Source: Escherichia coli
Lineage (GTDB): Bacteria > Pseudomonadota > Gammaproteobacteria > Enterobacterales > Enterobacteriaceae
Strand: one strand, 5' to 3'
DNA length: 64,000 nucleotides
Assembly (NCBI RefSeq): GCF_041886205.1
Contig: NZ_CP169029.1
Part shown: in pieces, positions 1 to 64,000 of the stretch
Numbering within the stretch: the first letter of the stretch is position 1
Layout: every line of letters begins with the position of its first letter
Made by a program: the position numbers and the translations under genes
Notes under the pieces: generated by a model
Database searches by the model: none
What the model was told of the DNA's origin: nothing
What the model saw: the letters and a program-made list of their open reading frames with translations, nothing else

Positions 1-3000
1 TGCAGGCCGGGATGTGAGCAGTCAGGGTGCAGGTATCGCAGCGGAAGACAACATCACTGTCCGGGCCGGGCGCGACGTTAATCTGCTGGCGGAAGAGTCC
101 GTGACCGGCAGCAGTTCATACTCGAAAAAGAAAACGGTCATTGATGAAACCGTTCGCCAGCAGGGAACGGAAATCGCCAGCGGTGGTGACACCACCATTA
201 CTGCAGGACGGGATATCACCGCTGTTGCGTCATCCGTTACCGCAACCGGCAATATCAGTGTGAATGCCGGTCGTGATGTCGCCCTGACCACGGCGACAGA
301 AAGTGACTATCACTATCTGGAAACGAAGAAAAAAAGCGGAGGTTTTCTCAGTAAGAAAACCACCCACACCATCAGTGAGAACAGTGCCACCCGTGAAGCA
401 GGCGCCCTGCTGTCGGGGAACCGCGTGACCGTTAACGCCGGTGATAACCTGACAGTACAGGGTTCGGATGTGGTGGCTGACCGGGATGTGTCACTGGCGG
501 CGGGTAACCATGTTGATGTTCTTGCTGCCACCAATACAGATACGTCCTGGCGCTTTAAGGAAACGAAGAAATCCGGTCTGATGGGTACCGGCGGTATTGG
601 TTTCACCATTGGCAGCAGTAAGACAACGCACGACCGCCGCGAGGCCGGGACAACGCAGAGTCAGAGTGCCAGCACCATCGGCTCCACTGCCGGTAATGTC
701 AGTATTACCGCGGGCAAACAGGCTCATATCAGCGGTTCGGATGTGATTGCGAACCGGGATATCCGCATTACCGGTGACAGTGTGGTGGTTGACCCGGGGC
801 ATGACCGTCGTACTGTGGACGAAAAATTTGAGCAGAAGAAAAGCGGGCTGACGGTTGCCCTTTCCGGCACAGTGGGCAGTGCCATCAATAATGCGGTTAC
901 CAGTGCACAGGAGACGAAGGAGAGCAGTGACAGCCGTCTGAAAGCCCTGCAGACCACAAAGACAGCGCTGTCTGGTGTGCAGGCCGGACAGGCTGCGGCA
1001 ATGGCCACCGCAACCGGTGACCCGAATGCGACGGGAGTCAGCCTGTCGCTCACCACCCAGAAATCGAAATCACAACAACATTCTGAAAGTGACACAGTAT
1101 CCGGCAGTACGCTGAATGCCGGGAATAATCTGTCTGTTGTCGCAACCGGCAAAAACAGGGGCGATAACCGCGGAGATATTGTGATTGCAGGAAGCCAGCT
1201 TAAGGCCGGTGGTAACACAAGCCTGGATGCCGCGAATGATATTCTGTTGAGTGGCGCTGCAAATACACAAAAAACAACGGGCAGGAACAGCAGCAGTGGC
1301 GGTGGCGTGGGTGTCAGTATCGGTGCCGGTGGTAACGGTGCCGGTATCAGTGTCTTTGCCAGCGTTAATGCGGCAAAAGGCAGCGAGAAAGGTAACGGTA
1401 CTGAGTGGACTGAAACCACAACAGACAGCGGTAAAACCGTCACCATCAACAGTGGTCGGGATACGGTACTGAACGGTGCTCAGGTCAACGGCAACAGGAT
1501 TATCGCCGATGTGGGCCACGACCTGCTGATAAGCAGCCAGCAGGACACCAGTAAGTACGACAGTAAACAGACCAGCGTGGCTGCCGGCGGCAGTTTTACC
1601 TTTGGCTCCATGACCGGCTCAGGTTACATCGCTGCCTCCCGGGATAAGATGAAGAGCCGCTTTGATTCCGTTGCTGAACAAACCGGAATGTTTGCCGGTG
1701 ACGGCGGCTTCGACATTACAGTGGGCAGACATACCCAACTGGATGGTGCGGTGATTGCCTCCACTGCCACACCGGATAAAAACCACCTGGATACCGGAAC
1801 GCTGGGGTTCAGTGACCTTCACAACGAAGCGGATTATAAAGTCAGTCACAGTGGAATCAGTCTGAGCGGTGGTGGCAGCTTCGGGGATAAATTTCAGGGT
1901 AACATGCCGGGTGGCATGATATCCGCCGGAGGTCACAGCGGACATGCGGAAGGAACGACTCAGGCCGCAGTGGCAGAAGGCACTATCACCATCCGGGACA
2001 GGGACAATCAGAAGCAGAATCTGGCGAACCTGAGCCGTGACCCTGCGCACGCTAATGACAGTATCAGCCCGATATTTGACAAGGAGAAAGAGCAGAGGCG
2101 TCTGCAGACAGTGGGGCTTATCAGTGACATAGGCAGTCAGGTGGCGGATATTGCGCGTACACAGGGAGAACTGAATGCGTTGAAGGCCGCGAAGGAAGCA
2201 ACCGGCGAAACACTTCCTGCTAATGCAACAGAGAAACAACGTCAGGAATATCTTGCGAAACTGCGTGACACGCAGGCTTACAGGAATGAAATGGCGAAGT
2301 ATGGCACTGGTAGTGAAATTCAGCGGGGTATCCAGGTCGCGATGGCAGCGCTTCAGGGCCTGGCGGGCGGCAATATGGCAGGCGCGCTGGCAGGTGCTTC
2401 AGCGCCGGAGCTGGCGAACATCATCGGTCATCACGCGGGTATTGATGACAATACAGCTGCAAAAGCCATTGCCCATGCCATTCTCGGTGGTGTGACAGCA
2501 GCCCTTCAGGGCAACAGTGCGGCAGCAGGCGCAATTGGCGCGGGTACTGGCGAAGTGATCGCGTCAGCCATTGCGAAAAGCCTCTACCCGGACGTAGATC
2601 CGTCGAAACTGACAGAAGAGCAGAAGCAAACTGTAAGCACGCTGGCAACGCTGTCAGCGGGTATGGCCGGCGGTATTGCCAGTGGCGATGTGGCTGGCGC
2701 GGCTGCTGGGGCTGGTGCCGGGAAGAACGTTGTTGAGAATAATTTACTTGGCGGTAGTGAAGATGCTCAGGCTGCGTGGATACGCCAGCATGGTATCGAC
2801 ATGGCGACATGTGCAGAAAACCCTTCCGGTGCCGCCTGCCAGAAAGCAATGAATGAGAGGGATGCTGTAGGGCTGGCTCTGGCAACAGGTACAGTGGCAC
2901 TACTCCCCGGTAGTGCTCAGGCTATGTGGGGACTGGGAGCAAGTGCGAATGCTGGTATCAGTTATCTGGCTGATGGTACTGTAGATCCGGCAAACGCAGC

Positions 3001-3406
3001 CATTGCAGGCTGGGTGAATGTGTTCAGCATGGGTAATGGCCTGGCGGGGACTGTGGGCTGGAATGCGGCAGGTGGTGCGCTGGGTAACTGGATCGACAAC
3101 AAAGATCCTCTGTCTGGTGCAATTTCAAATGGTATCGGTTCTGCTGCCGGGTATGGTATCGGTAAAGGTGTTACTTGGGGGACAGATAAGATTACGAATG
3201 CTGTAGGAAAATGGGTGACAAATGGCTGGGATCCTAAGTACGATCCAACATGGATAAAATATGCTGAAGTAAATCGTAACGATATCATTCGAGAAGGCAT
3301 GAAACCGAGCAATGTTCCTGGAACTGCTGGAGATATTGGCGGTTCTATAGGATCTGAGCTAGGTGGAAAAGTAACAGATAAAGTATCTGAGGAACTCAAG
3401 AAATGA
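1..3406 (+). CDS. cdiA: CdiA contact-dependent inhibition exoprotein, C-terminal part (5' partial, gene continues upstream of window)
   Basis: Frame open from window start; repeated AGRD/AGND hemagglutinin-type repeats; pretoxin region; VENN motif encoded at 2732-2743 followed by a ~220-aa glycine-rich C-terminal domain ending in a K-rich tail. Confidence 0.85.
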
Positions 3407-3660
3407 AATATTCTTCTCGAGTGGTAATAGGTAAGTTTATTATATGCAGTTCAATTCTCTTATTGTGTTTTATTGGCATGATCTTAGCGGCCATAATAAC
3501 TAAACTAACGTTTGTAGCGTTAGCATGGTTTCAAAGCGGGATTTTTGAAGTTTTGTGGAGCGATATTGTTTATGCTGCTCAGTTGGGTGGTCTGGGGGGG
3601 GGCATATTAGGTTTTTGTTGGGTTTTGTTATATCTTTTTAGGGCAAAGGGCTTTAGTTGA
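3403..3660 (+). CDS. cdiI: Putative CdiI immunity protein (85 aa, predicted membrane protein)
   Basis: Start overlaps cdiA stop (ATGA); small hydrophobic protein immediately after the toxin domain. Confidence 0.65.
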
Positions 3661-4564
3661 GAATAACTACCTCAGCTACGACGAGGCGCATGCTTTTGAC
3701 AGAGAAATGACGGCCTGTCGTAAAGCGGGTGGAGACTGTGGCGATATTCAGAATAAATATGCTGTATTAAGCGCAGAGAACCGACAGAAATTACACATTG
3801 ATGTGGCTGCAGATCCTCTTACGGCTCTGTCCGGGGAAGATAAATGGAATATTGAGGGCGGACTCAGCGCGGCGGGCCGACCTGGCTGGCTGTATGGTTC
3901 ACTGACTAATCAGGAGGTGAAGGATTACGTGACTGAAGGCAACAGCTACGACCTGAACTATCTGAACAGTAATACGTCGAAGGGTGACAGGGCTCTGGCT
4001 TTCTTCGGGGAACCGGAAAATTACTGGGGTACGGTTGCCGGAGCGGGTTCGTTGTTAACGTCATCAGCCACGCTGACTGAAAAATTTGTCAGTGCCGGGC
4101 TGAGCTATGGGGCTAATGGTGCGGTACAAATTGGTACGGGAAATATCGGTGATAAGTTCGATTATCTCAGTTTCATGATGTCAGGCTTGACTGGTGTAGG
4201 TACAGCCGGGAAAGGATATTACGCTAACCAGTTGTTGGGTGCTGGTAGTGCTTACATGAGCAGCCAGATTGAAGGCCAGGACAGTACCGCATCAGTAGTG
4301 GGTAGCATGGCTGGTACAGGCCTAGGATATAACGTTGGTGCTTCAATTACTAATAAGTTAGAAGCTCAATACATCAAAAATCAACTGGGAATGGACGCCA
4401 GTAAATATTCACTGCAATATTCGGAAAAGTCTATCGGATACGGTATGTATCAAGGCGGACAAATGAGTTCTATACCAGGAACATTTGGTGGATTTGTTGG
4501 TTCATTCGTATCAGAAGGTGCAAGCAGCGCAACGCAAAAAGAAGTTGATGGAGACAAAAAATGA
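3656..4564 (+). CDS. Orphan cdiA-CT module 1 (VENN remnant + glycine-rich toxin domain); internal ATG at 3707
   Basis: Frame begins with [11 protein letters not shown] directly after cdiI stop, with no upstream start; Gly-rich domain ending EVDGDKK like the main CT. Confidence 0.65.
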   Translation, partial: VENNYLSYDEAHAFDREMTACRKAGGDCGDIQNKYAVLSAENRQKLHIDVAADPLTALSGEDKWNIEGGLSAAGRPGWLYGSLTNQEVKDYVTEGNSYDLNYLNSNTSKGDRALAFFGEPENYWGTVAGAGSLLTSSATLTEKFVSAGLSYGANGAVQIGTGNIGDKFDYLSFMMSGLTGVGTAGKGYYANQLLGAGSAYMSSQIEGQDSTASVVGSMAGTGLGYNVGASITNKLEAQYIKNQLGMDASKYSLQYSEKSIGYGMYQGGQMSSIPGTFGGFVGSFVSEGASSATQKEVDGDKK

Positions 4565-4779
4565 AAAAATATCTACTACTTCTTATTAAGTTGTTACTTA
4601 TATCTATAGCTACTTGCTCTATTGGAATAGTGGTTAGTATCTGGCTTATAGCTCGGGAACCAATACCTTCTGAGGTGTATGTAAAATACGGAATAATTGG
4701 CGCAGTAGTTGGCTTATGGGGAGGTGCTGGGATTTGGTTACAACTCTATCTACAAATGCGAAGATACTATCGTAAATAG
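4561..4779 (+). CDS. Orphan cdiI 1 (72 aa membrane protein)
   Basis: ATGA overlap with preceding toxin module; strongly hydrophobic. Confidence 0.55.
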   Translation: MKKYLLLLIKLLLISIATCSIGIVVSIWLIAREPIPSEVYVKYGIIGAVVGLWGGAGIWLQLYLQMRRYYRK

Positions 4780-5429
4780 TTGTTGTTGAGAATAACTCAC
4801 TGGCGCATGTACTGGCAGCAGCGGAAGCGAACAAAGCAGGGACTGCAGAGAAATGGCAGGAAGAGCAGCAGGCTGCGATTAGAGAGGCGTGCAGTGGTGG
4901 TACGCCGGTTTCGTGTGAAACAGCAGTCGCAGCGATGGGAAGTGCAATGGTATGGCCGCTATTGCCAGGGGCGGCAGCCACTACAAGTCTGATAGGTGCA
5001 GGAGCGAATGCCGGCATCGGGTTACTGATTAACGGTGAAGTGAATCCAAATGATGTCATTCTTGGTTACTGGACGGGAGTCTTTACAGCAGGAACTAGGC
5101 TGTGGGGGACGATGGGTGTGAATGCGGCCAGCGGAGCCACATCCAGCTATCTAAAAGGTGATGATCCGCTGAAAGGTGGGGCAATGGGGGGAATGTCGTC
5201 AGGATTAGGATATGGTGCTGGCAAAGTTCTTCAGGGGCAACTCGATAAGTTCATTAATCCAAACTGGAAGAATTGGGAGTGGGTTGATGTTGGTATGGGC
5301 ATATCGAAGCCAATGCCATTAGATCCACTGCCTGGGGTTATCGGCAATATGGGAGGTTCTGCGTCTACAGAATACATCAACGATCGAATAGGAAAATCTT
5401 TGAGTGATAAATCAGGAGATAAGAAATGA
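4779..5429 (+). CDS. Orphan cdiA-CT module 2 (VVVENN + glycine-rich toxin domain); first ATG at 4935
   Basis: In-frame VENN codons at 4785-4796 with open frame through 5429; no start codon before 4935. Confidence 0.6.
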   Translation, partial: VVVENNSLAHVLAAAEANKAGTAEKWQEEQQAAIREACSGGTPVSCETAVAAMGSAMVWPLLPGAAATTSLIGAGANAGIGLLINGEVNPNDVILGYWTGVFTAGTRLWGTMGVNAASGATSSYLKGDDPLKGGAMGGMSSGLGYGAGKVLQGQLDKFINPNWKNWEWVDVGMGISKPMPLDPLPGVIGNMGGSASTEYINDRIGKSLSDKSGDKK

Positions 5430-5680
5430 GTTCTTCTGACCGCAAAAAGATCCTGATCCTTTTAATATGCATGGTGACTGGTAGTGCTGTTGGTGTTTTT
5501 ATAACCATACTATCTATGTCTTTATTAATAGATATATATCTATATATCGCAGAAGGTATAAGGTTAGACATGCATACATATAATCTTGAAAAACTTTTTA
5601 AAGTAAGTTCATTCTGTGGTTGTATAGGCGGCGGTGGCTGTTGGTTACTCTATTATCGAAATTATAGAAAAAATAAATAA
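5426..5680 (+). CDS. Orphan cdiI 2 (84 aa membrane protein)
   Basis: Overlapping start; hydrophobic segments. Confidence 0.55.
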   Translation: MSSSDRKKILILLICMVTGSAVGVFITILSMSLLIDIYLYIAEGIRLDMHTYNLEKLFKVSSFCGCIGGGGCWLLYYRNYRKNK

Positions 5681-5682
5681 TA

Positions 5683-5820
5683 GTTGAGAATAACTACCTC
5701 AGCTACGACGAGGCGCATGCTTTTGACAGAGAAATGACGGCCTGTCGTAAAGCGGGTGGAGACTGTGGCGATATTCAGAATAAATATGCTGTATTAAGCG
5801 CAGAGAACCGACAGAAATAG
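5683..5820 (+). pseudogene. Duplicated stub of orphan module 1 (VENN-proximal ~135 bp) ending in TAG
   Basis: 5684-5817 is a near-exact copy of 3658-3791, then TAG at 5818-5820, in the same frame as the following module. Confidence 0.6.
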
Positions 5821-7173
5821 GATATTGCCGGGCTCAGCCGGGACCCGGAAAACGCCAACGGCAGCATTGCACCGATATTTGACAGGGAGAAAGAGCAGAA
5901 GCGTCTTCAGGAAGCGCAGGTTATCAGCCAGATTAGCGGTCAGATGAGTAACATCGTCATGACGTATGGCGAAACTGAAGCGATGAAAGCAGCCAGGAAA
6001 GAGCATCCTGGCATGAGCGATGCACAGTTGCGGGAGACTCCGGAATACAGAGAGGTCATGAAAGGCTACGGTACGGGCAGTACGCCGCAGATGGTGGTAC
6101 AGGCCATCACAGGCGTGCTGGGCGGACTGAATGCAGGGAATCCGGGGCAGGTACTGGCTGGCGGTCTGAATCCGGCAGTGGCACAGCTTATAAAACAGGC
6201 CACCGGCGATAACCGGGAAGCAAACCTGATGGCTCACGCAGTCTGGGGAGCGCTTGCCGCACAACTGGGCGGAAACAATGCGGCTTCCGGTGCTGCAGGG
6301 GCATTCAGCGGTGAACTTGCAGCCCGGTATATCATTGATAACTACTACGGTGGTCGTACCGATAACCTGAGTGAACAGGAACGTCAGCAAATCAGCATGC
6401 TGGCCACCATTGCCTCAGGTATTGCGGGCGGGCTTGTCGGCAACAGTACAAGTGCTGCCGGTACGGGGGCACAGGCAGGCAGGAACTCGGTTGAGAATAA
6501 TGCGCTGAGTCTGGTTGCCAGAGGCTGTGCGGTCGCAGCACCTTGCAGGACTAAAGTTGCAGAGCAGTTGCTGGAAATCGGGGCGAAAGCGGGCATGGCC
6601 GGGCTTGCCGGGGCGGCAGTCAAGGATATGGCCGACAGGATGACCTCCGATGAACTGGAGCATCTGATTACCCTGCAAATGATGGGTAATGATGAGATCA
6701 CTACTAAGTATCTCAGTTCGTTGCATGATAAGTACGGTTCCGGGGCTGCCTCGAATCCGAATATCGGTAAAGATCTGACCGATGCGGAAAAAGTAGAACT
6801 GGGCGGTTCCGGCTCAGGAACCGGTACACCACCACCATCGGAAAATGATCCTAAGCAGCAAAATGAAAAACCTGTAGATAAGCTTAATCAGAAGCAAGAA
6901 AGTGCGATTAAGAAGATCGATAACACTATAAAAAATGCTCTGAAAGATCATGATATTATTGGAACTCTCAAGGATATGGATGGTAAGCCAGTTCCTAAAG
7001 AGAATGGAGGATATTGGGATCATATGCAGGAAATGCAAAATACGCTCAGAGGATTAAGAAATCATGCGGATACGTTGAAAAACGTCAACAATCCTGAAGC
7101 TCAGGCTGCGTATGGCAGAGCAACAGATGCTATTAATAAAATAGAATCAGCCTTGAAAGGATATGGAATATGA
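5821..7173 (+). CDS. Orphan cdiA pretoxin-VENN-CT module 3; toxin domain ends with GYGI
   Basis: ~220 codons homologous to the cdiA pretoxin region ([22 protein letters not shown]...), VENN at 6490-6501, C-terminal tetrapeptide GYGI at 7159-7170; first ATG at 5944. Confidence 0.7.
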
Positions 7174-7556
7174 TTACCTTACGTAAATTGATTGGAAACA
7201 TCAATATGACAAAAGAGCCTGAGCAACAATCACAGCTTGAACTCTGGTTCGAACGTATCATAGATGTGCCTCTTGAAAAGTTAACAGTGGAAGATCTTTG
7301 CCGCGCTATCCGACAAAATTTATGTATTGATCAGTTGATGCCAAGAGTGTTGGAAGTTCTAACTAAAGAGCCGTTAGCGGGTGAATATTACGATGGTGAA
7401 CTAATTGCAGCTTTATCAACGATAAAAGGAGAAGATCTAAAAGATCAGAAAAGTACCTTTACCCAAATAAGGCAACTTATAAACCAGCTAGAACCGTCAG
7501 ATATTAACGATGATTTAAGAAAAGATATATTAAAAATCAATCAGATAATTGTATAA
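7170..7556 (+). CDS. Orphan cdiI 3 (128 aa, soluble-type immunity protein)
   Basis: ATGA overlap with module 3 stop; non-hydrophobic protein. Confidence 0.55.
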
Positions 7557-7597
7557 CTAATCCCGGTCACTGAGCCGAGATCTTCTTTGTGTGCCGG

Positions 7598-9415
7598 GCA
7601 TGTTCAGCAGCTCGGGGGTGAAAGTCCCCTGTCCAGCCTGATGGTGGCGAAGGACTAGCGAAGCGCAAGGGCGTCGTCGTAAGGCGGGGTCTGAAGGAAG
7701 CGTGAAGCAAATCCATGACCTGACGAACAGAAATCCGATACGAGGCCTACCCGGTTGGCGGAGCAAGCAAAGAATTGCGAAGGCCATAACCATCAAGAAC
7801 CGGGGGGTAAATCGGACAGGTGTGTGGTGAAGGCGTCTGAACTTACCCCGGGAGGCCTGTCCGTCGTTCTGTATCTAGAACTTAGCGTACCGTAAGGGGC
7901 GCTGACCGGCGGACAGGAGTCAGCAGAGGGCATAGTAGGGCATGACACCCGAAGGCCCGAACGGTAATGAGTGACGAGTATCAACGGAGGTTCTGAACGG
8001 TCATGCAGCAGAAAACGCATCGCGCCCCTGAGGCCGGAGAACGGGGTGAAGCCCCGAACGCCGCCCTTCCGGGGGCTGAAACCGTGCAGGCACCGACGAA
8101 CAGAGAAAGTCCGTCGTCAACAGTGTGGCTGATGGAAGCCATTTGTGAACCAGTCAATCTCAGGCAAGCCCTGAAAAGAGTTAAAGCCAACAAAGGTGCA
8201 GCGGGAGTCGATGGTATGCGCGTAAGCGAACTGCCGGACTACCTGAGGCACCACTGGCCAGAGCTGAAAGCGCAACTACTGTCTGGCAGATACCGCCCAT
8301 CTCCTGTGAGAAGAGTGTCCATACCGAAGCCCGGCGGCGGCGAACGTCTGCTGGACATCCCGACGGTGGTGGATCGCTTCATCCAGCAGGCGATGATGCA
8401 GGTATTGCAGGGGCACTGTGGGATAGCTCGTTCAGCGATAACAGCTACGGGTTCCGTCCCGGTCGTTCGGCCCACCAGGCAGTGATACAGGCCCGGGAAC
8501 ATATCGGGGCCGGGTATCACTGGGTGGTCGACCTCGATCTGGAGAAGTTCTTCGACCGGGTAAATCACGATGTGCTGATGAGCCGGATAGAGAAACGAGT
8601 ATCGGATAAACGGGTGTTGTCACTTATCCGCAGGTTCATGAATGCAGGGGTGATGGACGCAGGTCTGGTAAGGCCGGTGACAGAAGGAACGCCGCAGGGC
8701 GGCCCACTGTCGCCGCTGCTATCGAACCTGCTGCTTGACGACCTCGACAAGGAACTGGAGAAACGTGGTCTGAAGTTCGTGCGGTACGCAGACGACTGTA
8801 ATGTCTACGTGAAAAGCGAACGGGCAGACAACCGGATCATGGCGGGGTTGACGCACTGGCTGAGCCATAAACTGAAGCTGAAGGTCAACGCGAAGAAGAG
8901 TGCTGTAGCACGCCCTGAAACGCGCAAGTTCCCTGGATACAGCTTCATAAGGGGGCGGAAGGTATGGTGCGTGGTATCGCCGGAGTCGATAAAACGGTTC
9001 AAAATGCGGATAAGAGCACTGACCGGACGCAACACAGGGAGAAGCCTTGAACAGCTAACCCGGTTGCTAAAACGATATCTGACGGGCTGGAAAAGTTACT
9101 ACGGGCTGAACCAGAGGCCATCGCTGATGCGAGAGCTGAACGGATGGATAAGGCGCAGTCGAGGCGTAAGCAAGGACCTTGCGGCGCAAACAGCAGGAAG
9201 CTGCCATAAAGAGTGGCGGATAAGCTGTAGTCCGGCACTGAATATAGCACTCCCCAATAATCTGTTCTCCAGACTGGGCCTGCCAGAAGTATAGGCAGGC
9301 GACGATCAACATAACCGAACCGCCGTATACGGCCCCATACGTACGGTGGTGTGGGAGGAAGCTGATCGTGAGATCAGCTCCTATCCCGATTTAACCGTCA
9401 GTCTCCCCCAAAATG
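7598..9415 (+). mobile_element. Group II intron (boundaries approximate)
   Basis: GUGUG-type 5' start near 7598, structured GC-rich RNA domains, internal RT/maturase ORF, domain V-like hairpin near 9320-9360. Confidence 0.65.
8003..9294 (+). pseudogene. Group II intron reverse transcriptase/maturase, frameshifted near 8420-8430
   Basis: RT motifs (SYGFRPGRSAHQA, YADD) split between ORF 8003-8485 and ORF 8482-9294; the correct frame switches between ...QVLQ and LWDSSFSDNSYGF. Confidence 0.75.
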
Positions 9416-9442
9416 CCCGTCCTGGCGCTTGTACACTGGCAT

Positions 9443-9535
9443 ATTGGCATGATCTTAGCGGCCATCATAGCTAAACTAACGTTTGTAGCGTTAACATGGT
9501 TTCAAAGCGGGATTTTTTAAGTTTTGTGGAATGAT
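9443..9535 (+). pseudogene. Decayed fragment homologous to cdiI (copy of ~3473-3565)
   Basis: About 90 bp at ~93% identity to the internal part of cdiI at 3403-3660, with a stop-creating substitution. Confidence 0.6.
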
Positions 9536-9735
9536 GCGTATTTTCATGAAAGGAGATCACTCAATAACTTCCATCGAGATCGGGTAATAACATTGTAAGC
9601 TTCCGGGGAACTCATATTGACGCGTTTTTCAGGCGCGCGTCATCGGCGGCGCATACGAACGATCGTGGTCTGATAACGGTTGATTTATTTTGTTGCACAG
9701 GGGCGATCGCCAGGCAGGTACCGGAGGCGGGCTCT

Positions 9736-9817
9736 GAAGTACTGAGTAGGGTGATCGCGTCAGGCCGCGAAGTACTGACTCGGGGATTAATGGCAGGTGA
9801 TGATGTACTGACCCGGG
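9736..9817. repeat. Three direct repeats GAWGTACTGA-N3-GGG spaced exactly 33 bp apart
   Basis: Copies begin at 9736, 9769 and 9802. Confidence 0.5.
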
Positions 9818-9956
9818 AATGACTCCGGGCTGATTCAGGTTCTTATTCGCTGTCAGCCCGTGTGGTTGCTGGTCTGGCTCATTTCCTGTCGTCAGGAGTT
9901 CAACTCCCGACTGCAGGTTATGGCCCGGTGCACGAACACCTGACGGCAGGTATCAC

Positions 9957-11444
9957 TCACCCGGAGAAGGTAAATCCCTCAAGAGGCAGCAACTCTGCCA
10001 GTCGCTCCTCCGGCCACTCCGGCAGACGCATCAGGACGTCTGTCAGCCAGGCATGCGGCTCCAGACCGTTGCGTTTCGCGGTTTCCAGCAAGCTCATTAT
10101 TTGCGCGGCGCGTTCTCCTGCCATCTGCGAACCGGCGAACAGCCACGATTTTCTGCCCAGGACCACGTTTTTGATGGCCCGTTCACACACATTATTATCC
10201 AGCGGCACCGCACCATCTTCCAGGAAGCGGCTTAGTTCCACGCGATGAGACAGCGCATAGACAATGGCTTTGTGTAATGCCCTTCCCGGAGAACATTGCG
10301 GTTCCTGCTCTTCAAGCCATGACCACAGATCTTCCAGTATCGGACGGGCATAACGCTGTCGCCACTGGCGGATTTTTTCCACGGGGCGGCTACTGATCTT
10401 CTTCTCAAGACGGTACAACCCCGCGATTTTCTTCACGGCGATGGCAGCCCGTGGATCTTTACTGATTTTATACAGGTCGGCGAAGCCCCTGCGGGCATGG
10501 GACCAGCATCCGGCCAGCGTGATCTCCGGCACTTTGTTTGCCAGAGTCCGGTAAGCTTTATGTCCGTCGACAACCAGCGTCCCGCCCCAGCCCTGAAGCC
10601 AGTTTTCAGGATACTCATGGCTACGTCCGGTCCGGCAGTTGAAGCACACAACTGACGGTCCCGTCCTTTCTCCACTGACGTATGCCCACAGATAACCGGA
10701 GCAGGATTTACCGCCTTTCTTCGTGTTCAGGAGCTTCAGGGTAGTCTCATCTGCATGCACCACCGGACGGTTTATCAACTCGCGATGGAGTAACGCCGCC
10801 AGGGGAGATAATGCGGCACCCGCCGCGCCAACCATGTCAGCCATCGAACTGACGGGAAGCCCGACATCTGAACGGGCAAAGACCTGTTGCTGGCGATACA
10901 GAGGCAGGTGGTCACCGTATTTATTGATGATCACCTGTGCGATGACTGATGGCTCAACGGCACTTTTCGGGAGGATATGTGCCGGCATTTCACCGCTGAA
11001 CACCTTCTGGCAACAGGGACAACTGTATTGCGGACGGACATAACAGTTCACCACGAAGTGAGCGGGAATATACTCCAGCTTTTCACTCACCGCATCACGG
11101 ATATAGTGCAGCGGCTCGTCACATTCAGGGCAATGGTCAGTGTCCGGCTGGATAATTTTTTCCACCCGTGGAAGATGAGCCGGTAAGGATTTGCGTATCG
11201 GGCGTGAACGGGACGCTTTTTCGTCTTCTTCAGGGGATTGCGGGAGCAGTTTATCCAGATGTGCGGTAAGCGCGGCGATATCGACATCAACATCCTCTTC
11301 GAACAGGGAGCGTTGCATACCAGCCAGCGTTTCACATTTTTTACCGAAGCGCTGTTGACGAACCAGTTTCAGCATTTCTTCCAGAAGCTGGATGCGCCGG
11401 CTTTTCTCCAGTAATTCCCGCTCTTTTTCGGCATTCTCCGACAT
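9957..11444 (-). CDS. tnpC: IS66-family transposase TnpC
   Basis: 495 aa; motifs [17 protein letters not shown], zinc-finger cysteines. Confidence 0.85.
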   Translation of the reverse strand: MSENAEKERELLEKSRRIQLLEEMLKLVRQQRFGKKCETLAGMQRSLFEEDVDVDIAALTAHLDKLLPQSPEEDEKASRSRPIRKSLPAHLPRVEKIIQPDTDHCPECDEPLHYIRDAVSEKLEYIPAHFVVNCYVRPQYSCPCCQKVFSGEMPAHILPKSAVEPSVIAQVIINKYGDHLPLYRQQQVFARSDVGLPVSSMADMVGAAGAALSPLAALLHRELINRPVVHADETTLKLLNTKKGGKSCSGYLWAYVSGERTGPSVVCFNCRTGRSHEYPENWLQGWGGTLVVDGHKAYRTLANKVPEITLAGCWSHARRGFADLYKISKDPRAAIAVKKIAGLYRLEKKISSRPVEKIRQWRQRYARPILEDLWSWLEEQEPQCSPGRALHKAIVYALSHRVELSRFLEDGAVPLDNNVCERAIKNVVLGRKSWLFAGSQMAGERAAQIMSLLETAKRNGLEPHAWLTDVLMRLPEWPEERLAELLPLEGFTFSG

Positions 11445-11564
11445 GACTTTTTATACCATGGCAAGTGCCATGGCACGCAGTTTTTCGATGTCATTCGTGG
11501 TGTTGAGAGCGGAGATGTCCATACAGGGGAGCATACCACTCCGGATACGGATATTAATTATTTT

Positions 11565-11957
11565 TCAATTAGTTAGCAGTGTATTTTGCGTGTTTTCAGG
11601 GCGCAGTTCAGGTTCATTCTGCCAGACCCATTTCGTCAGGTCATGTCCCTTAACCTGCTGCCAGTCAACACCGGCAATCAGCCAGTTAAACTCGTCGGGA
11701 GTGAGGTGCCAGGCAGCATCATTTGCACATGGCCAGCGGAAGCTGCCTTTGTGCAGACGGCGGGTACACAACCACACCCCGTGTTTATCCCACCGGAGAA
11801 CTTTGATACGCGAACGGGCTTTGTTAACAAAGACGAAGGCGGCTCCCCCATGCCATATCGACCGGAGTTCATCCTGTATATACTGCGTCAGTGCGTCGAT
11901 GCCCCGGCGCATGTCAACAGGTTTAATTGCGATGAAGACATTATCAGGACTGAGCAT
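11565..11957 (-). CDS. tnpB: IS66-family Orf2 (TnpB)
   Basis: Aligns with TnpB of the second IS66 copy (VLWADSDGLCLF / VLRWDKHGVWLC); start chosen at the internal Met. Confidence 0.75.
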   Translation of the reverse strand: MLSPDNVFIAIKPVDMRRGIDALTQYIQDELRSIWHGGAAFVFVNKARSRIKVLRWDKHGVWLCTRRLHKGSFRWPCANDAAWHLTPDEFNWLIAGVDWQQVKGHDLTKWVWQNEPELRPENTQNTLLTN

Positions 11958-12273
11958 ATTTGAGCGCCCTGAAGACATCGGTAAGTTGTGACGGCTGACA
12001 GCACATCCGTACTCCACCGGGAAGGAGGAGCGTGACTGGCTCATTCGTGACGGGCTGTGGTACATCAGCATGCAGTGGTGGCGCAATATGAACGGGAAGA
12101 ACGGTCGGTTCATTTGCCCGGCGTTCAGCTTTTGCGACATCCTGCGGCCATTCGCGAAGTGATGTGAAGGGAATATCGTTGAGTTCACAGTATTGCTGAC
12201 GTGTAAGACCACTGGCGCGCCAGGCAGCACGTTGCTGCCTTTTCTGTTCAATGGTCCATCGGGGTTTTGACAT
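11944..12273 (-). CDS. tnpA: IS66-family Orf1 (TnpA)
   Basis: 109 aa, immediately upstream of and overlapping tnpB. Confidence 0.7.
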   Translation of the reverse strand: MSKPRWTIEQKRQQRAAWRASGLTRQQYCELNDIPFTSLREWPQDVAKAERRANEPTVLPVHIAPPLHADVPQPVTNEPVTLLLPGGVRMCCQPSQLTDVFRALKYAQS

Positions 12274-12276
12274 TGA

Positions 12277-13413
12277 TTATCTCCGGTAAGTTGGTGAATG
12301 AATGTCGGTAATGCTAACTGACTGAAAATCTCTGTGAAGATGACTTCCCCGTAACGACACCTTCTTTATCGCCTGCCGAATGACGCTGTTCAGCGATTCG
12401 ATGGCATTCGTCGTGTAGATGGCCTTGCGGATATCCGGTGGGTAACCGAAGAAGGTGTTGAGATTTTCCCAGTGTGTGCGCCAGCTCTTGCTGATTTGCG
12501 GGTATTTTTTATCCCAGACGCCTGCAAACTTATCCAACGCCATCAACGCAGCTTCCTCTGTCGGGGCCTGATATACCGCTTTCAGCCCGCTGGTGACGGC
12601 TTTGTAATCCTTCCACGACACGAATTTCAGGCTGTTGCGCACCATATGGATGATGCAGAGCTGAATATGCGTCTGCGGGTATACGCTATTTATCGCTTCC
12701 GGGAAGCCTTTCAGGCCGTCCACGCAGGCAATCAGGATGTCCTGAAGGCCACGATTTTTCAGCTCAGTCAGTACACCCAGCCAGAACTTTGCACCTTCAT
12801 TTTCTGCCAGCCACATACCCAGCAGCTCTTTCTGACCGTCGGTATTGATGCCCAGCGCGAGGAACACCGCTTTGTTAATGACACTCCCGCCGTGACGAAC
12901 CTTAACCACAATACAGTCAAGATAAACAATGGGATACAGTGCATCCAACGGTCGGTTTTGCCATTCAGAGACCTGTTCTTTAACCGCATCGGTCACTTTG
13001 GATATCAGCGTGGGCGAGACATCGGCGTCGTACATTTCTTTGAACGTGGCAACGATTTCCCGCGTAGTCATGCCTTTGGCATACAGGGACAAAATCTGGC
13101 TGTCCATCTGGGTGATGCGTGTCTGATGCTTCTTAATTAGTTGCGGTTCGAAGGTATTTTCACGGTCACGCGGCGTGTTAAGTTCGATCTCGCCATCATC
13201 GCACAATACCGTTTTTGACGAGTAGCCATTACGGGTATTAGAGCCTGATTTAGGAGCATTTTTCTCATGACCGAGATGGTCAGTCAGTTCTGCATTGAGC
13301 GCCGTTTCGACGGTAAGCTTTGTCAACATGCGTGAAAACTGGTTGAGGTCGGCTTCGGTTTTAAGGCCTTTGGCCAGTTCAGCCGCAAGAGCTTTAAGTT
13401 TCTTTTCGTCCAT
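12277..13413 (-). CDS. IS256-family transposase, C-terminus apparently replaced at the junction with IS66 element 1
   Basis: 378 aa with IS256-type transposase features (MULE/DDE region); C-terminal 27 residues look non-native. Confidence 0.65.
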   Translation of the reverse strand: MDEKKLKALAAELAKGLKTEADLNQFSRMLTKLTVETALNAELTDHLGHEKNAPKSGSNTRNGYSSKTVLCDDGEIELNTPRDRENTFEPQLIKKHQTRITQMDSQILSLYAKGMTTREIVATFKEMYDADVSPTLISKVTDAVKEQVSEWQNRPLDALYPIVYLDCIVVKVRHGGSVINKAVFLALGINTDGQKELLGMWLAENEGAKFWLGVLTELKNRGLQDILIACVDGLKGFPEAINSVYPQTHIQLCIIHMVRNSLKFVSWKDYKAVTSGLKAVYQAPTEEAALMALDKFAGVWDKKYPQISKSWRTHWENLNTFFGYPPDIRKAIYTTNAIESLNSVIRQAIKKVSLRGSHLHRDFQSVSITDIHSPTYRR

Positions 13414-13718
13414 CGTTTGCCTGTCTCCGTTGTTGGAGTGAACATATCAAAAACAGGCAATTACACAATTTTAATTACAGTCTCTTCGGTTATTAACGAA
13501 ACTCAACAATAGCGCCTGGTTGTGAAACCAGTTTAACCATTTGAAGCTTAAACTCATTTGAAAATGATCTGCGGGGTTTTGCAGATAATGTTTTCTGTTC
13601 CATAACAGGTGTCCACTAGTTTTGAAGGTGGGCACCTACGTTACCAATACTGGCTTAATGTGTATTAGCTCAGACCTGATCTGACAGTTACCGGTTATTT
13701 ATACAGGTATCTGTCAGA

Positions 13719-14804
13719 TTACATCTGGCTTAAATTTTTCTCGACCCAGATGCGTTTTCCATCAAGTAACGTTTCCATTGGCGTCCGCCCATTGCACATT
13801 TTTCCCTGATGGGTTCGCTCATTATTATAGTGAGCCAGCCATTCATCAAGATCCGACTGTAATGTATCAAGATCGCCGTACAGTTTTTTACGGAACGTTA
13901 CCTGATAAAATTCGTTCAGGATTGTTTTATGGAACCGCTCGCAGATGCCGTTGGTCTGCGGGGACATCGCCTTTGTTTTCGTGTGTTCTATATCGTTTAT
14001 TGCCAGATAAAGCTGATAATCATGCTGCTCTACTTTGCCACAGTACTCCGTGCCTCTGTCGGTCAGTATTCTCAGCATCGGCAGGCCCTGAGACGCATAA
14101 AACGGCAGTACACGATCATTCAGTAAGTCAGCTGCGGTAATCGGTGTTTTGGTGACGTAAAGCTTACAGTGAGCCACTTTCGAGTACGTATCAACGAACG
14201 TCTGCTGATAAATACGCCCGACACCTTTCAGGTTGCCTACATAGAACGTGTCCTGCGAACCCAGATATCCAGGATGAGCCGTTTCGATTTCGCCACAGGC
14301 CTCGTCATCACTGGCTTTACGCTCCAGTGCTGCGATCTGGCTGTCAGTTAGCTCAATGCCATCACGGGCTACTTTTTCTTCCAGTGCTTTCAGACGTTTT
14401 TTGAAATTCTCAAGGTTATGGCGTAACAAGACAGAACGGACACCACTGCCGGAGATAAAAACGCCCTGTTTACGCAGCTCGTTGCTGGTCCGGTGCTGAC
14501 CGTGTGCCGGGAAAGCGACGGCGTAATCAACAACAGCCTGTTCAGTTGCCTCATCGGTACGGTTCTTAAGGTTAGGAGCGCGGCGACTACGATTAATCAG
14601 CGCATCCACACCGCCTTCATCGACCAGTTCGCGGTAACGATAAAACGTATCACGCGAAACGCCCATGATTTTACAGACTTTTGATTCGTTGCTGAGTTCT
14701 TCCGCCAGATTGAGCAAACCGGCTTTGTGTTTGATAACGGGATTGGTAGTATGAAGCATGAGAGTTACCTCGTGTTTTGTATAAGGATTCGACACCCATA
14801 TCAA
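13719..14804 (-). CDS. Transposase, HTH + DDE (rve) integrase core, IS481-family-like
   Basis: 361-aa single ORF with N-terminal HTH and integrase-core motifs. Confidence 0.7.
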   Translation of the reverse strand: MIWVSNPYTKHEVTLMLHTTNPVIKHKAGLLNLAEELSNESKVCKIMGVSRDTFYRYRELVDEGGVDALINRSRRAPNLKNRTDEATEQAVVDYAVAFPAHGQHRTSNELRKQGVFISGSGVRSVLLRHNLENFKKRLKALEEKVARDGIELTDSQIAALERKASDDEACGEIETAHPGYLGSQDTFYVGNLKGVGRIYQQTFVDTYSKVAHCKLYVTKTPITAADLLNDRVLPFYASQGLPMLRILTDRGTEYCGKVEQHDYQLYLAINDIEHTKTKAMSPQTNGICERFHKTILNEFYQVTFRKKLYGDLDTLQSDLDEWLAHYNNERTHQGKMCNGRTPMETLLDGKRIWVEKNLSQM

Positions 14805-14936
14805 AACCGGTAACTCTCAACCTTTCAAGGCTCAGTGTTAGCGCCAATGATATAAGACAGTAATTCACCATTTGAATTGTCCGCTCCACCCAACATGTTG
14901 TTTCCTTGAGGTTCTCACACCAGAAAGGACATCAAC

Positions 14937-16906
<1,970 letters not shown>

Positions 16907-17142
16907 TCAAACAGCGGACATTAAAAATGGCGAAACGGTCATAAATCCTGGCGTTGACATCAGTGTCAGATCAAGTCGCGACTAATACACTTAATGGCTA
17001 CATACGGCGGTCAGTTTACGCTTACGAAAGGACGAACTTTTCTAAGGGCTTTTTTCCTTAAGTGGGGCTTGGATATTCGGAGTGGATTGTATTTAAAACG
17101 AATATCCAAGCAATCAAACTCTAGTCTACAAAACACATAAAT

Positions 17143-17226
17143 TCATGCACGTATCCATCCATGCTGTAGATAATCAGCTGTGATAATAGCAGCCGCTACT
17201 GAAGCAATTGAATGGAAAGCGTCGTC
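17143..17226 (-). pseudogene. Displaced 3' end (last 27 codons + stop) of the PNP-domain gene, separated from the gene body by IS66 element 2
   Basis: Joining minus-strand 19941 to 17226 across the TSD restores an in-frame ending ...STKDDAFHSIASVAAAIITADYLQHGWIRA*. Confidence 0.6.
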
Positions 17227-17287
17227 TTTTGTGCGTAACCGGCTCATTTAAACCGTCTGGTCTGTTTCCTCCGGCTCTACAAAAATA

Positions 17288-17965
17288 ATGTCCATCATTT
17301 TTAATGGACACTATCGTATGAAACACCGGACCTGGATCACTGAAGCTTTACGTCTTCACTTTGAAGAACATTTACCCCGGGTTGTGGCCGGGCGTCGCCT
17401 GGGTGTACCAAAATCAACAGTTTGTAGTATGTTCGTGCGCTTTCGGAGAGCTGGCCTTTCGTGGCCTTTGCCCGCAGGCATGTCGGAGCAGGAACTTGAT
17501 GCCTGCCTTTACGGACAATTTTCCACGGTACCAGTCGTACGTCCTGAAAGCACCGTTATATCCGAAGCCCCCGTGGTAAAAAAACGTCCCCGGCGGCCCA
17601 ACTTCCCTTATGAGTTTAAAATCGCCTTAGTGGAGCAGTCACTGCAGCCCGGAGCCTGTGTGGCGCAGATCGCCCGGGAAAACGGAATCAACGATAACCT
17701 GCTCTTCAACTGGCGCCATCAATACCGGAAAGGTGGCCTGCTGCCTTCCGGAAAAAATATGCCGGCACTGCTTCCCGTGACGTTAACGCCGGAGCCGGAT
17801 AATAAAATCCCGGCCCCCGCACAGGAACCAGAGCAGATAAATACACCGTCCGACAGTCTGTGTTGTGAGCTGGTTCTGCCGGCCGGAACTCTCAGGCTTA
17901 AAGGTAAACTGACGCCGGCGTTATTACAGACACTTATCCGCGAAATAAAAGGGAGCAGCCACTGA
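17288..17965 (+). CDS. tnpA: IS66-family Orf1 (TnpA-like); start uncertain
   Basis: HTH region; first gene after the left inverted repeat. Confidence 0.6.
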   Translation: MSIIFNGHYRMKHRTWITEALRLHFEEHLPRVVAGRRLGVPKSTVCSMFVRFRRAGLSWPLPAGMSEQELDACLYGQFSTVPVVRPESTVISEAPVVKKRPRRPNFPYEFKIALVEQSLQPGACVAQIARENGINDNLLFNWRHQYRKGGLLPSGKNMPALLPVTLTPEPDNKIPAPAQEPEQINTPSDSLCCELVLPAGTLRLKGKLTPALLQTLIREIKGSSH

Positions 17966-18312
17966 TGATATCTCTCCCTGCAGGTTCGCGTATCTGGCTG
18001 GTTGCAGGTATCACCGATATGCGAAATGGCTTTAACGGCCTGGCATCAAAAGTTCAGAACGTCCTGAAGGATGACCCGTTCTCCGGACACCTGTTCATCT
18101 TCCGCGGACGCCGGGGTGACCAGATAAAAGTGTTGTGGGCTGACAGTGACGGACTGTGCCTCTTCACCAAACGCCTGGAGCGGGGCCGCTTCGTCTGGCC
18201 AGTCACCCGTGACGGCAAGGTGCACCTTACTCCGGCTCAGTTATCCATGCTTCTTGAAGGTATCAACTGGAAGCACCCGAAACGAACGGAACGCGCTGGA
18301 ATCCGCATATAA
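17965..18312 (+). CDS. tnpB: IS66-family Orf2 (TnpB)
   Basis: 115 aa, typical TnpB sequence. Confidence 0.85.
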   Translation: MISLPAGSRIWLVAGITDMRNGFNGLASKVQNVLKDDPFSGHLFIFRGRRGDQIKVLWADSDGLCLFTKRLERGRFVWPVTRDGKVHLTPAQLSMLLEGINWKHPKRTERAGIRI

Positions 18313-18331
18313 CCCGTTGTAAAGTGAGGAT

Positions 18332-19903
18332 ATGGACACCTCACTTGCTCATGAGAACGCCCGCCTGCGGGCACTGTTGCAGACGCAACAGGACACCATC
18401 CGCCAGATGGCTGAATACAACCGCCTGCTCTCACAGCGGGTGGCGGCTTATGCTTCCGAAATCAACCGGCTGAAGGCGCTGGTTGCGAAACTGCAACGTA
18501 TGCAGTTCGGTAAAAGCTCAGAAAAACTTCGTGCAAAAACCGAACGGCAGATACAGGAAGCACAGGAGCGAATCAGCGCACTTCAGGAAGAAATGGCGGA
18601 AACGCTGGGTGAGCAATATGACCCGGTACTGCCATCCGCCCTGCGCCAGTCTTCAGCCCGTAAACCGTTACCGGCCTCACTTCCCCGTGAAACCCGGGTT
18701 ATCCGGCCGGAAGAGGAATGCTGTCCTGCCTGTGGTGGTGAACTCAGTTCTCTGGGATGTGATGTGTCAGAGCAACTGGAGCTTATCAGCAGCGCCTTTA
18801 AGGTTATCGAAACACAACGTCCGAAACAGGCCTGTTGCCGGTGCGACCATATCGTGCAGGCACCAGTACCTTCAAAACCCATTGCACGCAGTTATGCCGG
18901 AGCGGGGCTTCTGGCCCATGTTGTCACCGGGAAATATGCAGACCATCTGCCGTTATACCGCCAGTCAGAAATATACCGTCGTCAGGGAGTGGAGCTGAGC
19001 CGTGCCACACTGGGGCGCTGGACAGGTGCTGTTGCTGAACTGCTGGAGCCGCTGTATGACGTCCTGCGCCAGTATGTGCTGATGCCCGGTAAAGTCCATG
19101 CTGATGATATCCCCGTCCCGGTCCAGGAGCCGGGCAGCGGTAAAACCCGGACAGCCCGGCTGTGGGTCTACGTCCGTGATGACCGTAACGCCGGTTCACA
19201 GATGCCCCCGGCGGTCTGGTTCGCGTACAGTCCGGACCGGAAAGGTATCCATCCACAAAATCACCTGGCCGGTTACAGCGGTGTGCTTCAGGCCGATGCT
19301 TACGGTGGTTACCGGGCGTTATACGAATCCGGCAGAATAACGGAAGCCGCGTGTATGGCTCATGCCCGGAGAAAAATCCACGATGTGCATGCAAGAGCGT
19401 CCACCTACATCACCACGGAAGCCCTGCAGCGTATCGGTGAACTGTATGCCATCGAGGCAGAGGTCCGGGGCTGTTCAGCAGAACAGCGTCTGGCGGCAAG
19501 AAAAGCCAGAGCCGCGCCACTGATGCAGTCACTGTATGACTGGATACAGCAACAGATGAAAACACTGTCGCGTCACTCAGATACGGCAAAAGCGTTCGCA
19601 TACCTGCTGAAACAGTGGGATGCACTGAACGTGTACTGCAGTAATGGCTGGGTGGAAATCGACAACAACATCGCAGAGAACGCCTTACGGGGAGTGGCCG
19701 TAGGCCGGAAAAACTGGATGTTCGCGGGTTCCGACAGCGGTGGTGAACATGCGGCGGTGTTGTACTCGCTGATCGGCACATGCCGTCTGAACAATGTGGA
19801 GCCAGAAAAGTGGCTGCGTTACGTCATTGAACATATCCAGGACTGGCCGGCAAACCGGGTACGCGATCTGTTGCCCTGGAAAGTTGATCTGAGCTCTCAG
19901 TAA
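18332..19903 (+). CDS. tnpC: IS66-family transposase TnpC
   Basis: 523 aa; leucine-zipper N-terminus, zinc-finger cysteines, [20 protein letters not shown]. Confidence 0.9.
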
Positions 19904-19906
19904 ATA

Positions 19907-21382
19907 TCAATACGGTTCTGACGAGTCGCTTACTTTTGTGCTGTCGCCAAAATCACTAATCCCTCTCACAATAAGCGCTGGAACTCCCTGCTTTTCGCAG
20001 GCATCAAATACCCCATAGGCTTCCATTTCGGCAACACAGGCTTTGTCATGAAGCGACCTGAAACGTTCTAGTAAAGCAGGATCGCGGATAAGAAGCTCTC
20101 CTGATGCGATAGTGGCTGAAGAAACAATTATCCCAGCAGCTACGTCTCCAGCCTGCGAATTTTCAGGCATTTCGAGTCCTATAGCCTGTGCCCGTTCGCC
20201 AAGACGTGCGGATAGTGACGTTGTTGCAAGGTAAGTATTGAGGTTTTGTTTAGTTGGCATATGGAGACATAATATTTCAGGTCGAGGAGCAAACTTCCCA
20301 CCTTCTAATGCGGCTGCACTTTCATAATAAATGACACGCTCAGAAATAATGACTTCACCTAGCACCATTTTTTCTCTCAACCCCGCCGCAATCCCCATCA
20401 TCAAGACTTTTTGGGGTTTGAATTCCGACAACAACATGGTAGTAATAGCTGAAGCATTCACATTTCCAGCACTAGCGAAAGACGCCACTATGCCAGTTAC
20501 TGGGCCATCTGAGCGTTGTATGGATGTGGACCAGAAATGTATTCCATTTGATGTGAGCCGCGGAGATTCATCATCAGCTATGCCAAATACTTTCTTGGCT
20601 GCAGCAAGTTCAACTGGTAGAGCTGTCAAAATCAACACATTTGGAGTATGCAGCAACTGTTGTGCAGCCCATTCAGCTTTAAGCAATTCAACTGCGATTT
20701 CTGAAAGTCGTTCCAGTCCATAGTAAGGTTCCTGTAACGATAAAGTGTCGAGCTGATTTTTTACGGCTTCACCGGTGCAAGGGAACATAGACAGCGGCTC
20801 TGCATAAAAACGTGCATGTAGGCCTAAAGCACCTTTTCCGTCATCGCAAATTCCCCCAAGCTCCAAGTCAAACGGTAATATGGGGTGGTTGGCTTTACGC
20901 ATTTTACTCGCACGATCGGAAACGCCTTTTCCTCCACCTAATGCAATCATGGCTGTGGCAGCATCAACCTGCTCGCTTCCAATATTTCCTCCAGTAATGA
21001 GATCATCATCTAGATAGCTGACATCAGCAAATCTAGCTGCCTGAAGTTTACGAATAAGCATCCGATTCTCTTCAGACATTTTCTCCCGCATTGCAGAACG
21101 CGACGTGACGATCTTGAGTTGGTGGGCTGGCGTATAATTCTCCATTAAATCTACAGCTTCTTTTACTATCGTCCAGTCGAAGGTCAGGAGATCCCCATTT
21201 TCATTAACAGGTTCTCCTGCCAAATAGACAACTAGTCCCACATTTGCATCAAGGATGCTCTTCGTCAATGCTCGAACGAAACTATGTGCTCGATCAATAT
21301 AAAGTTTTTCTGTATTTTTGGATATACTTCCAGCGATCAGAACATACTCATTATTAGTATTTGTCATCACAATTCTTCCCAA
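19907..21382 (-). CDS. Two-domain protein: N-terminal Rossmann-like domain with GGGKG motif (possible ligand sensor) + C-terminal PNP/MTA-nucleosidase-family domain; 3' end interrupted by IS66 element 2
   Basis: C-terminal half has nucleosidase-like motifs (VAEMEAYGV, RGISDFGD); last 8 codons and stop are IS-encoded (VSDSSEPY*). Confidence 0.6.
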   Translation of the reverse strand: MGRIVMTNTNNEYVLIAGSISKNTEKLYIDRAHSFVRALTKSILDANVGLVVYLAGEPVNENGDLLTFDWTIVKEAVDLMENYTPAHQLKIVTSRSAMREKMSEENRMLIRKLQAARFADVSYLDDDLITGGNIGSEQVDAATAMIALGGGKGVSDRASKMRKANHPILPFDLELGGICDDGKGALGLHARFYAEPLSMFPCTGEAVKNQLDTLSLQEPYYGLERLSEIAVELLKAEWAAQQLLHTPNVLILTALPVELAAAKKVFGIADDESPRLTSNGIHFWSTSIQRSDGPVTGIVASFASAGNVNASAITTMLLSEFKPQKVLMMGIAAGLREKMVLGEVIISERVIYYESAAALEGGKFAPRPEILCLHMPTKQNLNTYLATTSLSARLGERAQAIGLEMPENSQAGDVAAGIIVSSATIASGELLIRDPALLERFRSLHDKACVAEMEAYGVFDACEKQGVPALIVRGISDFGDSTKVSDSSEPY

Positions 21383-21396
21383 AGGAGTATTACTTG

Positions 21397-22296
21397 TTAC
21401 TGTTTAAGTAAGGCATAGATTTCATCCTTGTTTTTTAATGCTAACTGTAATGCTTCCGGCGCCTGATGTGACTGAGTCTCTGTAAGATTTAACTGGAAAA
21501 GAAGGTAGTGCAGCAAAGCTTGTCGGCATTCCAGATGGATTTCTCCGTCGATCATTGCATAATCTCTCTCAATAAGGTTTCGTTGAGCAAGGCATAGTCC
21601 AGGATGCGCTATAAGAATAATTTTGATGAATGTATTCCACGCTAAATCACCATTAGCCCTCTCTTCATCGGGTCCGGCGTTTTGTGCCTGCACTATTCGC
21701 GACAATAAAAAGTCCCTATATTCACCACGTTTATGACACCATGCTCTTGTGTGCCAGCGATAACCATCATGGACTAATGAATGAGGAGTCAAGGTTCGTT
21801 TACTGCCTTGAGGGTCACTCATGGATTGATAAATAACATGAACAGCCTCATTTTCACGTATAGCTCGTAATATTTGACTTACGACATCAGTGTCCAGTCT
21901 ACGTAACAGTCGTGGAACCGCTGCAACGGGTGAGCGCCAGCCCAGAAAGCTTCCAAAATGAATTTCAGGTTGTATTGCCACTCGCAGCAAATCATTCAGA
22001 TAACATTCCAGAGAGCTGGTCATATAAACTGGCTGAAACAATTTCGTTGAACGGTAAACTCGGGAACTCATATCGTACTCAAGATTATCGGGGGCTAACT
22101 TAGTATATTCACTAAGATCCAGCGAAGCTTGAGGTACTGATATGCCGAAAAAATCAGTGAGGCTGCTACGATTGATTTGCCCATCCCATCGAAGTCGATA
22201 ATCAATAAATTCAAGCCGACGCTCTTGGCCCCATCTCGCACCTTGCCGTCCTTTTTGGCTGTCTTGCTTATCCCCTTCTCTAAAGTTATCTGGCAT
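21397..22296 (-). CDS. WYL-domain transcriptional regulator (CapW/BrxR-like)
   Basis: 299 aa; N-terminal wHTH, central WYL-type motif (HDGYRWHTRAWCHKRGEYRDFLLSRI); divergent from the nucleotidyltransferase operon. Confidence 0.65.
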   Translation of the reverse strand: MPDNFREGDKQDSQKGRQGARWGQERRLEFIDYRLRWDGQINRSSLTDFFGISVPQASLDLSEYTKLAPDNLEYDMSSRVYRSTKLFQPVYMTSSLECYLNDLLRVAIQPEIHFGSFLGWRSPVAAVPRLLRRLDTDVVSQILRAIRENEAVHVIYQSMSDPQGSKRTLTPHSLVHDGYRWHTRAWCHKRGEYRDFLLSRIVQAQNAGPDEERANGDLAWNTFIKIILIAHPGLCLAQRNLIERDYAMIDGEIHLECRQALLHYLLFQLNLTETQSHQAPEALQLALKNKDEIYALLKQ

Positions 22297-22394
22297 CTTA
22301 GTTCCCGGTAGCGTATAAAAAATATCTCAATATAAAAAGTAGACGCAGAATAAAAACTGAACGTATAATAATGCTACGCTATAGGGCGGTAAGG

Positions 22395-22434
22395 TGCAAC
22401 CATCACCTCAGTCACTTCTGAGGTGATGGTTGCA
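22395..22434. promoter_or_regulatory. Perfect 17-bp inverted repeat (TGCAACCATCACCTCAG - 6 bp - CTGAGGTGATGGTTGCA) in the divergent intergenic region; candidate operator or 5'-leader hairpin
   Basis: Lies between a -10-like TATAAT (~22363) and the RBS/start at 22466. Confidence 0.5.
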
Positions 22435-22465
22435 GTTTTCATGAATGATCTTCGGAAGGATGTGA

Positions 22466-23410
22466 ATGCCACTCACTAATACTCAGATCCGATACTACGA
22501 CAGCAATGTACTGCGTTTGCCTAAGGATAAGCGTGAAACCTACAATGCCCAAGTAGATCGGCTTATTACAGCGTTACGTAAAAAACTGAAAGATCAGGAT
22601 AAAATAACAATAAAACGTGTCGTTAAAGCTGGTTCGTTTGCTAAACACACTATTCTACGCAAAACCTCAGACAGTCAGGTCGATGTGGATGTTGTGTTTT
22701 ACGTTAGTGGAGAGAAAGTTGCTGAGGAAACCTTCGCAAGCCTGAGCGAAAAAATTTACGAAGCCTTACTTAAAATGTATCCCAACAAAGCTGTAGAAGA
22801 TTTCGAGATTCAACGTAAGGCTGCTACTGTTTCTTTTGTCGGGACTGGATTAGATGTTGATATTGTTCCCGTCATCGAAAATCCGGACAAAGAAGGCTAT
22901 GGATGGCAGTTTGACCGTATCGATGGTTCGAAGACAGAGACTTGTGCTCCTTGCCAGATCAAATTTGTGAAAGATCGCAAAGACCAAGACCCGGACTTTC
23001 GTACTTTAGTACGCTTAGCTAAACGTTGGCGTACCAACATGGAATGCCCACTTAAGTCATTTCATATAGAACTAATCATGGCTCATGTACTAGAAGTCAA
23101 TGGAAAAGATGGTTCGTTGGAGAAGCGATTTCGGGATTTTCTACTGTACATTGCTGAATCAGGATTAAAAGAAGTTATCACCTTCCCTGAAAATAGCACT
23201 ATACCAGCATTTTCCCATCCAGTTGTCATACTGGATCCTGTTTGCGATACGAACAACGTTACCAGCCGTATTACCGAGGATGAGCGAAAAGAGATCGTCC
23301 GGATTGCTGAGGAAAGTTGGGCGACGGCAAATTTTGCGTCGGTAGAAGGAGACTATGATATCTGGAAGGAGCTGTTTGGTCGTTCATTTAAAGTGGAGGA
23401 TACAGCATGA
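22466..23410 (+). CDS. cGAS/DncV-like nucleotidyltransferase (CD-NTase-like)
   Basis: 314 aa; GS-x9-S-x5-DVD nucleotidyltransferase motif, third acidic residue in LDVDIVPV; RBS GGAAGGA upstream. Confidence 0.65.
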   Translation: MPLTNTQIRYYDSNVLRLPKDKRETYNAQVDRLITALRKKLKDQDKITIKRVVKAGSFAKHTILRKTSDSQVDVDVVFYVSGEKVAEETFASLSEKIYEALLKMYPNKAVEDFEIQRKAATVSFVGTGLDVDIVPVIENPDKEGYGWQFDRIDGSKTETCAPCQIKFVKDRKDQDPDFRTLVRLAKRWRTNMECPLKSFHIELIMAHVLEVNGKDGSLEKRFRDFLLYIAESGLKEVITFPENSTIPAFSHPVVILDPVCDTNNVTSRITEDERKEIVRIAEESWATANFASVEGDYDIWKELFGRSFKVEDTA

Positions 23411-23895
23411 GTTACTCCTCAACTGAAACATCGACTTATACCACAACAGACGTTGAAGCAGTCATGCGACGCATCACAGCTGACTTAGTGATGATTGCCG
23501 CCAGTACCGGTGCGATAACTGAATCAAAAGCACGTGAGTATGCTCACGATATAGAACTCTTAGCAAAAAATGGATATCTGGATTACGTCGATGTGACCCT
23601 TATAAGCAATGGCGTTGAACAGAAAGCAACCCGGTTTCATGTGAATGAGTCCGGAGAATTGGCAAATGACAGACCTGGAGACGCTCGTTGGCCGAGAATT
23701 CAGGGGGCTTATCTGCGGATTGTTGTGAACAACCGGAGTACCTACGATCAGGCTGCGAGGCAAAAGCTTTCAGGTAAGATGAAAATATCGTGGTCGCCAT
23801 GTAGTGATGACATCAGTCATTCAGGTTTGACCCAAAGTGGTGGTCGTGAATATTCCAGCAATGGTTATGGTATGCAACGTAAGGATTACAATTAA
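23407..23895 (+). CDS. Small protein (162 aa), possibly HORMA-like (Cap7-type); assignment from position and size only
   Basis: Translationally coupled (ATGA overlap) between the nucleotidyltransferase and the AAA+ ATPase. Confidence 0.35.
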   Translation: MSYSSTETSTYTTTDVEAVMRRITADLVMIAASTGAITESKAREYAHDIELLAKNGYLDYVDVTLISNGVEQKATRFHVNESGELANDRPGDARWPRIQGAYLRIVVNNRSTYDQAARQKLSGKMKISWSPCSDDISHSGLTQSGGREYSSNGYGMQRKDYN

Positions 23896-24791
23896 TGAGC
23901 AAGAGTAGTGTTTTCGACTCAGTGATTGATTTACCGCAGCGCGAACTGACAGAGCGAGAGAACATTTTACTTGGCTTTGAAAGTCGTTATGAGAGTGTCC
24001 ACAACCAACTCAACCTGCTGCTTAACCAAGGGCAACTCCTTGACTGGAGCAAGAAGTACCATAAGAGCGTTTTACCGCTCTGCAAGCTCGTTGCTGAGCA
24101 GTATCCGCTTGTTATTTTTCATGGTGATGTAGGAACAGGTAAAACAGCAACTGCTGAGTGCATCGCGAATCGTCTTGTCCGCGAGTCTCGCACTGAAGAT
24201 TCGGCCCTCTTTAAGCTCAGCAATCGGGTCCGTGGTTCCGGAAAAGTGGGGGAGATGGGGACGCTACTAACTCAGGCATGGGCAGAAGTGTGCGAGGCTG
24301 CGGGTAAAAATCGCAGAGCAATACTGATTATTGATGAAGGGGATTCAATTGCAGCTTCCCGTTCTCAAAACCACAGCCATCATGAAGATAAAGTAGCAGT
24401 AAATACTTTAATTCAAGGAGTGGATGAGCTACGAAAATTTGGCGGCCGGGTTGTGGTAATTTTATGTACTAATAGACTATCCGTCCTTGACCCTGCACTT
24501 CGTAGGCGAGCAGCGATTGTCGAAGAATTTACTCGCCCCGGGCTCACAGAACGAGAATCGCTTTTTCGCATGGATCTTGGAGGGATGGGATTGTCAGATA
24601 GTCAATATCGTCAACTAGCGGTGGCAACTGGTGAGAAAGAAAATCTGCCAGCATGGACATACTCTGATATCCGTACGCGCCTCTATCCCGCAGCAATGTC
24701 AAGAGCGTTTCCTGAACGGGCTTTAAGTTTTAATGATTTGATGGAATTATTGAAAATAATGAGGCCTTCCCCCGTCATGGGAGATATATAA
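23895..24791 (+). CDS. AAA+ ATPase, possibly TRIP13/Pch2-like (Cap6-type)
   Basis: 298 aa; Walker A GDVGTGKTA, Walker B ILIIDEGD; overlapping start with the upstream gene. Confidence 0.5.
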   Translation: MSKSSVFDSVIDLPQRELTERENILLGFESRYESVHNQLNLLLNQGQLLDWSKKYHKSVLPLCKLVAEQYPLVIFHGDVGTGKTATAECIANRLVRESRTEDSALFKLSNRVRGSGKVGEMGTLLTQAWAEVCEAAGKNRRAILIIDEGDSIAASRSQNHSHHEDKVAVNTLIQGVDELRKFGGRVVVILCTNRLSVLDPALRRRAAIVEEFTRPGLTERESLFRMDLGGMGLSDSQYRQLAVATGEKENLPAWTYSDIRTRLYPAAMSRAFPERALSFNDLMELLKIMRPSPVMGDI

Positions 24792-24848
24792 GGCCCCATT
24801 TCTTAATCAACTGATATACTATAAAAATCAACTCCAATTCCGGTACAT

Positions 24849-25451
24849 TTGTTGATTTACGGTGCACTTCTTGCAAGCAGGAACTATATGAGAACTGATA
24901 AAGAAATTTTCGTTTCAGTTGATGTGGAAACATCAGGCCCTATTCCGGGGAAATACAGTATGTTATCGATAGGTGCTTGTGTGGCATTTGAACCATCAAA
25001 GCAATTTTCATGTTACCTTAAACCGATATCTGAAGATTTTATCCCTGCGGCTATGGAAGTGACTGGGTTATCGCTGGAGAAGTTGCACGTCGATGGTTTG
25101 GATCCTGTTGATGCAATGGTTCAATTTAAAGAATGGATTAATTCGGTCGTAAAGGAAGATGAGACTGTAGTTTTTGTTGGTTTCAATGCTTCATTTGACT
25201 GGAGCTTTATTAATTATTATTTCCATGTATATTTAGGTGATAATCCTTTTGGCATCGCAGCACTCGATATAAAATCAATGTATTTTGGCGTTTCTCACGC
25301 CTCATGGAGATTAACACGTTCTAGTGAAATAGCGAAAGTTGTCAAACCTGAGACATATGGTGATCATGATGCATTACATGATGCCCGATATCAGGCTGAA
25401 CTATTCCGGTTGATCGATAAATTGAGCGAGAAGAAAAAATTAGATCGATGA
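24849..25451 (+). CDS. DEDDh-family 3'-5' exonuclease (DnaQ-like fold); likely start at Met 24888
   Basis: Exo [11 protein letters not shown], Exo [11 protein letters not shown], Exo [17 protein letters not shown]. Confidence 0.75.
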
Positions 25452-25538
25452 GTTGCGCAAATAATCATATGGAATTTTCAAAGATTAATTTACTGGAAGT
25501 ACAGTGAATTACCTTATGACAAGAGTTCTGGTGGATAT

Positions 25539-25994
25539 ATGAATGACGAATTTAGCTGTGCAAGTGAGCATATCTGGAAATATTTCGAATTGCATGCACA
25601 ACAAAGAATGACTGTTTTCAATTTTTACATTGCGATAACAGGACTTCTTGCTGCTGGCATTGGGGTTACTCTCCAACAAGGAGGGAAGTATGTATTATTT
25701 ACTTCACTTATGGGGGTGTTTGTAGCATTTATTTCATTTATTTTCTGGAAATTGGATCAGCGAGTGTCGATTTTAATAAAAAATGCTGAAATTGCTCTAC
25801 AAGATCTTGAATGTCAATTTTCCAATGAAAAGCTGAGGATAATCACTAAAGATAATAGCAGTCATTTGCTAAACTTAGGCATTAGTTCTTCTTGGACTTA
25901 TGGAAAATGCTTCCGCATTTCATTTGTTATAGTAGGTCTTACTGGGATATTACTTGCGATTACACCTTTTCTGATGAAAGTCTCGACTTCTTAA
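25539..25994 (+). CDS. Small predicted membrane protein (151 aa), function unknown
   Basis: Two to three hydrophobic helices; last gene before the IS2-like element. Confidence 0.4.
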   Translation: MNDEFSCASEHIWKYFELHAQQRMTVFNFYIAITGLLAAGIGVTLQQGGKYVLFTSLMGVFVAFISFIFWKLDQRVSILIKNAEIALQDLECQFSNEKLRIITKDNSSHLLNLGISSSWTYGKCFRISFVIVGLTGILLAITPFLMKVSTS

Positions 25995-26067
25995 TACATT
26001 TGAGCCGGCCCCTTGAAACGCCAGACAGTGGATGTATCTTAAAATAAGAGATAGGCTTGGATATATG

Positions 26068-26424
26068 TCTAACACTAGTTCTAATTTTGAGATGACAGGA
26101 ACTTTGCTGGGGCAGGGGCTTCGTAAACGTAAAACTCCTCAGGAAAAAATTGACATTATTCAGCAGACAATGGAGCCTGGCATGACGGTGTCCCATGTGG
26201 CGCGTTTGCACAGTATTCAGCCCGGCCTGTTATTTAAGTGGAAAAAACAATATCTGGAAGGAAGTCTCACTGCTGTTGCTGCCGGAGAGGATGTTGTTCC
26301 TGCCTCAGAACTGGCTGCCGCTATAAAACAAATAAAAGAGTTACAGCGCTTTCTGGGTAAAAAACCATGGAAGTTGAGATCCTCAAAGAAGCAGTGGAGT
26401 ATGGTCAGTCGTAAAAATGGATAG
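26068..26424 (+). CDS. IS3-family OrfA (IS2 InsC-like)
   Basis: Motifs [24 protein letters not shown] and [33 protein letters not shown]. Confidence 0.7.
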
Positions 26425-26459
26425 CGCATGCGCCCTTGTTGCCAACGGACAAGGAATAA

Positions 26460-27225
26460 CCATGGTAATCCGTATTCTGGACGTGTCGCGTGCGTAACTG
26501 GCACAACGGATGAAAATATCTGGTAATAAGCCGGATAAACGTCGTCGCAGATGTGATGAGGCTGCGGATGCGGAAGTGTTAGCACGCATCCTTGATATCA
26601 TCAGCGATATGCCGACATATGGCTATCGTCGTGTCCGGGCTATTCTCAGACGGCAGTCTTAACGAAGGACTGCAGTTCGTGAATGCAAATCGCGTTTATC
26701 GAATAATGAGCGAGAATAACCTGTTGTTATTACATGACAAACCTTCACGACCGCAGAGGGAACATAAAGGCCCGAATATCGGTGAAGGAAAGCGACCCGC
26801 GCTGGTGTGCCGATGGCTTTGAGTTCGGTTGTGATGATGACGAAAAACTGCGTGTCACGTTCGCACTGGACTGTTGCGATCTTGAATCCATAGACTGGGC
26901 CGCAAGCACGGGAGGTTATGGCAAAGCAACGGTGCAGGATGTCATGTCAGGAGCGATAGAAAAACGCTTTGGCGATAGACCGGGATGGCCCATCCAGTGG
27001 CTGACCGATAACGGTTCAGCTTATACAACTCATGAAACACGGCAGTTCGCCAGAGAGTTGAATCTGGAGCTCTGCACGACGGCAGTCAGTAGCCCTCAGA
27101 GTAATGGAATGAGAGAACGGTTCGTGAAAACGATGAAGAGCGATTACATCAGTATCATACCTAAACCGGACGTGTTAACGGCAGTAAAAAACCTTGCGGA
27201 GGCGTTCGAACACTATAACGAATAG
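26460..27225 (+). pseudogene. IS3-family OrfB (DDE transposase) with frameshifts and stops
   Basis: Integrase-core homology spread over two or more frames. Confidence 0.7.
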
Positions 27226-27330
27226 CATCCTCATGGTGCCTTGGTTATCTCTCACCGAGGGAATATCAACGTCACTCGGTAACGTTAACTTAAGCTCAAC
27301 GGCTGTCTGGATATAGTGGTTCAAGGGCAC

Positions 27331-27487
27331 CTAAGGGCCTTATTTACGGTGTTTTCGCTGATTGGTTTACGCGGGTCATGTGCTCCCGTAAAGACCAGAC
27401 CATTTTCAACTGCCCATGTCTGAAGTTTTATCAGTATGGCTACAGCCTGTTTGCTGAGTGGCACAAGATGTGGTGTTCGCATCTTAT
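27331..27487 (-). pseudogene. Internal fragment of a P4-type integrase gene
   Basis: ~155 bp at ~93% identity to 43341-43497 within the intact integrase, same orientation. Confidence 0.7.
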
Positions 27488-27692
27488 GGATTCACCATTA
27501 TAGTGACATGTTCAAGATGATGATATATCTTTGAAAAGTGTTCTCTTTGCGAACGGTATAGAATTTCTAGCGTTACTTTTCATAATTACACTTTTTAGGG
27601 TTAGGCAGGCACAATCTATGCGCTGTCTTAGATAACTACATCCATTTTTACTGGACTACCACCAACAAAAATTTAGTGGTGCAGGAGAAAAC

Positions 27693-30600
27693 GTGAAGTA
27701 TCAGATAGTAGGTGGTGCTGGCCTGCACCGCAGCGAAACCAAAACAGTTGATATGATGGTTAAGCAGTTACCAGATAGTTGGTTTGGCTATGCTGGCTTA
27801 GTTGTTACTGATAGCCAAGGGTCGATGGAAATCGATATGCTAATTATTACTGCTGACCGTCTGCTATTAGTCGAGCTTAAAGAGTGGAATGGTAACATCA
27901 CATTTGAAGGGGGGAAGTGGCTGCAAAATGGTAAGTCACGAGGCAAAAGTCCCTATCAGATCAAGCGTGAGCATGCACTGCGACTAAAAGATTTGTTGCA
28001 GGAAGAGTTATCTCGTAAGCTGGGTTACTTTTTGCATGTTGAGGCTCATGTAGTGCTGTGTGGCACAGCTGGTCCTGAAAACTTGCCATTAAGTGAGAGG
28101 CGCTATGTTCATACCCGTGATGAATTCTTGACTATAGGTAACCCAAAAAATTACGAAAAGCTGGTGCAACACACTAACTTTTTTCATCTTTTTGAAGGGG
28201 GAAAGCCTCGACCAAATTCTGATGAGGCATTACCTATAATTAAGTCCTTCTTTGAAGGACCAAAAGTCAGGCCTTTGCCACTAAAAGAAAGCGGTTATCT
28301 TGCGAACGATAAGCCATTCTTTAGTCACCCTCACATGGTCTACAACGAATTCAGGGCTACCCACAAAGACAATAGTCAACACAGAGGTCTGCTACGGCAG
28401 TGGAACTTTGATGCCTTGGGTGTAGCAAACGCAATGCAAACATTGTGGGCTGAGATAGCTCTGCGTGAGACTCGAGTCGGTCGCCTAGTTCGTCATGGCA
28501 GCGCAACTATGCAGGATTATATGTTGCGTGCTGTAAGGGAACTATCCGAGGAGGATATAACTGATGATGCCCGTGAGCTGTATGAGTTACGCCGTAGTTT
28601 TAGCCGATTAGATGAGATTCTAGATAGCGAAGCTGACGGATGGAGTAAATCTGAGCGTATTGATCGCGTTCGTGCATTATTAGCTCCATTCTCGGAATTA
28701 CATAGCTTGGGTATCAGTCATTGTGATATTGACCCGCACAATCTATGGTACGCAGGGGATCAGAAGAGCATTGTCGTTACTGGCTTTGGCGCAGCCTCAC
28801 TGGAGGGACATAATAGCCTAGAGTCATTGCGTCCGATATTGCAAAGTGCTCCATATATTTTGCCCGAAGATGCTTTTGAAGAAGCAGTTGAGCCCTATCG
28901 CCTAGATGTATTCATGTTGGCTGTAATTGCTTATCGTATTTGTTTTGCAGGTGAATCATTACTGACTCCTGGACAGATGCCTGAATGGAGAGCTCCATTA
29001 ACTGATCCTTTTAGCGGTATTCTAAATAGCTGGTTTGAGCAAGCTCTTAACCTTGAGCCAAGTAAACGCTTTCCACGTGCGGACATAATGCTCAATGAGT
29101 TTAATGCAGCTACTAAGGAACATAGCCAAGAATTTGATGAAGCTAACCAGATTTATCAAGAATTAAAGCAAAACAAATTCTTTCGCGAAGGGATGAACAG
29201 CGTTGGTGTGTTAATTGAGTTTCCTCCACTTCCTGAACAGTTGTCTATGGTTTACTCTGCTCTTGCTGCTATTGCTACGACTGGCAGCATCAGTTATCAC
29301 TGTGAACAAGGTGGGAAAGCTCTGCAGGTAAAATTGTGGGATGGTGTTATTTTGACCCCTCAACAACCTGGTGTTAACCGCCGTATCCACGCTTTTAAGC
29401 AACGGATCGATAAGCTTACGCATATAAATCTGCCAACTCCTAAGGTGCAGTCCTATGGACTATTAGGACAAGGCGGCTTGTATGTAGTGAGCGAGTATGT
29501 GGATGGCCTACCGTGGTCACAGTTTATTGCTGAGAACGTGTTAGTACAATCCCAACGTTTTACAATTGCGGAAAAGTTGATCAACACCATTCATGCTTTT
29601 CATGAAAAGCAGTTACCTCATGGAGATCTTTGCCCAGAGAAACTGCTGGTACAAGTCGGGGAGCAGACAGTAATTACTCTGATTGGATTGCTTGAATTCA
29701 GTGATGAATTAACTGCAGATAATCGCTACCAGCCAGAGAATCCCGAAAGTACTGATGCTTTTGGGCGAGATTGCTTTGCAGTATATCGTATGGTGGAGGA
29801 GCTATTTAGTGAAGATATGCCAGTACTGGTGCAGGCTGAGCTAGAACGCGCAAAACAAACCGTTGACGGTATACCTATCGCGCTCGATCCTTTGCTGCAG
29901 TCAATTCGAGCACCGGAACAAGCTGAGATTAATCAAGTTGTGGCGTCTGAGTCACAGGATAAGGTAATTCCTGTTTGCTGGGGCACAGATGATTGGCCGC
30001 AAGAAGTGAAGCTTCTAGAACAAAATGATGGGATCTATTATTTTCAATGTAACTGGTCATCGAACCCACGCTTTGCGCATGAATTGCGTTGTTACATCAC
30101 TGGCCTAGGAGAGCGGCTATTGATAGACTTAGATCCTGATAATCGCACTATTAATAGAATAGTGTATGAAAAAGGATTATCGATCGAAGAAAGTATAAAG
30201 GCTGGTAAATATTCCCAGGCTAAAATTAATACTCAACTTTCATTACAACGTGGCTCACTTAATCAGCGTAATACTTTTATTGAACTACTGTTTAACCTCG
30301 AGCCAGTAATTGATGCCATCATTGAGCGAGCTAATCCTAATCAAGAGATGGATGAAGATGACTTCGATAGTAGTGAGTCAAGCCCAATTGAGTTATGGCA
30401 GGCATTATCTGATACAGAAGTAGACCTACGAGATATAGTCAACATCGACTCTACTGACTTTCAGGAATCACCGAGTGGTTGCTTACTCTACCCATATACT
30501 ACGGAATCCGGTGCTGACCTCAGCTTTGAACTTGATGATAAGATCATTGTTTATATTAAAGATAAGCGTGAATCAGTGCAATTAGGGGAATTGCAGCTAA

Positions 30601-32651
30601 GTGAGACTACGCCGAGTCTATTGGCTATTCGCTTTGATTTTGATGCTGCTCGTAAGCGAATTAGTAGCGGCAGCCAGCTACAATTGGAATCGATCCGTGA
30701 CAAATCATCAAGAGAGTTGCGTCAAAGAGCCCTTCAACGGGTAATTGAAAACAAAGCAGAGATCCAGCATCTGCCACAGTATTTTGATTACCACCAGAAA
30801 CCCTGCATGCAGCAAATGCAACCGCGGCCATCCGCGGAGACATTACGCGCACTTTATGATCAGCCTGGACAACGTTTTAATGAACAGCAGCTAATGGCAT
30901 TTCAACAGTTGGTCGAGTTTGGACCAGTTGGAGTTCTGCAGGGACCACCTGGAACAGGTAAAACAACATTTATTTCAAAATTTATTCACTATCTGTATCA
31001 ACATTGCGGTGTGAATAACATTCTTTTGGTCGGGCAATCCCATGCCTCTGTTGATAATGTAGCCATCAAGGCTCGAGAGCTCTGCCATACGAAAGGAATG
31101 GAACTGGATACAGTACGTATTGGTAATGAACTTATGATTGATGAGGGTATGCTAAGTGTTGCAACTAAAGCTCTTCAGCGACAGATTCAGCATAAATTTC
31201 ACCGTGAATATGATCTGCGAGTTAGCTCCCTAGGAAAGCGCCTAGGGATGGCCCCATTATTAGTCCAACAGTTATGTCAGTTACATCGTACGCTGAATCC
31301 CTTGATGGTGACATATGGCCAATATAGCCGTGAGCTGGATAAAGTAGAACAAATAAAGAGTAGTAGTATTAGTCATCAAGAGCGACTGGCTGAATTATTA
31401 GAACAAAGCAATCAGCTTAAACTGCGAACACAAGAAATTATTAACTCAATATTCGATGACAGCTTGCTGAAAACTCTTGTCTATGATGAAACCTTGATAA
31501 GACAGTTGGCTGAGCAAGTTGCCATACAATACAATTATAACAATCCAGAGAACCTTGAACGTTTTATGCAGCTATTGGAAATGAGCCAAGAGTGGATGGA
31601 TGTATTACGCGGCGGCGAGGCTGGATTTGATCGATTTATGTTCAAAAGTAAGCGATTGGTTTGTGGAACTCTTGTTGGTGTTGGGAATCGTCGACTAGAA
31701 CTAGCTGAGTCCAGCTTTGATTGGGTAATAGTTGATGAGGCTGGCCGAGCACAAGCTGCTGAATTGATGGTAGCGCTGCAATCAGGCAAGCGGGTGCTGT
31801 TGGTAGGGGATCATAAACAATTGCCACCATTCTATCATCAACAGCATCTTAAGTTAGCCTCTAAGAAATTAGAACTCGGGAAAGGGATCTTTTATGAGTC
31901 TGATTTTGAACGTGCTTTTAAAGCAACAGGCGGCGTAACACTCGATACTCAATATCGAATGGTAGAACCAATTGGCGAGTTAGTATCGGAGTGCTTTTAC
32001 GCTCAAGATATCGGTAAACTGCATTCATCGAGGAAAGTCTCGCCAGATTGGTATTCCAAGTTACCAATCCCTTGGAACAAAACTGTTACTTGGATCGATA
32101 GTTCGAGCCCTAATGAAGCAGGTGCAGAAGAACATAAGGGTAATGGTCGTTACTATAATCAACGAGAAGTCCGGCTACTGCTAGAGGCTTTGCAGTCATT
32201 GTCGAGTGATGGCTGCATTGCACAGCTTGAGCAAACTATTACCACAGAACAGCCATATCCTATTGGTATAATCACAATGTATCGTCAGCAAAAAGAGGAA
32301 ATTGACAATGCTATCAGTCGGGCTGAATGGGCTGCATCGTTACGTGGTTTGATCAAGATCGATACCGTTGATTCATATCAGGGCCATGAAAACAAGATAA
32401 TTATCCTCAGTCTGGTTCGCGATAATCCCAACAAACTACAAGGTTTCCTGCGCGACGCGCCGCGAATAAACGTTGCTATTTCGCGAGCTCAAGAAAGGTT
32501 ATTGATTCTGGGAGCAAGGCGTATGTGGTCAAAGACCAATAATGATTCAGCACTTGGAAACGTTCATGAATTTATTAGTAAACAGGTTGCAGTAGATGAA
32601 CCCAACTACCAAATCCTGTGTGGTCAAAGTCTGCTTGGAGATAACAACTAA
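27693..32651 (+). CDS. 1652-aa multidomain protein: N-terminal NERD-like domain, two protein-kinase-like domains, C-terminal SF1 (Upf1/DNA2-like) helicase
   Basis: GTG start with AGGAG RBS; NERD-like EIDMLIITADRLLLVELKEW; kinase-like HCDIDPHN...TGFG...DVFMLAVIAY and HGDLCPEKLLV...DAFGRDCFAVY; helicase Walker [10 protein letters not shown], Walker B VIVDEAG, motifs LVGDHKQLPP, DSYQGHE, VAISRAQERLLILG. Confidence 0.8.
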   Translation: MKYQIVGGAGLHRSETKTVDMMVKQLPDSWFGYAGLVVTDSQGSMEIDMLIITADRLLLVELKEWNGNITFEGGKWLQNGKSRGKSPYQIKREHALRLKDLLQEELSRKLGYFLHVEAHVVLCGTAGPENLPLSERRYVHTRDEFLTIGNPKNYEKLVQHTNFFHLFEGGKPRPNSDEALPIIKSFFEGPKVRPLPLKESGYLANDKPFFSHPHMVYNEFRATHKDNSQHRGLLRQWNFDALGVANAMQTLWAEIALRETRVGRLVRHGSATMQDYMLRAVRELSEEDITDDARELYELRRSFSRLDEILDSEADGWSKSERIDRVRALLAPFSELHSLGISHCDIDPHNLWYAGDQKSIVVTGFGAASLEGHNSLESLRPILQSAPYILPEDAFEEAVEPYRLDVFMLAVIAYRICFAGESLLTPGQMPEWRAPLTDPFSGILNSWFEQALNLEPSKRFPRADIMLNEFNAATKEHSQEFDEANQIYQELKQNKFFREGMNSVGVLIEFPPLPEQLSMVYSALAAIATTGSISYHCEQGGKALQVKLWDGVILTPQQPGVNRRIHAFKQRIDKLTHINLPTPKVQSYGLLGQGGLYVVSEYVDGLPWSQFIAENVLVQSQRFTIAEKLINTIHAFHEKQLPHGDLCPEKLLVQVGEQTVITLIGLLEFSDELTADNRYQPENPESTDAFGRDCFAVYRMVEELFSEDMPVLVQAELERAKQTVDGIPIALDPLLQSIRAPEQAEINQVVASESQDKVIPVCWGTDDWPQEVKLLEQNDGIYYFQCNWSSNPRFAHELRCYITGLGERLLIDLDPDNRTINRIVYEKGLSIEESIKAGKYSQAKINTQLSLQRGSLNQRNTFIELLFNLEPVIDAIIERANPNQEMDEDDFDSSESSPIELWQALSDTEVDLRDIVNIDSTDFQESPSGCLLYPYTTESGADLSFELDDKIIVYIKDKRESVQLGELQLSETTPSLLAIRFDFDAARKRISSGSQLQLESIRDKSSRELRQRALQRVIENKAEIQHLPQYFDYHQKPCMQQMQPRPSAETLRALYDQPGQRFNEQQLMAFQQLVEFGPVGVLQGPPGTGKTTFISKFIHYLYQHCGVNNILLVGQSHASVDNVAIKARELCHTKGMELDTVRIGNELMIDEGMLSVATKALQRQIQHKFHREYDLRVSSLGKRLGMAPLLVQQLCQLHRTLNPLMVTYGQYSRELDKVEQIKSSSISHQERLAELLEQSNQLKLRTQEIINSIFDDSLLKTLVYDETLIRQLAEQVAIQYNYNNPENLERFMQLLEMSQEWMDVLRGGEAGFDRFMFKSKRLVCGTLVGVGNRRLELAESSFDWVIVDEAGRAQAAELMVALQSGKRVLLVGDHKQLPPFYHQQHLKLASKKLELGKGIFYESDFERAFKATGGVTLDTQYRMVEPIGELVSECFYAQDIGKLHSSRKVSPDWYSKLPIPWNKTVTWIDSSSPNEAGAEEHKGNGRYYNQREVRLLLEALQSLSSDGCIAQLEQTITTEQPYPIGIITMYRQQKEEIDNAISRAEWAASLRGLIKIDTVDSYQGHENKIIILSLVRDNPNKLQGFLRDAPRINVAISRAQERLLILGARRMWSKTNNDSALGNVHEFISKQVAVDEPNYQILCGQSLLGDNN

Positions 32652-34198
32652 TGTCAGAACCACGTCTGGGTAATCTGATTACCGTTTTACTACCTGCGCG
32701 TAGTTACAAGATCAACTGCGCTTTGACCACTGAAAAACTGATGCCTGGAATTGAACAGTTTGCATGTCGCTTGCTGCTGATTTTTGATCAACTCTATCCC
32801 AGCGAGTTACAGAATTACTTTGGTCTAACTGATCGTGAGCGAGAGGTATTGCTTGATGGGTTGCTGGCTAACAGACTGATCAACATTAATCCTGATGGGC
32901 ATATTGAGGCTAGCTCATTCCTACGTAAGCATGCAGCTAATAATGGTGGGAAGCCAAGTTTAGTTAAATATCAAGAATGTACGGAGGAAGTTGCATTCGA
33001 TCTACTAACTCTTTCGATATGTAAACCGCAACCAAATCGTCGTTTTACTTCTGGACTGCCAGAGCTATTGCCGCGGCATCAGATCGGGGGAGATGCTGCT
33101 GCGGTAACAGAGGCTTTTAGTTCCCAGTTTAGGCACCATCTTTTGCTCAGCCGCAACAGCGAGTATGAGCGTCAACGGACTAAATTATATAAGATAATGG
33201 GCTGTAGTTCGCATGAGATGGTGCAGCTCCCAATAGAGATAGAGGTTAGCTACGGTGTTTCTGCTGGGAGCATTGAGCCGCAGAAATTTACTCGTTCCTA
33301 TGAATATTTAGGTAACACCCGGCTGCCGCTTTCAAACGAGCTGGAAGCTCATATCGCAGATTTTTTGGGAGAACATAAACTAGATGAATTCGGTATCGAC
33401 TGTGAAGATTTCTGTAAACTAGCAAATGATAAAGTGTTGTTACAATTTGCTAATGGTTATAAGTTCAACTATTCCGGCTGGATAGAGGCTCGTGAACAAC
33501 GTAAAACTGGCTACGGTACTTCATTGACTACCGGCATGTTAGGGGCTGTTTATTTGCCGCACAATTCTAAGCTGTTCATTAGTATGTTGCATAATGCATT
33601 ACGTGATTATATAGGTAAAACAGCTCCAAAAGCGCTGTGGTATAGCAGTAAAGTACCACTGTGGGGAGCTAATGGTAGTCAACTTTCGCGTTTTACTCGC
33701 GCTCTAGGCGATATACTTGGCAATTATGCCGATGATAAGATTGCTCGCATTTCGCTTTTACACTCAAGTGCAGATGAAGGTGAAAAACGTCAAGAGCGTA
33801 AGCGGCACTTAGGTCGTTTTCCTACCGGTATTGGCCTTACTTCAGAGGCTAAATTTGATCGTTTGGAGATCCTCTTAATTCCTGATGTGATTGCTTTGGT
33901 GCAATACCACGGTCAACCTAATTCTGATAGTGCATTAACCCTGCCGATTGGTTATATAACTGTTGAGCCAGAGCGTTTAGAATTACTTAAAAAACTAATG
34001 ATTAAGCGAACTGAAGGGGCTGTTGCAACCATTACTTGGTCTGAATCAAAATTTGAAAATTTAGCTTCGCTATTACCTGTTGAGTTTCTGATTAAACTGA
34101 ATAAGAAAAGCGGTGAAGATGTGGATGCTGCAATAAAAAAAATGCAGATCTATAACCGTGCTGAAACCGCACGGGCAATTTTATCGCTACGCAAGTAG
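32651..34198 (+). CDS. 515-aa protein of unknown function, translationally coupled to the upstream gene
   Basis: Start ATG overlaps the upstream TAA (TAATG); no recognisable motifs. Confidence 0.6.
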   Translation: MSEPRLGNLITVLLPARSYKINCALTTEKLMPGIEQFACRLLLIFDQLYPSELQNYFGLTDREREVLLDGLLANRLININPDGHIEASSFLRKHAANNGGKPSLVKYQECTEEVAFDLLTLSICKPQPNRRFTSGLPELLPRHQIGGDAAAVTEAFSSQFRHHLLLSRNSEYERQRTKLYKIMGCSSHEMVQLPIEIEVSYGVSAGSIEPQKFTRSYEYLGNTRLPLSNELEAHIADFLGEHKLDEFGIDCEDFCKLANDKVLLQFANGYKFNYSGWIEAREQRKTGYGTSLTTGMLGAVYLPHNSKLFISMLHNALRDYIGKTAPKALWYSSKVPLWGANGSQLSRFTRALGDILGNYADDKIARISLLHSSADEGEKRQERKRHLGRFPTGIGLTSEAKFDRLEILLIPDVIALVQYHGQPNSDSALTLPIGYITVEPERLELLKKLMIKRTEGAVATITWSESKFENLASLLPVEFLIKLNKKSGEDVDAAIKKMQIYNRAETARAILSLRK

Positions 34199-34412
34199 CA
34201 TTTATATTGCAACGAATAAATTTTTCTAGGTTGCTATGAACTAGCTAAAGGGCAACAAATAGATAAACGGCGTTATTCATGTCAAATGAGATAATGTTAA
34301 ATTGATAGGGATTTATACCCCGCCGGCCATTTTGAATGGTCGGAGTTGTTATAAACGTTAAACCGCCCCGGAAATCCTGGAGACTAAACTCCCTGAGAAA
34401 GAGGTAAACAGG

Positions 34413-34739
34413 ATGACTAAAAATACACGTTTTTCCCCCGAAGTCCGTCAACGGGCAGTTCGTATGGTTCTGGAAAGTCAGGGCGAATATGACTCACAAT
34501 GGACAGCAATTTGTTCTATTGCCCCTAAGATTGGCTGTACACCGGAGACTCTGCACGTCTGGGTACTCCAGCATGAGCAGGATATTGGGGGCGGTGATGG
34601 TGGTTTCACCACCACTGAACGTCAGCGTCTGAAAGAGCTGGAACGTGAAAATCGTGAACTGAGCCGCAGTAACGATATCCTTCGCCAGGCTTCCACTTAT
34701 TTTGCGAAGGCGGAGTTCGACCGCCCCTGGAAAAAATAA
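34413..34739 (+). CDS. IS3-family OrfA (IS629-like)
   Basis: 108 aa; MTKNTRFSPEVRQRAVRMVLESQGEYDSQW. Confidence 0.8.
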   Translation: MTKNTRFSPEVRQRAVRMVLESQGEYDSQWTAICSIAPKIGCTPETLHVWVLQHEQDIGGGDGGFTTTERQRLKELERENRELSRSNDILRQASTYFAKAEFDRPWKK

Positions 34740-35112
34740 TGCCACTGCTGGATAAGTCGCGTGAGCAGTACGGGATCGGACCGGTATGCAGTGAACTGCA
34801 TATTGCCCCGTCAACGTATTACCACTGTCAGCAACAGCGACATCATCCTGATAAACGCAATGCCCGTGCGCAGCGTGATGACTGGCTGAAGAAAAAGATA
34901 CCGTGCGTATACGATGTGCGTAAAGTCTGGCGTCAGTTGTTTCGGGAAGGTATCAGAGTGGCCAGATGCACTGTGGCACGTCTCATGGCGGTTATGGGGC
35001 TTGTCGGTGTTCTCTGGGGTAAAAGGTCCGCACTACCGTCAGCCGGAAAGCCGTTGCCGTAGACGACCGCGTAAACCGCCAGTTCGGGGCAAAGTCGTGG
35101 GTGGCTGATTTT
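34739..35112 (+). pseudogene. IS629-like OrfB, truncated and frameshifted, interrupted at ...ADFTY by a group II intron
   Basis: OrfB N-terminal homology across two frames, ending at the intron 5' end. Confidence 0.7.
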
Positions 35113-35644
35113 ACTTACGGTGTGCCCGGAGTTCAGGGTGAGCACGGATGCTGAAATGAACCATGAGTCTGTCTGGAATATGGAACAGATAACTCATGAC
35201 GAGAAGCCCAACAATCCCACCGGGTGTGACTGTGGTGAACCTGAGCGACTGTGACCTGCGGCATTCCCTAAGGATGATGTAACCCGCTGACAACGGGGAT
35301 TGAGGCGAGATCACTAAGCCGAGATGATCCTCAAGGTTGAGTGCTGAAAGGCTGAAGAACATGAACCCGTTAATCCGCCTCTGTGGGCTGAAAACGTCAC
35401 CACGGCCTACATGATCTGACAGGTCGTGCAGAAGTAACTGTCTGCGACACGTATGCGCGGGTCAGTCAAAGGTGTTCTGACATGTATGCAAAACACCGGG
35501 ACAGCAACGCCTATCACGCTCACGTTGCTGACTTCTGTCAACTTGCGGCAAGCAAGGACAAAGAGTGCGACGGGCAGCCTCCTCAGTATGTATGAGTTCA
35601 GACAGGTGAACTGGGGAAGGTCAGCGACGGATGTTAAGGAGGCA
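35113..35644 (+). mobile_element. Group II intron 5' fragment (no RT ORF; 3' part missing)
   Basis: Begins GTGTGCCCGG like the intron at 7598; structured GC-rich sequence, no long ORF. Confidence 0.55.
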
Positions 35645-35930
35645 GTAAGCGTCAACGGAGCACCGTATTGACGCTTATTTATTGGTGAGAACTACGTTTC
35701 ATGGCAGGAGTTCGTCAACACGGTTGGATAGTAATGCACGGCTCAGTTCGACACCCTGTCGGGCAAAGATTTCACTCTGACGATACAGTGGCAGGTGTTC
35801 GCAGTATTTTCCCGTTAACACGCGGGCAAGTAATCCGGGGCCGCGATACCACGCTCTATCGGGCAGGACGGCGCCAATGATAGCATTTATACAAGCAATT
35901 CTGGGAGCTTATAGATTGTGTGCAAAACTT
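35645..35930 (-). pseudogene. IS66-family tnpC fragment
   Basis: Minus-strand translation gives [35 protein letters not shown], matching the TnpC core. Confidence 0.6.
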
Positions 35931-36221
35931 TTGATAGCAGGAGGTTACAACAGTATTGATGAAAAAGATCATTCAAATCGATTTATATATTTTGTTAATG
36001 TTATCTGTTTTCAATCTAATAACCACGAATATAGCTAATTATAGGATGATTACTAGTTTTGCTACCCTATCAACCAAACGTTCACCGGACATTAGAAAAC
36101 ATGGAAATTTCTTGTTTTTAAATGCTTTTTACACCAATAGAAAAATTTACATTCCAAAATCATTAGTCTTTGCGTAATCAAAAGATGTAATGGTTTTTTT
36201 CCTTACTACTTCTAGATAATC

Positions 36222-36345
36222 CGCCCACTACAGCAACATCAACTTACGCTCATCTAAATGCTCCGCCTTATGGATATAAGCTACCCGCACTGAATTACAT
36301 TCCATGCGGCTCATCAGACGTCCAGTTGCTTTACTGTCTTCAGGG
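36222..36345 (-). pseudogene. 3' remnant of a second P4-type integrase gene
   Basis: Minus-strand translation ...MSRMECNSVRVAYIHKAEHLDERKLMLL* is homologous to the intact integrase C-terminal region; ~70% nucleotide identity. Confidence 0.6.
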
Positions 36346-36584
36346 GGATGCTCTTGTAATCCCAACCTCTCGTGCTTTCTGAGCATAACACATCCATGTT
36401 GCTGCGATTATCTCTTAAACCCGTCCTTACCATTTTTATTGATACGATAAGGAACCTTCATCATACATGATCGATTTTGTCGATCGATTCGATCGAATTT
36501 TCTCTTTTTACCCTGTCTTTTACATGGTTTTAAAATAAGCACCCCATTTATTGTTCGGGGAAAGTGATAGCAGAGGTAACTGAA

Positions 36585-37313
36585 ATGAAAAAGATTATTG
36601 CGGTTTCAGCACTTGCTGTGGCAGGCATGTTTTCAGCCCAGACCCTGGCTGATGAGAGCAAAACAGGCTTTTATATGACCGGTAAGGCGGGAACTTCCGT
36701 TTTATCTCTTTCCAACCAGCGTTTTGTCGAAGGTGAAGGAGAGTGGGCGGACAGATACAAAGGTGACGATGACCATGATACGGTATTCAGTGGCGGTATT
36801 GCGGCCGGTTATGATTTTTATCCGCAGTTCAGTATTCCGGTTCGTACAGAACTGGAGTTTTACGCTCGTGGAAATGCTGACACGAAATATAATCTTTATA
36901 AAGACGACTGGTCGCGTGGTGACCTGAAGAACGAGGTGTCAGTCAACACTCTGATGCTGAATGCGTACTATGACTTCCGGAATGACAGCTCATTCACACC
37001 ATGGGTATCTGCAGGGATTGGCTACGCCAGAATTCACCAGAAAACAACCGGTATCAGTACCTGGGATTACGGGTATGGATACAGTGGTCGTGAATCGTTG
37101 TCACGTTCAGGCTCTGCTGACAACTTCGCATGGAGCCTTGGCGCGGGTGTCCGCTATGACGTCACCCCGGATATCGCTCTGGACCTCAGCTATCGCTATC
37201 TTGATGCGGGTGACAGCAGTGTGAGTTACAAGGGCGAGTGGGGCGATAAATATAAATCAGAGGTTGATGTTAAAAGTCATGACATCCTGCTTGGTGTGAC
37301 TTATAACTTCTGA
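36585..37313 (+). CDS. Outer-membrane beta-barrel protein (signal peptide, C-terminal ...GVTYNF)
   Basis: N-terminal signal peptide MKKIIAVSALAVAGMFSAQTLA; alternating amphipathic strands; terminal aromatic residue. Confidence 0.6.
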   Translation: MKKIIAVSALAVAGMFSAQTLADESKTGFYMTGKAGTSVLSLSNQRFVEGEGEWADRYKGDDDHDTVFSGGIAAGYDFYPQFSIPVRTELEFYARGNADTKYNLYKDDWSRGDLKNEVSVNTLMLNAYYDFRNDSSFTPWVSAGIGYARIHQKTTGISTWDYGYGYSGRESLSRSGSADNFAWSLGAGVRYDVTPDIALDLSYRYLDAGDSSVSYKGEWGDKYKSEVDVKSHDILLGVTYNF

Positions 37314-37488
37314 CGACACTGCTTCTGAATGATAATTGCGCATATTTCTGCAATTAAGATAATTACGTATTTCTGTAATTAAAAAGGAACACCCTGCAGT
37401 AATATTATACTGCAGGGTTGTCTGTTATCTGCTTTACAGGATATTTCTGATTTTTATTATCTTATTCTCTTTATATTAAGATATTTCG

Positions 37489-38988
37489 ATGAGTATCATA
37501 AAACTATTTTTTCCGGACAATACATCCCGAATTTTATTGTTTTTATTCTTTTTTGTTGTTTCTGTCATAACCACAATTGCATGCGGATACACTGAGAAGA
37601 ATACCACCGGGAATGTGTTGCTGCTGTTCTTTCTTCTGCTTCTTGCACACAGAAATACCCTCACATCCATTACAGCGCTGTTATTTCTGTTCTGTTGTGC
37701 ACTGTATGCGCCTGCCGGTATGACGTACGGTAAAATCAACAACAGTTTTATTGTCGCGTTGTTGCAGACCACGGCTGATGAGGCAGCGGAGTTTACCGGG
37801 ATGATTCCTGTTTATCATTTTCTGGTCAGTGCCGCGATTCTGGTATTCATGGTGATTTTCTGGCGAACACACCACCGCGGTCACCGTAACTGGCTGGCAC
37901 TGCTGCTATTCGTATTATGCTCTGTAAACAGCTGGCCGTTGCGGATGGTTAAAGGAACCGTTGTGGGGACAACTGACACATTGCGTGAAATGCAGCGTTA
38001 TAAACAACTGAGTCAGCACGGGGCTGACAGCTGGAAAATCCTGCCGGGTGTACCGTTGTATGACACGATTGTTATTGTTACTGGTGAGAGTGTGCGCAGG
38101 GATTATATGTCGGTATATGGCTATCCCGTGCCAACCACACCGTGGCTGAATACTGCTCCCGGTTTATTTATTGACGGCTATACATCGGCAGCAGCCAGTA
38201 CCGTACCTTCCCTGAGCCGGACACTGATTTATGACTATGAGCAGAACCCTGATTCCGGCAACAACGTGGTGGCGCTGGCAGCAAAATCAGGATACAGCAC
38301 ATGGTGGATATCCAATCAGGGAAAACTGGGAGAGCATGACACACGCATCTCTGTTATTGCTTCTGATGCGGAGCATACCGTTTTCCTCAAGAAAGGCAGC
38401 TTCGCTTCCCGTAAAACGGATGATATGTTGTTGTTACAGGAAACAGAACGTGCGCTGGCGGATACATCCTCTCCGAAGGTGATTTTCCTGCACATGATTG
38501 GCTCTCATCCGAATCCGTGTGACCGACTTAACTCCTGGCCGAATCATTACCTGGAGCAGTATCCCCGAAAGATTGCCTGTTACCTCGCCAGCATCAGTAA
38601 ACTGGATAACTTTCTCGGTCAGCTTGATGGTATCCTTCGCCGGCATTCCCGTCATTTCGCCATGCTTTACTTTTCTGACCATGGACTGTCGGTCAGCGAC
38701 AGCGCTAATCCTGTTCATCATGATGGTCATGTGCAGGGAGGCTACAGCGTTCCCCTGATTATTACCGCCAGTGACATCACGTCTCATCAGTCCGTCAGCA
38801 GAAAAATCAGTGCCCGTCATTTCGCAGGTATTTTTCAGTGGCTGACCGGCATTCGTACTGAAAATATACCGCCATTCAATCCGCTGACAGACGAAGATAA
38901 TGAACCCGTTATGGTTTTTAACGGGGAGAGGAATGTACCGGCAGACAGTCTGAAACCGCAGCCTCTGATTCTTCCGGACAGAAGATAA
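37489..38988 (+). CDS. Phosphoethanolamine-transferase-family (sulfatase superfamily) membrane protein
   Basis: N-terminal TM helices; motif VIVTGESVRRDYMSVYGY...TSAAASTVPSLS typical of EptA/MCR-like enzymes. Confidence 0.65.
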   Translation: MSIIKLFFPDNTSRILLFLFFFVVSVITTIACGYTEKNTTGNVLLLFFLLLLAHRNTLTSITALLFLFCCALYAPAGMTYGKINNSFIVALLQTTADEAAEFTGMIPVYHFLVSAAILVFMVIFWRTHHRGHRNWLALLLFVLCSVNSWPLRMVKGTVVGTTDTLREMQRYKQLSQHGADSWKILPGVPLYDTIVIVTGESVRRDYMSVYGYPVPTTPWLNTAPGLFIDGYTSAAASTVPSLSRTLIYDYEQNPDSGNNVVALAAKSGYSTWWISNQGKLGEHDTRISVIASDAEHTVFLKKGSFASRKTDDMLLLQETERALADTSSPKVIFLHMIGSHPNPCDRLNSWPNHYLEQYPRKIACYLASISKLDNFLGQLDGILRRHSRHFAMLYFSDHGLSVSDSANPVHHDGHVQGGYSVPLIITASDITSHQSVSRKISARHFAGIFQWLTGIRTENIPPFNPLTDEDNEPVMVFNGERNVPADSLKPQPLILPDRR

Positions 38989-39096
38989 TCATGTCGGTAT
39001 GAATGTTATAATTAAGGACCGTGCAATAATAGCCATTCCATTCAGCCATCTTACGCTCGAAAACAATCGATAAGATGGCTACTCACCATTCCTGCT

Positions 39097-42000
39097 CTAA
39101 ACCTGACGCCTCTCAAGACTATTATAAATAGCCTCAATCTCACCCTTCAGGTTATCACCGCAATAAACCATTGAGGTATCGTATCGTTCATATCGCGCTT
39201 CCCGTGTCGCACTAAACCAGTTGAACGATCCCACGCACAGCAAACCATCATCACCAATAACAATTTTGCTATGAACACGGTTTACCAGCTTTGTAGCAAT
39301 ACCCAGCGCATTCAGTTTCTCCAGCGCCGCTTTAAAGTTTTGCTGCTTCTCTTTTCGCTTCTCAAAATCATTATGTTCAGTGTTGTAGCTTCTGTCAGTG
39401 ACTATCGTGACGTTAATTCCACGTGAACACGCCGCAATCATGGAATCAAGAAAACCTGTTTGCTCCAGCCTTTGCCAGGTCAGCCATGGAGAAACTATCG
39501 TGATGTGTTTACTGGTATTTTCAAATGTCTGATTCAGGAAATTATCATGTTGCTCCACACCATGAAGTGTGTAGATTTTGGTCCCGGAGGTTTTTAAATC
39601 CTTACGCTCTTTATAATCAAAAGAGAGCGCATTCTTCTCTGACTCAAAGAGGTATTTTGCCAGTAATCCCCGTGGAGATGAGGCTGGCTGGACCTCAAAC
39701 AGGTCCATATCGCCGAAGACCAGAAAACTGTCCTTCGCACGGGAGACTGCAACATTCAGCATGCTGTTATCGCTATCAATAAACCCGCCGTCTTCATGTT
39801 TTGAATAGACTGGCGAGAATATCACAATCGCTCTTTCCGCTCCCTGAAGAGAGTGCACGGTGCCCACTGTGAGCGACTTTTCATTCGAGCCTGTACTGAT
39901 ACCTTGTTTGCCCAGCGCCTGTTTGATAGTGGATACCTGAGCGCTAAAAGGCGTCACGATACCGACAACTTCATGAAGCGATTTACCGTAATGCGCTTCA
40001 ATATTTTGTTGGTTCTCTGCCAACCAGACCGCTATCGTTTCAGCCTCAAGCAAATTATATCGACTTCCACTACTTGCCAGCTCTCCTTTACCATCAATAT
40101 GGAGATACCCCATTGCGGGCATTAAATTGCTCTCTTCACGCCCTCTTTTAGGCAACAACTTACCGTGATAGCAGAGCGTATTACAGTATCCAATAATATT
40201 GTCGTAGCACCGGCGGTGTTCATATAGGGACATACCACGAGCCAGTTCGGGATCATATTGATAGCGCGAAGCAAACTGCGCTATTTTCATAACGCTGCCA
40301 GATGCGGCACTTTTACCAAGGTCTGCGATTGCCGTATATTTCTCGGTAATCTCTTCTTGCGTACTGCCAGACAGAATTTTTTCCGCCAGCATGTTACCGA
40401 CATCAATCGCAGGAGCAATACTCCATATTGGCGGGAGCTGCTCCGTATCGCCAATCACTAATGCCTTCTTAGCTAATGCAAACGAGGCAGCAGCCACTTC
40501 AGGAAGCACCTGCCCGGCTTCATCGACAATGAGTAAATCGGCAAAATCATACAAATAACTTTTCTCGAATTTACGCTGTCCTTTGTGCTCACTTATCTGC
40601 ATATTGCCGGGCAGCATATAGCATGTCATCACCACACATGGAGTGAGTTTCATTCGACGTTGCCAACGGGCAGTTACCCCTTTAGCGCCTTTTTTCTTCT
40701 TCTCTTCCTGCAGATCATCAATGCTGGCCATATCCATCAGCCAACGACCTTCCCAGTAGTGAGTCGTCAGTAAAAATGCAGGGAAGCGAATCTGCGTATC
40801 AGCCAGTTCATCGGCCTGTGAGAAGCTCAGTTCCTCGTCGCCCTCATACCCTAAATTAAGAGCCAGTCTCTGCCACTCCTGAACCGCCTGCTGTTCTTTA
40901 AGAATGATTTCATGGGCGGAATCAATCTGCTGCCGGTATGTTGTTTGCTCGCGCTCAGCGGAATTGAGCAGCCCATCAATATTACGTTCGATAGTTTCAG
41001 GATCAGACCACTGATTTCCTGCAATCAGCGCACCTAATTTATCTTCGAGAAACAGCTGTATTTGGTACTGTCGCTTACTGCGAACCACCGGGAGCCAGGA
41101 AAATAATGAATAGATCAGTGATTCACCGGCGCGATATTTTTTCCATTCCGTTTTAGCACTTTTCAGTAGAGTGATTTTTTGTTCTTGTCCGGAAAGTAAT
41201 TTATTTAAATTATCGAGATATTGCTCAATGTCGTTAGCAATAAGCTCACGCGCAGCCCGTACCTGGCTTAACGTTTGCCATGTTGCGTTCAGTCTTATCA
41301 GTTGCTCGGATTTTGCTGCCAACTGACCATGCAGGAGTTCAATGACCTTTTCAGGGGATGAACAATCTTTTTCAGGAAAGGCTGCCTTAGCCTTCTCCAG
41401 ATAAAACAGCAGTGCATCCTCTACATACTCTTTTGACTCAACCTGGTTGAAGAAATCTTCAGTTTGATATTTTTTGGCTGCCTCAGCTTTACGAGTGCTT
41501 GAGGGAAAATAAGCGCCGAAGCTTTTCAGCTCAGGTAACCATCGTCCGGCCATTGCACCAGTGCCCTGTGAAAAATCTTTCCCGAACGCTTCGATAATGT
41601 TCGTTACAGCCTGGTTGTTCGTTGAAGTCGCGATAATTACCGGAGGCTCAGATTTTTCGAGAGCCGCTCTGGCCCACTGCGTGGCGATGATAGAAAGCAC
41701 CAGCGTGGTTTTTCCGGTTCCCGGAGGTCCATTAACAGCAAGGATATCGCCATGTCTTGCATCCAGAAAATGGCTTAAGGCATCGCGCTGAGCCTTTGCC
41801 AGCGGAAACTTATCTCCGGAGTGTCCAAGCCTGTCGCTGAATTTTGCGCCTGGGGCCAGCAAAGACTCTGCAGCATGAACCTCTCGCGAGGCGAAGCGAT
41901 TGAAGAGCGGCACAACCTTCTTGCAAACAAGCAGGTGATCATAAAGAGAAAGGATATGGAAACAGGCACCGCCAGATTGCGCCGTTTTAACAATATAACC

Positions 42001-42612
42001 GTGCTCAGCGAGTTCATATTGCTCAGGATTTTTAATCCAGTCGCCGGCAACGTTCTTCAGCAGCCTCTCTGAATCATCCAGATATTGACGCCACTCCTGC
42101 TGCAAGGCTGCATATCGTGCTTCCCGTTCTTCATCCGTTTCGGCAGTCTTATCAATGCCGTCATCAAAGTTGATAGAGAACGAGGTATGGATTGTCTTGT
42201 ATTTGTCATACTGCCCAATCTCACCAATCGAAAATGCTCCTTTTGGCAAAGGTTCAAGCAGGTCTCTGGGAATGGAGGTCGCTGGCGTCGGATATAAAAA
42301 ACCCTCACGGCTTAGCAAGGCTGGCGTCACTATCGGGGTAACAATATCAGGCGCGCCTGCGGAACGGTCCTTACCATGCTGCAGTAACCGGAAATAAACT
42401 TTTGGGCGCAAGATGACATCGACCGTTTCGACATCGTCTTTTTCTCCCTTAAAAAATTTACTGACAATCGCTTCGTCAAGACGTCCCGCCGCTATCCCAT
42501 GCCAGTGAGTGAAATTTTTGGCGTCTTTCCGTTCAAAACTGCCCTTTCCTGACTCAGCATCCGCAAGCGAGTTGCGCCAGTATGAGGTAAACCCTAAAGC
42601 ATTTTCATCCAT
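39097..42612 (-). CDS. SF1 helicase fused to C-terminal PLD-family nuclease domain (Mokosh type II-like)
   Basis: 1171 aa; Walker [10 protein letters not shown], Walker B LIVDEAGQ, helicase motifs; C-terminal HxK-x4-D-x6-GSxN ([20 protein letters not shown]). Confidence 0.7.
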
Positions 42613-42665
42613 TACCAGTCCTGTGACTCAATGAAATCCATTGATTTATCGAATATAAAACCACC

Positions 42666-42689
42666 ATATGGACAACTATTGTCCATATT
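42666..42689. promoter_or_regulatory. Palindrome ATATGGACAA-CTAT-TTGTCCATAT upstream of the helicase-PLD gene
   Basis: 10-bp perfect arms, 4-bp spacer, ~55-75 bp upstream of the start at 42612. Confidence 0.4.
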
Positions 42690-43063
42690 GAAAAAATTGG
42701 ATGCAATGTTTTGTTTATAATTCGATATCAAATGTACTGGTTGTACAAGGTTCAGAACACAAGCACATTCAACAGTACGTCAGGACTATTGATTTCATAA
42801 CAGTGAATACATTTTTTACCGTTTATAATGACTGCCTGTGTTGGACAAGGATACCAGAACAGCCGAAAACACCGGGGGTTATTACCTGCTCTCATGGAAA
42901 CCAGATATTCCTGGTGCTAATCACAGTCATAAATAGCCTGAAGAACATGACGAAGGGACTTTAATGGACGCCGGAGTAACTTGCCAGAACATCAATCTTC
43001 GTCATCATTTACAAAGAAAAATAATCAGTTAAAGCAGTCCGGGCTGATTGCCCGGACTGCTTA

Positions 43064-44326
43064 CTATTTTAATGGATTGTTAATTTTTGCATATTCAAAC
43101 GGACTGATACCCTTCTCCCGGTTCGCATCCAGAAAATCGGCCCACCATTGCAACATCAGTCGCCGTTCTTCCAGATGTTCTGCTTTATGGATATACGCAG
43201 CACGTACACCATTACGCTCCTGATGGCTCATCTGACGTTCCACAGCATCGCGGGACCACAAACCTGATTCAATCAATGCACTGCACGCCATCGCCCGGAA
43301 TCCATGGCCACAGACATCCTGGGTTGTGTCATACCCCATCACCCTCAGGGCTTTATTTACAGTATTTTCACTGATTGGTTTACGCGGGTCATGTGCTCCC
43401 GTAAAGATCAGACCATTTTCACCAGCCCATGTCTGTAGTTCTGCCAGTATGGCTACAGCCTGTTTGCTGAGTGGCACAAGATGTGGTGTTCGCATCTTGG
43501 AGCCCCGGTGTGAGAATTTTACGCCAGGCAGAGGTTCGCGTTCGGCTGGAATAGTCCACATGGCATTGTCAATATCAATTTCAGACCAGCGGGCGTATCT
43601 GAGTTCACTGGAACGAATAAAAACCAGTAAATTCAGCATAACTGCCAGTCGGGTGACAGGCTGGCCTTTATAACCGTCAATACGCGACAGAAGTTCAGGC
43701 AGGCGTGAAAGATCCAGTGCAGGGCGATGCTGGCGTTTTACCGTGGTCAATGCACCAGCCATATCCAGAGCCGGGTTATATCTGATGATGCCAGACTGTA
43801 CGGCATAACGCATTACAGCAGATATTCTTTGCTGCAGACGACTGGCGATTTCATAAATTTGTTTAGCTTCTGCAGCACGAACAGGGATAAGCAGGTCCGG
43901 GGTACTGAGTGTTGTGATATCCCGGTTGCCGATAAAGGGGAAAACGTGTGTCTCGAGGCTTTTGAGTACTTTATCGCTGTGTGATTGTGCCCATTGTTTA
44001 TTACTGGCATGCCAGCGTCGTGCAATATGTTCAAAAGAGAGTTGTAAATCAGGGACTACTTTTTTAGCTCTTTTCAGTTCGCAAGGGTCAATCCCCTCCG
44101 AAATCAGTTTTCGGGCCTCATCCCGTTTTGTACGAGCTTCGGAGAGAGAAACTTCTGGATACACACCAAGTGCCAGAGTCTTCTCCTTACCCAGAATACG
44201 ATAACGGAGACGCCAGTAACGGGAACCATTAGGATGAACCAGTAGGAACATGCCAGCCCCGTCAGTGAGTTTATAAGCCTTGTCAGTGGGCTTTGCAGCC
44301 CGGATTTTTGCGTCAGTCAGTGCCAT
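43064..44326 (-). CDS. int: Tyrosine recombinase, P4-type integrase
   Basis: Starts MALTDAKIRAAKPTDKAYKLTDGAGMFLLV...; C-terminal catalytic region; adjacent to tRNA-Phe 3' end. Confidence 0.9.
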   Translation of the reverse strand: MALTDAKIRAAKPTDKAYKLTDGAGMFLLVHPNGSRYWRLRYRILGKEKTLALGVYPEVSLSEARTKRDEARKLISEGIDPCELKRAKKVVPDLQLSFEHIARRWHASNKQWAQSHSDKVLKSLETHVFPFIGNRDITTLSTPDLLIPVRAAEAKQIYEIASRLQQRISAVMRYAVQSGIIRYNPALDMAGALTTVKRQHRPALDLSRLPELLSRIDGYKGQPVTRLAVMLNLLVFIRSSELRYARWSEIDIDNAMWTIPAEREPLPGVKFSHRGSKMRTPHLVPLSKQAVAILAELQTWAGENGLIFTGAHDPRKPISENTVNKALRVMGYDTTQDVCGHGFRAMACSALIESGLWSRDAVERQMSHQERNGVRAAYIHKAEHLEERRLMLQWWADFLDANREKGISPFEYAKINNPLK

Positions 44327-44493
44327 AGTATAGCCTTCTGAATGCGTTAAAGAGGGTACAAATTCTGTCGAACTGGGGTATGCCCGCAATTATACCCACA
44401 CAATGGGGTTGATGTGGGGGGAATCTGGTTGAGTTCGGTAGAATTGATTTGTAGGTAGAACGCTTAAATTGTGGCGTTCTGAAACGAAAAACG

Positions 44494-44518
44494 GACCTCC
44501 GTGGAGGTCCGTTGATAT
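44494..44518 (-). terminator. Hairpin + T-run immediately downstream of tRNA-Phe
   Basis: GGACCTCC-ACGG-GGAGGTCC stem followed by TTTTT on the minus strand. Confidence 0.55.
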
Positions 44519-44523
44519 GAATT

Positions 44524-44599
44524 TGGTGCCCGGACTCGGAATCGAACCAAGGACACGGGGATTTTCAATCCCCTGCTCTACCGACTGAGCTATCCGGGC
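44524..44599 (-). tRNA. pheV: tRNA-Phe (GAA)
   Basis: 76-nt match to the canonical E. coli tRNA-Phe including CCA end; location next to yqgA and speC. Confidence 0.95.
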
Positions 44600-44704
44600 A
44601 ACGGGGCGCATTAAACCTGATTCGCCTCGTCTCGTCAATCAAATTTCTTCAATTTACTGCAGACTGCACAATCTATCATCACTTTGCCGCTATTGCACGC
44701 ATTG

Positions 44705-45433
44705 TCAGGCAAACCAGGCGGTCCAGGCGGCGGAAATCGGCATTGCCAGAAGGAGTGCTGGAAGCATGTTGACCACCGGGAACATTTTAATGCCACAGAT
44801 GCGTAATCCGGTTGCCAGCAGCAATAAACCGCCTACGGCGCTGAAGTCTGCCATCATCGACGGTGTGGTCAGCGGTAATATCAGCGCGGCAGCCCACGCC
44901 AGCGTTAACTGGATGATCAGTAATGGTATACTAATTACCGACACCGCGATGCCCAACGAGCAGGCGAAGATCATTGCCGTAAAGAAATCAAGAAATGACT
45001 TGGCGATTAAAATACTCGGATCGCCGGTCATCCCTTCGTTCATCGCCCCGAAGATCCCGGTGCCGCTGGCGCAAAACAGGACAATAATCGCGACATAATT
45101 CTGAATAAAAGATTCATGCGCTGGCTTCTTACGTGAGTGACGAAACAGATTTTGTGCTTTGGTGACCGCGGTATTGACGCCTTTTTCCAGCAGACAAAAT
45201 TCGCCGATTAATGCTCCAAGTAAGGTTGCTAAAACCATCGCCGGAAGGTTGGCGCATTTCACCACCAGTAAAATACCAATCCCCAGCGATGCCAGACCAA
45301 AAATTGATGTCATGGAGACGCGGATACGTTCCGGTAAGCGTTGGCTAAGTAGTGCACCGAGCACGCCACCCAGTAATACTGCACTTGCGTTGATAAAAGG
45401 ACCGATGACCACAAAAGTTCCCGTTAGCTGCAT
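44705..45433 (-). CDS. yqgA: Inner-membrane protein YqgA (DUF554)
   Basis: Hydrophobic 242-aa ORF in the conserved position between pheV and speC. Confidence 0.85.
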
Positions 45434-45810
45434 TGTCTGATTTTCTTATTATGACCGTTTGGTGCCGTCGATGGCTTGTTTGTTCGCAAAGTCCTGGCTT
45501 GCACGCTCTGATGAAAGGTGCCATGATTGCGCGAATTTTCTCCTCTCTGTACGGAGTTTGCCCGATGCATGCCACCTCCTTACATTCTCTCGCTTATCGC
45601 CGTTTCGCGCGAAACTCTTCTCTTTTTATGCTACTGCTCATGCGGTGAAGTTAACGCACGCTCACTGCAGGACAACAGTAAAATCAGAGCGTTTCTGCTT
45701 TTACTGATGTCTGGCGGTCGGAGCTGGTGACCAGTTTGACCCATATCTCATGGGGCAGGGTTTTCCACCTTGTCCGGTATTCTTACTTCCCCGAAACGGG
45801 TTTTGCGCTT

Positions 45811-47946
45811 ATGAAATCAATGAATATTGCCGCCAGTAGTGAACTGGTATCCCGACTTTCTTCACATCGCCGCGTGGTGGCGTTGGGAGATACTGATTTT
45901 ACGGACGTCGCGGCAGTCGTCATTACCGCTGCGGATAGTCGCAGTGGCATTCTTACGTTGCTTAAGCGCACCGGTTTTCATCTACCGGTGTTTTTGTATT
46001 CCGAACATGCTGTTGAATTACCTGCGGGCGTTACGGCGGTAATCAATGGCAACGAGCAGCAGTGGCTGGAGCTGGAATCCGCAGCCTGTCAGTATGAAGA
46101 GAATTTACTGCCACCGTTTTATGACACGCTGACGCAGTACGTTGAGATGGGCAACAGCACCTTTGCTTGCCCTGGACATCAACATGGTGCGTTTTTTAAA
46201 AAGCATCCTGCCGGACGCCATTTTTACGATTTCTTTGGTGAGAACGTCTTTCGCGCCGATATGTGTAACGCTGACGTAAAATTGGGCGATCTGCTTATTC
46301 ATGAAGGATCGGCGAAAGATGCGCAGAAATTCGCAGCCAAAGTCTTTCATGCCGATAAAACCTATTTTGTGCTGAACGGCACATCGGCAGCGAATAAAGT
46401 GGTGACGAATGCGCTGTTAACGCGTGGCGATCTGGTGCTCTTCGACCGTAACAACCATAAGTCGAATCATCACGGCGCGCTGATTCAGGCGGGGGCGACG
46501 CCGGTCTATCTGGAAGCTTCACGCAACCCGTTTGGTTTCATTGGCGGTATTGATGCGCACTGTTTTAATGAAGAGTATCTGCGCCAGCAAATTCGCGACG
46601 TTGCGCCAGAAAAAGCTGAGTTGCCGCGCCCGTTTCGCCTGGCGATTATTCAGCTGGGAACCTATGACGGCACTGTCTATAACGCCCGTCAGGTGATCGA
46701 TACCGTTGGGCATCTGTGTGATTACATTCTGTTTGATTCCGCGTGGGTCGGTTATGAACAATTTATCCCGATGATGGCGGATAGCTCGCCGCTGCTGTTA
46801 GAACTTAACGAAAACGATCCGGGGATCTTTGTGACTCAGTCGGTGCACAAACAGCAGGCGGGATTCTCACAGACGTCGCAGATCCATAAAAAAGATAACC
46901 ATATCCGCGGACAGGCGCGTTTTTGCCCGCATAAGCGGTTGAATAACGCCTTTATGCTCCATGCTTCTACCAGCCCTTTCTATCCGCTGTTTGCTGCACT
47001 GGATGTTAACGCTAAAATTCATGAAGGAGAGAGTGGGCGTCGGCTGTGGGCTGAGTGCGTTGAGTTGGGTATTGAGTCGCGCAAGGCTATTCTTGCGCGC
47101 TGTAAGCTGTTCCGCCCGTTTATCCCGCCCGTTGTTGATGGCAAATTGTGGCAGGATTATCCGACATCTGTGTTAGCCAGCGACCGCCGTTTTTTCAGTT
47201 TTGAGCCGGGGGCGAAGTGGCACGGCTTTGAAGGATATGCCGCGGATCAGTATTTTGTTGATCCGTGCAAGCTGTTACTCACTACACCAGGTATCAATGC
47301 CGAAACTGGCGAATATAGCGACTTTGGCGTTCCGGCGACGATTCTGGCGCACTATCTGCGTGAGAACGGCATTGTGCCGGAGAAGTGCGATCTCAACTCC
47401 ATTCTGTTCTTATTAACTCCGGCGGAAAGCCACGAGAAGCTGGCACAACTGGTAGCGATGTTGGCGCAGTTTGAACAGCATATTGAGGATGACTCGCCGC
47501 TGGCTGAGGTGTTGCCGAGCGTTTATAACAAGTATCCGGTGCGCTATCGCGACTACACCCTGCGCCAGTTGTGTCAGGAGATGCACGATCTGTATGTCAG
47601 TTTCGACGTCAAAGACCTACAAAAAGCGATGTTCCGCCAGCAGAGTTTCCCGTCAGTGGTGATGAACCCCCAGGATGCGCATAGCGCTTATATTCGCGGT
47701 GACGTGGAGTTGGTGCGGATTCGTGATGCCGAAGGGCGAATTGCGGCAGAAGGGGCGTTGCCTTATCCACCTGGCGTGCTTTGCGTGGTACCCGGGGAAG
47801 TCTGGGGTGGGGCGGTTCAACGTTATTTCCTTGCACTGGAAGAAGGGGTGAATTTGTTGCCGGGATTTTCGCCGGAGCTGCAAGGTGTTTATAGCGAAAC
47901 CGATGCGGATGGCGTGAAGCGGTTGTACGGTTATGTGTTGAAGTAA
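45811..47946 (+). CDS. speC: Ornithine decarboxylase, constitutive
   Basis: 711 aa from MKSMNIAASS...; PLP-dependent decarboxylase motifs. Confidence 0.95.
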   Translation: MKSMNIAASSELVSRLSSHRRVVALGDTDFTDVAAVVITAADSRSGILTLLKRTGFHLPVFLYSEHAVELPAGVTAVINGNEQQWLELESAACQYEENLLPPFYDTLTQYVEMGNSTFACPGHQHGAFFKKHPAGRHFYDFFGENVFRADMCNADVKLGDLLIHEGSAKDAQKFAAKVFHADKTYFVLNGTSAANKVVTNALLTRGDLVLFDRNNHKSNHHGALIQAGATPVYLEASRNPFGFIGGIDAHCFNEEYLRQQIRDVAPEKAELPRPFRLAIIQLGTYDGTVYNARQVIDTVGHLCDYILFDSAWVGYEQFIPMMADSSPLLLELNENDPGIFVTQSVHKQQAGFSQTSQIHKKDNHIRGQARFCPHKRLNNAFMLHASTSPFYPLFAALDVNAKIHEGESGRRLWAECVELGIESRKAILARCKLFRPFIPPVVDGKLWQDYPTSVLASDRRFFSFEPGAKWHGFEGYAADQYFVDPCKLLLTTPGINAETGEYSDFGVPATILAHYLRENGIVPEKCDLNSILFLLTPAESHEKLAQLVAMLAQFEQHIEDDSPLAEVLPSVYNKYPVRYRDYTLRQLCQEMHDLYVSFDVKDLQKAMFRQQSFPSVVMNPQDAHSAYIRGDVELVRIRDAEGRIAAEGALPYPPGVLCVVPGEVWGGAVQRYFLALEEGVNLLPGFSPELQGVYSETDADGVKRLYGYVLK

Positions 47947-47958
47947 GAATAAAAAAAA

Positions 47959-47985
47959 CGGGTCACCTTCTGGCGACCCGTTTTT
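47959..47985. terminator. Bidirectional rho-independent terminator between speC and nupG
   Basis: A-run, CGGGTCACC-TTCT-GGCGACCCG stem-loop, T-run. Confidence 0.6.
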
Positions 47986-47995
47986 CTTTGCGTAA

Positions 47996-49252
47996 TTAGT
48001 GGCTAACCGTCTGTGTGCCTGTCGGGACACGAACGTGTTTATATTTGAACATCGCCATGAACGCGAAGGCCAGAACCACGGAGTAACCAGCGAAAATCAA
48101 CCATACGGTCTGCCAGTCGGTAATGCCGTTTTGGGTGTACATCTCAACAACTTTACCGCTCACGATGCCGCCGAGGATACAGCCGAAGCCGTTAGTCATC
48201 ATCAGGAACATCCCTTGTGCACTGGCGCGAATTGCCGGGCTAACTTCTTTTTCGACAAACACCGAACCAGAGATGTTGAAGAAGTCGAATGCGCAACCGT
48301 AAACGATCATCGACAGTACCAGCAGTACAGTACCGAACGGAGTCGGGTCGCCGTAAGCAAACAGCGCAAAACGCAGGATCCACGCCACAATACTGATCAT
48401 CATTACGTTCTTAATACCGTAGCGGCTTAAGAAGAACGGGATGGTCAGAATGAACAGGGTTTCAGAGATCTGCGAAATCGACATGATGATTGACGCATGC
48501 TGCACAATAAAGCTGCTGGCAAACATCGGATCTTTGTCGAAGCTGTGCAGGAAGGTATTACCGAACATGTTGGTAATCTGCAGTTCCGCGCCCAGCAGCA
48601 TTGAGAAGATAAAGAAGATTGCCATACGCTTGTTTTTAAACAGCGCGAATGCATCGAGGCCCAGCAGGGTTGTCCAGCTCTGATTCGCTTGCTGTTTAGC
48701 AACCGGAATATGCGGCAGAGTCAGGGTAAACAGAACCAGAATGGCGGAAAGTGCTGCGCCAATATACAGCTGCATGTGGCTTAATTCGAAGCCAGACAGG
48801 CTCACCACCCACATTGCCATGATAAAGCCGATGGTGCCCCAGATACGGATTGGCGGGAAGTCAGTAACGATATCCATCCCGGCATTTTGCAGGCGATAGT
48901 AAGAGATGGTGTTGATTAACCCAAGCGTTGGCATATAAGCAAACGAGTTAATCAATATCACAAGGAACATCGCCTCCGGTGTCGTGACCTGTGCCGCCAT
49001 GAACAGCGTGATAGCGCCAATGGTGTGGCAAATGGCATATACCCATTTCGCACTTAACCATTTGTCGGCCACAATCCCCAGCAGCGCAGGCATAAAGACC
49101 GCTGCGATACCCAGTGAGCTATAAACTGCGCCAATAGAAGCACCGTCAAACTTCAGGGTAACAAACATATAGGAGCCGAGGGTCGTCAGCCAACTTCCCC
49201 ACAGACAGAACTGCAGAAAAGAGAGGATTTTCAGCTGCAGCTTAAGATTCAT
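47996..49252 (-). CDS. nupG: Nucleoside:H+ symporter NupG
   Basis: 418 aa from MNLKLQLKILSFLQF...; 12-TM transporter. Confidence 0.95.
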   Translation of the reverse strand: MNLKLQLKILSFLQFCLWGSWLTTLGSYMFVTLKFDGASIGAVYSSLGIAAVFMPALLGIVADKWLSAKWVYAICHTIGAITLFMAAQVTTPEAMFLVILINSFAYMPTLGLINTISYYRLQNAGMDIVTDFPPIRIWGTIGFIMAMWVVSLSGFELSHMQLYIGAALSAILVLFTLTLPHIPVAKQQANQSWTTLLGLDAFALFKNKRMAIFFIFSMLLGAELQITNMFGNTFLHSFDKDPMFASSFIVQHASIIMSISQISETLFILTIPFFLSRYGIKNVMMISIVAWILRFALFAYGDPTPFGTVLLVLSMIVYGCAFDFFNISGSVFVEKEVSPAIRASAQGMFLMMTNGFGCILGGIVSGKVVEMYTQNGITDWQTVWLIFAGYSVVLAFAFMAMFKYKHVRVPTGTQTVSH

Positions 49253-49453
49253 GTTAATTTCCTCACATCGTGATGCGGATGAGTGTTTGAAAAAGCACAT
49301 TTGACCGTGCGAGATGATGGGATTCTATCAACTTCGCGGACTGGTTTTTTGTTACCTGTGGCAAATAATTGCAAACATTCCCAATTTGCAAAACGAAATT
49401 GTGATGTGGATAACATTTTTGCCCCTGAGCATCGTCAGGGGCGGTTAATGGAA

Positions 49454-50560
<1,107 letters not shown>

Positions 50561-50597
50561 TTATGCAAGTTGCCGGAGGCGTGCTCCGGCACTGTTT

Positions 50598-50876
<279 letters not shown>

Positions 50877-50900
50877 TCATCCTCTTTATCGACTCACGCG

Positions 50901-51953
50901 CTAAACCGGCGCGCCAGTGCGTAACTGCTGTAACAAACGCTCCACGGGAGCCGCCAGGCCAACTGACGGCGGTTGCGCTAAGTTATACCAGAGCGCATTG
51001 CCTTCATCCATGCAGCCGGTGAATGACGACACGGGAAGCCACATAGGCACAATATCTAAGTGGAAATGGCTGAAGGTATGCCGAAACGCGGTCAGTTGCG
51101 TCAGGTTATCGGCAGCAATCTGCCGTTGCGCCAGCCACTGCCGCAAACTTTCTTCGTCGGCAAACTGCGGGAAACAGTATAAACCGCCCCACAATCCGCT
51201 CGGCGGACGCTGCGCCAGCAATACTTCATCTTCGTGCTGTAATAGCAAAAAGTAGCCGGTGCGCTCCGGCAGCGTCTGTTTCGGTTTTTTGCCCGGATAA
51301 AGCGCCCAGCTATTGTTGGCGGCGGCAATACATCCGTTTTGTAGCGGACAGAGCGAACATTTCGGTTTCGAGCGCGTACAAATCATCGCACCCAAATCCA
51401 TCATCGCCTGATTAAACCGTTCCACGCCAACCGCGGGCGTCACCTGCTCGCTCAAACTCCATAATTTATTCTCGACCTCTTTTTTCCCTGGCCAGCCGCT
51501 TACAGCATAGCAGCGCGCCAGCACCCGTTTGACGTTACCGTCGAGAATCGGAAAGTGCTTACCCAGAGAAAGCGAGAGAATCGCGCCTGCGGTGGAACGC
51601 CCGACGCCCGGCAGTGCTGCAACTTCCTCAAAGGTTTCCGGGAATTTACCGCCGTGTAAGGTCGCCACTTGTTGTGCCGCTTTATGCAGATTGCGCGCGC
51701 GGGCGTAATAGCCAAGCCCGGTCCACAAGTGGAGAACTTCGTCGAGCGGCGCATTGGCGAGATCGGTCACCGTCGGGAAGCGCGCCATAAAGCGTTCAAA
51801 ATAGGGGATAACGGTCGCAACCTGAGTTTGTTGCAACATCACTTCTGAGAGCCATACTTTGTAGGGCGTCTTGTCAATTTGCCAGGGCAGAGTTTTTCGC
51901 CCGTATTTATCGTACCAGTCCAGAACCTGGGCTGAAAATTGCGACGCTTGCAT
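50901..51953 (-). CDS. mutY: Adenine DNA glycosylase
   Basis: 350 aa from [20 protein letters not shown]; HhH-GPD and Fe-S cysteines. Confidence 0.95.
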
Positions 51954-52113
51954 GGTCACCGAATTCACTGTTGTTGGGGGCAAGATTGCAGCACAGCGAC
52001 GGCAGGGTGTAAACCGGAACTTTCCGCAGCCACGGCCTTATCATGCTTGCATCCGGCAACTAACTTTGGATAATGCCCGTTTTCAGAACACTTTCACAAG
52101 CGACTAAACCTTT

Positions 52114-52833
52114 ATGAAAAACGACGTCATTTCACCGGAATTTGATGAAAACGGCCGCCCACTGCGCCGTATCCGTAGTTTTGTGCGCCGCCAGGGGCGA
52201 CTGACCAAAGGCCAGGAACATGCGCTGGAAAACTACTGGCCGGTGATGGGCGTTGAGTTCAGCGAAGATATGCTGGATTTCCCCGCGCTTTTTGGCCGTG
52301 AAGCGCCGGTGACGCTTGAGATTGGTTTTGGCATGGGGGCGTCGCTGGTGGCAATGGCTAAAGATCGCCCTGAGCAGGACTTCCTCGGCATTGAAGTGCA
52401 TTCACCGGGCGTTGGTGCGTGCCTGGCTTCTGCGCATGAAGAAGGTTTAAGCAACCTGCGCGTGATGTGTCACGATGCGGTTGAAGTGCTGCATAAAATG
52501 ATTCCTGACAATTCATTGCGCATGGTGCAGCTCTTTTTCCCTGACCCGTGGCACAAAGCGCGCCATAATAAACGCCGTATCGTTCAGGTGCCGTTTGCCG
52601 AACTGGTAAAAAGCAAACTGCAGCTGGGGGGCGTATTCCATATGGCGACCGACTGGGAACCTTATGCGGAACATATGCTTGAAGTGATGTCTTCTATTGA
52701 CGGTTATAAAAACCTGTCAGAGAGCAATGATTACGTACCGCGTCCGGCATCACGTCCGGTGACGAAATTTGAACAACGTGGTCATCGTCTTGGTCACGGA
52801 GTATGGGACTTAATGTTCGAGAGGGTGAAATAA
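52114..52833 (+). CDS. trmB: tRNA (guanine-N7)-methyltransferase
   Basis: 239 aa, conserved TrmB sequence. Confidence 0.95.
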
Positions 52834-53159
52834 TGGCAAAGAACCGTAGCCGTCGTCTGCGTAAAAAAATGCACATCGACGAATTCCAGGAATTAGGATT
52901 TTCGGTGGCATGGCGATTCCCGGAAGGTACATCGGAAGAACAGATTGATAAAACCGTTGATGATTTTATTAACGAGGTTATCGAACCGAACAAACTGGCC
53001 TTTGACGGCAGCGGTTATCTGGCCTGGGAAGGTCTGATCTGCATGCAGGAAATCGGCAAATGCACCGAAGAACATCAGGCGATTGTGCGTAAGTGGCTGG
53101 AAGAGCGCAAACTGGATGAGGTACGCACCAGCGAACTTTTCGACGTTTGGTGGGACTAA
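52833..53159 (+). CDS. yggL: DUF469 protein YggL
   Basis: 108 aa from [12 protein letters not shown]; 1-bp overlap with trmB stop. Confidence 0.9.
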   Translation: MAKNRSRRLRKKMHIDEFQELGFSVAWRFPEGTSEEQIDKTVDDFINEVIEPNKLAFDGSGYLAWEGLICMQEIGKCTEEHQAIVRKWLEERKLDEVRTSELFDVWWD

Positions 53160-53174
53160 GAAAGCATACGGGCG

Positions 53175-53290
53175 ATGACAAATGCAAAACTGCCTGATGC
53201 GCTACGCTTATCAGGCCTGGAAAGATGCACGATCGAGTAGGCGGGATAAGGTGTTTACGCCGCATCCGGCATGGAAAACGCGTACTTTGT
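53175..53290. repeat. REP-like palindromic element(s) between yggL and yggN
   Basis: GCCTGATGCG...CGCATCAGGC and GCCGCATCCGGCA motifs. Confidence 0.55.
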
Positions 53291-53342
53291 TATCAATCTG
53301 GGGCCAGCAAATGCTGGCCTGATTTTTTCTTGAGGGAAGACT

Positions 53343-54062
53343 ATGATGCGCAAAATGCTGCTGGCGGCAGCACTTTCAGTGACGGCAATGACCGCTCACG
53401 CCGACTACCAGTGCAGCGTCACGCCGCGTGACGATGTGATTGTCAGCCCGCAAACCGTGCAGGTGAAGGGCGAAAACGGCAATCTGGTGATCACGCCAGA
53501 CGGCAACGTGATGTATAACGGTAAGCAATATTCCCTGAATGCCGCCCAGCGCGAGCAGGCGAAGGATTATCAGGCTGAACTACGCAGCACGCTGCCGTGG
53601 ATTGATGAAGGCGCGAAAAGCCGCGTCGAGAAAGCCCGTATTGCTCTGGATAAAATTATCGTTCAGGAGATGGGCGAAAGCAGCAAAATGCGCAGCCGTC
53701 TGACCAAACTTGATGCGCAGCTGAAAGAGCAGATGAACCGCATTATTGAAACGCGCAGCGATGGCCTGACGTTTCACTATAAAGCCATTGATCAGGTTCG
53801 CGCCGAAGGCCAGCAATTAGTGAATCAGGCAATGGGTGGAATTTTACAGGACAGCATTAATGAAATGGGCGCGAAAGCGGTGCTGAAAAGCGGCGGTAAC
53901 CCATTACAGAATGTGCTGGGAAGCCTGGGGGGGCTGCAATCCTCAATCCAAACCGAGTGGAAAAAGCAGGAAAAAGATTTCCAGCAGTTTGGCAAAGATG
54001 TTTGTAGCCGCGTTGTGACTCTGGAAGATAGCCGCAAAGCCCTGGTCGGGAATTTAAAATAA
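53343..54062 (+). CDS. yggN: Periplasmic protein YggN (DUF2884)
   Basis: 239 aa with signal peptide. Confidence 0.9.
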   Translation: MMRKMLLAAALSVTAMTAHADYQCSVTPRDDVIVSPQTVQVKGENGNLVITPDGNVMYNGKQYSLNAAQREQAKDYQAELRSTLPWIDEGAKSRVEKARIALDKIIVQEMGESSKMRSRLTKLDAQLKEQMNRIIETRSDGLTFHYKAIDQVRAEGQQLVNQAMGGILQDSINEMGAKAVLKSGGNPLQNVLGSLGGLQSSIQTEWKKQEKDFQQFGKDVCSRVVTLEDSRKALVGNLK

Positions 54063-54237
54063 TCCTCTATTTTAAGACGGCATAATACTTTTTTATGCCG
54101 TTTAATTCTTCGTTTTGTTACCTGCCTCTAACTTTGTAGATCTCCAAAATATATTCATGTTGTAAATTGTTTAACGTCAATTTTCCCATACAAAGCTAAG
54201 GGATAATGCGTAGCGTTCACGTAACTGGAGGAATGAA

Positions 54238-55284
54238 ATGGAGTTTTTCAAAAAGACGGCACTTGCCGCACTGGTTATGGGTTTTAGTGGTGCAGCATTG
54301 GCATTACCCAATATCACCATTTTAGCAACCGGCGGGACCATTGCCGGTGGTGGTGACTCCGCAACCAAATCTAACTACACAGCGGGTAAAGTTGGCGTAG
54401 AAAATCTGGTTAATGCGGTGCCGCAACTGAAGGACATTGCGAACGTTAAAGGCGAGCAGGTAGTGAATATCGGCTCCCAGGACATGAACGATAATGTCTG
54501 GCTGACACTGGCGAAAAAAATTAACACCGACTGCGATAAAACCGACGGCTTCGTCATTACCCACGGTACCGACACGATGGAAGAAACCGCTTACTTCCTC
54601 GACCTGACGGTGAAATGCGACAAACCGGTGGTGATGGTCGGCGCAATGCGCCCGTCCACGTCCATGAGCGCAGACGGTCCATTCAACCTGTATAACGCGG
54701 TAGTGACCGCAGCTGATAAAGCCTCCGCCAACCGTGGCGTGCTGGTGGTGATGAACGACACCGTGCTGGATGGGCGTGACGTCACCAAAACCAACACCAC
54801 CGACGTTGCGACCTTCAAGTCTGTTAACTACGGCCCTCTGGGTTACATTCACAACGGTAAGATTGACTACCAACGTACCCCGGCACGTAAGCACACCAGC
54901 GACACGCCGTTCGATGTCTCTAAGCTGAATGAACTGCCGAAAGTCGGCATTGTTTATAACTACGCTAACGCATCCGATCTTCCGGCTAAAGCCCTGGTAG
55001 ATGCGGGCTATGATGGCATCGTGAGCGCTGGTGTGGGTAACGGCAACCTGTATAAATCCGTGTTTGACACTCTGGCGACCGCCGCGAAAAACGGCACTGC
55101 AGTCGTGCGTTCTTCCCGCGTACCGACGGGCGCTACCACTCAGGATGCCGAAGTGGATGATGCGAAATACGGCTTCGTCGCCTCTGGCACGCTGAACCCG
55201 CAAAAAGCGCGCGTTCTGCTGCAACTGGCTCTGACGCAAACCAAAGATCCGCAGCAGATCCAGCAGATCTTCAATCAGTACTAA
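54238..55284 (+). CDS. ansB: L-asparaginase 2 (periplasmic)
   Basis: 348 aa; signal peptide; motif TGGTIAGG. Confidence 0.95.
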   Translation: MEFFKKTALAALVMGFSGAALALPNITILATGGTIAGGGDSATKSNYTAGKVGVENLVNAVPQLKDIANVKGEQVVNIGSQDMNDNVWLTLAKKINTDCDKTDGFVITHGTDTMEETAYFLDLTVKCDKPVVMVGAMRPSTSMSADGPFNLYNAVVTAADKASANRGVLVVMNDTVLDGRDVTKTNTTDVATFKSVNYGPLGYIHNGKIDYQRTPARKHTSDTPFDVSKLNELPKVGIVYNYANASDLPAKALVDAGYDGIVSAGVGNGNLYKSVFDTLATAAKNGTAVVRSSRVPTGATTQDAEVDDAKYGFVASGTLNPQKARVLLQLALTQTKDPQQIQQIFNQY

Positions 55285-55400
55285 TCACCTCGCCCCGGTA
55301 ACGTGCCGGGGCTTTTTCACTTCAGACTCACGTCCATTGCCAATTTTCATTACCCTAATGATAATCACCGGAATAAATTATTCCGCGTGAGGTTTTTCGG

Positions 55401-56408
55401 GTGAAAAAGCAATGGATTGTTGGCACGGCACTGCTTATGTTGATGACTGGTAATGCCTGGGCAGATGGCGAACCGCCAACTGAAAATATCTTAAAAGATC
55501 AATTCAAAAAGCAGTATCACGGCATTCTCAAGCTTGATGCTATCACCTTAAAAAATCTTGATGCTAAGGGTAATCAGGCCACCTGGTCAGCGGAAGGCGA
55601 TGTCTCTTCCAGTGACGATCTCTATACCTGGGTCGGTCAGTTGGCAGATTACGAACTGCTCGAACAGACCTGGACGAAAGATAAACCGGTAAAATTCTCG
55701 GCGATGTTAACCAGTAAAGGAACGCCCGCGTCTGGCTGGTCGGTGAACTTTTACTCTTTTCAGGCGGCAGCCAGCGATCGTGGGCGGGTGGTCGACGATA
55801 TCAAAACGAATAATAAATATCTGATCGTGAATAGCGAAGATTTCAATTATCGCTTTAGTCAGCTTGAATCTGCGTTGAATACCCAGAAGAACTCGATTCC
55901 TGCGCTGGAAAAGGAAGTGAAAGCGCTTGATAAGCAAATGGTGGCGGCGCAGAAAGCAGCGGATACATATTGGGGAAAAGATGCAAACGGTAAGCAAATG
56001 ACCCGCGAAGAAGCCTTTAAAAAAATTCACCAACAGCGTGATGAGTTTAATAAACAGAACGATAGCGAGGCGTTCGCGGTTAAATATGACAAAGAGGTTT
56101 ATCAACCGGCGATTGCGGCATGTCATAAACAGAGTGAAGAGTGTTATGAAGTGCCGATTCAGCAGAAACGAGATTTCGATATCAACGAACAACGGCGACA
56201 GACTTTTCTGCAATCACAAAAACTTAGCCGTAAATTGCAGGATGACTGGGTAACGCTCGAAAAAGGGCAATATCCCTTAACGATGAAAGTTTCAGAAATA
56301 AACAGTAAAAAAGTCGCGATTTTGATGAAGATTGACGATATCAATAAGACCTGCGATCGCTGGAAAAAAGATACCGAAGCATTACGGCGCAATGGGGTGA
56401 TTAAGTAA
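55401..56408 (+). CDS. yggM: DUF1202 family protein YggM
   Basis: 335 aa with signal peptide; GTG start. Confidence 0.85.
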   Translation: MKKQWIVGTALLMLMTGNAWADGEPPTENILKDQFKKQYHGILKLDAITLKNLDAKGNQATWSAEGDVSSSDDLYTWVGQLADYELLEQTWTKDKPVKFSAMLTSKGTPASGWSVNFYSFQAAASDRGRVVDDIKTNNKYLIVNSEDFNYRFSQLESALNTQKNSIPALEKEVKALDKQMVAAQKAADTYWGKDANGKQMTREEAFKKIHQQRDEFNKQNDSEAFAVKYDKEVYQPAIAACHKQSEECYEVPIQQKRDFDINEQRRQTFLQSQKLSRKLQDDWVTLEKGQYPLTMKVSEINSKKVAILMKIDDINKTCDRWKKDTEALRRNGVIK

Positions 56409-56650
56409 GTTTGATATAGCGCACGATTTGTAGCAGGATGCGGCGTTGACCCCGCATCCGGCAATCAACGTCTGATGCGACGCTTGCGCGTCTTATCAGA
56501 CCTACAACCGCTGCCACATGTCGGCTGAGGCGCTCACGCCGCATCCGACAATCAACGTCTGATGCGATGCTTGCGCGTCTTATCAGACCTACAAACGTTG
56601 CCACATGTAGGCTGGATAAGGCGTTCACGCCGCATCCGGCAATACAAGTT
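56409..56650. repeat. Cluster of REP/BIME elements
   Basis: Repeated GCCGCATCCGGCA, GTCTGATGCGACGCT and CGTCTTATCAGACCTACA units in alternating orientation. Confidence 0.8.
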
Positions 56651-57786
56651 TACTCCGCCAGAAAAAGCTCCAGCAGCGAATTTAAAAACAACTTCCCATG
56701 TTCCGTTATCTGCCAGTAATCCGCACATTCGGTGAGATAACCCTGGGCAATCGCCTCGTCTAACTGTGGGCGAATCACATCTTCGCAAAGCCCGGTATAC
56801 GCAATAAACTCCACGCGCGGCGCGGCCTCCAGCAGACGGAAGCGATTCATAAAGAACTCAAACGGCTTATCTGCGGCTTCGACATCACGCTGGCTTTCCA
56901 GATACCTTCCTTGCATAAAACCACGAGGATGACGCGTTTTAGTGGTACGCAGGATGCGCCCATCCGGGAAGGTGACTTTGCCGTGTGCGCCGCAGCCGAT
57001 GCCGATGTAGTCGCCAAATCGCCAGTAGTTGAGATTGTGCTGGCATTGATAACCTGGTTTGGCGTAAGCGGAAGTTTCATATTGCTGATAACCCGCTGCG
57101 GTTAACAACTGATGCCCCTGTTCGAATATATCCCACAGCGCGTCATCGTCCGGCAGTACAGGAGGGCGCGAGCCAAACAGCGTATTGGGTTCGATGGTCA
57201 GTTGATACCAAGAAAGATGCGGAGGATTCAGTTCAATAGCCTGGCGTAGATCGCCAAGCGCCTCTTCCAGTGATTGATCCGGCAGCCCATGCATCAAATC
57301 AAGGTTAAAGCTACGTAACCCTAAACCGCTCGCCAGCTTTGCCGCTCGTTTCGCTTCTTGCGGGCCATGAATGCGCCCAAGTCGTTTCAGCTTTTCTTCG
57401 CTAAAACTCTGCACACCAATAGAGATGCGGTTCACACCAGCACGCTGATAATCGACAAAGCGATCGGCTTCTACTGTTCCAGGGTTCGCTTCCATAGTAA
57501 TTTCTGCATCCGCTGCCAGCGGCAAACGCGCACGCACGCCGTCCAGCAGCGTTTGCATCGCCGGGCCGGAAAGCAGGCTCGGCGTACCACCGCCAATAAA
57601 GATTGTCTTTACTTCACGGCCCTGAGCGTAAGCCACATCGTTGTCCAGATCGTTAAGCAGATGCTGAACATAATCGTCGTGCGGCACTTCTCCTTTCAAC
57701 GCGTGAGAGTTGAAATCGCAGTACGGGCATTTCTGCACGCACCACGGGATGTGAATGTAGAGACTCAGCGGCGGTAATTTAACCAT
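56650..57786 (-). CDS. hemW: Radical SAM heme chaperone HemW (YggW)
   Basis: 378 aa; CxxxCxxC radical SAM motif ([10 protein letters not shown]). Confidence 0.9.
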
Positions 57787-58372
57787 TACGTAAAGCGTCC
57801 AGCAGCAGTTTCAATGCCTGACCACGGTGGGAAATGGCGCTCTTTTCTTCGCGGGTCAGTTCGGCAGCGGTTTTTCCTTCGGAAGGTACGAAGAAGATTG
57901 GATCATAACCAAAGCCACCAGTGCCCGCCGGTTCGCGAGTAATCACGCCCGGCCAGCTGCCGTGGCACACCAGCGGAGTGGGATCTTCCGCGTGACGCAG
58001 ATATACCAGTACGCAGTGGAAACGCGCCTGACGTTGGTTGTCCGGTACGTCTTTTAGTGTTTCCAGCAGTTTTTGCAGATTCTTTTGATCGGTCGCGTCT
58101 TCACCGGAATAACGCGCGGAGTAAATGCCCGGCGCGCCGCCAAGTACATCTACCGCCAGACCAGAGTCGTCGGCAATTGCCGGTAAACCGGTCACTTTTG
58201 CCGCATGGCGCGCTTTCAGAATCGCGTTTTCGATAAAGGTCAGGCCGGTTTCTTCAGCGGAATCAACGCCGAGGTCTGTTTGGGCCACGATATCAAGACC
58301 GAAGTCGCTAAGCAGCGACGCCAGCTCACGCACTTTACCGGCATTGCCGGTTGCGAGGACAACTTTTTGCAT
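57779..58372 (-). CDS. rdgB: dITP/XTP pyrophosphatase
   Basis: 197 aa; Ham1-family motifs. Confidence 0.95.
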
Positions 58373-58379
58373 AGGATAC

Positions 58380-58670
58380 CTAATTAATTAACGCCGCGAT
58401 TTCTGGCGGGATTTGTTGCGGATTAATGATTTTAATTTGTTTGTGGCGGCCAAGTTCGCCTTTTTCAATCACCACCTGGCTTTTGGCAACCCGGAATTGC
58501 TTACCGAGAAACTTCACCAGATGGCTGTTGGCCTGGCCGTCAACCGGCGGCGCGGTAATGGCGACTTTAACTTCGTCGCCATGTAAACCGACAATAGAAT
58601 CACGGCTGGCTTTCGGCTGAATATAGAGCCGTAAAACCAGACCGTCATCATTAACTGTTACGGCACTCAT
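58380..58670 (-). CDS. yggU: DUF167 protein YggU
   Basis: Conserved small ORF; start chosen at [10 protein letters not shown]. Confidence 0.85.
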
Positions 58671-59233
58671 AACGCCATCCACAGCCCCGGCAACAGCATG
58701 TTTCCGGTTGCCTGTAATACTTCTGCGACACCCATATTGATGACATACAGCAGCAGAACGAGGATCATCGGCGAGAAATCAATCCCACCCATTGCCGGTA
58801 GCAGGCGGCGAATCGGGCGCAACAGCGGATCGGCCAGCTGAATCAGCACGTATTCAATCGGACTACGACCCTGGCTTACCCAGCTCATAATCGCCATCAC
58901 CAGCAGGACCCAGAAAATCAGCAGGCCGATGGTTTTCAGCAGAATCAGTAAACCGGCAATCCAGATGATTGGCAGGAAGGTCACCACTTTAAACAGCACG
59001 ATGGCTTTGATGAAACTGAGAATGTACGCAACCAGCAGCGAGGCGCTATCAATGGGACCCATTGCCGGAATAACGCGGCGCAGTGGCCCGATAATTGGCT
59101 GCGTTACCTTCACTACAAACTGTGAGAAGGGGTTGTAAAAATCACAATGAGCCCACTGCATCCAGATGCGTAATAACAGCACCATGGTATACAGCTCAAT
59201 GACCGTTGAAAGCAGGAAAGTCAACGTATTCAT
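58667..59233 (-). CDS. yggT: YggT-family membrane protein
   Basis: 188-aa hydrophobic protein. Confidence 0.9.
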
Positions 59234-59250
59234 GGCGTTCCTTTAATTCC

Positions 59251-59955
59251 TTATTTTTTAGAGTAATCACGCGCACCAAAAATTGCAGTGCCGATACGAA
59301 CCATCGTGCTACCTGCCGCAATGGCGGCTTCCATATCGTCCGACATTCCCAGAGAGAGCGTGTCGATATGCGGGTAGCGCGTTTTCAGTCCGGCAAATGC
59401 TACAGCCATTTGGCGTGCAACTTCAAACTGCCTTACATATTCTGACTCAGGTGCAGGGATTGCCATCAGCCCGCGCAGACGTAAACGCGGTAGTTCAGCG
59501 ACCGCAGCTGCCAGCTCGTCCAGTTCTGCCAGTTGAATCCCGGACTTACTGTTTTCATCACTAATATTAATTTGAATCAGTACGTTAAGAGGGGGAAGTT
59601 CTGCCGGGCGCTGATCGTTGAGGCGGGTAGCAATGCGCAAACGGTCGATGGTATGACACCAGTCGAAATGCTCTGCCACCAGGCGGCTTTTATTAGACTG
59701 CAACGGGCCAATAAAATGCCATTCTAATCCTGTTACGCCCAGTTCCTGAAAGTGGCGAATTTTATCTACCCCTTCCTGAACGTAGTTTTCACCAAATTGA
59801 CGCTGCCCGGCATCAATGGCTTCTGCGATGGCGCTCGCAGGTTTTGTTTTACTGACTGCAAGCAGCGTAATTTCTTCTGGAGAACGGCCGCAACGCGTTG
59901 CAGCAGCTGAGATTTTGTCCCGGACCTGTGCCAGGTTATGCGCAATATCGTTCAT
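59251..59955 (-). CDS. yggS: PLP homeostasis protein YggS
   Basis: 234 aa; alanine-racemase-fold PLP-binding protein. Confidence 0.95.
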   Translation of the reverse strand: MNDIAHNLAQVRDKISAAATRCGRSPEEITLLAVSKTKPASAIAEAIDAGQRQFGENYVQEGVDKIRHFQELGVTGLEWHFIGPLQSNKSRLVAEHFDWCHTIDRLRIATRLNDQRPAELPPLNVLIQINISDENSKSGIQLAELDELAAAVAELPRLRLRGLMAIPAPESEYVRQFEVARQMAVAFAGLKTRYPHIDTLSLGMSDDMEAAIAAGSTMVRIGTAIFGARDYSKK

Positions 59956-59972
59956 TTTCCGAGGATCTTAGT

Positions 59973-60953
59973 ATGAATATGGAAGAAATTGTGGCCCTTA
60001 GTGTAAAGCATAACGTCTCGGATCTACACCTGTGCAGCGCCTGGCCCGCACGATGGCGCATTCGCGGCAGAATGGAAGCTGCGCCGTTTGATGCGCCGGA
60101 CGTCGAAGAGCTACTGCGGGAGTGGCTGGATGACGATCAGCGGGCAATATTGTTGGAGAATGGTCAGCTGGATTTTGCCGTGTCGCTGGCGGAAAACCAG
60201 CGGTTGCGTGGCAGTGCGTTCGCGCAACGGCAAGGTATTTCTCTGGCATTACGGTTGTTACCTTCGCACTGTCCACAGCTCGAACAGCTTGGTGCGCCAC
60301 CGGTATTGCCGGAATTACTCAAGAGCGAGAATGGCCTGATTCTGGTGACGGGGGCGACGGGGAGTGGCAAATCTACCACGCTGGCGGCGATGGTTGGCTA
60401 TCTTAATCAACATGCCGATGCGCATATTCTGACGCTGGAAGATCCTGTGGAATATCTCTATGCCAGCCAGCGATGTTTGATCCAGCAGCGGGAAATTGGT
60501 TTGCACTGTATGACGTTCGCATCGGGGTTGCGGGCTGCATTGCGGGAAGATCCTGATGTGATTTTGCTCGGAGAGCTACGTGACAGTGAGACAATCCGTC
60601 TGGCGCTGACGGCGGCAGAAACCGGGCATCTGGTGCTGGCAACCTTACATACACGTGGTGCCGCGCAGGCAGTTGAGCGACTGGTGGATTCATTTCCGGC
60701 GCAGGAAAAAGATCCCGTACGTAATCAACTGGCGGGTAGTTTACGGGCAGTGCTGTCACAAAAGCTGGAAGTGGATAAACAGGAAGGACGCGTGGCGCTG
60801 TTTGAATTACTGATTAACACTCCCGCGGTGGGGAATTTGATTCGTGAAGGGAAAACCCACCAGTTACCGCATGTTATTCAAACCGGGCAGCAGGTGGGGA
60901 TGTTAACGTTTCAGCAGAGTTATCAGCAGCGGGTGGGGGAAGGGCGTTTGTGA
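59973..60953 (+). CDS. yggR: PilT-like type IV pilus retraction ATPase homologue YggR
   Basis: 326 aa from MNMEEIVALSVKHNVSDLHL; Walker A GATGSGKST. Confidence 0.9.
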   Translation: MNMEEIVALSVKHNVSDLHLCSAWPARWRIRGRMEAAPFDAPDVEELLREWLDDDQRAILLENGQLDFAVSLAENQRLRGSAFAQRQGISLALRLLPSHCPQLEQLGAPPVLPELLKSENGLILVTGATGSGKSTTLAAMVGYLNQHADAHILTLEDPVEYLYASQRCLIQQREIGLHCMTFASGLRAALREDPDVILLGELRDSETIRLALTAAETGHLVLATLHTRGAAQAVERLVDSFPAQEKDPVRNQLAGSLRAVLSQKLEVDKQEGRVALFELLINTPAVGNLIREGKTHQLPHVIQTGQQVGMLTFQQSYQQRVGEGRL

Positions 60954-60959
60954 CGTTGC

Positions 60960-61110
60960 CATGCCCGATGCGCAAGTTTATAGGGCCTATAAAGGCAATA
61001 AATGTCTGATGCGACGCTAACGCGTCTTATCAGACCTACAGCCGCTGCCAGATGTGTGCTGGATAAGGCGTTCACGCAGCATCCGGCAAAATGGCGGTAA
61101 CGACTATCCA
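60960..61110. repeat. REP elements between yggR and ruvX
   Basis: GTCTGATGCGACGCTAACGCGTCTTATCAGACCTACA and GCATCCGGCA units. Confidence 0.75.
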
Positions 61111-61128
61111 GCAGACTTTTAAATCGCC

Positions 61129-61542
61129 TTAATACCCCTGCTCGAAATAACTTTCGAGAATGATAACCGCAGAGGCAGAGTCAACTTTGCCTTTGTTGAG
61201 CGCCCGATAGCCGCCCTGTTCAAACAGACCGGAACGGGCTTCCACAGTGCTAAGACGCTCGTCATGGAGCTTTACTTCAACACCGAAACGACCATGAATA
61301 CGGTTGGCAAATTTACGCGCTCTGGCGGTTAACGGCTGTTCGGTGCCGTCCATATTCAGCGGCAAACCGACGATGATTTCGTCCGGCTGCCACTCTTTCA
61401 GTAAACGCTCGATGAGGTTCCAGTCCGGCGTACCGTCCTGTGCTTTAATTGCAGGCAAAGGGCGAGCGGTGCCGGTAATGCGTTGGCCGACCGCTACGCC
61501 AATGCTTTTGGTGCCGAAGTCGAAGGCGAGTAAGGTTCCACT
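61129..61542 (-). CDS. ruvX: Holliday-junction-resolvase-like nuclease RuvX (YqgF)
   Basis: 138 aa from [21 protein letters not shown]. Confidence 0.95.
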
Positions 61543-61544
61543 CA

Positions 61545-62105
61545 TCAGGCGTGTCCTGCCACACCAGGCATGGTGAGAATATCCACACCAATCAGTTTTG
61601 CCGCCTCGCGCCAGCGGTCGGCAATCGGCGTTTTGAACAGAATATTCAGATCTGCCGGGGCCGTTAGCCACGCGTTATCGAGAATTTCTTGTTCCAGTTG
61701 ACCTTTCTCCCAGGAGGCATAGCCCAGAGCCACCAATACGTCAGACGGTTGTTTATCGGTGCCGAGCGTTTCCAGCACATCGCGGGAAGTGGTCATCACC
61801 GTGTTGTCTGAAATGCGAATGCTGGAAGCAAAATTGGAGGGCGGAGTATGCAAAATAAACCCGCGATCTTCAGCCAGTGGGCCGCCGAGCATAACCGGTT
61901 TATCCAGACGGATTGATTCATCACGCGGCTCCGGCGTGATCTTCAGCTTTTCCAGAATCCCTTCAATTTTGAGATTTTCCAGCGGCTTGTTGACGATGAT
62001 CCCCATTGCACCATTGGTATTATGTTCGCAAATGTAGACCACGGAACGACGGAAAATCGGATCCTGGAGAGCAGGCATGGCAATAAGAAAGTGATGCTGT
62101 AAATT
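61545..62105 (-). CDS. yqgE: UPF0301 protein YqgE
   Basis: 187 aa from [16 protein letters not shown]. Confidence 0.9.
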
Positions 62106-62216
62106 CATTGTCAGAGGTTCTGTTTCCTGGTTCAAAAAAGCAACAGCGCCCAGTATGCGTGGAAAGAAGGGCGCTGTCACTCAGAGTCTCAACGAGATCC
62201 TTCTCGCTAAGGTGGG

Positions 62217-63167
62217 TTACTGCTGCTGTAAACGTGCTTCGATGGCATCCATTAACATTCCGGTGATCGACACCGGAAACTCTGCTTCAATCTCACGAAT
62301 ACAGGTTGGGCTGGTGACGTTAATTTCAGTCAGACGGTCGCCGATGATATCCAGACCAACAAAAATCAGCCCTTTTTCTTTCAGCGTCGGCCCGACCTGA
62401 CGGGCGATTTTCCAGTCACTTTCCGTCAGCGGACGAGGTTCACCGCGACCACCGGCAGCCAGATTGCCACGGGTTTCGCCCCCCTGCGGAATACGCGCCA
62501 GGCAGTACGGTACCGGCTCGCCATCCACCACCAGCACGCGTTTGTCGCCATCTTTAATGGCTGGCAGGTAATTTTGCGCCATGCAGTAGCGAGTGCCATG
62601 CTCAGTCAGGGTTTCGGCAATCACGCCGAGGTTTGGATCGCCTTCTTTCACGCGGAAAATCGACGCGCCGCCCATACCGTCCAGCGGCTTAAGAATGATG
62701 TCGCTGTGTTTCTCCCAGAACGCTTTTAGCTGCGCTTTATTGCGCGTAACCAGCGTTTCTGGCGTTAAGTCAGAGAACCAGGCGGTAAACAGTTTCTCGT
62801 TACAGTCGCGCAGGCTCTGCGGCTTGTTAACGATCAGCGTCCCTTTCTCTTCGGCACGTTCCAGAATATAGGTCGCGTAGATAAACTCGGTATCAAACGG
62901 CGGGTCTTTACGCATCAGGATCACATCGAGATCGGCCAGCGGCAGATCCTGTTCACCGACGAATGAAAACCACTCTTCGTAGTTCTGCTTCACGTTCAGC
63001 GTGCGGGTATGGGCGCGGGCTTCGCCATTGATCAGATACAGATCGCCCATCTCCATATAGTGAAGTTCGTAACCACGACGCTGTGCTTCCAGCAACATAG
63101 CGAAACTGGAATCTTTCTTGATGTTGATGTTTGCGATGGGGTCCATCACGATGCCGAGCTTGATCAT
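62217..63167 (-). CDS. gshB: Glutathione synthetase
   Basis: 316 aa; ATP-grasp fold. Confidence 0.95.
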   Translation of the reverse strand: MIKLGIVMDPIANINIKKDSSFAMLLEAQRRGYELHYMEMGDLYLINGEARAHTRTLNVKQNYEEWFSFVGEQDLPLADLDVILMRKDPPFDTEFIYATYILERAEEKGTLIVNKPQSLRDCNEKLFTAWFSDLTPETLVTRNKAQLKAFWEKHSDIILKPLDGMGGASIFRVKEGDPNLGVIAETLTEHGTRYCMAQNYLPAIKDGDKRVLVVDGEPVPYCLARIPQGGETRGNLAAGGRGEPRPLTESDWKIARQVGPTLKEKGLIFVGLDIIGDRLTEINVTSPTCIREIEAEFPVSITGMLMDAIEARLQQQ

Positions 63168-63179
63168 TATTCTTCTCCG

Positions 63180-63911
63180 TTAGCCCAAATCGCCAAATCG
63201 TACTTGTAGCGCGGTAATGGCGGTGAGCGCAGTTGTCTCTGTACGCAAAACGCGAGGTCCCAACAGGATATCAGTAAATTGATAGCGGGCAGTCATGGCA
63301 ATTTCATCTGCCGATAAACCGCCTTCCGGGCCAATCAGCAGGCGGACGCGTTCAACCGGTAACGGCAACGTATTGATGCTGTTACTGGCGCGCGGGTGAA
63401 GATTCAGTTTCAGTCCTTCATCCTGCTCTGCACACCAGGCTTCCAGATCCATCGCTGGGCGGATTTCCGGCACCCGGTTACGACCACACTGCTCACAGGC
63501 AGCAATTGCAATCTTCTGCCACTGCTGGAGCTTCTTGTTCAGACGTTCACTATCCAGTTTAACGCCGCAGCGCTCAGAAAAAAGTGGCGTAATGAGGCTT
63601 ACACCGAGTTCGATCGATTTCTGGATCGTAAATTCCATTTTTTCACCACGCGACATCACCTGACCGAGGTGAATATGCAGCGGAGATTCGCGATCGTCGA
63701 TCTTGCCTTCCAGCACCTTCACTTCCACGCTTTTTTTGCTGGCGCTGGTAATTTCGGCGTCAAAGACCTGGTTGCTACCGTCAAACAATTGCAACGCCTG
63801 CCCCGGCCCCATGCGCAGTACGCGCCCGATATGGTTGGCGGCATCTTCGCAAAGCGCGATGTGAGAATGGCTGGTCAGTGGTTCAGGATGATAAATGCGG
63901 GGGATACGCAT
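63180..63911 (-). CDS. rsmE: 16S rRNA (uracil1498-N3)-methyltransferase
   Basis: 243 aa from [10 protein letters not shown]. Confidence 0.95.
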
Positions 63912-64000
63912 AGTTAAAAATCCGCGTCGTCTCCCCACGCGGTTGTACGCGTGGGGTAGGGGTTAACAAAAAGAATCCCGCTAGTGTAGGTTAGCTCTTT

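Follow-up and report, generated by a model that had tools for sequence, protein, structure and literature searches.

CapW in a type III CBASS locus of Escherichia coli: its operator region, its pairing with cap17 and the interruption of cap17 by ISCro1

A gene for a protein with a WYL domain lies, in a stretch of Escherichia coli DNA of 64,000 nucleotides (contig NZ_CP169029.1 of assembly GCF_041886205.1, referred to here as the window), between a gene for a PNP-domain protein, which follows it on the same strand, and an operon of CBASS character, which runs the other way. The arrangement raises two connected questions: which neighbour the regulator controls, and whether the putative effector is expressed from the message of its own regulator. 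Taken together, the evidence makes it very probable that the open reading frame is the ssDNA-sensing capW of a type III CBASS of the upec-117/KTE188 type, that capW and cap17 form a bicistron, and that the effector is disrupted by ISCro1. For a near-identical E. coli locus, publications already cover the gene, operator and ligand of CapW as well as the suggestion that capW and cap17 are co-expressed. Added here are the loss of the end of cap17 to ISCro1, the corrected start of cap17 and gap before it, the conservation of the module, and a hairpin in the cdnC leader that had gone unremarked.

The reading frame, which runs from ATG to stop, had been taken in an earlier note on this DNA for a defence repressor of the CapW/BrxR type, and its product proves to be one residue away from the founding Ec CapW. 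It is identical at 298 of 299 positions to WP_001534693.1, the Ec CapW accession of E. coli upec-117 (Blankenchip et al. 2022, NAR, PMC9122588), the sole difference being R105 here and Q105 there. Given this identity and the match of the whole locus, the window protein is the founding member of the CapW family and not just a protein of the same type. Residues 2-297 align to the crystal structure of P. aeruginosa CapW (7tb5, E=5.7e-130), and further full-length matches are to 7tb6 (S. maltophilia CapW), 9c5g (CapW bound to ssDNA) and the BrxR structure 7t8k (E=4.5e-42), with a second BrxR structure, 7qfz, at E=3.2e-38. The WYL domain, which the earlier note had proposed to look for with an HMM search, is found in residues 138-205 (Pfam, E=5e-17), and the PADLOC WYL models also match (E=1.7e-19). 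The Pfam scan reports WYL alone for this protein; its orthologues carry precomputed WHD_BrxR, WYL and BrxR_CTD domains. NCBIfam returns no family for it. BrxR shares the three-domain wHTH-WYL-WCX fold and the logic of a dimeric repressor (7t8k, 7qfz), but it controls BREX as well as other systems, usually runs in the same direction as they do, and is a more distant paralogue, whereas the window protein is a CapW orthologue.

The features that characterize CapW are present at this locus. The wHTH, WYL and WCX domains are combined in one polypeptide of about 300 residues, the gene precedes the core CBASS genes and points away from them, a palindromic operator to which binding is predicted lies over the -10 element of the CBASS promoter, and the residues for binding of DNA and of ssDNA are conserved. 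The latter (R43, S53, Q56, S58, S158, R180, R184 and R200) are all at their published positions. Mutations of R43 and of S53/Q56/S58 abolish the binding of dsDNA, while S158, R180, R184 and R200 either abolish the binding of ssDNA when mutated or lie along the ssDNA pocket (PMC9122588, PMC11662680). By analogy with the characterized protein, this copy of CapW would be expected to repress transcription and to be released by ssDNA or DNA damage.

The operon divergent from capW, which the earlier note had described as CBASS-like, is a true type III CBASS on the plus strand, with a CD-NTase, a HORMA protein and a TRIP13-like ATPase (Table 1). The PADLOC matches are strong for the cyclase (E=6.9e-124), HORMA (7.5e-81), TRIP13 (5.7e-125) and the exonuclease (2.4e-90). 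The gene order, cap17-capW / cdnC-cap7-cap6-cap18-cap19, is the same in the upec-117 CBASS, where the "entire CBASS system" was cloned as 69873-76528 of CP054230.1, a segment that encodes Cap17, CapW, CdnC, Cap7, Cap6, Cap18 and Cap19 (Blankenchip et al., PMC9122588). The part of CP054230.1 that is 99.3% identical to the window locus, 70161-76228, falls within this published construct. The window differs from upec-117 in R105 of CapW, in an A for T at 22361 in the operator, and in the presence of ISCro1 in cap17. A megablast search with 19907-26000 finds the locus in 5 of 5426 complete E. coli genomes, at 99.3-100% identity; the island of strain ZYB39 is 100% identical to that of the window, the ISCro1 insertion aside.

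Table 1. Features of the capW locus, in coordinates of the window
Feature	Position	Strand	Basis
Orphaned cap17 3' end, last 27 codons (DDAFHSIASVAAAIITADYLQHGWIRA) and stop	17143..17234	-	translation equals full-length Cap17 C-terminus
8-bp target-site duplication TTTTGTGC	left 17227..17234, right 19934-19941	.	junctions compared with uninterrupted ZYB39
Full-length ISCro1 (IS66 family; tnpA, tnpB, tnpC) within cap17	17235..19933	+	ZYB39 comparison, annotated copies
Truncated cap17 (TPALS/Cap17-like_N + PNP ATP nucleosidase effector)	19907..21367	-	Pfam, PADLOC, BLASTP
capW-cap17 spacer, 29 nt, with GGAAG Shine-Dalgarno-like motif	21368..21396	-	sequence, scans, RNA fold
capW (wHTH-WYL-WCX transcriptional repressor, 299 aa)	21397..22296	-	ORF, Pfam WYL, CapW/BrxR structure matches
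Weak reverse-promoter candidates zone (capW-cap17)	22329..22393	-	relaxed hexamer scan
cdnC forward promoter TAGACG-18-TATAAT	22340..22369	+	consensus scan, 10/12
CapW operator	22351..22380	.	published 30-bp probe TAAAAACTGATCGTATAATAATGCTACGCT with one mismatch
cdnC leader hairpin: perfect 17-bp inverted repeat, 6-nt loop, then GTTTTCAT	22395..22434	+	repeat search, cdnC 5' leader
Core CBASS operon	22466..25994	+	PADLOC, RefSeq annotation of identical loci, gene names from PMC9122588
cdnC	22466-23410	+	PADLOC
cap7/HORMA	23407-23895	+	PADLOC
cap6/TRIP13	23895-24791	+	PADLOC
cap18 exonuclease (DEDD)	24888-25451	+	PADLOC
cap19 small membrane protein	25539-25994	+	RefSeq annotation of identical loci, PMC9122588 names

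The intergenic region between capW and cdnC is 169 bp long (between 22296 and 22466) and contains the 30-bp site that Ec CapW prefers according to PMC11662680, the sole mismatch being at the edge of the site. This operator is an imperfect palindrome around CGTATAATAATGCTACG, and the -10 hexamer of the cdnC promoter (TATAAT, 22364-22369) falls inside it, as does the -10 of the CBASS promoter in the published description (PMC9122588). The cdnC promoter is the only strong promoter-like site that the consensus scan finds in the intergenic region. It is located at the same site in ZYB39 and in Serratia, and the block of promoter and operator is kept in the Serratia, Acetobacter and Pseudomonas citri-like loci. 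One dimer of CapW binds a single imperfect palindrome over this -10 element (PMC9122588, PMC11662680), repressing both the forward cdnC-cap7-cap6-cap18-cap19 transcript and the reverse transcript of capW itself (PMC9122588). For the reverse direction, the standard consensus scan of the intergenic region finds no minus-strand promoter. The relaxed scan gives two weak candidates, TTACCG-16-TATTAT (8/12, -10 at 22370-22365) and TTTTTA-16-TATATT (8/12, -10 at 22334-22329), both of which touch the region of the operator probe and neither of which is favoured. In the literature, the promoter positions are BPROM predictions, and the CapW-repressed reverse promoter rests on CapW-FLAG data, in which CapW-FLAG goes up in the DNA-binding mutants (PMC9122588).

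The earlier note had placed the PNP-domain gene 14 bp downstream of capW on the same strand. Its location downstream and its strand are correct, but the gap is 29 nt and the gene, cap17, is interrupted. A start of cap17 at TTG 21382 was considered and dropped in favour of ATG 21367, because the RefSeq annotation of identical loci, the N-termini of homologues and the GGAAG motif, 7 nt upstream of this ATG, agree; the gap is therefore 29 nt and not 14. The terminator scan finds no terminator-like site in the spacer, and across the junction the RNA folds no more stably than shuffled sequences do (z=+0.91). Downstream of cap17 in ZYB39, where the locus is intact, the same scan likewise finds no terminator, so that a spacer without one is weak evidence. 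The two genes are also read as expressed together in the literature, where the bottom strand is, in the legend of Fig. S5, the one "driving capW and cap17 expression" (PMC9122588).

The tandem had also been called unusual, which overstates the case, as it is standard for this CBASS clade. It is found in all four orthologous loci (Serratia, Pseudomonas sp. PLMAX, Acetobacter and P. citri-like), whose Cap17 proteins are 49-71% identical to that of the window. In each of them a gene with WHD_BrxR, WYL and BrxR_CTD domains lies directly upstream of cap17 on the same strand, and the pair is divergent from SMODS, HORMA, AAA and RNase_T genes; across the loci, the gap between capW and cap17 is about 29-56 nt. 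The pairing is thus typical of the CapW-regulated clade and not an oddity of the window genome. Distant homologues of Cap17 sit in other CBASS contexts. A Burkholderia locus (L007, 6001-10507) likewise has cap17 (46% identity at the protein level), a SMODS cyclase, HORMA, an AAA ATPase and an RNase_T exonuclease, but it is without a WYL gene, and cap17 comes first in a single co-directional cap17-cyclase-HORMA-AAA-exonuclease operon. It follows that the divergent capW-cap17 module characterizes the CapW-regulated clade, and the comparison suggests an origin in one clade, through an inversion or an insertion. In Supplementary Table S1 of PMC9122588, the CapW systems are sorted by CBASS type and not by effector.

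Even so close to capW, cap17 might have a promoter of its own, either within the 3' portion of capW or in the spacer. The autoregulation of CapW would then have no bearing on the expression of the effector, and the two genes would be neighbours only through packing. Co-transcription of capW and cap17 rests on inference in the literature (PMC9122588), the 56-nt spacer of the Acetobacter locus holds a TTGACA hexamer, and a promoter-like match on the minus strand, the sole one found (TGGACA-16-AATATT, 9/12), lies inside capW at 21896-21869. This internal site, however, precedes cap17 by about 500 nt, and the promoter-like sites in the scanned region are at or below the number expected by chance (4 against 5.4). 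Scans of both the window and ZYB39 find no promoter-like site within 100 nt of the E. coli cap17 start, and the short gaps and the tandem order kept across genera also argue against an independent promoter, which appears improbable. The preferred reading, here as in the literature, is that cap17 is the second gene of a capW-cap17 bicistron without a promoter of its own. At the level of sequence, the features of the spacer and the conserved tandem order are consistent with such a shared transcript.

It is extremely improbable that the WYL protein is instead a general BrxR-like island regulator serving a neighbouring system such as Mokosh and not CBASS: although WYL regulators of the BrxR family adjoin many defence systems (PMC9122601) and the island also has Mokosh genes of types I and II, the operator defined by experiment for CapW is located between capW and cdnC, CapW represses a reporter that has this intergenic region as its promoter (PMC9122588), orthologous capW genes stay with CBASS where the called neighbours include no Mokosh-type gene, and IS3-family remnants (at about 26030-27230) separate CBASS from Mokosh.

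Directly after CBASS, at 27693-34198, come the Mokosh type I genes, which encode MkoA (1652 residues, PADLOC 1303.6 bits) and MkoB (515 residues, E=1.1e-61). A protein of 1171 residues, encoded at 39097-42612 on the minus strand, is a full-length match to PADLOC MkoC of Mokosh type II (1684 bits), and the island therefore carries two Mokosh systems in addition to CBASS. An integrase-domain gene (43064-44389, minus strand; NCBIfam PRK09692, E=3.5e-74) adjoins an ornithine decarboxylase gene (45727-47946, plus strand) that is closest to SpeF and just under the cut-off of the SpeF model; the border between the island and the core chromosome is probably at the integrase. The flank in the first part of the window is heavily ridden with insertion sequences. 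Here, a reverse-transcriptase domain reading frame of 270 codons (8482-9294, plus strand), which matches models of group II intron and DRT-type reverse transcriptases, precedes an accumulation of IS elements at 9957-16906, with an IS66-family transposase at 9957-11444 and with IS481 and IS21 istA/istB recognized by position match to the ZYB39 annotation. Three plus-strand reading frames of 1130, 285 and 409 codons (14-3406, 3707-4564 and 5944-7173) have no match in NCBIfam or PADLOC, and the region of these uncharacterised frames alternates between about 45% and 57% GC.

Cap17 has the two domains of its family, Cap17-like_N (E=3.8e-65) and PNP_UDP_1 (E=4e-19), and matches the PADLOC profile for effectors of the PN superfamily at positions 1-478 of 506. 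Comparison by BLASTP with the 505-residue reference gives 473 identities in 478 positions and stops at K478, since ISCro1 cuts the gene at codon 478 of 505. The native codons 1-478 are at 19934-21367, followed by eight codons derived from the insertion sequence, which encode VSDSSEPY, and a stop (19907-19933), while the last 27 codons themselves are left at 17143-17226. The element is 2699 bp long, has the ends GTAACCG... and ...CGCTTAC, and is 100% identical over its full length to many annotated copies of ISCro1. In ZYB39 the sequences corresponding to 13001-17234 and 19933-34000 are contiguous, with no ISCro1 between them, and the insertion is absent from all five complete E. coli genomes with the locus. 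The catalytic D472 is kept. Homologues as distant as 38% identity conserve the segment that is missing here, K-DD-x-FH-x-x-AS-x-AAAI...D, and it can be aligned with MTA/SAH nucleosidase structures in their C-terminal part. The Cap17 of bioRxiv 10.1101/2023.01.24.525353 is alike in its Cap17-like_N and PNP domains, in the D472 numbering and in belonging to a type III CBASS, but the window protein is without residues 479-505. Cap17 shortened in this way loses a conserved C-terminal helix, and, to judge from the conservation of the lost segment, the enzyme is probably destabilised and this CBASS copy probably non-functional. The assignment to the CBASS family stands, yet the copy in the window is probably defective.

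In the published system, ssDNA that arises from DNA damage or phage infection binds to the WYL domain, and CapW leaves the DNA (PMC11662680). CdnC, with HORMA and TRIP13, makes the signal (cited CBASS papers). Cap17 is the effector, an ATP nucleosidase that requires D472 and depletes ATP (bioRxiv 10.1101/2023.01.24.525353). Cap19 is needed for protection and the catalytic activity of Cap18, as judged from a catalytically dead form, is not (PMC9122588). If cap17 rides on the capW message, the genes of effector and sensor would be induced together from one operator, so that the dosage of the effector would be tied to the negative autoregulation of CapW. In the window, the capW transcript would run into ISCro1 and Cap17 would be made without its conserved C-terminal helix; because the insertion removes this helix, the system would be regulated yet probably unable to kill or arrest the cell. 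CapH-CapP and CapK-CapS are also described as CBASS regulators, encoded with or upstream of immune operons that they induce on DNA damage. The former is a two-protein regulator associated with an ssDNA-stimulated peptidase, and the latter pairs a DNA damage-activated kinase with a repressor. They differ from CapW in being unrelated proteins with unrelated mechanisms, and they are absent here.

The forward arm has a further feature, a hairpin in the leader of cdnC, downstream of the forward promoter and ahead of the cdnC start, with a short U-run after it. It is flagged by the terminator-like scan, and the predicted fold of the leader RNA has an energy of -42.9 kcal/mol (z=-4.69). A search of 21200-22600 against Rfam at permissive thresholds gives no match, so the hairpin belongs to no described RNA family. 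It was also considered as a dispersed repeat of the REP/MITE type, but this idea was rejected, as 5 of 5426 E. coli genomes have the repeat and all of them have it at this locus and nowhere else. In Serratia the corresponding position holds a hairpin that is imperfect and includes one compensatory pair; the cdnC leaders of Acetobacter and Pseudomonas are longer and differently structured. The 2022 paper on CapW (PMC9122588) does not use the word "hairpin" in its main text. The hairpin may be an attenuator or an element of mRNA stability, and users of the native cdnC promoter in reporter constructs should know that a strong leader hairpin is present.

A wider proposal would make the capW-cap17 bicistron a conserved dose-buffering module and the hairpin a second layer of control on the cdnC arm; as a whole it is put forward tentatively and is rather unlikely. 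For the locus at hand, the CBASS copy in the window should not be counted as a working system, as the end of its effector gene has been lost to an insertion sequence. For the CapW-regulated systems in general, the conservation of the capW-cap17 tandem across genera strengthens the published assumption of an operon. If the wider proposal were true, placing a toxic ATP nucleosidase behind an autorepressor would buffer the dose of the effector.

Follow-up and report, generated by a model that had tools for sequence, protein, structure and literature searches.

The DNA stretch analyzed here (the window, 64 kb of Escherichia coli DNA) contains a complete type III CBASS locus according to PADLOC profiles. 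The genes of the locus, together with the features of the intergenic region between capW and cdnC, are listed in Table 1. The locus shares 99.4% identity with upec-117, a system that has been studied experimentally, and its CapW protein is one residue apart from WP_001534693.1 of upec-117. The 2-kb capW-cdnC stretch is 100% identical to that of E. coli ZYB39 and 99.4% identical to that of EcPF14 (CP054230.1), and the intergenic region itself spans 169 bp. Because the locus matches upec-117, the inverted repeat that is the subject of this work belongs to a model system. Upec-117 CBASS serves as the reference for how CapW controls bacterial immunity in response to DNA damage, and the GFP reporters constructed for this system include the leader region in which the repeat is located.

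Table 1. Genes of the CBASS locus and features of the capW-cdnC intergenic region (positions in the window)
Feature	Position	Strand	Remarks
cap17, effector	19907-21382	-	PADLOC E 3e-245
capW, wHTH-WYL-WCX repressor	21397-22296	-	WYL profile E 1.7e-19
Predicted sigma-70 cdnC promoter, -35 TAGACG, 18-nt spacer, -10 TATAAT	22340-22369	+	promoter scan, 10/12 match
Published CapW operator, 21-bp imperfect palindrome AACGTATAATAATGCTACGCT	22360-22380		probe sequence and binding published
Possible divergent capW promoter, -35 TTGCAC (22399 to 22394), 17 nt, -10 TAGCAT (22376 to 22371)	22371-22399	-	deduced
Predicted 5' leader of the cdnC-HORMA-TRIP13-cap18-cap19 mRNA	22376-22465	+	holds the hairpin
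Left arm, 5' strand of the leader hairpin	22395-22411	+	first 5 nt overlap the possible capW -35
Loop/spacer TCACTT	22412-22417	+	exact reverse complement of AAGTGA (near-identical alleles, sister lineage)
Right arm, 3' strand of the hairpin, derived arm	22418-22434	+	middle TGATGG replaces ancestral AAGACTG
U-run after the stem, GUUUUCAUG in RNA	22435-22443	+	stem and tail flagged as terminator-like by scan
Shine-Dalgarno sequence GGAAGGA and cdnC start codon	22454-22468	+	outside the hairpin
cdnC, CD-NTase/SMODS oligonucleotide cyclase, first gene of the operon	22466-23410	+	PADLOC E 7e-124
HORMA	23407-23895	+	PADLOC E 7.5e-81
TRIP13	23895-24791	+	PADLOC E 5.7e-125
cap18, exonuclease	24849-25451	+	PADLOC E 2.4e-90
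Putative membrane protein, Cap19 equivalent	25539-25994	+	no PADLOC match

The repeat is formed by TGCAACCATCACCTCAG, the spacer TCACTT and CTGAGGTGATGGTTGCA. As the original prediction had it, the repeat is perfect and lies between the genes for the WYL regulator and the nucleotidyltransferase: all 17 positions of the arms are complementary (100%), the spacer is 6 nt and the whole element measures 40 bp. Its arms are the longest of any perfect hairpin-type inverted repeat in the window, the second longest being 13 nt, and simulating the window 30 times with a first-order Markov model gave maximum perfect arms of 8-12 nt. The repeat is far beyond chance expectation. A second copy of the arm was not present in the window, even when up to three mismatches were allowed, and the repeat was found in only 5 of 5,426 complete E. 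coli genomes, at one place in each. This single occurrence, both in the window and in each genome, led us to reject a repeated element of the REP or MITE type.

The placement of the repeat also agrees with the earlier description, in which it was said to lie between a -10-like hexamer and the RBS of the first operon gene and to be followed by a run of Ts. The repeat starts 26 nt past the -10 hexamer TATAAT (22364-22369) and lies 20 nt upstream of the Shine-Dalgarno sequence (22454-22460) and 31 nt upstream of the ATG of cdnC (22466), and the sequence directly 3' of it is GTTTTC (22435-22440). The same cdnC promoter is predicted in the sister lineage locus L117, the Klebsiella locus L082 and the Pseudomonas-type locus L005. 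The predicted start of transcription implied by this promoter is approximately 22376 (~7 nt past the -10), which would put the repeat at about +20 to +59 of a 90-nt cdnC leader. The predicted fold of this leader has a free energy of -42.9 kcal/mol (z = -4.7) and is dominated by the 17-bp stem.

Based on its size and placement, the repeat had been proposed to be the operator of a dimeric WYL repressor. In published work, dimeric CapW was shown to bind a 21-bp imperfect palindrome over the CBASS -10 and to repress transcription both ways (Blankenchip et al. 2022, PMC9122588); the site was placed over the -10 using a BPROM prediction (PMC9122588). The published 30-bp CapW probe, 5'-TAAAAACTGATCGTATAATAATGCTACGCT-3' (Blankenchip et al. 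2024, PMC11662680), which CapW binds with a Kd of 1.5 µM (Probe #3; PMC9122588), corresponds to positions 22351-22380 of the window with one mismatch. The operator covers the -10 hexamer TATAAT; the repeat begins 15 bp downstream of the operator end and does not overlap the -10. Moreover, the repeat arms are devoid of the CGTA..AT half-site and of any CGTA motif, and the element is 40 bp against an operator size of 19-24 bp. The operator motif CGTATA.TAAT..TACG is kept in syntenic orthologues whose CapW is at least ~60% identical, and is degenerate in the most distant loci (L012, L015 and L017). In orthologues having a CapW that is 73-98% identical, the operator is kept and the repeat is not palindromic; in one of these, that of Pectobacterium, the spacer is 3 nt instead of 6. 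Because the published CapW operator is a separate 21-bp palindrome over the -10, the operator reading is not supported, and the repeat is very probably not the primary CapW operator. It resembles the CapW/BrxR operators of CBASS and BREX systems in being palindromic DNA, and it lies in the same capW-cdnC intergenic region of the system used to characterise CapW, but it differs from them in being located downstream of the predicted start, in being twice as long, in having another sequence and in not being palindromic in orthologues that contain CapW and its operator.

The left end of the repeat overlaps a possible capW promoter on the other strand (Table 1). This candidate matches the consensus at only 7 of 12 positions in E. 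coli and was not flagged by the promoter scan. The sequence GCAA is found exactly 15 nt past the operator in syntenic orthologues (16 nt in L003 and L092), and at the homologous place in Pseudomonas borbori the scan detected TTGCGA-17-TATTAT facing capW, with a 9/12 match. A reverse promoter is reported in the CapW paper (its Fig. S5; PMC9122588). If our candidate corresponds to this reverse promoter, the operator would bear a -10 on each strand, and repression in both directions would have a simple basis. The capW -35 would in that case share the first 5 nt of the left arm, and this dual role would help to account for the conservation of the left arm rather than the right. Two other features were observed on the capW side of the operator. 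A sequence similar to a CapW half-site, AGCGTATA, is present at 22310-22317 beside the start of capW; it is kept in most orthologues and degenerate in the most distant ones. In addition, the region 22310-22360 contains three phased A-tracts of the form (T)ATAAAAA-N-T(A/G), starting at about 22314, 22333 and 22350. The A-tracts and the extra half-site could constitute an UP-element, bend the DNA or provide auxiliary contacts for CapW.

Orthologous loci were collected by a degenerate-peptide scan of one genome per species, by look-ups of exact proteins and by a DNA-pattern scan of metagenomes with the operator motif; the genome scan gave 14 syntenic loci, and the other two routes added more. The Enterobacterales set comprises Budvicia, Hafnia, Klebsiella, Citrobacter, Serratia and Pectobacterium plus metagenomic relatives, with CapW proteins that are 73-87% identical. 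Across this set the left arm has hardly changed. It is identical at 16-17 of its 17 positions in Budvicia, Hafnia, Klebsiella, Citrobacter and the sister E. coli-type lineage, and is therefore the ancestral arm. The right arm of the Enterobacterales relatives reads CTG(A/G)GGAAGAC(T/C)GTTGCA; because this differs from the complement of the left arm, their region is only a quasi-palindrome. Folding showed that a two-stem hairpin shape is common to 12 distinct enterobacterial leaders. The relatives' hairpin consists of a 6-bp lower stem (UGCAAC/GUUGCA), an internal loop of ~5x6, a 6-bp upper stem (CCUCAG/CUGAGG) and the hexaloop AAGAUA, and its predicted free energy is -12 to -16 kcal/mol versus -32 kcal/mol for the E. 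coli hairpin. A G/A-UUU(U/C) run is present 3' of the hairpin in all enterobacterial orthologues and absent from the Pseudomonas-type leaders described below; conservation of a U-run 3' of the stem is seen only for the cdnC strand.

Several substitutions in the stems leave pairing intact: U-A has become U.G in Budvicia, Serratia and L088, and G-C has become G.U in Pectobacterium and the Klebsiella locus L090. The only compensatory pair is a C-G to U-A change in L090. Assigning the structure to one strand by its wobble pairs was tried and gave mixed results, with G.U pairs inside the stems and, at loop-proximal or terminal positions in Hafnia, L092 and the Klebsiella locus L082, A.C pairs on the plus strand that correspond to G.U on the other strand. 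In Pectobacterium the loop is 3 nt and the upper stem 7 bp, which shows that the spacing of the arms is not fixed; a change of this kind would be tolerable for a hairpin and would not be for a rigid dimeric DNA-binding protein. In a stems-only alignment, 95.4% of the stem cells were paired, versus 27-47% when the partners were slid. Covariation of the enterobacterial hairpin was not significant, since there is too little variation: the single compensatory pair was equalled in 112-200 of 500 shuffles. Conservation of the stems could also simply reflect that of the DNA, which is 86% for the entire intergenic region. The hairpin is conserved in place and shape, and covariation does not prove its structure statistically. 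Screening against Rfam gave no match at the gathering threshold for seven orthologous loci, and a permissive scan of 22200-22600 returned chance miRNA-like matches only.

The history of the perfect repeat can be followed in closely related alleles. In the sister lineage (L117-L121), whose CapW is 98% identical and whose DNA is 96.8% identical over 3.86 kb, the leader is TGCAACCATCACCTCAG-AAGTGA-CTGAGGAAGACTGTTGCA, i.e., the right arm is imperfect and the loop is AAGTGA. The sister lineage and the outgroups together fix the ancestral state and the direction of change. Perfect arms combined with the loop AAGTGA are found in L124 (a 4.8-Mb NCBI contig), L098 and L105. The window, ZYB39, L122, L123 and L126 have perfect arms and the loop TCACTT, and upec-117/EcPF14, L099 and L111 have perfect arms and the loop TCATTT. 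The change of the right arm from AAGACTG to TGATGG involves one deletion and three substitutions in 6 nt, against a background divergence of 3.2%, and each of them adds complementarity to CCATCA of the left arm, which is unchanged in all outgroups. Over 10.1 kb, L098 and the window show four differences, namely the flip of the 6-nt loop and three SNPs. An assembly artefact is an unlikely cause of the flip, given that AAGTGA is present in the 4.8-Mb contig, in the sister lineage and in outgroups, and that the 40-nt element is shorter than a read.

Two replication template-switch events account for these alleles. In the first, the left arm served as the template for the right arm of the E. coli lineage (AAGACTG to TGATGG), so that a perfect 17-bp stem arose; in the second, the 6-nt loop was inverted from AAGTGA to TCACTT. 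The correction of quasi-palindromes by template-switch mutation was reportedly described by Ripley in 1982. Homogenisation of the arms and inversion of the spacer are documented outcomes of template switching at short inverted repeats (PMC8604942; PMC8794818), and both signatures are present in the aligned alleles: one arm has been made the exact complement of the other, and the spacer has been exactly reverse-complemented. The clustered arm change followed by spacer inversion, polarised by the sister lineage and outgroups, differs in nothing essential from known template-switch mutations (Abraham & Hazkani-Covo 2021, PMC8604942; Monttinen & Loytynoja 2022, PMC8794818), the present one being a natural case in the leader of a bacterial immune operon, in which the homogenisation of the arms alters the predicted terminator character. 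The origin of the perfect repeat by template switching is well resolved. Because the changes in arm and loop bear the marks of template switching, the perfect symmetry is a mutational signature and does not speak for a symmetric protein site. The series of alleles, from imperfect arms to perfect arms, a flipped loop and a point mutation in the loop, is an unusually clean natural example of the process, with a terminator-like hairpin produced in one step.

The E. coli hairpin and its tail are the sole terminator-like site that the terminator scan detected in the region, and no such site was detected in the intergenic regions of the sister locus L117 or the Klebsiella locus L082. A d'Aubenton-Carafa-type discriminant was +16 to +17 for the E. 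coli alleles, -22 for the sister lineage and -27 to -37 for the other relatives; the reference terminators scored alongside provide a rough scale only. The 17-bp stem contains nine G-C pairs and has a predicted free energy of -31.6 kcal/mol for the 40 nt alone and -32.4 kcal/mol with short flanks (z = -7.1). The U-tract GUUUUCAUG has a tail score of 3.17 and passes the scan, with only four consecutive U residues, located after a G. Because the imperfect hairpins of the relatives do not score as terminators, termination is not the ancestral function of the conserved hairpin, and its conservation would have another cause or none.

Besides an operator, the original prediction had considered a leader hairpin or an attenuator. 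This alternative, a hairpin or attenuator with a T-run behind it, is what the evidence favors; no antiterminator, leader peptide or aptamer could be discerned in the leader. The MFE and centroid structures are the same and dominated by the hairpin, which is preceded by only ~19 nt. Inspection of the alignment showed no conservation of small upstream ORFs, and the leader has no Rfam match. Since neither an antiterminator nor a leader peptide is evident, any termination would be constitutive. The published GFP reporter, which holds this leader, is strongly expressed once CapW is removed (PMC9122588); the hairpin is therefore not an efficient terminator, and read-through is substantial. The element shares with the intrinsic terminators found in other 5' leaders (the trp, his and pyrBI attenuators and riboswitch platforms) a stem-loop and a U-run between promoter and start codon, but it differs from them in being without an antiterminator, leader peptide or aptamer, in its four Us after a G, in a 17-bp stem that is about twice the usual length, and in its read-through. 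The words hairpin and stem-loop are absent from the text of the CapW papers PMC9122588 and PMC11662680, and full-text literature searches found no report tying CBASS to a 5' UTR hairpin or attenuator. The element appears to be a previously unreported stem-loop of the 5' leader, belonging to a familiar class and terminator-like in E. coli.

Our preferred interpretation, to which we give an even chance of being correct, is that the repeat encodes a cis-acting stem-loop in the predicted cdnC 5' leader, which was perfected by template switching and would act as a partial terminator. Termination as the function of the hairpin is a more tentative proposal, which we rate somewhat short of even. According to this proposal, the hairpin (~-32 kcal/mol) and GUUUUC would stop some of the RNAs initiated at the promoter that CapW controls. 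Partial termination would thereby add a constitutive brake on the basal output of a toxic abortive-infection operon, on top of repression by CapW. If functional, the hairpin would determine both the maximum and the leakage of CBASS expression, whatever the state of CapW, and this bears on the interpretation of the reporters and on the question of how cells silence a toxic abortive-infection operon. If the hairpin is inert, the value of the present analysis is narrower and consists in correcting a tempting mis-assignment of the operator.

Some additional observations concern the ribosome binding region. A small hairpin, AUCUUCGGAAGGAU (22446-22461), with a cUUCGg-like loop, covers the Shine-Dalgarno sequence, and relatives contain its counterpart AUUUUCGGGGGGAU. 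Accessibility of the RBS calculated by partition function did not separate E. coli from its relatives, and the local Shine-Dalgarno hairpin is present in all. The mini-ORFs at 22441-22479 and 22445-22465 were rejected as leader peptides, as they are not conserved in frame across orthologues. In L082 and L084 (Klebsiella/Citrobacter contigs), the cdnC start has been called at a TTG in the right lower stem, giving 326 instead of 314 aa, with GAGG of the upper stem as Shine-Dalgarno sequence; this start is probably a mis-call, because the extension is broken by stops or out of frame in E. coli, Serratia, Pectobacterium and others. The left arm contains at 22402-22409 the sequence AUCACCUC, which equals 8 nt of the 3' tail of 16S rRNA, and the right arm contains at 22420-22427 its complement GAGGUGAU, a perfect extended Shine-Dalgarno sequence. 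These matches within the arms may be a coincidence. A role of AUCACCUC as an anti-Shine-Dalgarno or decoy element is retained as a minor rival explanation only, since the Enterobacterales do not share its alternative pairing with the true RBS.

The hairpin might act on the cdnC mRNA without terminating transcription, by affecting its stability as an RNase III substrate, for which ~17-20 bp of dsRNA is long enough, or by tuning its translation; we regard this as fairly unlikely. RNase III processing hairpins are known in the rnc and pnp leaders and at the T7 early sites. The cdnC hairpin is similar to these in having about two turns of dsRNA in a 5' leader, and the internal loop of the relatives resembles the bipartite RNase III sites of T7, but E. 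coli has not kept the sequences of the loop and internal loop. What supports a leader hairpin applies equally to a non-terminating RNA, and the strong published reporter expression without CapW fits it. A role in mRNA protection of the classical 5'-terminal type is opposed by the distance of ~19 nt between the hairpin and the predicted 5' end. With respect to translation, the hairpin could keep the anti-Shine-Dalgarno sequence AUCACCUC, paired with GAGGUGAU, away from the true RBS, and a sequence like it, GCCAUCUC, is paired with the RBS sequence GGGAUGGC in leaders of the Pseudomonas type. However, inspection of the alignment showed that enterobacterial orthologues do not share the pairing between the left arm and the true RBS, the predicted Shine-Dalgarno accessibility is equal in E. 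coli and relatives, and covariation of the Pseudomonas anti-RBS helix is weak.

It is unlikely that the perfect palindrome is without function, as a selectively neutral consequence of template switching at a quasi-palindrome that already existed in non-coding DNA. The two E. coli-specific changes are both mutational signatures and not signs of selection, covariation is not significant, and the loop flips and mutates freely, as reflected in three loop alleles. These arguments are countered by the persistence of the two-stem shape and the U-run down to a CapW identity of 73%, including L089 and L090, in which the sequence of the upper stem and the length of the loop have changed, and by the stable, strand-specific and covarying leader structure of all distant orthologues. 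Finally, we consider it very unlikely that the repeat functions as DNA, either as an auxiliary operator for CapW or another dimer or as a cruciform modulating the divergent promoters: the perfect symmetry, the operator-like size of the inner CCTCAG-N6-CTGAGG, the modest affinity of CapW (Kd 1.5 µM) for a probe that does not contain the repeat, its repression of both directions, the loop inversion, which shows that the DNA arms interact in vivo, and, for a cruciform, the overlap of the left end with the possible capW -35 would fit such a site, but similarity to the CapW half-site is lacking, only a single E. coli lineage has the perfect symmetry, in contrast to the conservation of CapW and its operator, the relatives' arms are asymmetric in their central 5-7 nt, the Pectobacterium spacer is 3 nt, changes of the U.G type break DNA symmetry and keep RNA pairing, and the conserved T-run is strand-specific.

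The preferred reading, a stem-loop acting in the cdnC leader RNA, can also be viewed against more distant orthologues. Those of Pseudomonas, Halopseudomonas and related metagenomic sequences (L004, L005-L010, L024, L094, L096, L100, L103, L104, L108, L110, L115 and L116) contain a G+C-rich leader of 184-213 nt between the same operator and the RBS, and these leaders fold at -55 to -87 kcal/mol. In their helices A and B, 8 of the 15 pairs show compensatory changes, and none of 500 shuffles reached the observed percentage of paired positions or the observed covariation score. Because many of the pairs are G.U, the structure is specific to the cdnC strand. The helix between GCCAUCUC and the RBS sequence GGGAUGGC is conserved, with little covariation. 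The leader has no match to an Rfam family, and the ~190-nt Pseudomonas-type leader is a candidate for a new cis-regulatory RNA. Since these leaders are structured as well, structured leaders may be a general and undescribed feature of such operons. It is possible, though on balance we doubt it, that CapW-controlled type III CBASS operons carry an undescribed post-transcriptional layer of structured 5' leaders, of which the enterobacterial hairpin would be a reduced form and the E. coli repeat a variant converted to a leader terminator by template switching. If so, expression of the upec-117 model would depend on the structure of the leader RNA as well as on CapW.

Two carriers of the locus show changes on the effector or regulator side of the system. 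In the window, an IS66-like element with three ORFs (17288-17965, 17965-18312 and 18332-19903) has apparently inserted in the 3' end of cap17, occupying 17235-19932. Homology to EcPF14 and L098 breaks at 19933 and restarts at 17234, with an overlap of ~9 nt that resembles a target-site duplication. Intact cap17 encodes 505 aa, and the ORF in the window is short by about its last 27 codons; as the 3' end of cap17 has been lost to the insertion, the CBASS effector may be inactive in this strain. In the E. coli carrier L124 (GCA_033660265.1), cap17 is split into two ORFs of 244 and 278 aa (locus positions 2430-3900), and a single nucleotide is missing from its leader (GGTAAGG to GGTAGG), between the -35 and -10 of the possible capW promoter. 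L124 represents a second independent hit on the effector/regulator side of the CBASS system.

Follow-up and report, generated by a model that had tools for sequence, protein, structure and literature searches.

A Cap17-type type III CBASS locus of Escherichia coli with an IS66-interrupted, probably disabled effector gene

Introduction

The closest described relative of the locus reported here is the type III CBASS of the upec-117 clone. The clone protects against phage lambda cI-, and this protection needs CdnC D73/D75, Cap17 D472 and Cap19, whereas Cap18 D165 is dispensable, catalytically dead Cap18 having no phenotype in the lambda assay (PMC9122588). Cap17 is found in about 10% of type III CBASS (bioRxiv 10.1101/2023.01.24.525353). 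It is reported to have ATP nucleosidase activity, and the D472N or D472A substitution abolishes protection (PMC9122588; bioRxiv 10.1101/2023.01.24.525353). The activity was shown for the 505-aa E. coli Cap17 of strain KTE188, whose domain boundary and D472 numbering agree with those of the protein discussed below (bioRxiv 10.1101/2023.01.24.525353). The repressor Ec CapW binds a 21-bp imperfect palindrome lying over the -10 site (PMC9122588) and senses ssDNA (PMC11662680). The exact Cap18 protein of our locus has been assayed in vitro, where, with heterologous cyclases, it acted as a 2'-5' phosphodiesterase on linear intermediates (preprint, bioRxiv 10.1101/2025.03.04.641389).

Here we analyze an operon in a 64,000-nucleotide stretch of E. 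coli DNA (assembly GCF_041886205.1, contig NZ_CP169029.1), hereafter the window. An original prediction, made from the letters of the window, had described five plus-strand genes as a CBASS-like operon with an atypical gene set and no recognizable NucC-type or phospholipase effector downstream.

Results

The locus matches a characterized Cap17-type CBASS

The flagged operon, cdnC-cap7-cap6-cap18-cap19 (22466-25994, plus strand), carries the CBASS sensor, regulator and accessory genes, and all five predicted open reading frames were found at the expected coordinates. The type III CBASS extends beyond this interval, with capW and cap17 upstream on the minus strand. The window segment 19933-26300 is 99.3% identical in DNA to CP054230.1 and 100.0% identical by BLAST to strain ZYB39, from which a single CdnC residue differs. 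The published upec-117 clone (CP054230.1:69873-76528) codes for the same WP_ proteins as locus L001, and in a residue comparison with these the window proteins carry 0-5 substitutions each. We consider it very likely that the flagged operon is a Cap17-type type III CBASS, the same as the characterized upec-117 system, with an effector that likely does not work here. The locus is already known and, apart from the IS66 insertion described below, ordinary. What had appeared to be an atypical gene set is actually the published Cap17/Cap18/Cap19 subtype. The effector that the original prediction did not recognize is not missing from the system: cap17 lies divergently upstream together with capW, beyond the flagged interval.

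Sensor and regulator genes

The first gene, cdnC (22466-23410, plus strand), encodes a 314-aa cGAS/DncV-like nucleotidyltransferase that matches the PADLOC CBASS cyclase at 6.9e-124, with 31 PADLOC cyclase models matching, and scores 344.8 bits against NCBIfam CBASS_cyclase_a (cut-off 200). Its PDB match is 6P80, the CdnC of E. coli MS115-1 (1.5e-37). The GS...DxD...D signature predicted for this gene can be located in CdnC at G56-S57, D73-x-D75 and a DVD motif at about residues 129-131. The second gene, cap7 (23407-23895, plus strand), encodes a 162-aa bacterial HORMA-domain regulator, matching PADLOC HORMA over its full length (7.5e-81) and Pfam bacHORMA_1 over residues 1-162 (7.5e-55). A HORMA call had previously been made from gene position. 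It is now backed by these Pfam and PADLOC profiles, which carry the assignment because a single-sequence PDB search with Cap7 returned no match, the HORMA domain being too diverged. The third gene, cap6 (23895-24791, plus strand), encodes a 298-aa TRIP13/Pch2-like AAA+ ATPase that matches PADLOC TRIP13 at 5.7e-125 and has Walker A (GTGKT, residue 80) and Walker B (IIDE, residue 145) motifs; among solved structures its best matches are Trip13 from the CBASS of E. coli MS115-1 (6P8V, 5e-54) and Rhizobiales Pch2 (6PB3, 1.8e-48). The anticipated translational coupling is reflected in the overlaps ATGA at cdnC/cap7 and TAATG at cap7/cap6.

The profile searches suggested at the outset for CD-NTase, HORMA and TRIP13 thus all gave matches well above chance level (6.9e-124, 7.5e-81 and 5.7e-125), and the type III CBASS assignment of each component is borne out by profile or structure-database hits. 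A reading of the locus as something other than CBASS would make the first gene a minimal (MNT toxin) or antibiotic nucleotidyltransferase and the ATPase an unrelated, non-TRIP13 AAA+ protein. We found nothing in its support: the non-CBASS NCBIfam matches of CdnC all fall far under their cut-offs, an archaeal CCA-adding enzyme model reaching 35.5 bits vs 281. CdnC instead scores as a CBASS cyclase, above the CBASS_cyclase_a cut-off and with the many PADLOC cyclase models, and the best PDB relatives of the two proteins are a CBASS CdnC and Trip13, with Pch2 next for the ATPase. We give the non-CBASS reading virtually no credence.

CapW and the divergent promoter

Directly upstream of, and divergent from, the cdnC operon lies capW (21397-22296, minus strand), which encodes a wHTH-WYL-WCX transcriptional repressor. 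CapW matches PADLOC WYL (1.7e-19) and, in the PDB, 7TB5 (5.7e-130), 7TB6 (3.2e-68), 9C5G and BrxR 7T8K (4.5e-42). It differs by one substitution, Q105R, from WP_001534693.1, the upec-117 CapW used in PMC9122588. The features of the 169-bp divergent promoter region (22297-22465) rest on a promoter scan, an inverted repeat and the sequence itself, together with conservation in the Hafnia and Budvicia loci. The scan gave a promoter-like site with -10 TATAAT at 22364-22369, which is overlapped by a 21-bp imperfect palindrome at 22360-22380. We infer from the sequence that this palindrome is the candidate CapW operator at these exact coordinates. A 17-bp perfect hairpin is also present in the cdnC leader (22395-22434). 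It was considered as the primary CapW operator and set aside for two reasons: the operator in PMC9122588 is a 21-bp imperfect palindrome that overlaps the -10 site, and the right arm of the hairpin is unconserved in Hafnia and Budvicia.

An IS66 element splits cap17

In the window the effector gene is in two pieces. Codons 1-478 of a 505-aa TPALS-PNP ATP nucleosidase, assigned by PADLOC and Pfam, lie together with a short IS-encoded tail and stop at 19907-21367 (minus strand). The orphaned 3' end, comprising the last 27 codons and the stop, lies at 17143-17234 (minus strand). The 3' end was recognized by its match to ZYB39: window positions 11226-17234 are 100% identical to positions 1-6009 of the ZYB39 locus L002, in which cap17 is annotated at 5918-7435, and a 103-nt cap17 tail query matches at 100% at 17125-17227. 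Between the two pieces sits a complete IS66-family element of 2,699 bp (17235-19933, plus strand) with intact tnpA (17288-17965), tnpB (17965-18312) and tnpC (18332-19903), NCBIfam matches to IS66 TnpA (1.1e-88) and transpos_IS66 (1.8e-143), and terminal inverted repeats GTAACCGGCTC.../GTAAGCGACTC.... The element is flanked by an 8-bp target duplication, TTTTGTGC, at 17227-17234 (the left copy, within the orphaned 3' end) and 19934-19941. Related genomes have no IS66 element at this cap17 site, and the flanks are collinear with ZYB39. The interruption had been missed in the original prediction.

Relative to the intact 505-aa protein, truncated Cap17 ends with eight IS-encoded residues, VSDSSEPY, the stop codon lying 26 nt inside the element. 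The protein matches the PADLOC effector model "PN-superfamily" at 2.7e-245 over profile positions 1-478 of 506, and the match ends exactly at the junction. In Pfam it matches Cap17-like_N (TPALS; 3.8e-65) and PNP_UDP_1 (4e-19). Both TPALS and the catalytic residue D472 are kept, but the PNP domain is incomplete, in that residues 479-505, including a helix at 481-501, are swapped for the eight unrelated residues. An AF2 model of the Cap17 PNP domain (pLDDT 90.6) places the end of the last strand at D472; a terminal helix of 21 residues follows (481-501, pLDDT 92-97) and closes the fold. The terminal segment is conserved in 18/18 of the Cap17 and DtcC PNP domains compared, and in solved MTA/SAH nucleosidases it aligns with the C-terminal part.

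Since the IS66 split takes away this conserved C-terminal PNP helix, the present cap17 copy is probably disabled. The system in this genome is then most likely a sensor arm lacking a working effector. It is unlikely, in our estimate, that the system is still fully functional, with the truncated protein of 478 native and eight IS-encoded residues folding and cleaving ATP. Some residual activity may persist, since TPALS and D472 remain. Such activity would draw on D472 and all upstream catalytic elements, which are retained in a frame open to the stop inside the element, and on the capW-cap17 promoter, which the insertion left untouched. Against it stand the loss of 27 residues that are predicted to form the fold-closing helix, their conservation in every PNP domain compared, and the halt of the PADLOC match at the junction.

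Cap18 is an identified exonuclease

The DEDDh exonuclease and the small membrane protein noticed downstream of the ATPase gene correspond to Cap18 and Cap19. The gene cap18 (24888-25451, plus strand; 187 aa) lies within a TTG-initiated open reading frame at 24849-25451, and the annotated ATG of identical genomes maps to 24888. The encoded 3'-5' exonuclease matches the PADLOC CBASS exonuclease (2.4e-90), is 100% identical, with zero differences, to WP_001258365.1 of upec-117, and aligns over 187/187 residues with the crystallized upec-117 protein (PDB 7T2S, 5.2e-126). Its DEDDh motifs are D12/E14, the D104 region, H160 and D165.

Cap19 accompanies Cap17-clade PNP effectors

The last gene, cap19 (25539-25994, plus strand), encodes a 151-aa membrane protein of the 8xMP family with three predicted transmembrane helices, as identified by Pfam and AF2. 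Its own match to Pfam 8xMP (PF24838) is weak (5.2e-4), while 29/32 relatives match at E<=1e-3 (best 1.5e-10). The AF2 monomer (pLDDT 77) has helices at 3-46, 49-91 and 121-150. A Foldseek search with this monomer gave no PDB match at E<=0.001, and a profile built from the 32 relatives did not hit any solved structure; a monomer of just three helices is too simple for a structure search to be informative. Cap19 matched nothing in NCBIfam even at E<=10. Some relatives are named "RipA family octameric membrane protein" by NCBI, and a literature search on "8xMP" and "RipA octamer" returned nothing relevant. Some UniRef relatives bear the name SLATT (SMODS and SLOG-associating 2TM effector), which we rejected for Cap19: a Pfam-A scan of Cap19 and its 32 relatives gave only 8xMP and zero SLATT. 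The same scan and the AF2 model revealed no recognizable nucleotide-sensing domain in Cap19.

We surveyed the gene neighborhoods of Cap19 homologues. All 18 homologues with at least 45% identity, the window's own included, adjoin a Cap17-clade PNP effector (18/18); six of these loci are type III CBASS and 12 are Detocs two-component systems. In the Detocs loci the cap19 homologue is frequently located directly next to dtcC, overlapping it, or ahead of dtcA. Further Cap17 loci that were found independently contain Cap19 in 4/4 cases, in one of which cap19 lies beside cap17 and not after cap18. Around the three most distant Cap19-like genes (L015, L016 and L018; 43-44% identity), the available stretch, which for L015 ends at a contig edge, contains no gene for a PNP, a cyclase or Detocs, and the association claim is therefore restricted to homologues at 45% identity or above. 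A scan of viral contigs with Cap19 gave one locus, and the viral scan with the Cap17 alignment (A5) yielded no relative. For the reverse search from the PNP domain, the alignment (A4) was too divergent for patterns, and a plasmid collection was used instead of viral contigs.

These neighborhoods suggest that the partner of Cap19 is the ATP nucleosidase and not CBASS signaling. We put at about even the chances of the broader proposal that Cap19 is not CBASS-specific but a membrane protein dedicated to PNP effectors of the Cap17 clade, whatever the sensor. The association emerged as a by-product of the analysis and may be new: in the library searched, no paper connects Detocs with Cap19 or 8xMP, and a Cap19/8xMP model is absent from PADLOC 2.0. 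One possibility is that a putative Cap19 octamer could turn ATP cleavage, or a product of it, into membrane failure or premature lysis; alternatively, the PNP enzyme could require Cap19 for its action in vivo.

An alternative is that Cap18, Cap19 or both are themselves effectors, such that the operon at 22466-25994 would be self-sufficient without Cap17. The PADLOC exonuclease model is labeled "Effector", and Cap19, which protection requires (PMC9122588), is a membrane protein. CBASS often uses membrane effectors. We nevertheless regard this arrangement as highly improbable. Mutation of D472 in Cap17 abolishes protection, while catalytically dead Cap18 has no effect (PMC9122588; bioRxiv 10.1101/2023.01.24.525353), and the degradation of linear 2'-5' intermediates by Cap18 makes it a negative regulator. 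Cap19, for its part, lacks a recognizable nucleotide-sensing domain and is also found with Detocs, which signals by phosphotransfer and not by nucleotides.

Discussion

A working model of the intact system can be assembled from the published proteins and the present locus. CapW, bound to the palindrome over the -10 site, would repress both divergent arms, the gene and the candidate site being conserved here; ssDNA or DNA damage would free CapW. Repression and release have both been demonstrated in published work on CapW of upec-117. By analogy, Cap7 would activate CdnC upon infection and Cap6 would take the complex apart, keeping the system off. Such HORMA activation and TRIP13 dismantling are known from the MS115-1 CdnC-HORMA-Trip13 system, to which CdnC matches at E 1.5e-37. 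CdnC is predicted to make a cyclic oligonucleotide signal, and Cap18 may set an activation threshold by cleaving 2'-5'-linked linear intermediates, an activity shown in vitro. The signal would bind the TPALS domain of Cap17 and elicit ATP nucleosidase activity, as the literature on Cap17 of KTE188 leads us to expect. Cap19 was indispensable to protection in the published assay, and in the neighborhood survey it accompanies the PNP effector.

The window system re-identifies a published, experimentally dissected defense system, and little is at stake in that finding itself. Silencing of the effector by an insertion sequence is a common fate of costly abortive-infection systems. For annotation the finding has value: if this strain's phage resistance were predicted from its genes, a working CBASS would be counted by mistake. 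Of possibly greater weight is the strict co-occurrence of Cap19 with PNP effectors in two unrelated signaling architectures, which offers a testable entry to Cap19 function and points to an unrecognized fourth gene in many Detocs loci.

Comparison with known systems

The upec-117 type III CBASS (CP054230.1:69873-76528, PMC9122588) agrees with the window in all seven genes and in their order and orientation, Cap17-CapW-CdnC-Cap7-Cap6-Cap18-Cap19, and the two share 6.4 kb at 99.3% identity. Cap18 is identical between them, and each of the remaining proteins has 1-5 substitutions, among them CapW Q105R; CdnC E170D, K283E and A313T; Cap7 I14T; Cap6 I94L, L243V and H250N; and Cap19 R7C, N109H and F134L. 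The intergenic promoter has four substitutions in 181 nt. The major difference lies in cap17, which is split after codon 478 by IS66 in the window but is intact in upec-117.

The MS115-1 type III CBASS (CdnC-HORMA-Trip13-NucC; 6P80, 6P8V) follows the same sensor logic, with a clade-C CD-NTase, one HORMA protein and Trip13. Its effector is the NucC endonuclease, whereas that of the window type is the Cap17 ATP nucleosidase, and capW, cap18 and cap19 are extra genes of the window system. Detocs (DtcA kinase, DtcB and the response regulator-PNP DtcC; bioRxiv 10.1101/2023.01.24.525353) uses the same Cap17-clade PNP effector chemistry but has no CD-NTase, HORMA, TRIP13 or exonuclease, and its signal is a His-Asp phosphotransfer in place of the cyclic oligonucleotide of CBASS. 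In our survey, many Detocs loci nonetheless share a Cap19/8xMP homologue with the window system.

A type III CBASS operon with a divergent effector gene

The ORF list confirms the five co-directional genes proposed at 22466–25994. The first, cdnC (22466–23410, +; 314 aa), matches the PADLOC CBASS cyclase model (6.9e-124) and the NCBIfam equivalog CBASS_cyclase_a (344.8 bits; cut-off 200). Its product contains G56-S57 and D73-x-D75 of the nucleotidyltransferase motif read earlier, and its nearest solved structure is E. coli MS115-1 CdnC (6P80, 1.5e-37). The second gene, cap7 (23407–23895, +), encodes the 162-aa protein whose HORMA assignment had rested on position; it now has a PADLOC HORMA match (7.5e-81) and a full-length match to Pfam bacHORMA_1 (7.5e-55). 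The third, cap6 (23895–24791, +; 298 aa), matches PADLOC TRIP13 (5.7e-125), has the expected Walker A and Walker B motifs at residues 80 and 145, and has MS115-1 CBASS Trip13 (6P8V, 5e-54) and Rhizobiales Pch2 (6PB3) as its nearest solved structures. As expected for translational coupling, genes 1–3 overlap, with 4 nt (ATGA) shared at the first junction and 1 nt (TAATG) at the second. The fourth gene, cap18 (ORF 24849–25451, +), matches the PADLOC CBASS exonuclease (2.4e-90); the ATG of the RefSeq annotation in identical loci is at 24888 and gives a 187-aa protein that matches PDB 7T2S across all 187 residues and retains the predicted DEDDh residues, D165 included. The fifth, cap19 (25539–25994, +; 151 aa), has no PADLOC match. 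The CD-NTase, HORMA and TRIP13/Pch2 profile searches that had been proposed thus all gave matches. The original prediction would have fallen with a non-CD-NTase first ORF and a non-TRIP13 ATPase; the profile and solved-structure matches therefore dispose of both, and the type III CBASS interpretation is supported.

Two further genes adjoin the operon upstream on the minus strand, both outside 22466–25994. The WYL protein gene capW (21397–22296, −) matches solved CapW structures (7TB5, 5.7e-130). The interrupted cap17 (19907–21367, −) encodes a 486-aa product that matches the PADLOC CBASS effector "PN-superfamily" (2.7e-245) as well as Pfam Cap17-like_N and PNP_UDP_1. The effector gene, reported as lacking downstream, is therefore not missing but divergent.

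An IS66 element interrupts cap17

Homology to the reference loci ends at 19933 (megablast). In E. coli ZYB39, which has a near-identical locus, positions 1–6009 correspond to window positions 11226–17234 (100% identity) and 6001–18368 to 19933–32300 (99.99% identity), the two sequences being collinear on either side of a 2,699-bp block. This block (17235–19933) is an IS66-family element with intact tnpA, tnpB and tnpC; its ends are imperfect terminal inverted repeats starting GTAA, and the 8-bp direct duplication TTTTGTGC lies on either side of it. It is a simple, presumably recent, insertion into cap17. The interrupted product consists of residues 1–478 plus VSDSSEPY, and the last 27 codons of cap17 are stranded at 17143–17234.

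We modelled the intact PNP domain with AlphaFold2 from an alignment of 18 sequences (pLDDT 90.6); in the model, the last β-strand finishes at D472 and a 21-residue terminal helix spans Cap17 481–501 (block pLDDT 92–97). The insertion deletes this helix entirely. The helix segment is kept across the PNP domains of Cap17 and DtcC, the response regulator-PNP protein of the Detocs defence system, and corresponds in alignment to the C-terminal region of solved MTA/SAH nucleosidases. On this model, the truncated Cap17 is probably inactivated by the IS66 insertion, in which case the strain would have a sensor arm without an effector.

The divergent promoter region

The 169-bp capW–cdnC intergenic region differs from the reference at 4 of 181 aligned positions. 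In the published upec-117 system, CapW holds the divergent promoter repressed through a 21-bp imperfect palindrome that overlaps the −10 site (PMC9122588) and is released by ssDNA (PMC11662680). A promoter scan placed a promoter-like site (consensus TATAAT) at 22364–22369, and a 21-nt imperfect palindrome, AACGTATAATAATGCTACGCT, at 22360–22380 is a candidate CapW site that fits the published description; it is kept in the Hafnia and Budvicia loci. The cdnC leader also contains a hairpin (22395–22434, +) whose perfectly paired 17-bp arms enclose a 6-nt loop. It is followed by GTTTTCAT and lies downstream of the predicted −10 site and upstream of the ribosome-binding site. The 95-nt leader has a fold energy of −41.4 kcal/mol (z = −5.0 versus shuffles), and the left arm of the hairpin is invariant across three genera (E. 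coli, Hafnia, Budvicia) while the right arm varies. This hairpin, of which we found no mention in publications on the system, might act as an attenuator or bind a protein.

A defence island among mobile elements

The CBASS locus is enclosed on both sides by mobile-element debris common to ZYB39: IS66, IS256, IS481 and IS21 copies on the left (11226–17234), and a frameshifted IS2-like element (26032–27225) with an integrase fragment (27321–27482) on the right (26032–27482). Directly downstream lies a type I Mokosh system (27693–34198, +) comprising MkoA (1652 aa; PADLOC PDLC03921, E = 0, full length) and MkoB (515 aa; PADLOC 1.1e-61). A type II Mokosh MkoC (39097–42612, −; 1171 aa; PADLOC PDLC03924, E = 0, full length) completes a three-system defence island. 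A tRNA-Phe (44524–44599) adjoins a 441-aa ORF (region 43064–44599, −), a pair that probably represents the island's integration site and its integrase. A stretch of this ORF (43343–43498) is 91% identical to the internal integrase fragment, a remnant which suggests that two islands are stacked at the same site.

Cap19 accompanies PNP effectors in CBASS and Detocs

Cap19 is the only component of the system without a mechanism, and PADLOC 2.0 has no model for it. It matches Pfam 8xMP (PF24838) weakly (5.2e-4); of 32 diverse relatives, 29 match this family at E ≤ 1e-3. NCBI names some relatives "RipA family octameric membrane protein". The AlphaFold2 monomer has long helices at 3–46 and 49–91 and a C-terminal helix at 121–150. 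Conserved motifs lie ahead of the first hydrophobic stretch (EHxWxYFELHxQQR), past the second (KLDxR) and ahead of the third (WxYGxCFR). Neither a profile of the 32 relatives nor Foldseek of the monomer found a solved relative.

We examined the neighbourhoods of 18 Cap19 homologues (≥45% identity, the window's own included). Six lie beside Cap17-type type III CBASS (window, Hafnia, Budvicia, P. mandelii, Pectobacterium, P. syringae) and 12 beside Detocs operons encoding a Y4jQ-type kinase, a receiver protein and a receiver-PNP (P. aeruginosa, Mixta, P. wadenswilerensis, Superficieibacter, Pseudomonas K2I15, Citrobacter, Cronobacter, Erwinia, Pantoea, P. kribbensis, one metagenome contig and one IMG/VR contig). 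At several Detocs loci the cap19 gene abuts or overlaps dtcC, or directly precedes dtcA. In the reverse survey, from Cap17 on plasmids, all four Cap17-type CBASS loci had a Cap19 homologue; on an Acinetobacter wuhouensis plasmid it is divergent beside cap17, not after cap18. Rough neighbour-joining trees, which carry no support values, mix CBASS and Detocs Cap19 sequences in an order that follows host taxonomy and split the PNP domains according to system. Three more distant relatives (43–44% identity) had no PNP, cyclase or Detocs neighbour in the DNA stretches examined.

We read these neighbourhoods as a sign that Cap19 is tied to the ATP-nucleosidase effector rather than to cyclic-nucleotide signalling. 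No Cap19-like gene is mentioned in the Detocs preprint (bioRxiv 10.1101/2023.01.24.525353), and we found no Cap19–Detocs link in the literature searched. We speculate that Cap19 is a membrane co-effector coupling ATP cleavage to permeabilisation or early lysis or, alternatively, a scaffold for the PNP enzyme. The association is a by-product that deserves follow-up and leaves the classification of the locus unchanged.

Three loci in other genomes are recorded here. In Cronobacter sakazakii (L021, 8001–13010), a four-gene cassette (Cap19 homologue, DtcA, DtcB, DtcC) sits within a lambdoid prophage, with replication gene P on one side and the rusA/Q region on the other; defence genes borne by prophages typically occupy this "moron" position. 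In Pseudomonas wadenswilerensis (L013), a second PNP protein (10681–12675, −; 664 aa) with an N-terminal Cap17-clade PNP domain (hmmsearch 4.5e-82) is convergent to the Cap19 homologue located after a Detocs operon, one cap19 gene thus being flanked by two PNP effectors. In Gemmobacter tilapiae (L018, 9866–15620), a distant Cap19-like gene (43%) precedes PADLOC TGT (3.9e-74) and QueC (1.2e-15) matches, models of accessory genes of type IV CBASS or 7-deazaguanine systems; neither a cyclase nor a PNP gene was seen in this stretch.

Comparison with the upec-117 system

Among 5,426 complete E. coli genomes, megablast found the CBASS locus in only five records, one of them CP054230.1 (strain EcPF14). 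The published upec-117 clone, which corresponds to positions 69873–76528 of that record, encodes the same WP_ proteins as the reference locus L001. Blankenchip et al. named the genes Cap17, CapW, CdnC, Cap7 (HORMA), Cap6 (TRIP13), Cap18 (3′-5′ exonuclease) and Cap19 (3-TM protein) (PMC9122588). Compared residue by residue with the reference proteins, Cap18 of the window is identical, CapW and Cap7 have one substitution each, CdnC, Cap6 and Cap19 three each, and Cap17 five within residues 1–478.

The upec-117 CBASS protects against lambda cI−, for which the CdnC active site, Cap17 D472 and Cap19 are needed and the Cap18 active site is dispensable (PMC9122588). The E. coli Cap17 studied by Rousset et al., an ATP nucleosidase of 505 aa, shares the PNP boundary (239–505) and the catalytic D472; ~10% of type III CBASS use this effector (bioRxiv 10.1101/2023.01.24.525353). 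WP_001258365, exactly the Cap18 protein encoded in the window, was expressed in a 2025 preprint and hydrolysed 2′-5′-linked pApG and pGpA; Cap18-type exonucleases were proposed to destroy cyclase intermediates and so set a threshold (10.1101/2025.03.04.641389). Since the system in the window has been described and dissected experimentally before, the finding is an ordinary one. The upec-117 CBASS has the same seven genes, but its cap17 lacks the IS66 element, and this insertion is the strain-specific feature of the locus.

Follow-up and report, generated by a model that had tools for sequence, protein, structure and literature searches.

Integrase scars in a mosaic tRNA-Phe island of Escherichia coli that probably entered pheV as a ready-made block

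The pheV Site and Its Integrase

The window, i.e., the complete 64-kb stretch of E. coli DNA analyzed here, contains a tRNA-Phe gene with yqgA and speC on either side, which identifies the site as pheV. The region considered comprises the 17 kb closest to the tRNA gene in a large, mosaic, integrase-only island that belongs to the known GI-pheV/GI-pheU kind. Position 1 of the window falls within cdiA, and the distal end of the island lies beyond it. At the tRNA end, the following features are found:

44524-44599, minus strand: tRNA-Phe(GAA), pheV copy (ARAGORN)
44524-44546: attL core of the island, the 3′ 23 nt of the pheV tRNA
43064-44326, minus strand: intP4, an intact P4-type tyrosine integrase of 420 aa
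43343-43498, minus strand: segment of the intact integrase that is repeated in scar r1 (156-bp direct repeat, 92%)

The integrase gene is located immediately 3′ of the tRNA gene on the same strand, with its start codon at 44326 and the 3′ end of the tRNA at 44524. The longest open reading frame reaches 44389, where it would start with a TTG codon (441 aa). It is the sole complete recombinase in the array. The 420-aa protein contains an N-terminal arm-type DNA-binding domain (PF13356, Arm-DNA-bind_3, E 4e-29), a central domain (PF22022, Phage_int_M, E 3e-27), and a C-terminal catalytic domain (PF00589, Phage_integrase, E 1e-16). Its identity to the integrase of phage P4 (X51522/NC_001609 int) is 55% over 97% of the protein (E 4e-152). 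However, none of the P4 replication or capsid-hijack genes (α primase, psu, delta, sid) is found beside the integrase, and the interval up to scar r2 contains only the genes for MkoC, a phosphoethanolamine transferase, and an outer membrane protein (OMP). This gene content is not that of a P4-like phage satellite.

Cargo Modules and Backbone

Reading away from the tRNA gene, a Mokosh type II system lies next to the live integrase, a Mokosh type I system between two integrase scars (r2 and r1), and a type III CBASS block past r1:

39097-42612, minus strand: MkoC, single-gene Mokosh type II, helicase + PLD (PADLOC PDLC03924, 1684 bits, full length)
37489-38988, plus strand: ept, phosphoethanolamine transferase, conserved backbone (RefSeq annotation)
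36564-37313, plus strand: Tia/Hek-like outer membrane β-barrel protein, conserved backbone (RefSeq annotation of homologues)
36159-36329, minus strand: r2, C-terminal integrase scar, aa 382-438, with one in-frame stop
35866-36158: segment 3′ of r2, truncated here by an IS66 scrap
34358-35875: decayed IS3-family (IS1203-like) and IS66-family scraps between the Mokosh I block and r2
27693-34198, plus strand: Mokosh type I system, mkoA + mkoB (PADLOC)
27693-32651, plus strand: mkoA, NERD + Ser/Thr kinase + Upf1-like helicase (PADLOC MkoA PDLC03921, 1304 bits, full length)
32651-34198, plus strand: mkoB (PADLOC MkoB PDLC03923, E 1e-61, full length)
27330-27485, minus strand: r1, internal integrase scar, aa 298-349
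26032-27329, plus strand: frameshifted IS3-family transposase pseudogene, truncating r1 on its 3′ side
19907-25451: type III CBASS block, distal to r1 (PADLOC, RefSeq annotation)

Mokosh type I consists of a kinase + Upf1-like helicase protein and a separate PLD protein, and type II of a helicase-PLD fusion (bioRxiv 10.1101/2022.05.11.491447). The products of mkoA/mkoB and mkoC conform to these definitions, respectively, and are predicted to act against phages. In PADLOC, the C-terminal part of MkoC also matches other PLD-containing models (MkoB, DrmC), and the kinase region of the type I system also matches PD-T4-6 models. The CBASS block encodes a nucleosidase/TIR-type effector, a WYL regulator, a cyclase, HORMA and TRIP13 proteins, and an exonuclease effector. 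Thus, all three blocks are predicted anti-phage modules. The reverse-transcriptase reading frames at 8003-9294 belong to a frameshifted group II intron maturase and were rejected as a defense reverse transcriptase.

MkoC is located in an optional insert (~38981-43038) between the integrase and ept; in strain E62, which lacks it, homology to the window ends at 38980 and restarts at 43039. The NCBIfam matches of Ept are of the CptA/EptA type and all below cut-off. The gene is shared with E62 and Ec-FL1-1X at 93%, and the region upstream of the Tia/Hek-like gene, from 36368 onward, is found in more than 1000 genomes at ~82%.

Two Integrase Scars of Different Origin

The initial annotation reported two integrase fragments inward of the intact pheV integrase and in the same orientation. 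Searches with the integrase against the 64-kb window by BLASTN and TBLASTN bear this out (best E-values of 1e-61 for r1 and 5e-16 for r2), with adjusted limits. The fragment given as 27331-27487 at ~93% identity is real, with BLASTN limits of 27330-27485 and 92.3%. The second, given as 36222-36345, is also real, but the true remnant extends ~60 nt further toward the 3′ end, and homology stops at ~36330. The next-best matches in the window have E-values of at least 0.02 for DNA and above 1 for protein; hence, neither scar is a chance match, and the fragments are not equally similar to unrelated sequence. Both are already annotated by RefSeq as integrase pseudogenes in a nearly identical island of strain ZYB39.

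In scar r1, 156 nt correspond to 43343-43498 of the integrase gene, and the final 54 nt of this direct repeat show no differences. At the protein level, r1 covers aa 298-349 of the 441-aa reading frame (92% identity, E 9e-26) on the same strand as intP4, and various intP4 alleles are 92-95% identical to it. Its left end adjoins the IS3 pseudogene. Its right breakpoint, CGCATCTT|ATGGATTC, is fused to a position 208 nt upstream of mkoA and is nucleotide-identical in four strains, and 68 other genomes contain r1 with both flanks.

Scar r2 is far more divergent, with 59.6% amino-acid identity over 36159-36329, again on the strand of intP4, and a BLASTN match at 70% over 36211-36321. The region of the tyrosine motif AYIHKAEH is retained. 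The 60-aa peptide of r2 gave nothing but short, uninformative fragments in a word-indexed protein search, and a distant DNA search was used in its place. Of the full-length genes, the one closest to r2 is that of the pheV integrase in strain CP53 (82% at the nucleotide level). The scar with both flanks is present in 13 other genomes, and its truncation junction is homologous even in an allele that is only 82% identical. In 12 other genomes, the segment 3′ of r2 runs into a Druantia type I system. The closest full-length genes to r1 and r2 are tRNA-Phe integrases, and r1, r2, and intP4 are genuine P4-type integrase DNA from three distinct tRNA-Phe lineages.

Since the scars cover non-overlapping parts of the protein, they could be imagined as the halves of one integrase gene split by insertion of Mokosh I. 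However, their order is wrong for a gene on the minus strand, with the C-terminal r2 at higher coordinates than the internal r1; they have diverged unequally from the resident gene (92% nucleotide vs. 60% amino-acid identity); and each of them is present in many genomes where the other is missing. Order and orientation, divergence, and independent distribution thus refute this explanation, leaving it with virtually no chance of being correct.

The Island Was Probably Transferred as a Whole

The search for internal attachment sites used 23-, 18-, 16-, 14-, and 12-mers from the 3′ end of the tRNA, with mismatches and indels tolerated, as well as BLAST with the whole spacer between tRNA and integrase. 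The window contains no second copy of the 23-mer with up to 3-5 mismatches or indels, and only chance 10-12-mers. No internal att site is present across the whole 92-kb island of ZYB39 or in 12 related loci, and none of the scars in the window or in those 12 loci has an att relic next to it. A composite island would be expected to combine two or more co-oriented integrases (genes or remnants) at one tRNA gene, which are found here, with internal direct repeats of the att core between its units, which are absent from the window, from ZYB39, and from the other loci.

Positions 1-44647 of the window are 99.9-100% identical, apart from IS insertions, to an island of ZYB39 that resides not at pheV but at pheU, where it lies between dicD-pheU and cadC. 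As these are the normal neighbors of pheU, a chromosomal inversion between pheU and pheV was ruled out as the cause of the difference. In ZYB39, a single att pair bounds ~92 kb, scars included. The one attR is degenerate, TTCGATTCCGAGTCCGG-CACCA, and is also found in wlxctx60; it is the imperfect attR listed for many GI-pheV (PMC11537424). The integrase proteins of the two islands are 100% identical. That an identical island resides at pheU in ZYB39 and at pheV here is consistent with att × att recombination by IntP4.

The chromosomal context differs from that of ZYB39. The 13.4-kb flank beside the island of the window is 100% identical in strain wlxctx60, whereas the 25 best matches to this flank do not include ZYB39, which reaches at most 98.8%. 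According to mismatch maps, the switch in ancestry lies inside 44456-44618, tRNA included. A composite of at least 44.6 kb thus appears to have been mobilized as a whole between strains that do not match closely in their pheV flanks. The 162-bp crossover interval at the tRNA would fit integrase-mediated integration and homologous recombination in the tRNA plus a conserved arm equally well. Either way, the best-supported reading of these comparisons is that the island entered the pheV site of this strain as one ready-made block. Its particular combination of modules was found in 1 of 5426 complete genomes.

These data bear on the history proposed in the initial annotation, which, taken at face value, would have three islands integrate serially into this pheV and both older integrases decay on the spot, each at the head of its own cargo. 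The same orientation of all integrase sequences would agree with such a history, as would the order of integrase remnant followed by cargo when reading away from the tRNA, and the G+C content, which varies between the blocks. Nevertheless, the literal serial reading is not supported, because the complete array, scars too, is one contiguous block within a single att pair at pheU of the unrelated strain ZYB39, the very pattern that the initial annotation had named as speaking against its reading. Moreover, wlxctx60 contains a different, 18-kb GI-pheV despite its identical flank, the scar breakpoints are common to 13-68 genomes with other neighbors, and the cargo beside each scar varies between strains. 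Serial integration at this very locus is, therefore, highly improbable; the wider idea of successive integrations is supported by the three integrase lineages and by relics of accretion in related strains.

Accretion and Exchange of Modules in Related Strains

Depending on the strain, the cargo distal to an r2-type scar is a Druantia system, a type I restriction-modification system, an ept′-nan segment, or IS elements with Mokosh I. Distal to r1, a CBASS block, IS66-T6SS scraps, or MkoC-ept-tia is found, the latter with a longer integrase piece. Hence, the idea that each remnant heads a cargo block of its own does not hold, as the cargo is interchangeable. Strains GF75 and E62, and wlxctx60 in part, have the int-(MkoC)-ept-OMP unit but lack the Mokosh I/r1 unit; in E62, r2 and Druantia come next after int-ept-OMP. 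None of the related loci has the Mokosh I block as an island by itself with an intact integrase of its own. With breakpoints fixed in 68 (r1) and 13 (r2) other genomes, beside other cargo, both scars appear to be old and not to have been made at this locus.

Relics of accretion are seen in two strains. In strain 165, a second, decayed copy of the same ept/int backbone comes after a scrap at the position of r2, and the scrap and ept′ are collinear with the intact backbone. In ZYB39, a further integrase scrap is present just beyond the outer attR, between pheU/attR and cadC; it is a C-terminal remnant (aa 380-441) in the same orientation, presumably the P4-like integrase pseudogene that K-12 carries near cadC. 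It retains an upstream att copy, as a textbook relic of an older occupant would, in contrast to r1 and r2, which have none. A kinship between this scrap and r2 was ruled out, as they show no similarity.

Alternatively, the scars may be debris of IS or cargo insertion, or of recombination, in single integrase genes that was later carried along passively by IS-mediated rearrangements, with no tandem integration involved. In favor of this, the left end of r1 and the region 3′ of r2 are adjoined by IS3 and IS66 scraps, IS elements are known as borders of GI-pheV modules (PMC11537424), and no att relics were found. However, the right breakpoints of r1 and r2 are not at IS ends, and the IS3 pseudogenes around Mokosh I share no similarity with each other, which rules out a composite transposon. 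In addition, the second, decayed backbone copy directly behind the first in strain 165 is what tandem accretion predicts, and in ZYB39 the attR is followed by an older integrase scrap. An origin without tandem integration is, therefore, considered unlikely, albeit less so than serial integration at this locus. Since no internal att relic survives, it is the architecture and the related loci that point to tandem site-specific integration for r1 and r2.

Putative Recombination Between r1 and the Intact Integrase

The 156-bp direct repeat formed by r1 and intP4 brackets both Mokosh systems on a segment of 16 kb. Two strains, each 1 of 5426 genomes, contain joints at this repeat. In Ec-FL1-1X, the 3′ part of the integrase is joined to the right junction of r1. 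In 2017.04.02CC, the IS3 pseudogene and the left part of r1 are joined to the 5′ part of the integrase beside pheV. These joints look like the two reciprocal products of recombination between r1 and the intact integrase. Within the repeat of 2017.04.02CC, a clean change from r1 states to intact-gene states occurs between positions 43 and 55. The repeat of Ec-FL1-1X has intact-gene states through position 101, so that any switch would lie within the invariant last 54 nt, with the common breakpoint as its sole indication. The recombinant reading of 2017.04.02CC is based on ~7 informative sites, and this strain could instead represent a precursor state. To judge from these joints, recombination between r1 and the integrase can probably delete or relocate the 16-kb Mokosh segment.

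The scars have kept ~90-95% identity to live intP4 genes and might, therefore, serve as portable homology cassettes in an int-[slot]-ept-OMP-scar-[slot] scaffold, a description coined here. Recombination with a live integrase would then delete, circularize, or transplant defense modules between pheU and pheV islands. We put this forward tentatively, as a possibility that may well prove wrong; if true, such scars would offer an att-free recombination route for the turnover of defense genes.

Proposed History

The history that best explains the homologies, breakpoints, distributions, lack of internal att sites, and en-bloc identity, and that we regard as probably correct, is one of ancestral tandem accretion, deletion scars, module shuffling, and transfer of the finished composite en bloc into this pheV. 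In an ancestor, related islands built on an int-[slot]-ept-OMP backbone would have been stacked in tandem at a tRNA-Phe gene. Single deletions may then have taken out every internal att site and, with it, the 5′ portion of the older integrase, and further trimming by IS elements would have left two dead scars and units welded together. These old scars would now ride in modules that pheU and pheV islands exchange through homologous and IS-mediated recombination, whilst the single intact IntP4 may move the finished composite as a unit via the outer att pair.

The locus thus illustrates in detail how a large tRNA-Phe island of E. coli may accrete, lose its internal att sites, and then hop as a whole between the two tRNA-Phe genes, which are identical, in unrelated strains. 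For annotators, integrase pseudogenes within an island probably mark ancient seams rather than recent local events, and boundaries should not be drawn there. With respect to phage defense, Mokosh II, Mokosh I, and type III CBASS occupy variable slots around a conserved backbone, and the joints in Ec-FL1-1X and 2017.04.02CC provide natural evidence that scar-to-integrase recombination may remove or move such modules.

Comparison With Known Systems

According to Nhu et al. (2024, PLoS Genet; PMC11537424), insertion, deletion, and recombination add modules to GI-pheV elements and remove them. Like these, the present island has a P4-like intP4 directly 3′ of pheV and mosaic, IS-bounded modules, and its ZYB39 copy also has the imperfect attR; the window stops short of the distal end. 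That account also lists tia and a "putative DNA helicase" near some intP4 alleles. The integrase scars inside the island, its defense content (the word Mokosh is absent from that paper), and the occurrence of the same island at pheU set the present case apart from it.

The island also resembles the integrase-only defense islands that Hochhauser et al. (2023; PMC10121019) described for tRNA hotspots of E. coli, in which defense genes lie beside a "phage integrase" at tRNA loci of variable occupancy, and genes for conjugation or other phage functions are lacking; neither pheV nor yqgA is mentioned in the main text.

Tandem-accretion composites such as ICESt1/CIME (Pavlovic et al., 2004, as cited in PMC4891358) arise when an incoming island inserts next to one already present at a shared tRNA att site, which is the arrangement envisaged here. 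Islands of groups III and XI at asn-tDNA of K. pneumoniae are further composites of this type. Such composites are able to move in one piece, and their parts may have integrases that are not closely related. They usually keep internal att sites and second integrases, whereas here all internal att sites and the 5′ portions of the older integrases appear to have been deleted, so that the units could no longer separate by site-specific recombination. Mosaic GI-pheV and tandem accretion followed by deletion are ordinary, well-known forms of island evolution, and the present case leaves this understanding intact.

Integrase remnants and cargo of the pheV island

The site is pheV, since yqgA, speC, nupG and mltC lie to the right of tRNA-Phe. 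The adjoining intact integrase gene encodes arm-binding, central and catalytic domains, and phage P4 Int is 55% identical to its product across 97% of the length. When this live integrase gene was aligned with the whole window, exactly two further matches were obtained, r1 and r2, both on the same strand, and beyond these only matches at chance level were found. Thus, the integrase remnants reported in the initial annotation are real, with the coordinates of r2 slightly adjusted. Both are already listed as integrase pseudogenes in the RefSeq annotation.

Main features of the island in the window
44524-44599, minus strand: tRNA-Phe(GAA), sole tRNA gene in the window
43064-44326, minus strand: integrase gene, 420 aa, directly 3' of tRNA-Phe
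39097-42612: MkoC (Mokosh type II), between the live integrase and the pair of genes for a phosphoethanolamine transferase (ept) and a Tia-like outer-membrane protein (OMP)
36159-36329, same strand as the integrase: r2, 59.6% amino-acid identity (E 5e-16), aa 382-438, one in-frame stop
27693-34198: MkoA and MkoB (Mokosh type I), between r1 and r2
27330-27485, same strand as the integrase: r1, 92.3% identity over 156 nt (E 1e-61), aa 298-349 of a 441-aa ORF
19907-25451: type III CBASS, distal to r1, with cyclase, HORMA, TRIP13, two effectors and WYL

Defence modules were called by PADLOC, and the Mokosh definitions were checked against the original description. The two Mokosh systems, two versions of one defence family, lie less than 5 kb apart. 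The insert carrying MkoC (~38981-43038, between integrase and ept) is optional: strains E62 and wlxctx60 lack it, and GF75 has a frameshifted version. This pattern points to a slot for defence genes right behind the integrase. Of the two candidate CBASS effectors, one is a 491-aa nucleosidase/TIR-type protein, encoded on the opposite strand, and the other is a 200-aa exonuclease; a WYL-domain protein is also encoded. Directly after the exonuclease gene, in the window's lowest-GC kilobase (0.36), lies a 151-aa ORF (25539-25994) with apparent membrane segments, which matched no PADLOC family. Leftwards of CBASS, the window holds IS elements, a disrupted group II intron and a cdiA 3' end. The intron is represented by two adjacent ORFs (8003-9294) that jointly match a reverse transcriptase/maturase and are frameshifted; RefSeq names one of them merely 'reverse transcriptase domain-containing protein'. 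Positions 1-7556 hold the cdiA 3' end (VENN pre-toxin), then small ORFs and a second toxin/immunity module, which is truncated; the 138-bp sequence at 3654-3791 recurs exactly at 5681-5818, as is typical of orphan cdiA-CT/cdiI arrays. In the chromosomal flank, short repeats (~90-120 bp, 84-87% identity) at 56436-56643 and 60994-61089 are probably intergenic repeats of the REP/BIME type.

The same island at pheU

Positions 1-44647 match strain ZYB39 (NZ_CP098234.1) at 99.9-100% identity across at least 44.6 kb; there, the island is located between dicD-pheU and cadC, i.e., at the other tRNA-Phe gene. Two elements account for all the differences: an IS66 element confined to the window (17235-19932) and an IS100 confined to ZYB39. 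The former is complete (tnpA, tnpB and tnpC), and the latter is inserted in the OMP gene at ~37060 of the window. The ZYB39 island, of ~92 kb, additionally holds F17 fimbriae, Ag43 and a yee module.

The two hosts are not close relatives at the pheV locus: over its 13.4-kb flank, the window matches wlxctx60 at 100% identity, and ZYB39 is not among the best 25 matches to this flank (at most 98.8%). wlxctx60 has a GI-pheV (genomic island at pheV) of its own, which differs: it measures 18 kb, and its integrase is 4% divergent. On mismatch maps, ancestry switches from ZYB39-like to wlxctx60-like somewhere in 44456-44618, the interval that holds the tRNA, as would be expected of integration at att or of recombination within the tRNA. 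This switch shows, therefore, that the scars were already in the island before it entered pheV of the window strain.

Tandem accretion and exchange of cargo

No second copy of the tRNA-Phe 3' end was found in the window, with 3-5 mismatches or indels allowed, and the same search revealed no internal att copy across the whole ZYB39 island. The sole other copy in ZYB39 is a degenerate attR (TTCGATTCCGAGTCCGG-CACCA), ~92 kb from the tRNA. Beyond it lies another integrase scrap and then cadC. This frameshifted scrap (10284-10665 of the locus extract L008; aa 380-441), just before cadC and with an att copy retained upstream, is an older fossil at pheU. An att relic next to a scar was present in 0 of 12 related loci.

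In strain 165, the r2 position is occupied by a scrap (aa 379-441), with a decayed ept gene behind it. Since this pair is collinear with the ept/int backbone of E62 (90% and 89%), which is intact and convergent, it is the remains of a second backbone copy behind the first. The succession of attR and older scrap in ZYB39 is a second example of tandem accretion. Deletions probably erased the seams, each taking out an internal att together with the 5' part of an older integrase. The initial annotation had proposed serial integrations at pheV with decay of the older integrases. Because of the relics in 165 and ZYB39, this idea holds as a general history, but not for events at pheV of the window strain, which the scars predate; it was right in kind and wrong in place and time.

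It had also placed each remnant at the head of its own cargo block, which does not hold, since the distal cargo varies by strain and MkoC is optional. Rather, the remnants are fixed points of the backbone around which modules are swapped.

Cargo distal to the scars
r2-type scar: Druantia (E62); type I R-M (YZMc3-1); ept'-nan (165); IS scraps and Mokosh I (window, ZYB39)
r1: CBASS (window, ZYB39); IS66/T6SS scraps (222, 165); MkoC-ept-tia (Ec-FL1-1X)

Age of the scars and probable recombination of r1

r1 with both flanks was found in 68 genomes, in 64 of them at ≥99% identity. Its right breakpoint lies between CGCATCTT and ATGGATTC, 208 nt upstream of mkoA, and the window, ZYB39, 222 and Ec-FL1-1X all share it exactly. 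The r1 allele occurred within an intact integrase in none of 5426 genomes, the best match being 94.9%. r2 with both flanks was found in 13 genomes, and in 12 of these the matching segment starts at the same breakpoint, e.g., in E62, where the order is pheV-int-ept-OMP-r2-Druantia I, without MkoC. In YZMc3-1, the r2 allele is just 82% identical but occupies the same place beside the OMP gene, with the R-M system distal. As this allele and the window are homologous on both sides of the truncation point, the truncation is older than ~20% divergence. The closest full-length relative of r2 is the pheV integrase of CP53 (82% nucleotide and 65% amino-acid identity), so r2, too, derives from a tRNA-Phe integrase.

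r1 and integrase positions 43343-43498 are direct repeats flanking 16 kb with both Mokosh systems. The two junctions predicted for recombination between them were constructed and searched in all 5426 genomes. The junction of the integrase 3' part with the r1 right junction is contiguous in Ec-FL1-1X alone, where the modules are circularly permuted relative to 27330-43498 and a longer integrase piece survives at r1 (aa 298-441). Mokosh types I and II are adjacent there, in reverse order relative to the window. The junction of the IS3 pseudogene, r1 and an integrase 5' part is contiguous in 2017.04.02CC alone; it adjoins pheV, and on its distal side collinearity with 222 extends as far as the r1 breakpoint. 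Site by site, 2017.04.02CC has r1-specific bases at repeat positions 4-28 and intact-gene bases from position 55, and Ec-FL1-1X has intact-gene bases through position 101, followed by the r1 junction. A single crossover in each strain is the simplest reading, although 2017.04.02CC may possibly be a precursor state instead of a recombinant. The r1 scar appears to be still recombining.

Relation to known islands

According to PMC11537424, GI-pheV is a mosaic of IS-bounded modules, with types defined by intP4 alleles, and its imperfect attR is the same as that of ZYB39. The concept that tandem accretion yields composites able to move as one unit is established (Pavlovic, 2004, as cited in PMC4891358), and defence islands with an integrase only have been documented at tRNA hotspots of E. 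coli (PMC10121019). Specific to the present island are the combination of modules, found in 1 of 5426 genomes, the presence of the island at both tRNA-Phe genes (pheV in the window and pheU in ZYB39), and natural evidence, drawn from junction sequences, for recombination between a scar and an integrase.

What the first reader, a model, noticed from the sequence alone, without database searches (positions are those of the whole stretch)
28719..29641. Both kinase-like domains have non-canonical catalytic loops
Domain 1 reads HCDIDPHN where canonical Ser/Thr kinases have HRDLKPEN, and its DFG-equivalent is TGFG. Domain 2 reads HGDLCPEKLLV with no clear DFG (IGLLEFSD). The catalytic Asp is retained in both but the Lys of the loop is replaced. 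They could be divergent active kinases, nucleotide-binding pseudokinases, or one regulatory and one catalytic.
Basis: seen in the sequence. Interest (0 to 1): 0.5.

Follow-up and report, generated by a model that had tools for sequence, protein, structure and literature searches.

The report
Two degenerate kinase domains in MkoA
The two odd kinase-like segments sit in MkoA, the large protein of a known E. coli anti-phage system (Mokosh type I): the first is a pseudokinase in the whole family, the second has lost its two metal-binding residues in this lineage, and the system very probably still defends.

Summary
They sit in a 1652-aa ORF (27693-32651, +) that is a full-length MkoA. A non-PLD MkoB follows it, which makes this a Mokosh type I anti-phage system in a tRNA-Phe defence island.

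MkoA reads NERD nuclease, kinase-fold domain 1, kinase-fold domain 2, a central region, then a Upf1-like helicase. AlphaFold2 models of both domains match Hanks-type kinases.

Across 101 diverse full-length homologues, domain 1 never has the beta3 Lys, the catalytic-loop Lys or the DFG Asp. It is a conserved pseudokinase, like the one described in PglW.

Domain 2 is the family's canonical-looking kinase: 84 of 102 sequences keep Lys/Asp/Asn/Asp. This E. coli/Salmonella lineage has specifically lost both Mg2+ ligands (N650K, D665G) and the loop Lys/His (C647).

The gene is under purifying selection (dN/dS 0.095). The primers used to clone the active Mokosh type I of UPEC strain CFE331 flank this operon. 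They match exactly in a genome whose MkoA is 99.6% identical and carries the same motifs.

The most likely reading is that both domains act without catalysis, as a regulatory scaffold. This is a new variant of a known kind, of moderate interest.

The parts
27693..32651 (+). mkoA: 1652-aa NERD / pseudokinase / degenerate kinase / central region / Upf1-like SF1 helicase protein of Mokosh type I
   Evidence: ORF. PADLOC MkoA PDLC03921: E=0, 1303 bits, aa 2-1642. RefSeq annotates the same CDS as WP_000877065.1, 'AAA domain-containing protein'.
27732..28058 (+). NERD (PD-(D/E)xK-type nuclease) domain, aa 14-122, with E46, D48, E61 and K63 intact
   Evidence: Pfam NERD E 7.8e-14. D48 and K63 are invariant and E61 is E or D in all 102 sequences.
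28260..29177 (+). Kinase-fold domain 1 (aa ~190-495): pseudokinase in the whole family
   Evidence: Pfam Pkinase E 1.5e-4. NCBIfam MAD6 5e-38 and PglW 3e-22. Family profile against Stk1/PknB 1e-19. AF2 pLDDT 93 and Foldseek kinase hits. 0 of 102 sequences have more than 2 of the 4 canonical residues. dN/dS 0.039.
28395..28397 (+). R235: invariant Arg in a beta strand of the modelled N-lobe, inferred to be the beta3 position (canonical VAIK Lys)
   Evidence: R in 102/102 sequences, with W237 also 102/102. The assignment to beta3 rests on strand position in the AF2 model and on the R235/E259 pairing by analogy. The N-lobe did not align to PDB kinases by sequence.
28467..28469 (+). E259: invariant Glu in the predicted alphaC helix of domain 1
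   Evidence: E in 102/102 sequences, preceded by R258 in 97/102.
28719..28742 (+). Domain 1 catalytic-loop equivalent HCDIDPHN (H343, D345 kept; loop Lys replaced by D347; N350 present)
   Evidence: The family consensus is HRD(I/L)GxHS: position 347 is never Lys and position 350 is Asn in only 13/102.
28779..28790 (+). Domain 1 DFG equivalent TGFG (DFG Asp replaced by G364)
   Evidence: Aligned to the DFG of CaMK1D and Stk1. Position 364 is G, H, N or S in the family and never D.
29190..29987 (+). Kinase-fold domain 2 (aa ~500-765): the family's canonical-looking kinase, degenerate in this lineage
   Evidence: Family profile against StkP 6e-18. PADLOC PD-T4-6 kinases ~1e-13 and NCBIfam Bud32 8e-7. 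AF2 pLDDT 88 and Foldseek kinase hits. dN/dS 0.22.
29331..29333 (+). K547: beta3 Lys of domain 2, retained
   Evidence: K in 93/102 sequences, in the motif VKxW, aligned to the AVKV of StkP.
29619..29642 (+). Domain 2 catalytic loop HGDLCPEK (D645 kept; loop Lys/His replaced by C647; metal-binding Asn replaced by K650)
   Evidence: Family consensus is HGDL(K/H)PxN, with N in 93/102. The motif is identical in the 96%-identical AW1.7 allele and in Salmonella fragments.
29679..29699 (+). Domain 2 DFG-equivalent segment LIGLLEF (DFG Asp replaced by G665; second acidic residue D668 replaced by E)
   Evidence: Family consensus is LIDxxDF, with D665 in 98/102. D665 aligns to the DFG Asp of CDPK1 and to G364 of domain 1.
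30813..32648 (+). Upf1/IGHMBP2-like SF1 helicase (aa ~1041-1652), Walker A GPPGTGKT at 30942-30965, Walker B DEAG at 31734-31745
   Evidence: Pfam AAA_11 1.1e-16. NCBIfam IGHMBP2-family helicase 1.2e-43. Motif coordinates.
32651..34198 (+). mkoB: 515-aa partner protein of the non-PLD ('HTH') type
   Evidence: PADLOC MkoB PDLC03923 E 1.1e-61. No HxK motif. No Pfam or NCBIfam hit. The homologous MkoB of the verified SEC470 system is listed as 'HTH' only.
27138..27161 (+). Site matching the forward primer prDP0298, used to clone the Mokosh type I of UPEC CFE331
   Evidence: 1 mismatch in the window. 0 mismatches in E. coli FDAARGOS_1262. Primer sequence from the supplement of bioRxiv 10.1101/2025.11.20.689424.
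34271..34290 (-). Site matching the reverse primer prDP0299 of the same cloning
   Evidence: 2 mismatches in the window. 0 mismatches in FDAARGOS_1262.

Best explanation
The finding lies in the N-terminal regulatory half of MkoA, the large protein of a Mokosh type I (DefenseFinder 'I_A') anti-phage system. The domain order is NERD nuclease, kinase-fold domain 1, kinase-fold domain 2, a central region, then a Upf1-like helicase. A non-PLD MkoB follows.

Shown:
- Domain 1 is an ancient pseudokinase conserved across the family. It keeps the HRD Asp but has Arg at the beta3 position and no loop Lys, usually no Asn, and no DFG Asp. It is the most constrained part of the protein.
- Domain 2 is the family's canonical-looking kinase. 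It is the counterpart of the PglW domain whose catalytic-loop Lys is needed for autophosphorylation and defence.
- In this Enterobacteriaceae lineage domain 2 has lost exactly the two Mg2+-coordinating residues (N650K, D665G) and the loop Lys/His (C647). Its fold, its beta3 Lys and its HGD Asp remain.

Inferred:
- Neither domain carries out conventional Mg-ATP phosphotransfer.
- The pair works as a non-catalytic switch or scaffold, possibly still binding nucleotide. It would couple the helicase sensor and MkoB to the cis-encoded NERD nuclease, much as pseudokinase domains gate the nuclease of RNase L or the kinase of JAKs.
- Phosphorylation is therefore dispensable for defence by this allele.
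For: Identity of the system: PADLOC MkoA E=0 over the full length and MkoB 1e-61. Millman et al. describe type I MkoA as helicase plus STK.

Fold: Pfam, NCBIfam and PDB profile matches. AF2 pLDDT 93 and 88 with Foldseek kinase hits.

Family pattern: in 102 aligned full-length sequences, domain 1 never has more than 2 of the 4 canonical residues, while domain 2 has all 4 in 84 and 2 or fewer in only 6, the query among them.

Specificity of the loss: of 45 N-terminal columns conserved at 85% or more, the query departs at 5. In domain 2 the only departures are N650K and D665G.

Direction of the change: the nearest relatives (44% identity or less) keep the tetrad K547/D645/N650/D665 (KDND), so the loss is derived.

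Not decay:
- Intact in 69 of 71 carrying E. coli genomes at 99% identity or more.
- Its 90%-identity cluster has 1090 members.
- dN/dS against a 96%-identical allele is 0.095 overall, 0.039 in domain 1 and 0.22 in domain 2, and the motifs are identical.

Function:
- The primers that cloned the active CFE331 Mokosh type I flank this operon.
- They match exactly in a genome whose MkoA differs at 7 residues, carries identical motifs and has the same CBASS neighbour.

Precedent for the triad: PglW and some DndF proteins carry a NERD, inactive kinase, active kinase arrangement, and PglW K677A abolishes autophosphorylation and defence.

Effector: the NERD residues D48, E61 and K63 are intact, and MkoB lacks PLD motifs.
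Against: - No biochemical test was possible. Loss of the Asn and the DFG Asp does not strictly prove inactivity. From my own knowledge, CASK lacks the same two residues and still transfers phosphate without Mg2+.
- K547 and D645 are retained, which could reflect residual catalysis rather than structure.
- The CFE331 sequence itself was not seen. The link rests on primer matches and gene order.
- The dN/dS values come from one pairwise comparison with small counts (16.5 non-synonymous and 20.5 synonymous differences in domain 2).
- The beta3 assignment of R235 rests on the model and the alignment, not on a solved structure.
- The scaffold mechanism is an analogy, not an observation.
Confidence: 0.6

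Rival explanations
1. Domain 2 is still an active but atypical kinase. It would transfer phosphate without the canonical Mg2+ ligands, either metal-independently as in CASK or by using nearby acidic residues (E668, D671, E672) or K650 to position ATP.
For: The beta3 Lys K547 and the catalytic Asp D645 are retained. All other highly conserved domain 2 columns are intact. Domain 2 is still under purifying selection, dN/dS 0.22. In PglW, the activity of the equivalent domain is required for defence. The CASK precedent, where Asn is replaced by Cys and the DFG Asp by Gly, is from my own knowledge.
Against: Three functional positions changed together (C647, K650, G665), and D668 became E. Domain 2 has the highest dN/dS in the protein, significantly above the rest (Fisher p=0.012). 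Loss of catalytic residues recurs independently in at least five other lineages, and some of those also lose the HGD Asp itself. That pattern fits dispensability better than rewiring.
Confidence: 0.2
2. In this sub-clade domain 1 has taken over catalysis. It reads H(R/C)DIDxHN, with the catalytic Asp D345 and an Asn at position 350 that most of the family lacks.
For: N350 and D347 are found in the query and its closest relatives P0001, P0004, P0006 and P0007. Domain 1 is the most constrained region, dN/dS 0.039.
Against: It has Arg instead of the beta3 Lys in all 102 sequences, no Gly-rich loop, and Gly at the DFG Asp position. The relatives that share HRDIDxHN still keep a canonical domain 2, so the motif is not a compensation for losing domain 2.
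Confidence: 0.05
3. The allele is a decaying, non-functional remnant of a Mokosh system, and the odd motifs are just mutational erosion.
For: The island is full of IS fragments and pseudogenes. Domain 2 evolves faster than the rest of the protein.
Against: Both genes have full-length ORFs in 69 genomes at 99% identity or more, and in a 96%-identical allele. dN/dS is 0.095. Only the two metal ligands, among the conserved domain 2 columns, are changed. The operon matches the primers of a cloned system that restricts Bas54, T4 delta-alt and Bas37 delta-beta-alpha-gt.
Confidence: 0.05

Closest known systems
Mokosh type I MkoA/MkoB of E. coli SEC470 (experimentally verified; Millman et al. 2022, bioRxiv 10.1101/2022.05.11.491447)
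   Same: Same length (1652 aa) and same architecture: NERD, domain 1 pseudokinase (LLRVW, RE, HRDVADHS, LSNFI), domain 2, Upf1-like helicase. MkoB is of the 'HTH', non-PLD type. Both are alignable end to end.
   Different: Only 27% identical. SEC470 keeps a canonical domain 2 (VKAW, HGDIHPGN, LIDIPDF), whereas the window allele has HGDLCPEK and LIGLLEF.
Mokosh type I of UPEC CFE331 (HIDEN-SEQ preprint, bioRxiv 10.1101/2025.11.20.689424)
   Same: The cloning primers flank this operon and match exactly in a genome with a 99.6%-identical MkoA. A CBASS type III system lies a few genes upstream, as in the window. This is probably the same allele group.
   Different: The CFE331 sequence itself was not available. 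That paper does not discuss the kinase domains.
PglW of BREX type 2 / Pgl (and a subset of DndF): NERD, inactive pseudokinase, active S/T/Y kinase triad
   Same: Same order and similar boundaries: PglW has NERD at 12-130, an atypical kinase at 195-490 and an STPK at 530-816, against 14-122, ~190-495 and ~500-765 here. NCBIfam PglW E 3e-22 over aa 14-417.
   Different: The C-terminal half of PglW is wHTH domains plus an inactive STAND domain, not a helicase. Its second kinase is active and required (K677A). Here the equivalent position is Cys and both metal ligands are gone.
MAD6 kinase of the MADS defence system
   Same: The best-scoring named model for NERD plus domain 1: NCBIfam NF047741, E 5e-38, aa 10-486.
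   Different: The score is below the family cut-off (131 against 460 bits). MAD6 has about 612 aa, has no helicase, and belongs to a methylation-associated 8-gene system.
Eukaryotic pseudokinases and atypical kinases (CASK, KSR, JAK JH2, RNase L); comparison from my own knowledge
   Same: - CASK lacks the same two Mg2+ ligands and has GFG for DFG.
- KSR has Arg for the beta3 Lys.
- JAKs carry a tandem pseudokinase and kinase; the JAK1 JH2 loop HGNVCTKN was the top single-sequence PDB hit for domain 2.
- The RNase L pseudokinase gates a fused nuclease.
   Different: There is no specific relationship beyond the shared kinase fold (12-19% identity in Foldseek hits). These are functional analogies only.

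Membership tests
Mokosh type I (MkoA + MkoB) | Large MkoA with a COG1112 / Upf1-like SF1 helicase carrying Walker A and B motifs | tested here: met
   PADLOC MkoA PDLC03921 E=0 over aa 2-1642. IGHMBP2-family helicase 1.2e-43. GPPGTGKT and DEAG are present.
Mokosh type I (MkoA + MkoB) | Ser/Thr-kinase-like domain fused to the helicase gene | tested here: met
   Two kinase-fold domains.
Mokosh type I (MkoA + MkoB) | Adjacent co-oriented mkoB | tested here: met
   ORF 32651-34198 overlaps the mkoA stop codon by one base. PADLOC MkoB PDLC03923 E 1.1e-61.
Mokosh type I (MkoA + MkoB) | PLD-family nuclease (HxK motif) in MkoB | tested here: not met
   No HxK anywhere in the 515 aa. No Pfam or NCBIfam hit. 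The verified SEC470 homologue is also listed as 'HTH' only and has no HxK. This sub-type of Mokosh I therefore lacks the feature as a group.
Mokosh type I (MkoA + MkoB) | Protects against phage when expressed | not testable with these tools
   Indirect only. The primers of the active CFE331 clone match this operon, exactly so in a genome with a 99.6%-identical MkoA.
Catalytically competent Hanks-type protein kinase: domain 1 | beta3 (VAIK) Lys | tested here: not met
   R235, and Arg in 102/102 homologues.
Catalytically competent Hanks-type protein kinase: domain 1 | HRD catalytic Asp | tested here: met
   D345, and D in 101/102.
Catalytically competent Hanks-type protein kinase: domain 1 | Catalytic-loop Lys and metal-binding Asn (HRDLKPxN) | tested here: not met
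   The Lys position is D347 and is never K in the family. N350 is present here, but the family has Ser in 64/102.
Catalytically competent Hanks-type protein kinase: domain 1 | DFG Asp | tested here: not met
   G364. The family has G, H, N or S here and never D. Aligned to the DFG Asp of CaMK1D and Stk1.
Catalytically competent Hanks-type protein kinase: domain 2 | beta3 Lys | tested here: met
   K547, and K in 93/102. Aligned to the AVKV of StkP.
Catalytically competent Hanks-type protein kinase: domain 2 | HRD-equivalent catalytic Asp | tested here: met
   D645 in HGD, and D in 97/102.
Catalytically competent Hanks-type protein kinase: domain 2 | Catalytic-loop Lys and metal-binding Asn | tested here: not met
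   C647, where the family has K in 42 and H in 29. K650, where the family has N in 93/102.
Catalytically competent Hanks-type protein kinase: domain 2 | DFG Asp | tested here: not met
   G665, where the family has D in 98/102.
Catalytically competent Hanks-type protein kinase (either domain) | ATP binding and phosphotransfer | not testable with these tools
   Needs biochemistry.
PglW-type NERD / pseudokinase / active-kinase triad | N-terminal NERD with an intact PD-(D/E)xK core | tested here: met
   Pfam NERD 7.8e-14. D48, E61 and K63 are conserved.
PglW-type NERD / pseudokinase / active-kinase triad | First kinase-fold domain inactive | tested here: met
PglW-type NERD / pseudokinase / active-kinase triad | Second kinase-fold domain with a full catalytic set | tested here: not met
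   Met by 84 of 102 family sequences but not by this allele, which reads K/D/K/G at the Lys/Asp/Asn/Asp positions.

The most novel reading that the evidence does not exclude
A defence-competent Mokosh type I in which both kinase-fold domains are catalytically dead. If so, the NERD / pseudokinase / kinase module shared by MkoA, PglW, MAD6 and some DndF proteins would work at its core as a non-enzymatic conformational or nucleotide-sensing switch that gates a fused nuclease. Phosphorylation would be an optional layer that lineages have discarded repeatedly. At least five or six independent losses are seen, including widespread Enterobacteriaceae and Acinetobacter clades.
Probability: 0.45. Interest if true: 0.55.

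Novelty: new variant of a known kind. Interest (0 to 1): 0.4.

Why it matters
What the kinase module of Mokosh type I does is untested. Millman et al. mutated only the helicase and the PLD site. A later survey could not purify type I. No held paper links Mokosh with pseudokinases.

This allele is a natural separation-of-function variant. The fold and the other conserved residues are kept, both Mg2+ ligands of the only canonical-looking kinase domain are gone, and it is very probably the allele already shown to restrict T-even and Bas54 phages.

That makes a clean question directly testable with existing plasmids: is phosphotransfer needed for defence by the PglW/MkoA-type triad, or is the kinase fold a switch?

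It also cautions against annotating these proteins as 'serine/threonine protein kinase', the name IMG gives one member of this cluster.

Tried and rejected
- A word-indexed homologue search with domain 2 alone returned only 5 near-identical fragments at 92% identity or more. It found no intermediates between 46% and 90% identity, so the loss of N650 and D665 cannot be dated more finely.
- The N-terminal 399 aa of the other verified type I MkoA (ETEC H10407) gave no kinase hit in PDB with a single-sequence search. My by-eye reading of its motifs as 'HRH...GFE' stays unverified and is not used as evidence.
A 1.9-kb sub-query was used instead.
- A first PADLOC call on the neighbouring genes used coordinates transferred from strain ZYB39 and failed, because the window is not colinear with that genome downstream. 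It was redone from the window's own ORFs.
- Pfam and NCBIfam on MkoB found nothing.
- The model coordinates are not exposed to scripts, so pocket geometry and the R235-E259 contact could not be measured.
- Rejected: a chance motif match, a pseudogene, and a PLD-type Mokosh.
Full report
**Observation.** The window has a 1652-aa ORF at 27693-32651 (+), followed by a 515-aa ORF at 32651-34198 that overlaps it by one base.
- HCDIDPHN, aa 343-350, window 28719-28742.
- TGFG, aa 363-366, 28779-28790.
- HGDLCPEKLLV, aa 643-653, 29619-29651.
- IGLLEFSD, aa 664-671, 29682-29705.

The stated interval therefore begins at the first catalytic loop and ends inside the second.

**What the gene is.** PADLOC matches the large protein to MkoA model PDLC03921 over its whole length (E=0, 1303 bits) and the next protein to MkoB model PDLC03923 (E 1.1e-61). 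Pfam finds NERD (aa 14-122), Pkinase (aa 317-418, E 1.5e-4), a weak second Pkinase (aa 595-657, E 0.07) and AAA_11 from aa 1062. NCBIfam adds four matches:
- An IGHMBP2-type helicase at aa 1338-1638.
- The MADS kinase MAD6 (E 5e-38, aa 10-486).
- PglW (E 3e-22, aa 14-417).
- Bud32 for the second kinase region.

[quoted passage not shown] The operon is on the chromosome of 71 of 5426 complete E. coli genomes, nearly always at 99% identity or more. It lies in an IS-rich island at tRNA-Phe, next to a CBASS operon. Its 90%-identity cluster has 1090 members from E. coli and Salmonella.

**Both segments are kinase folds.**
- Single-sequence searches of PDB align domain 1 to CaMK1D, PknB and others. 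HCDIDPHN falls on HRDLKPEN and TGFG on SDFG.
- Domain 2 aligns weakly, and its top hit is the JAK1 JH2 pseudokinase.
- Profiles built from 35 homologues are far stronger: domain 1 against S. aureus Stk1 at E 1.3e-19 and M. tuberculosis PknB at about 1e-17, and domain 2 against StkP at E 6e-18.
- AlphaFold2 models have pLDDT 93 (domain 1) and 88 (domain 2). Foldseek returns only protein kinases at probability 1.0.
- hhalign aligns the two C-lobes to each other (97.5% probability). It equates H343/D345/D347/N350/G364 with H643/D645/C647/K650/G665.

**Family context.**
- An exhaustive HMMER search with aa 1-800 found 1660 proteins at E of 0.001 or less, 155 of them at 1e-30 or less. Nearly all of the listed best hits are 1550-1750 aa long.
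- I aligned the 101 full-length cluster representatives with the query.

*Domain 1.*
- Invariant or near-invariant residues are E219, R235, W237, R258, E259, H337, H343, D345, W352 and D405.
- The position I assign to the beta3 Lys is Arg in all 102 sequences.
- The catalytic-loop Lys position is mostly Gly and never Lys.
- The Asn position is mostly Ser.
- The DFG Asp position is G, H, N or S and never Asp.
- No sequence has more than two of the four canonical residues, so domain 1 is a pseudokinase throughout the family.

*Domain 2.* The family consensus is VKxW ... HGDL(K/H)PxN ... LIDxxDF. All four of Lys, Asp, Asn and Asp are present in 84 of 102 sequences.

*Published parallel.* This arrangement matches what is published for PglW: NERD (12-130), an atypical kinase (195-490) and a Hanks kinase (530-816). 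The K677A mutant of that Hanks kinase loses autophosphorylation and phage resistance. [quoted passage not shown]

**What is unusual in this allele.**
- The query's domain 2 reads QVKLW ... HGDLCPEK ... LIGLLEF.
- The beta3 Lys and the HGD Asp are kept. The loop Lys/His is Cys, the metal-binding Asn is Lys, the DFG Asp is Gly, and the following conserved Asp is Glu.
- Of the 45 N-terminal columns conserved at 85% or more among the 101 homologues, the query departs at five. They are R252W, A342S, S363T and, in domain 2, only N650K and D665G, which are the two Mg2+ ligands.
- The nearest relatives (P0001 at 44-46% identity, and P0004 from Xanthomonas campestris) keep the four positions K547/D645/N650/D665 as KDND, so the change is derived.
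- The experimentally verified Mokosh type I of E. coli SEC470 was recovered from an identical upstream sequence in strain TUM1886. It is 27% identical to the query, has the same architecture, and has a canonical domain 2 (HGDIHPGN, LIDIPDF).
- Five other cluster representatives also have two or fewer of the four residues. In each case the nearest neighbour is canonical. One of them stands for 334 mostly Acinetobacter sequences. Loss of the domain 2 catalytic set is therefore recurrent.

**Is the allele alive?**
- A 96%-identical allele in E. coli AW1.7 has an intact ORF and identical motifs.
- Nei-Gojobori dN/dS between the two alleles is:
  - 0.095 for the whole gene;
  - 0.096 for NERD;
  - 0.039 for domain 1;
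  - 0.22 for domain 2;
  - 0.098 for the central region;
  - 0.085 for the helicase.
- Domain 2 is significantly more relaxed than the rest (Fisher p=0.012), but it is still constrained.
- The HIDEN-SEQ preprint cloned 'Mokosh_Type_I_A' of uropathogenic strain CFE331. In that strain the system occupies genes 03975-76, with CBASS III at 03965-69. The cloned system restricts Bas54, T4 delta-alt and Bas37 lacking its beta-alpha-glucosyltransferase.
- The genome-specific parts of the two cloning primers match the window at 27138-27161 (1 mismatch) and 34271-34290 (2 mismatches). These sites bracket mkoA-mkoB.
- Both primers match with no mismatch in E. coli FDAARGOS_1262. There they flank an operon whose MkoA differs from the window's at 7 residues, has identical motif strings and has the same CBASS neighbour.
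- I infer that the tested system belongs to this allele group. The CFE331 sequence itself was not available.

**Mechanism.**

Shown:
- The architecture.
- The fold of both domains.
- The family-wide pseudokinase state of domain 1.
- The lineage-specific loss of metal ligands in domain 2.
- Purifying selection.
- An intact NERD catalytic core (E46, D48, E61, K63) and intact helicase Walker motifs.
- A MkoB with no PLD HxK motif and no recognisable domain. The homologous MkoB of SEC470 is listed as 'HTH' only.

Inferred:
- The NERD nuclease is the cis effector.
- The helicase, and perhaps MkoB, is the sensor.
- The two kinase folds form a non-catalytic switch between them.

The dependence of phage escape on DNA glucosylation and on the Alt ADP-ribosyltransferase fits a DNA-directed effector and a protein-level control point, but does not prove either. 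The main rival is Mg-independent catalysis by domain 2. This is plausible because, from my own knowledge, CASK lacks the same two residues and is still weakly active. It is disfavoured by the joint change at four positions, by the relaxed constraint on domain 2, and by the independent losses elsewhere that also remove the HGD Asp.

**Comparison and novelty.** The system is a known kind (Mokosh type I, sub-type A), and the NERD / pseudokinase / kinase triad is described for PglW and DndF. No held paper mentions Mokosh together with pseudokinases, the kinase module of MkoA has not been mutated, and Mokosh type I resisted purification in a 2025 survey. The new points are these:
- MkoA carries the PglW-type tandem.
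- Domain 1 is a pseudokinase in the whole family.
- This widespread Enterobacteriaceae allele has also lost the metal ligands of domain 2 while very probably staying defence-competent.

I rate it a new variant of a known kind, with interest 0.4.

Noticed in passing
window 39097-42612 (-), with an integrase-size ORF at 43064-44389 (-) and tRNA-Phe at 44524-44599 (-): A second Mokosh system of type II lies in the same island: single-gene MkoC, 1171 aa, PADLOC PDLC03924 E=0 with a PLD-like C-terminus. It sits next to the tRNA-Phe attachment end. One island therefore carries both Mokosh types.
   Followed up: partly
window 19907-25451: A CBASS type III operon lies directly upstream of mkoA. It has a cyclase (22466-23410), TRIP13 (23895-24791) and an exonuclease effector (24849-25451). 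A divergently oriented PNP/TIR-type effector (19907-21382, -) and a WYL regulator (21397-22296, -) sit beside it. The same CBASS-Mokosh pairing is reported for strain CFE331.
   Followed up: partly
window 32651-34198 (+): This MkoB has no HxK (PLD) motif and no Pfam or NCBIfam domain, although Mokosh is defined as helicase plus PLD nuclease. The verified SEC470 MkoB is also 'HTH' only. In this sub-type the nuclease may be the NERD domain of MkoA.
   Followed up: partly
window 28323-28469 (aa 211-259 of MkoA, N-lobe of domain 1): The pseudokinase N-lobe carries a set of invariant or near-invariant polar residues that are not the usual kinase ones: H212 (91/102), E219 (100/102), R235, W237, R258 and E259. 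This suggests a conserved non-ATP or modified ligand site. Domain 1 also has the lowest dN/dS in the protein, 0.039.
   Followed up: no
P0122 cluster (Acinetobacter spp., 334 members), plus P0047, P0093, P0112 and P0148: Other MkoA lineages have independently lost domain 2 catalytic residues. For example, Acinetobacter reads HGNLDDEK and Roseomonas reads HGSLSSEK / LDGLFRL. The nearest neighbour of each is canonical.
   Followed up: partly
Millman et al. Table S2, ETEC H10407 MkoA (1215 aa), not in the window: By eye, the single N-terminal 'kinase' of the other verified type I MkoA reads ...LLHRHLDENAIL...QLTGFEWS. That would mean HRH in place of HRD and GFE in place of DFG. A single-sequence PDB search gave no kinase hit, so the register is unconfirmed.
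   Followed up: partly
window 26032-27225 and 27138-27161: A frameshifted IS3-family transposase remnant lies just upstream of mkoA. The forward primer used to clone the CFE331 system lies inside it, so the 'native promoter' fragment of that clone includes IS3 sequence.
   Followed up: no
window 8482-9294 (+): A 270-aa reverse-transcriptase-domain ORF (PADLOC RT, E 1.5e-38) matches only the C-terminal part of the RT models. It may be a truncated group II intron or a defence-associated RT.
   Followed up: no
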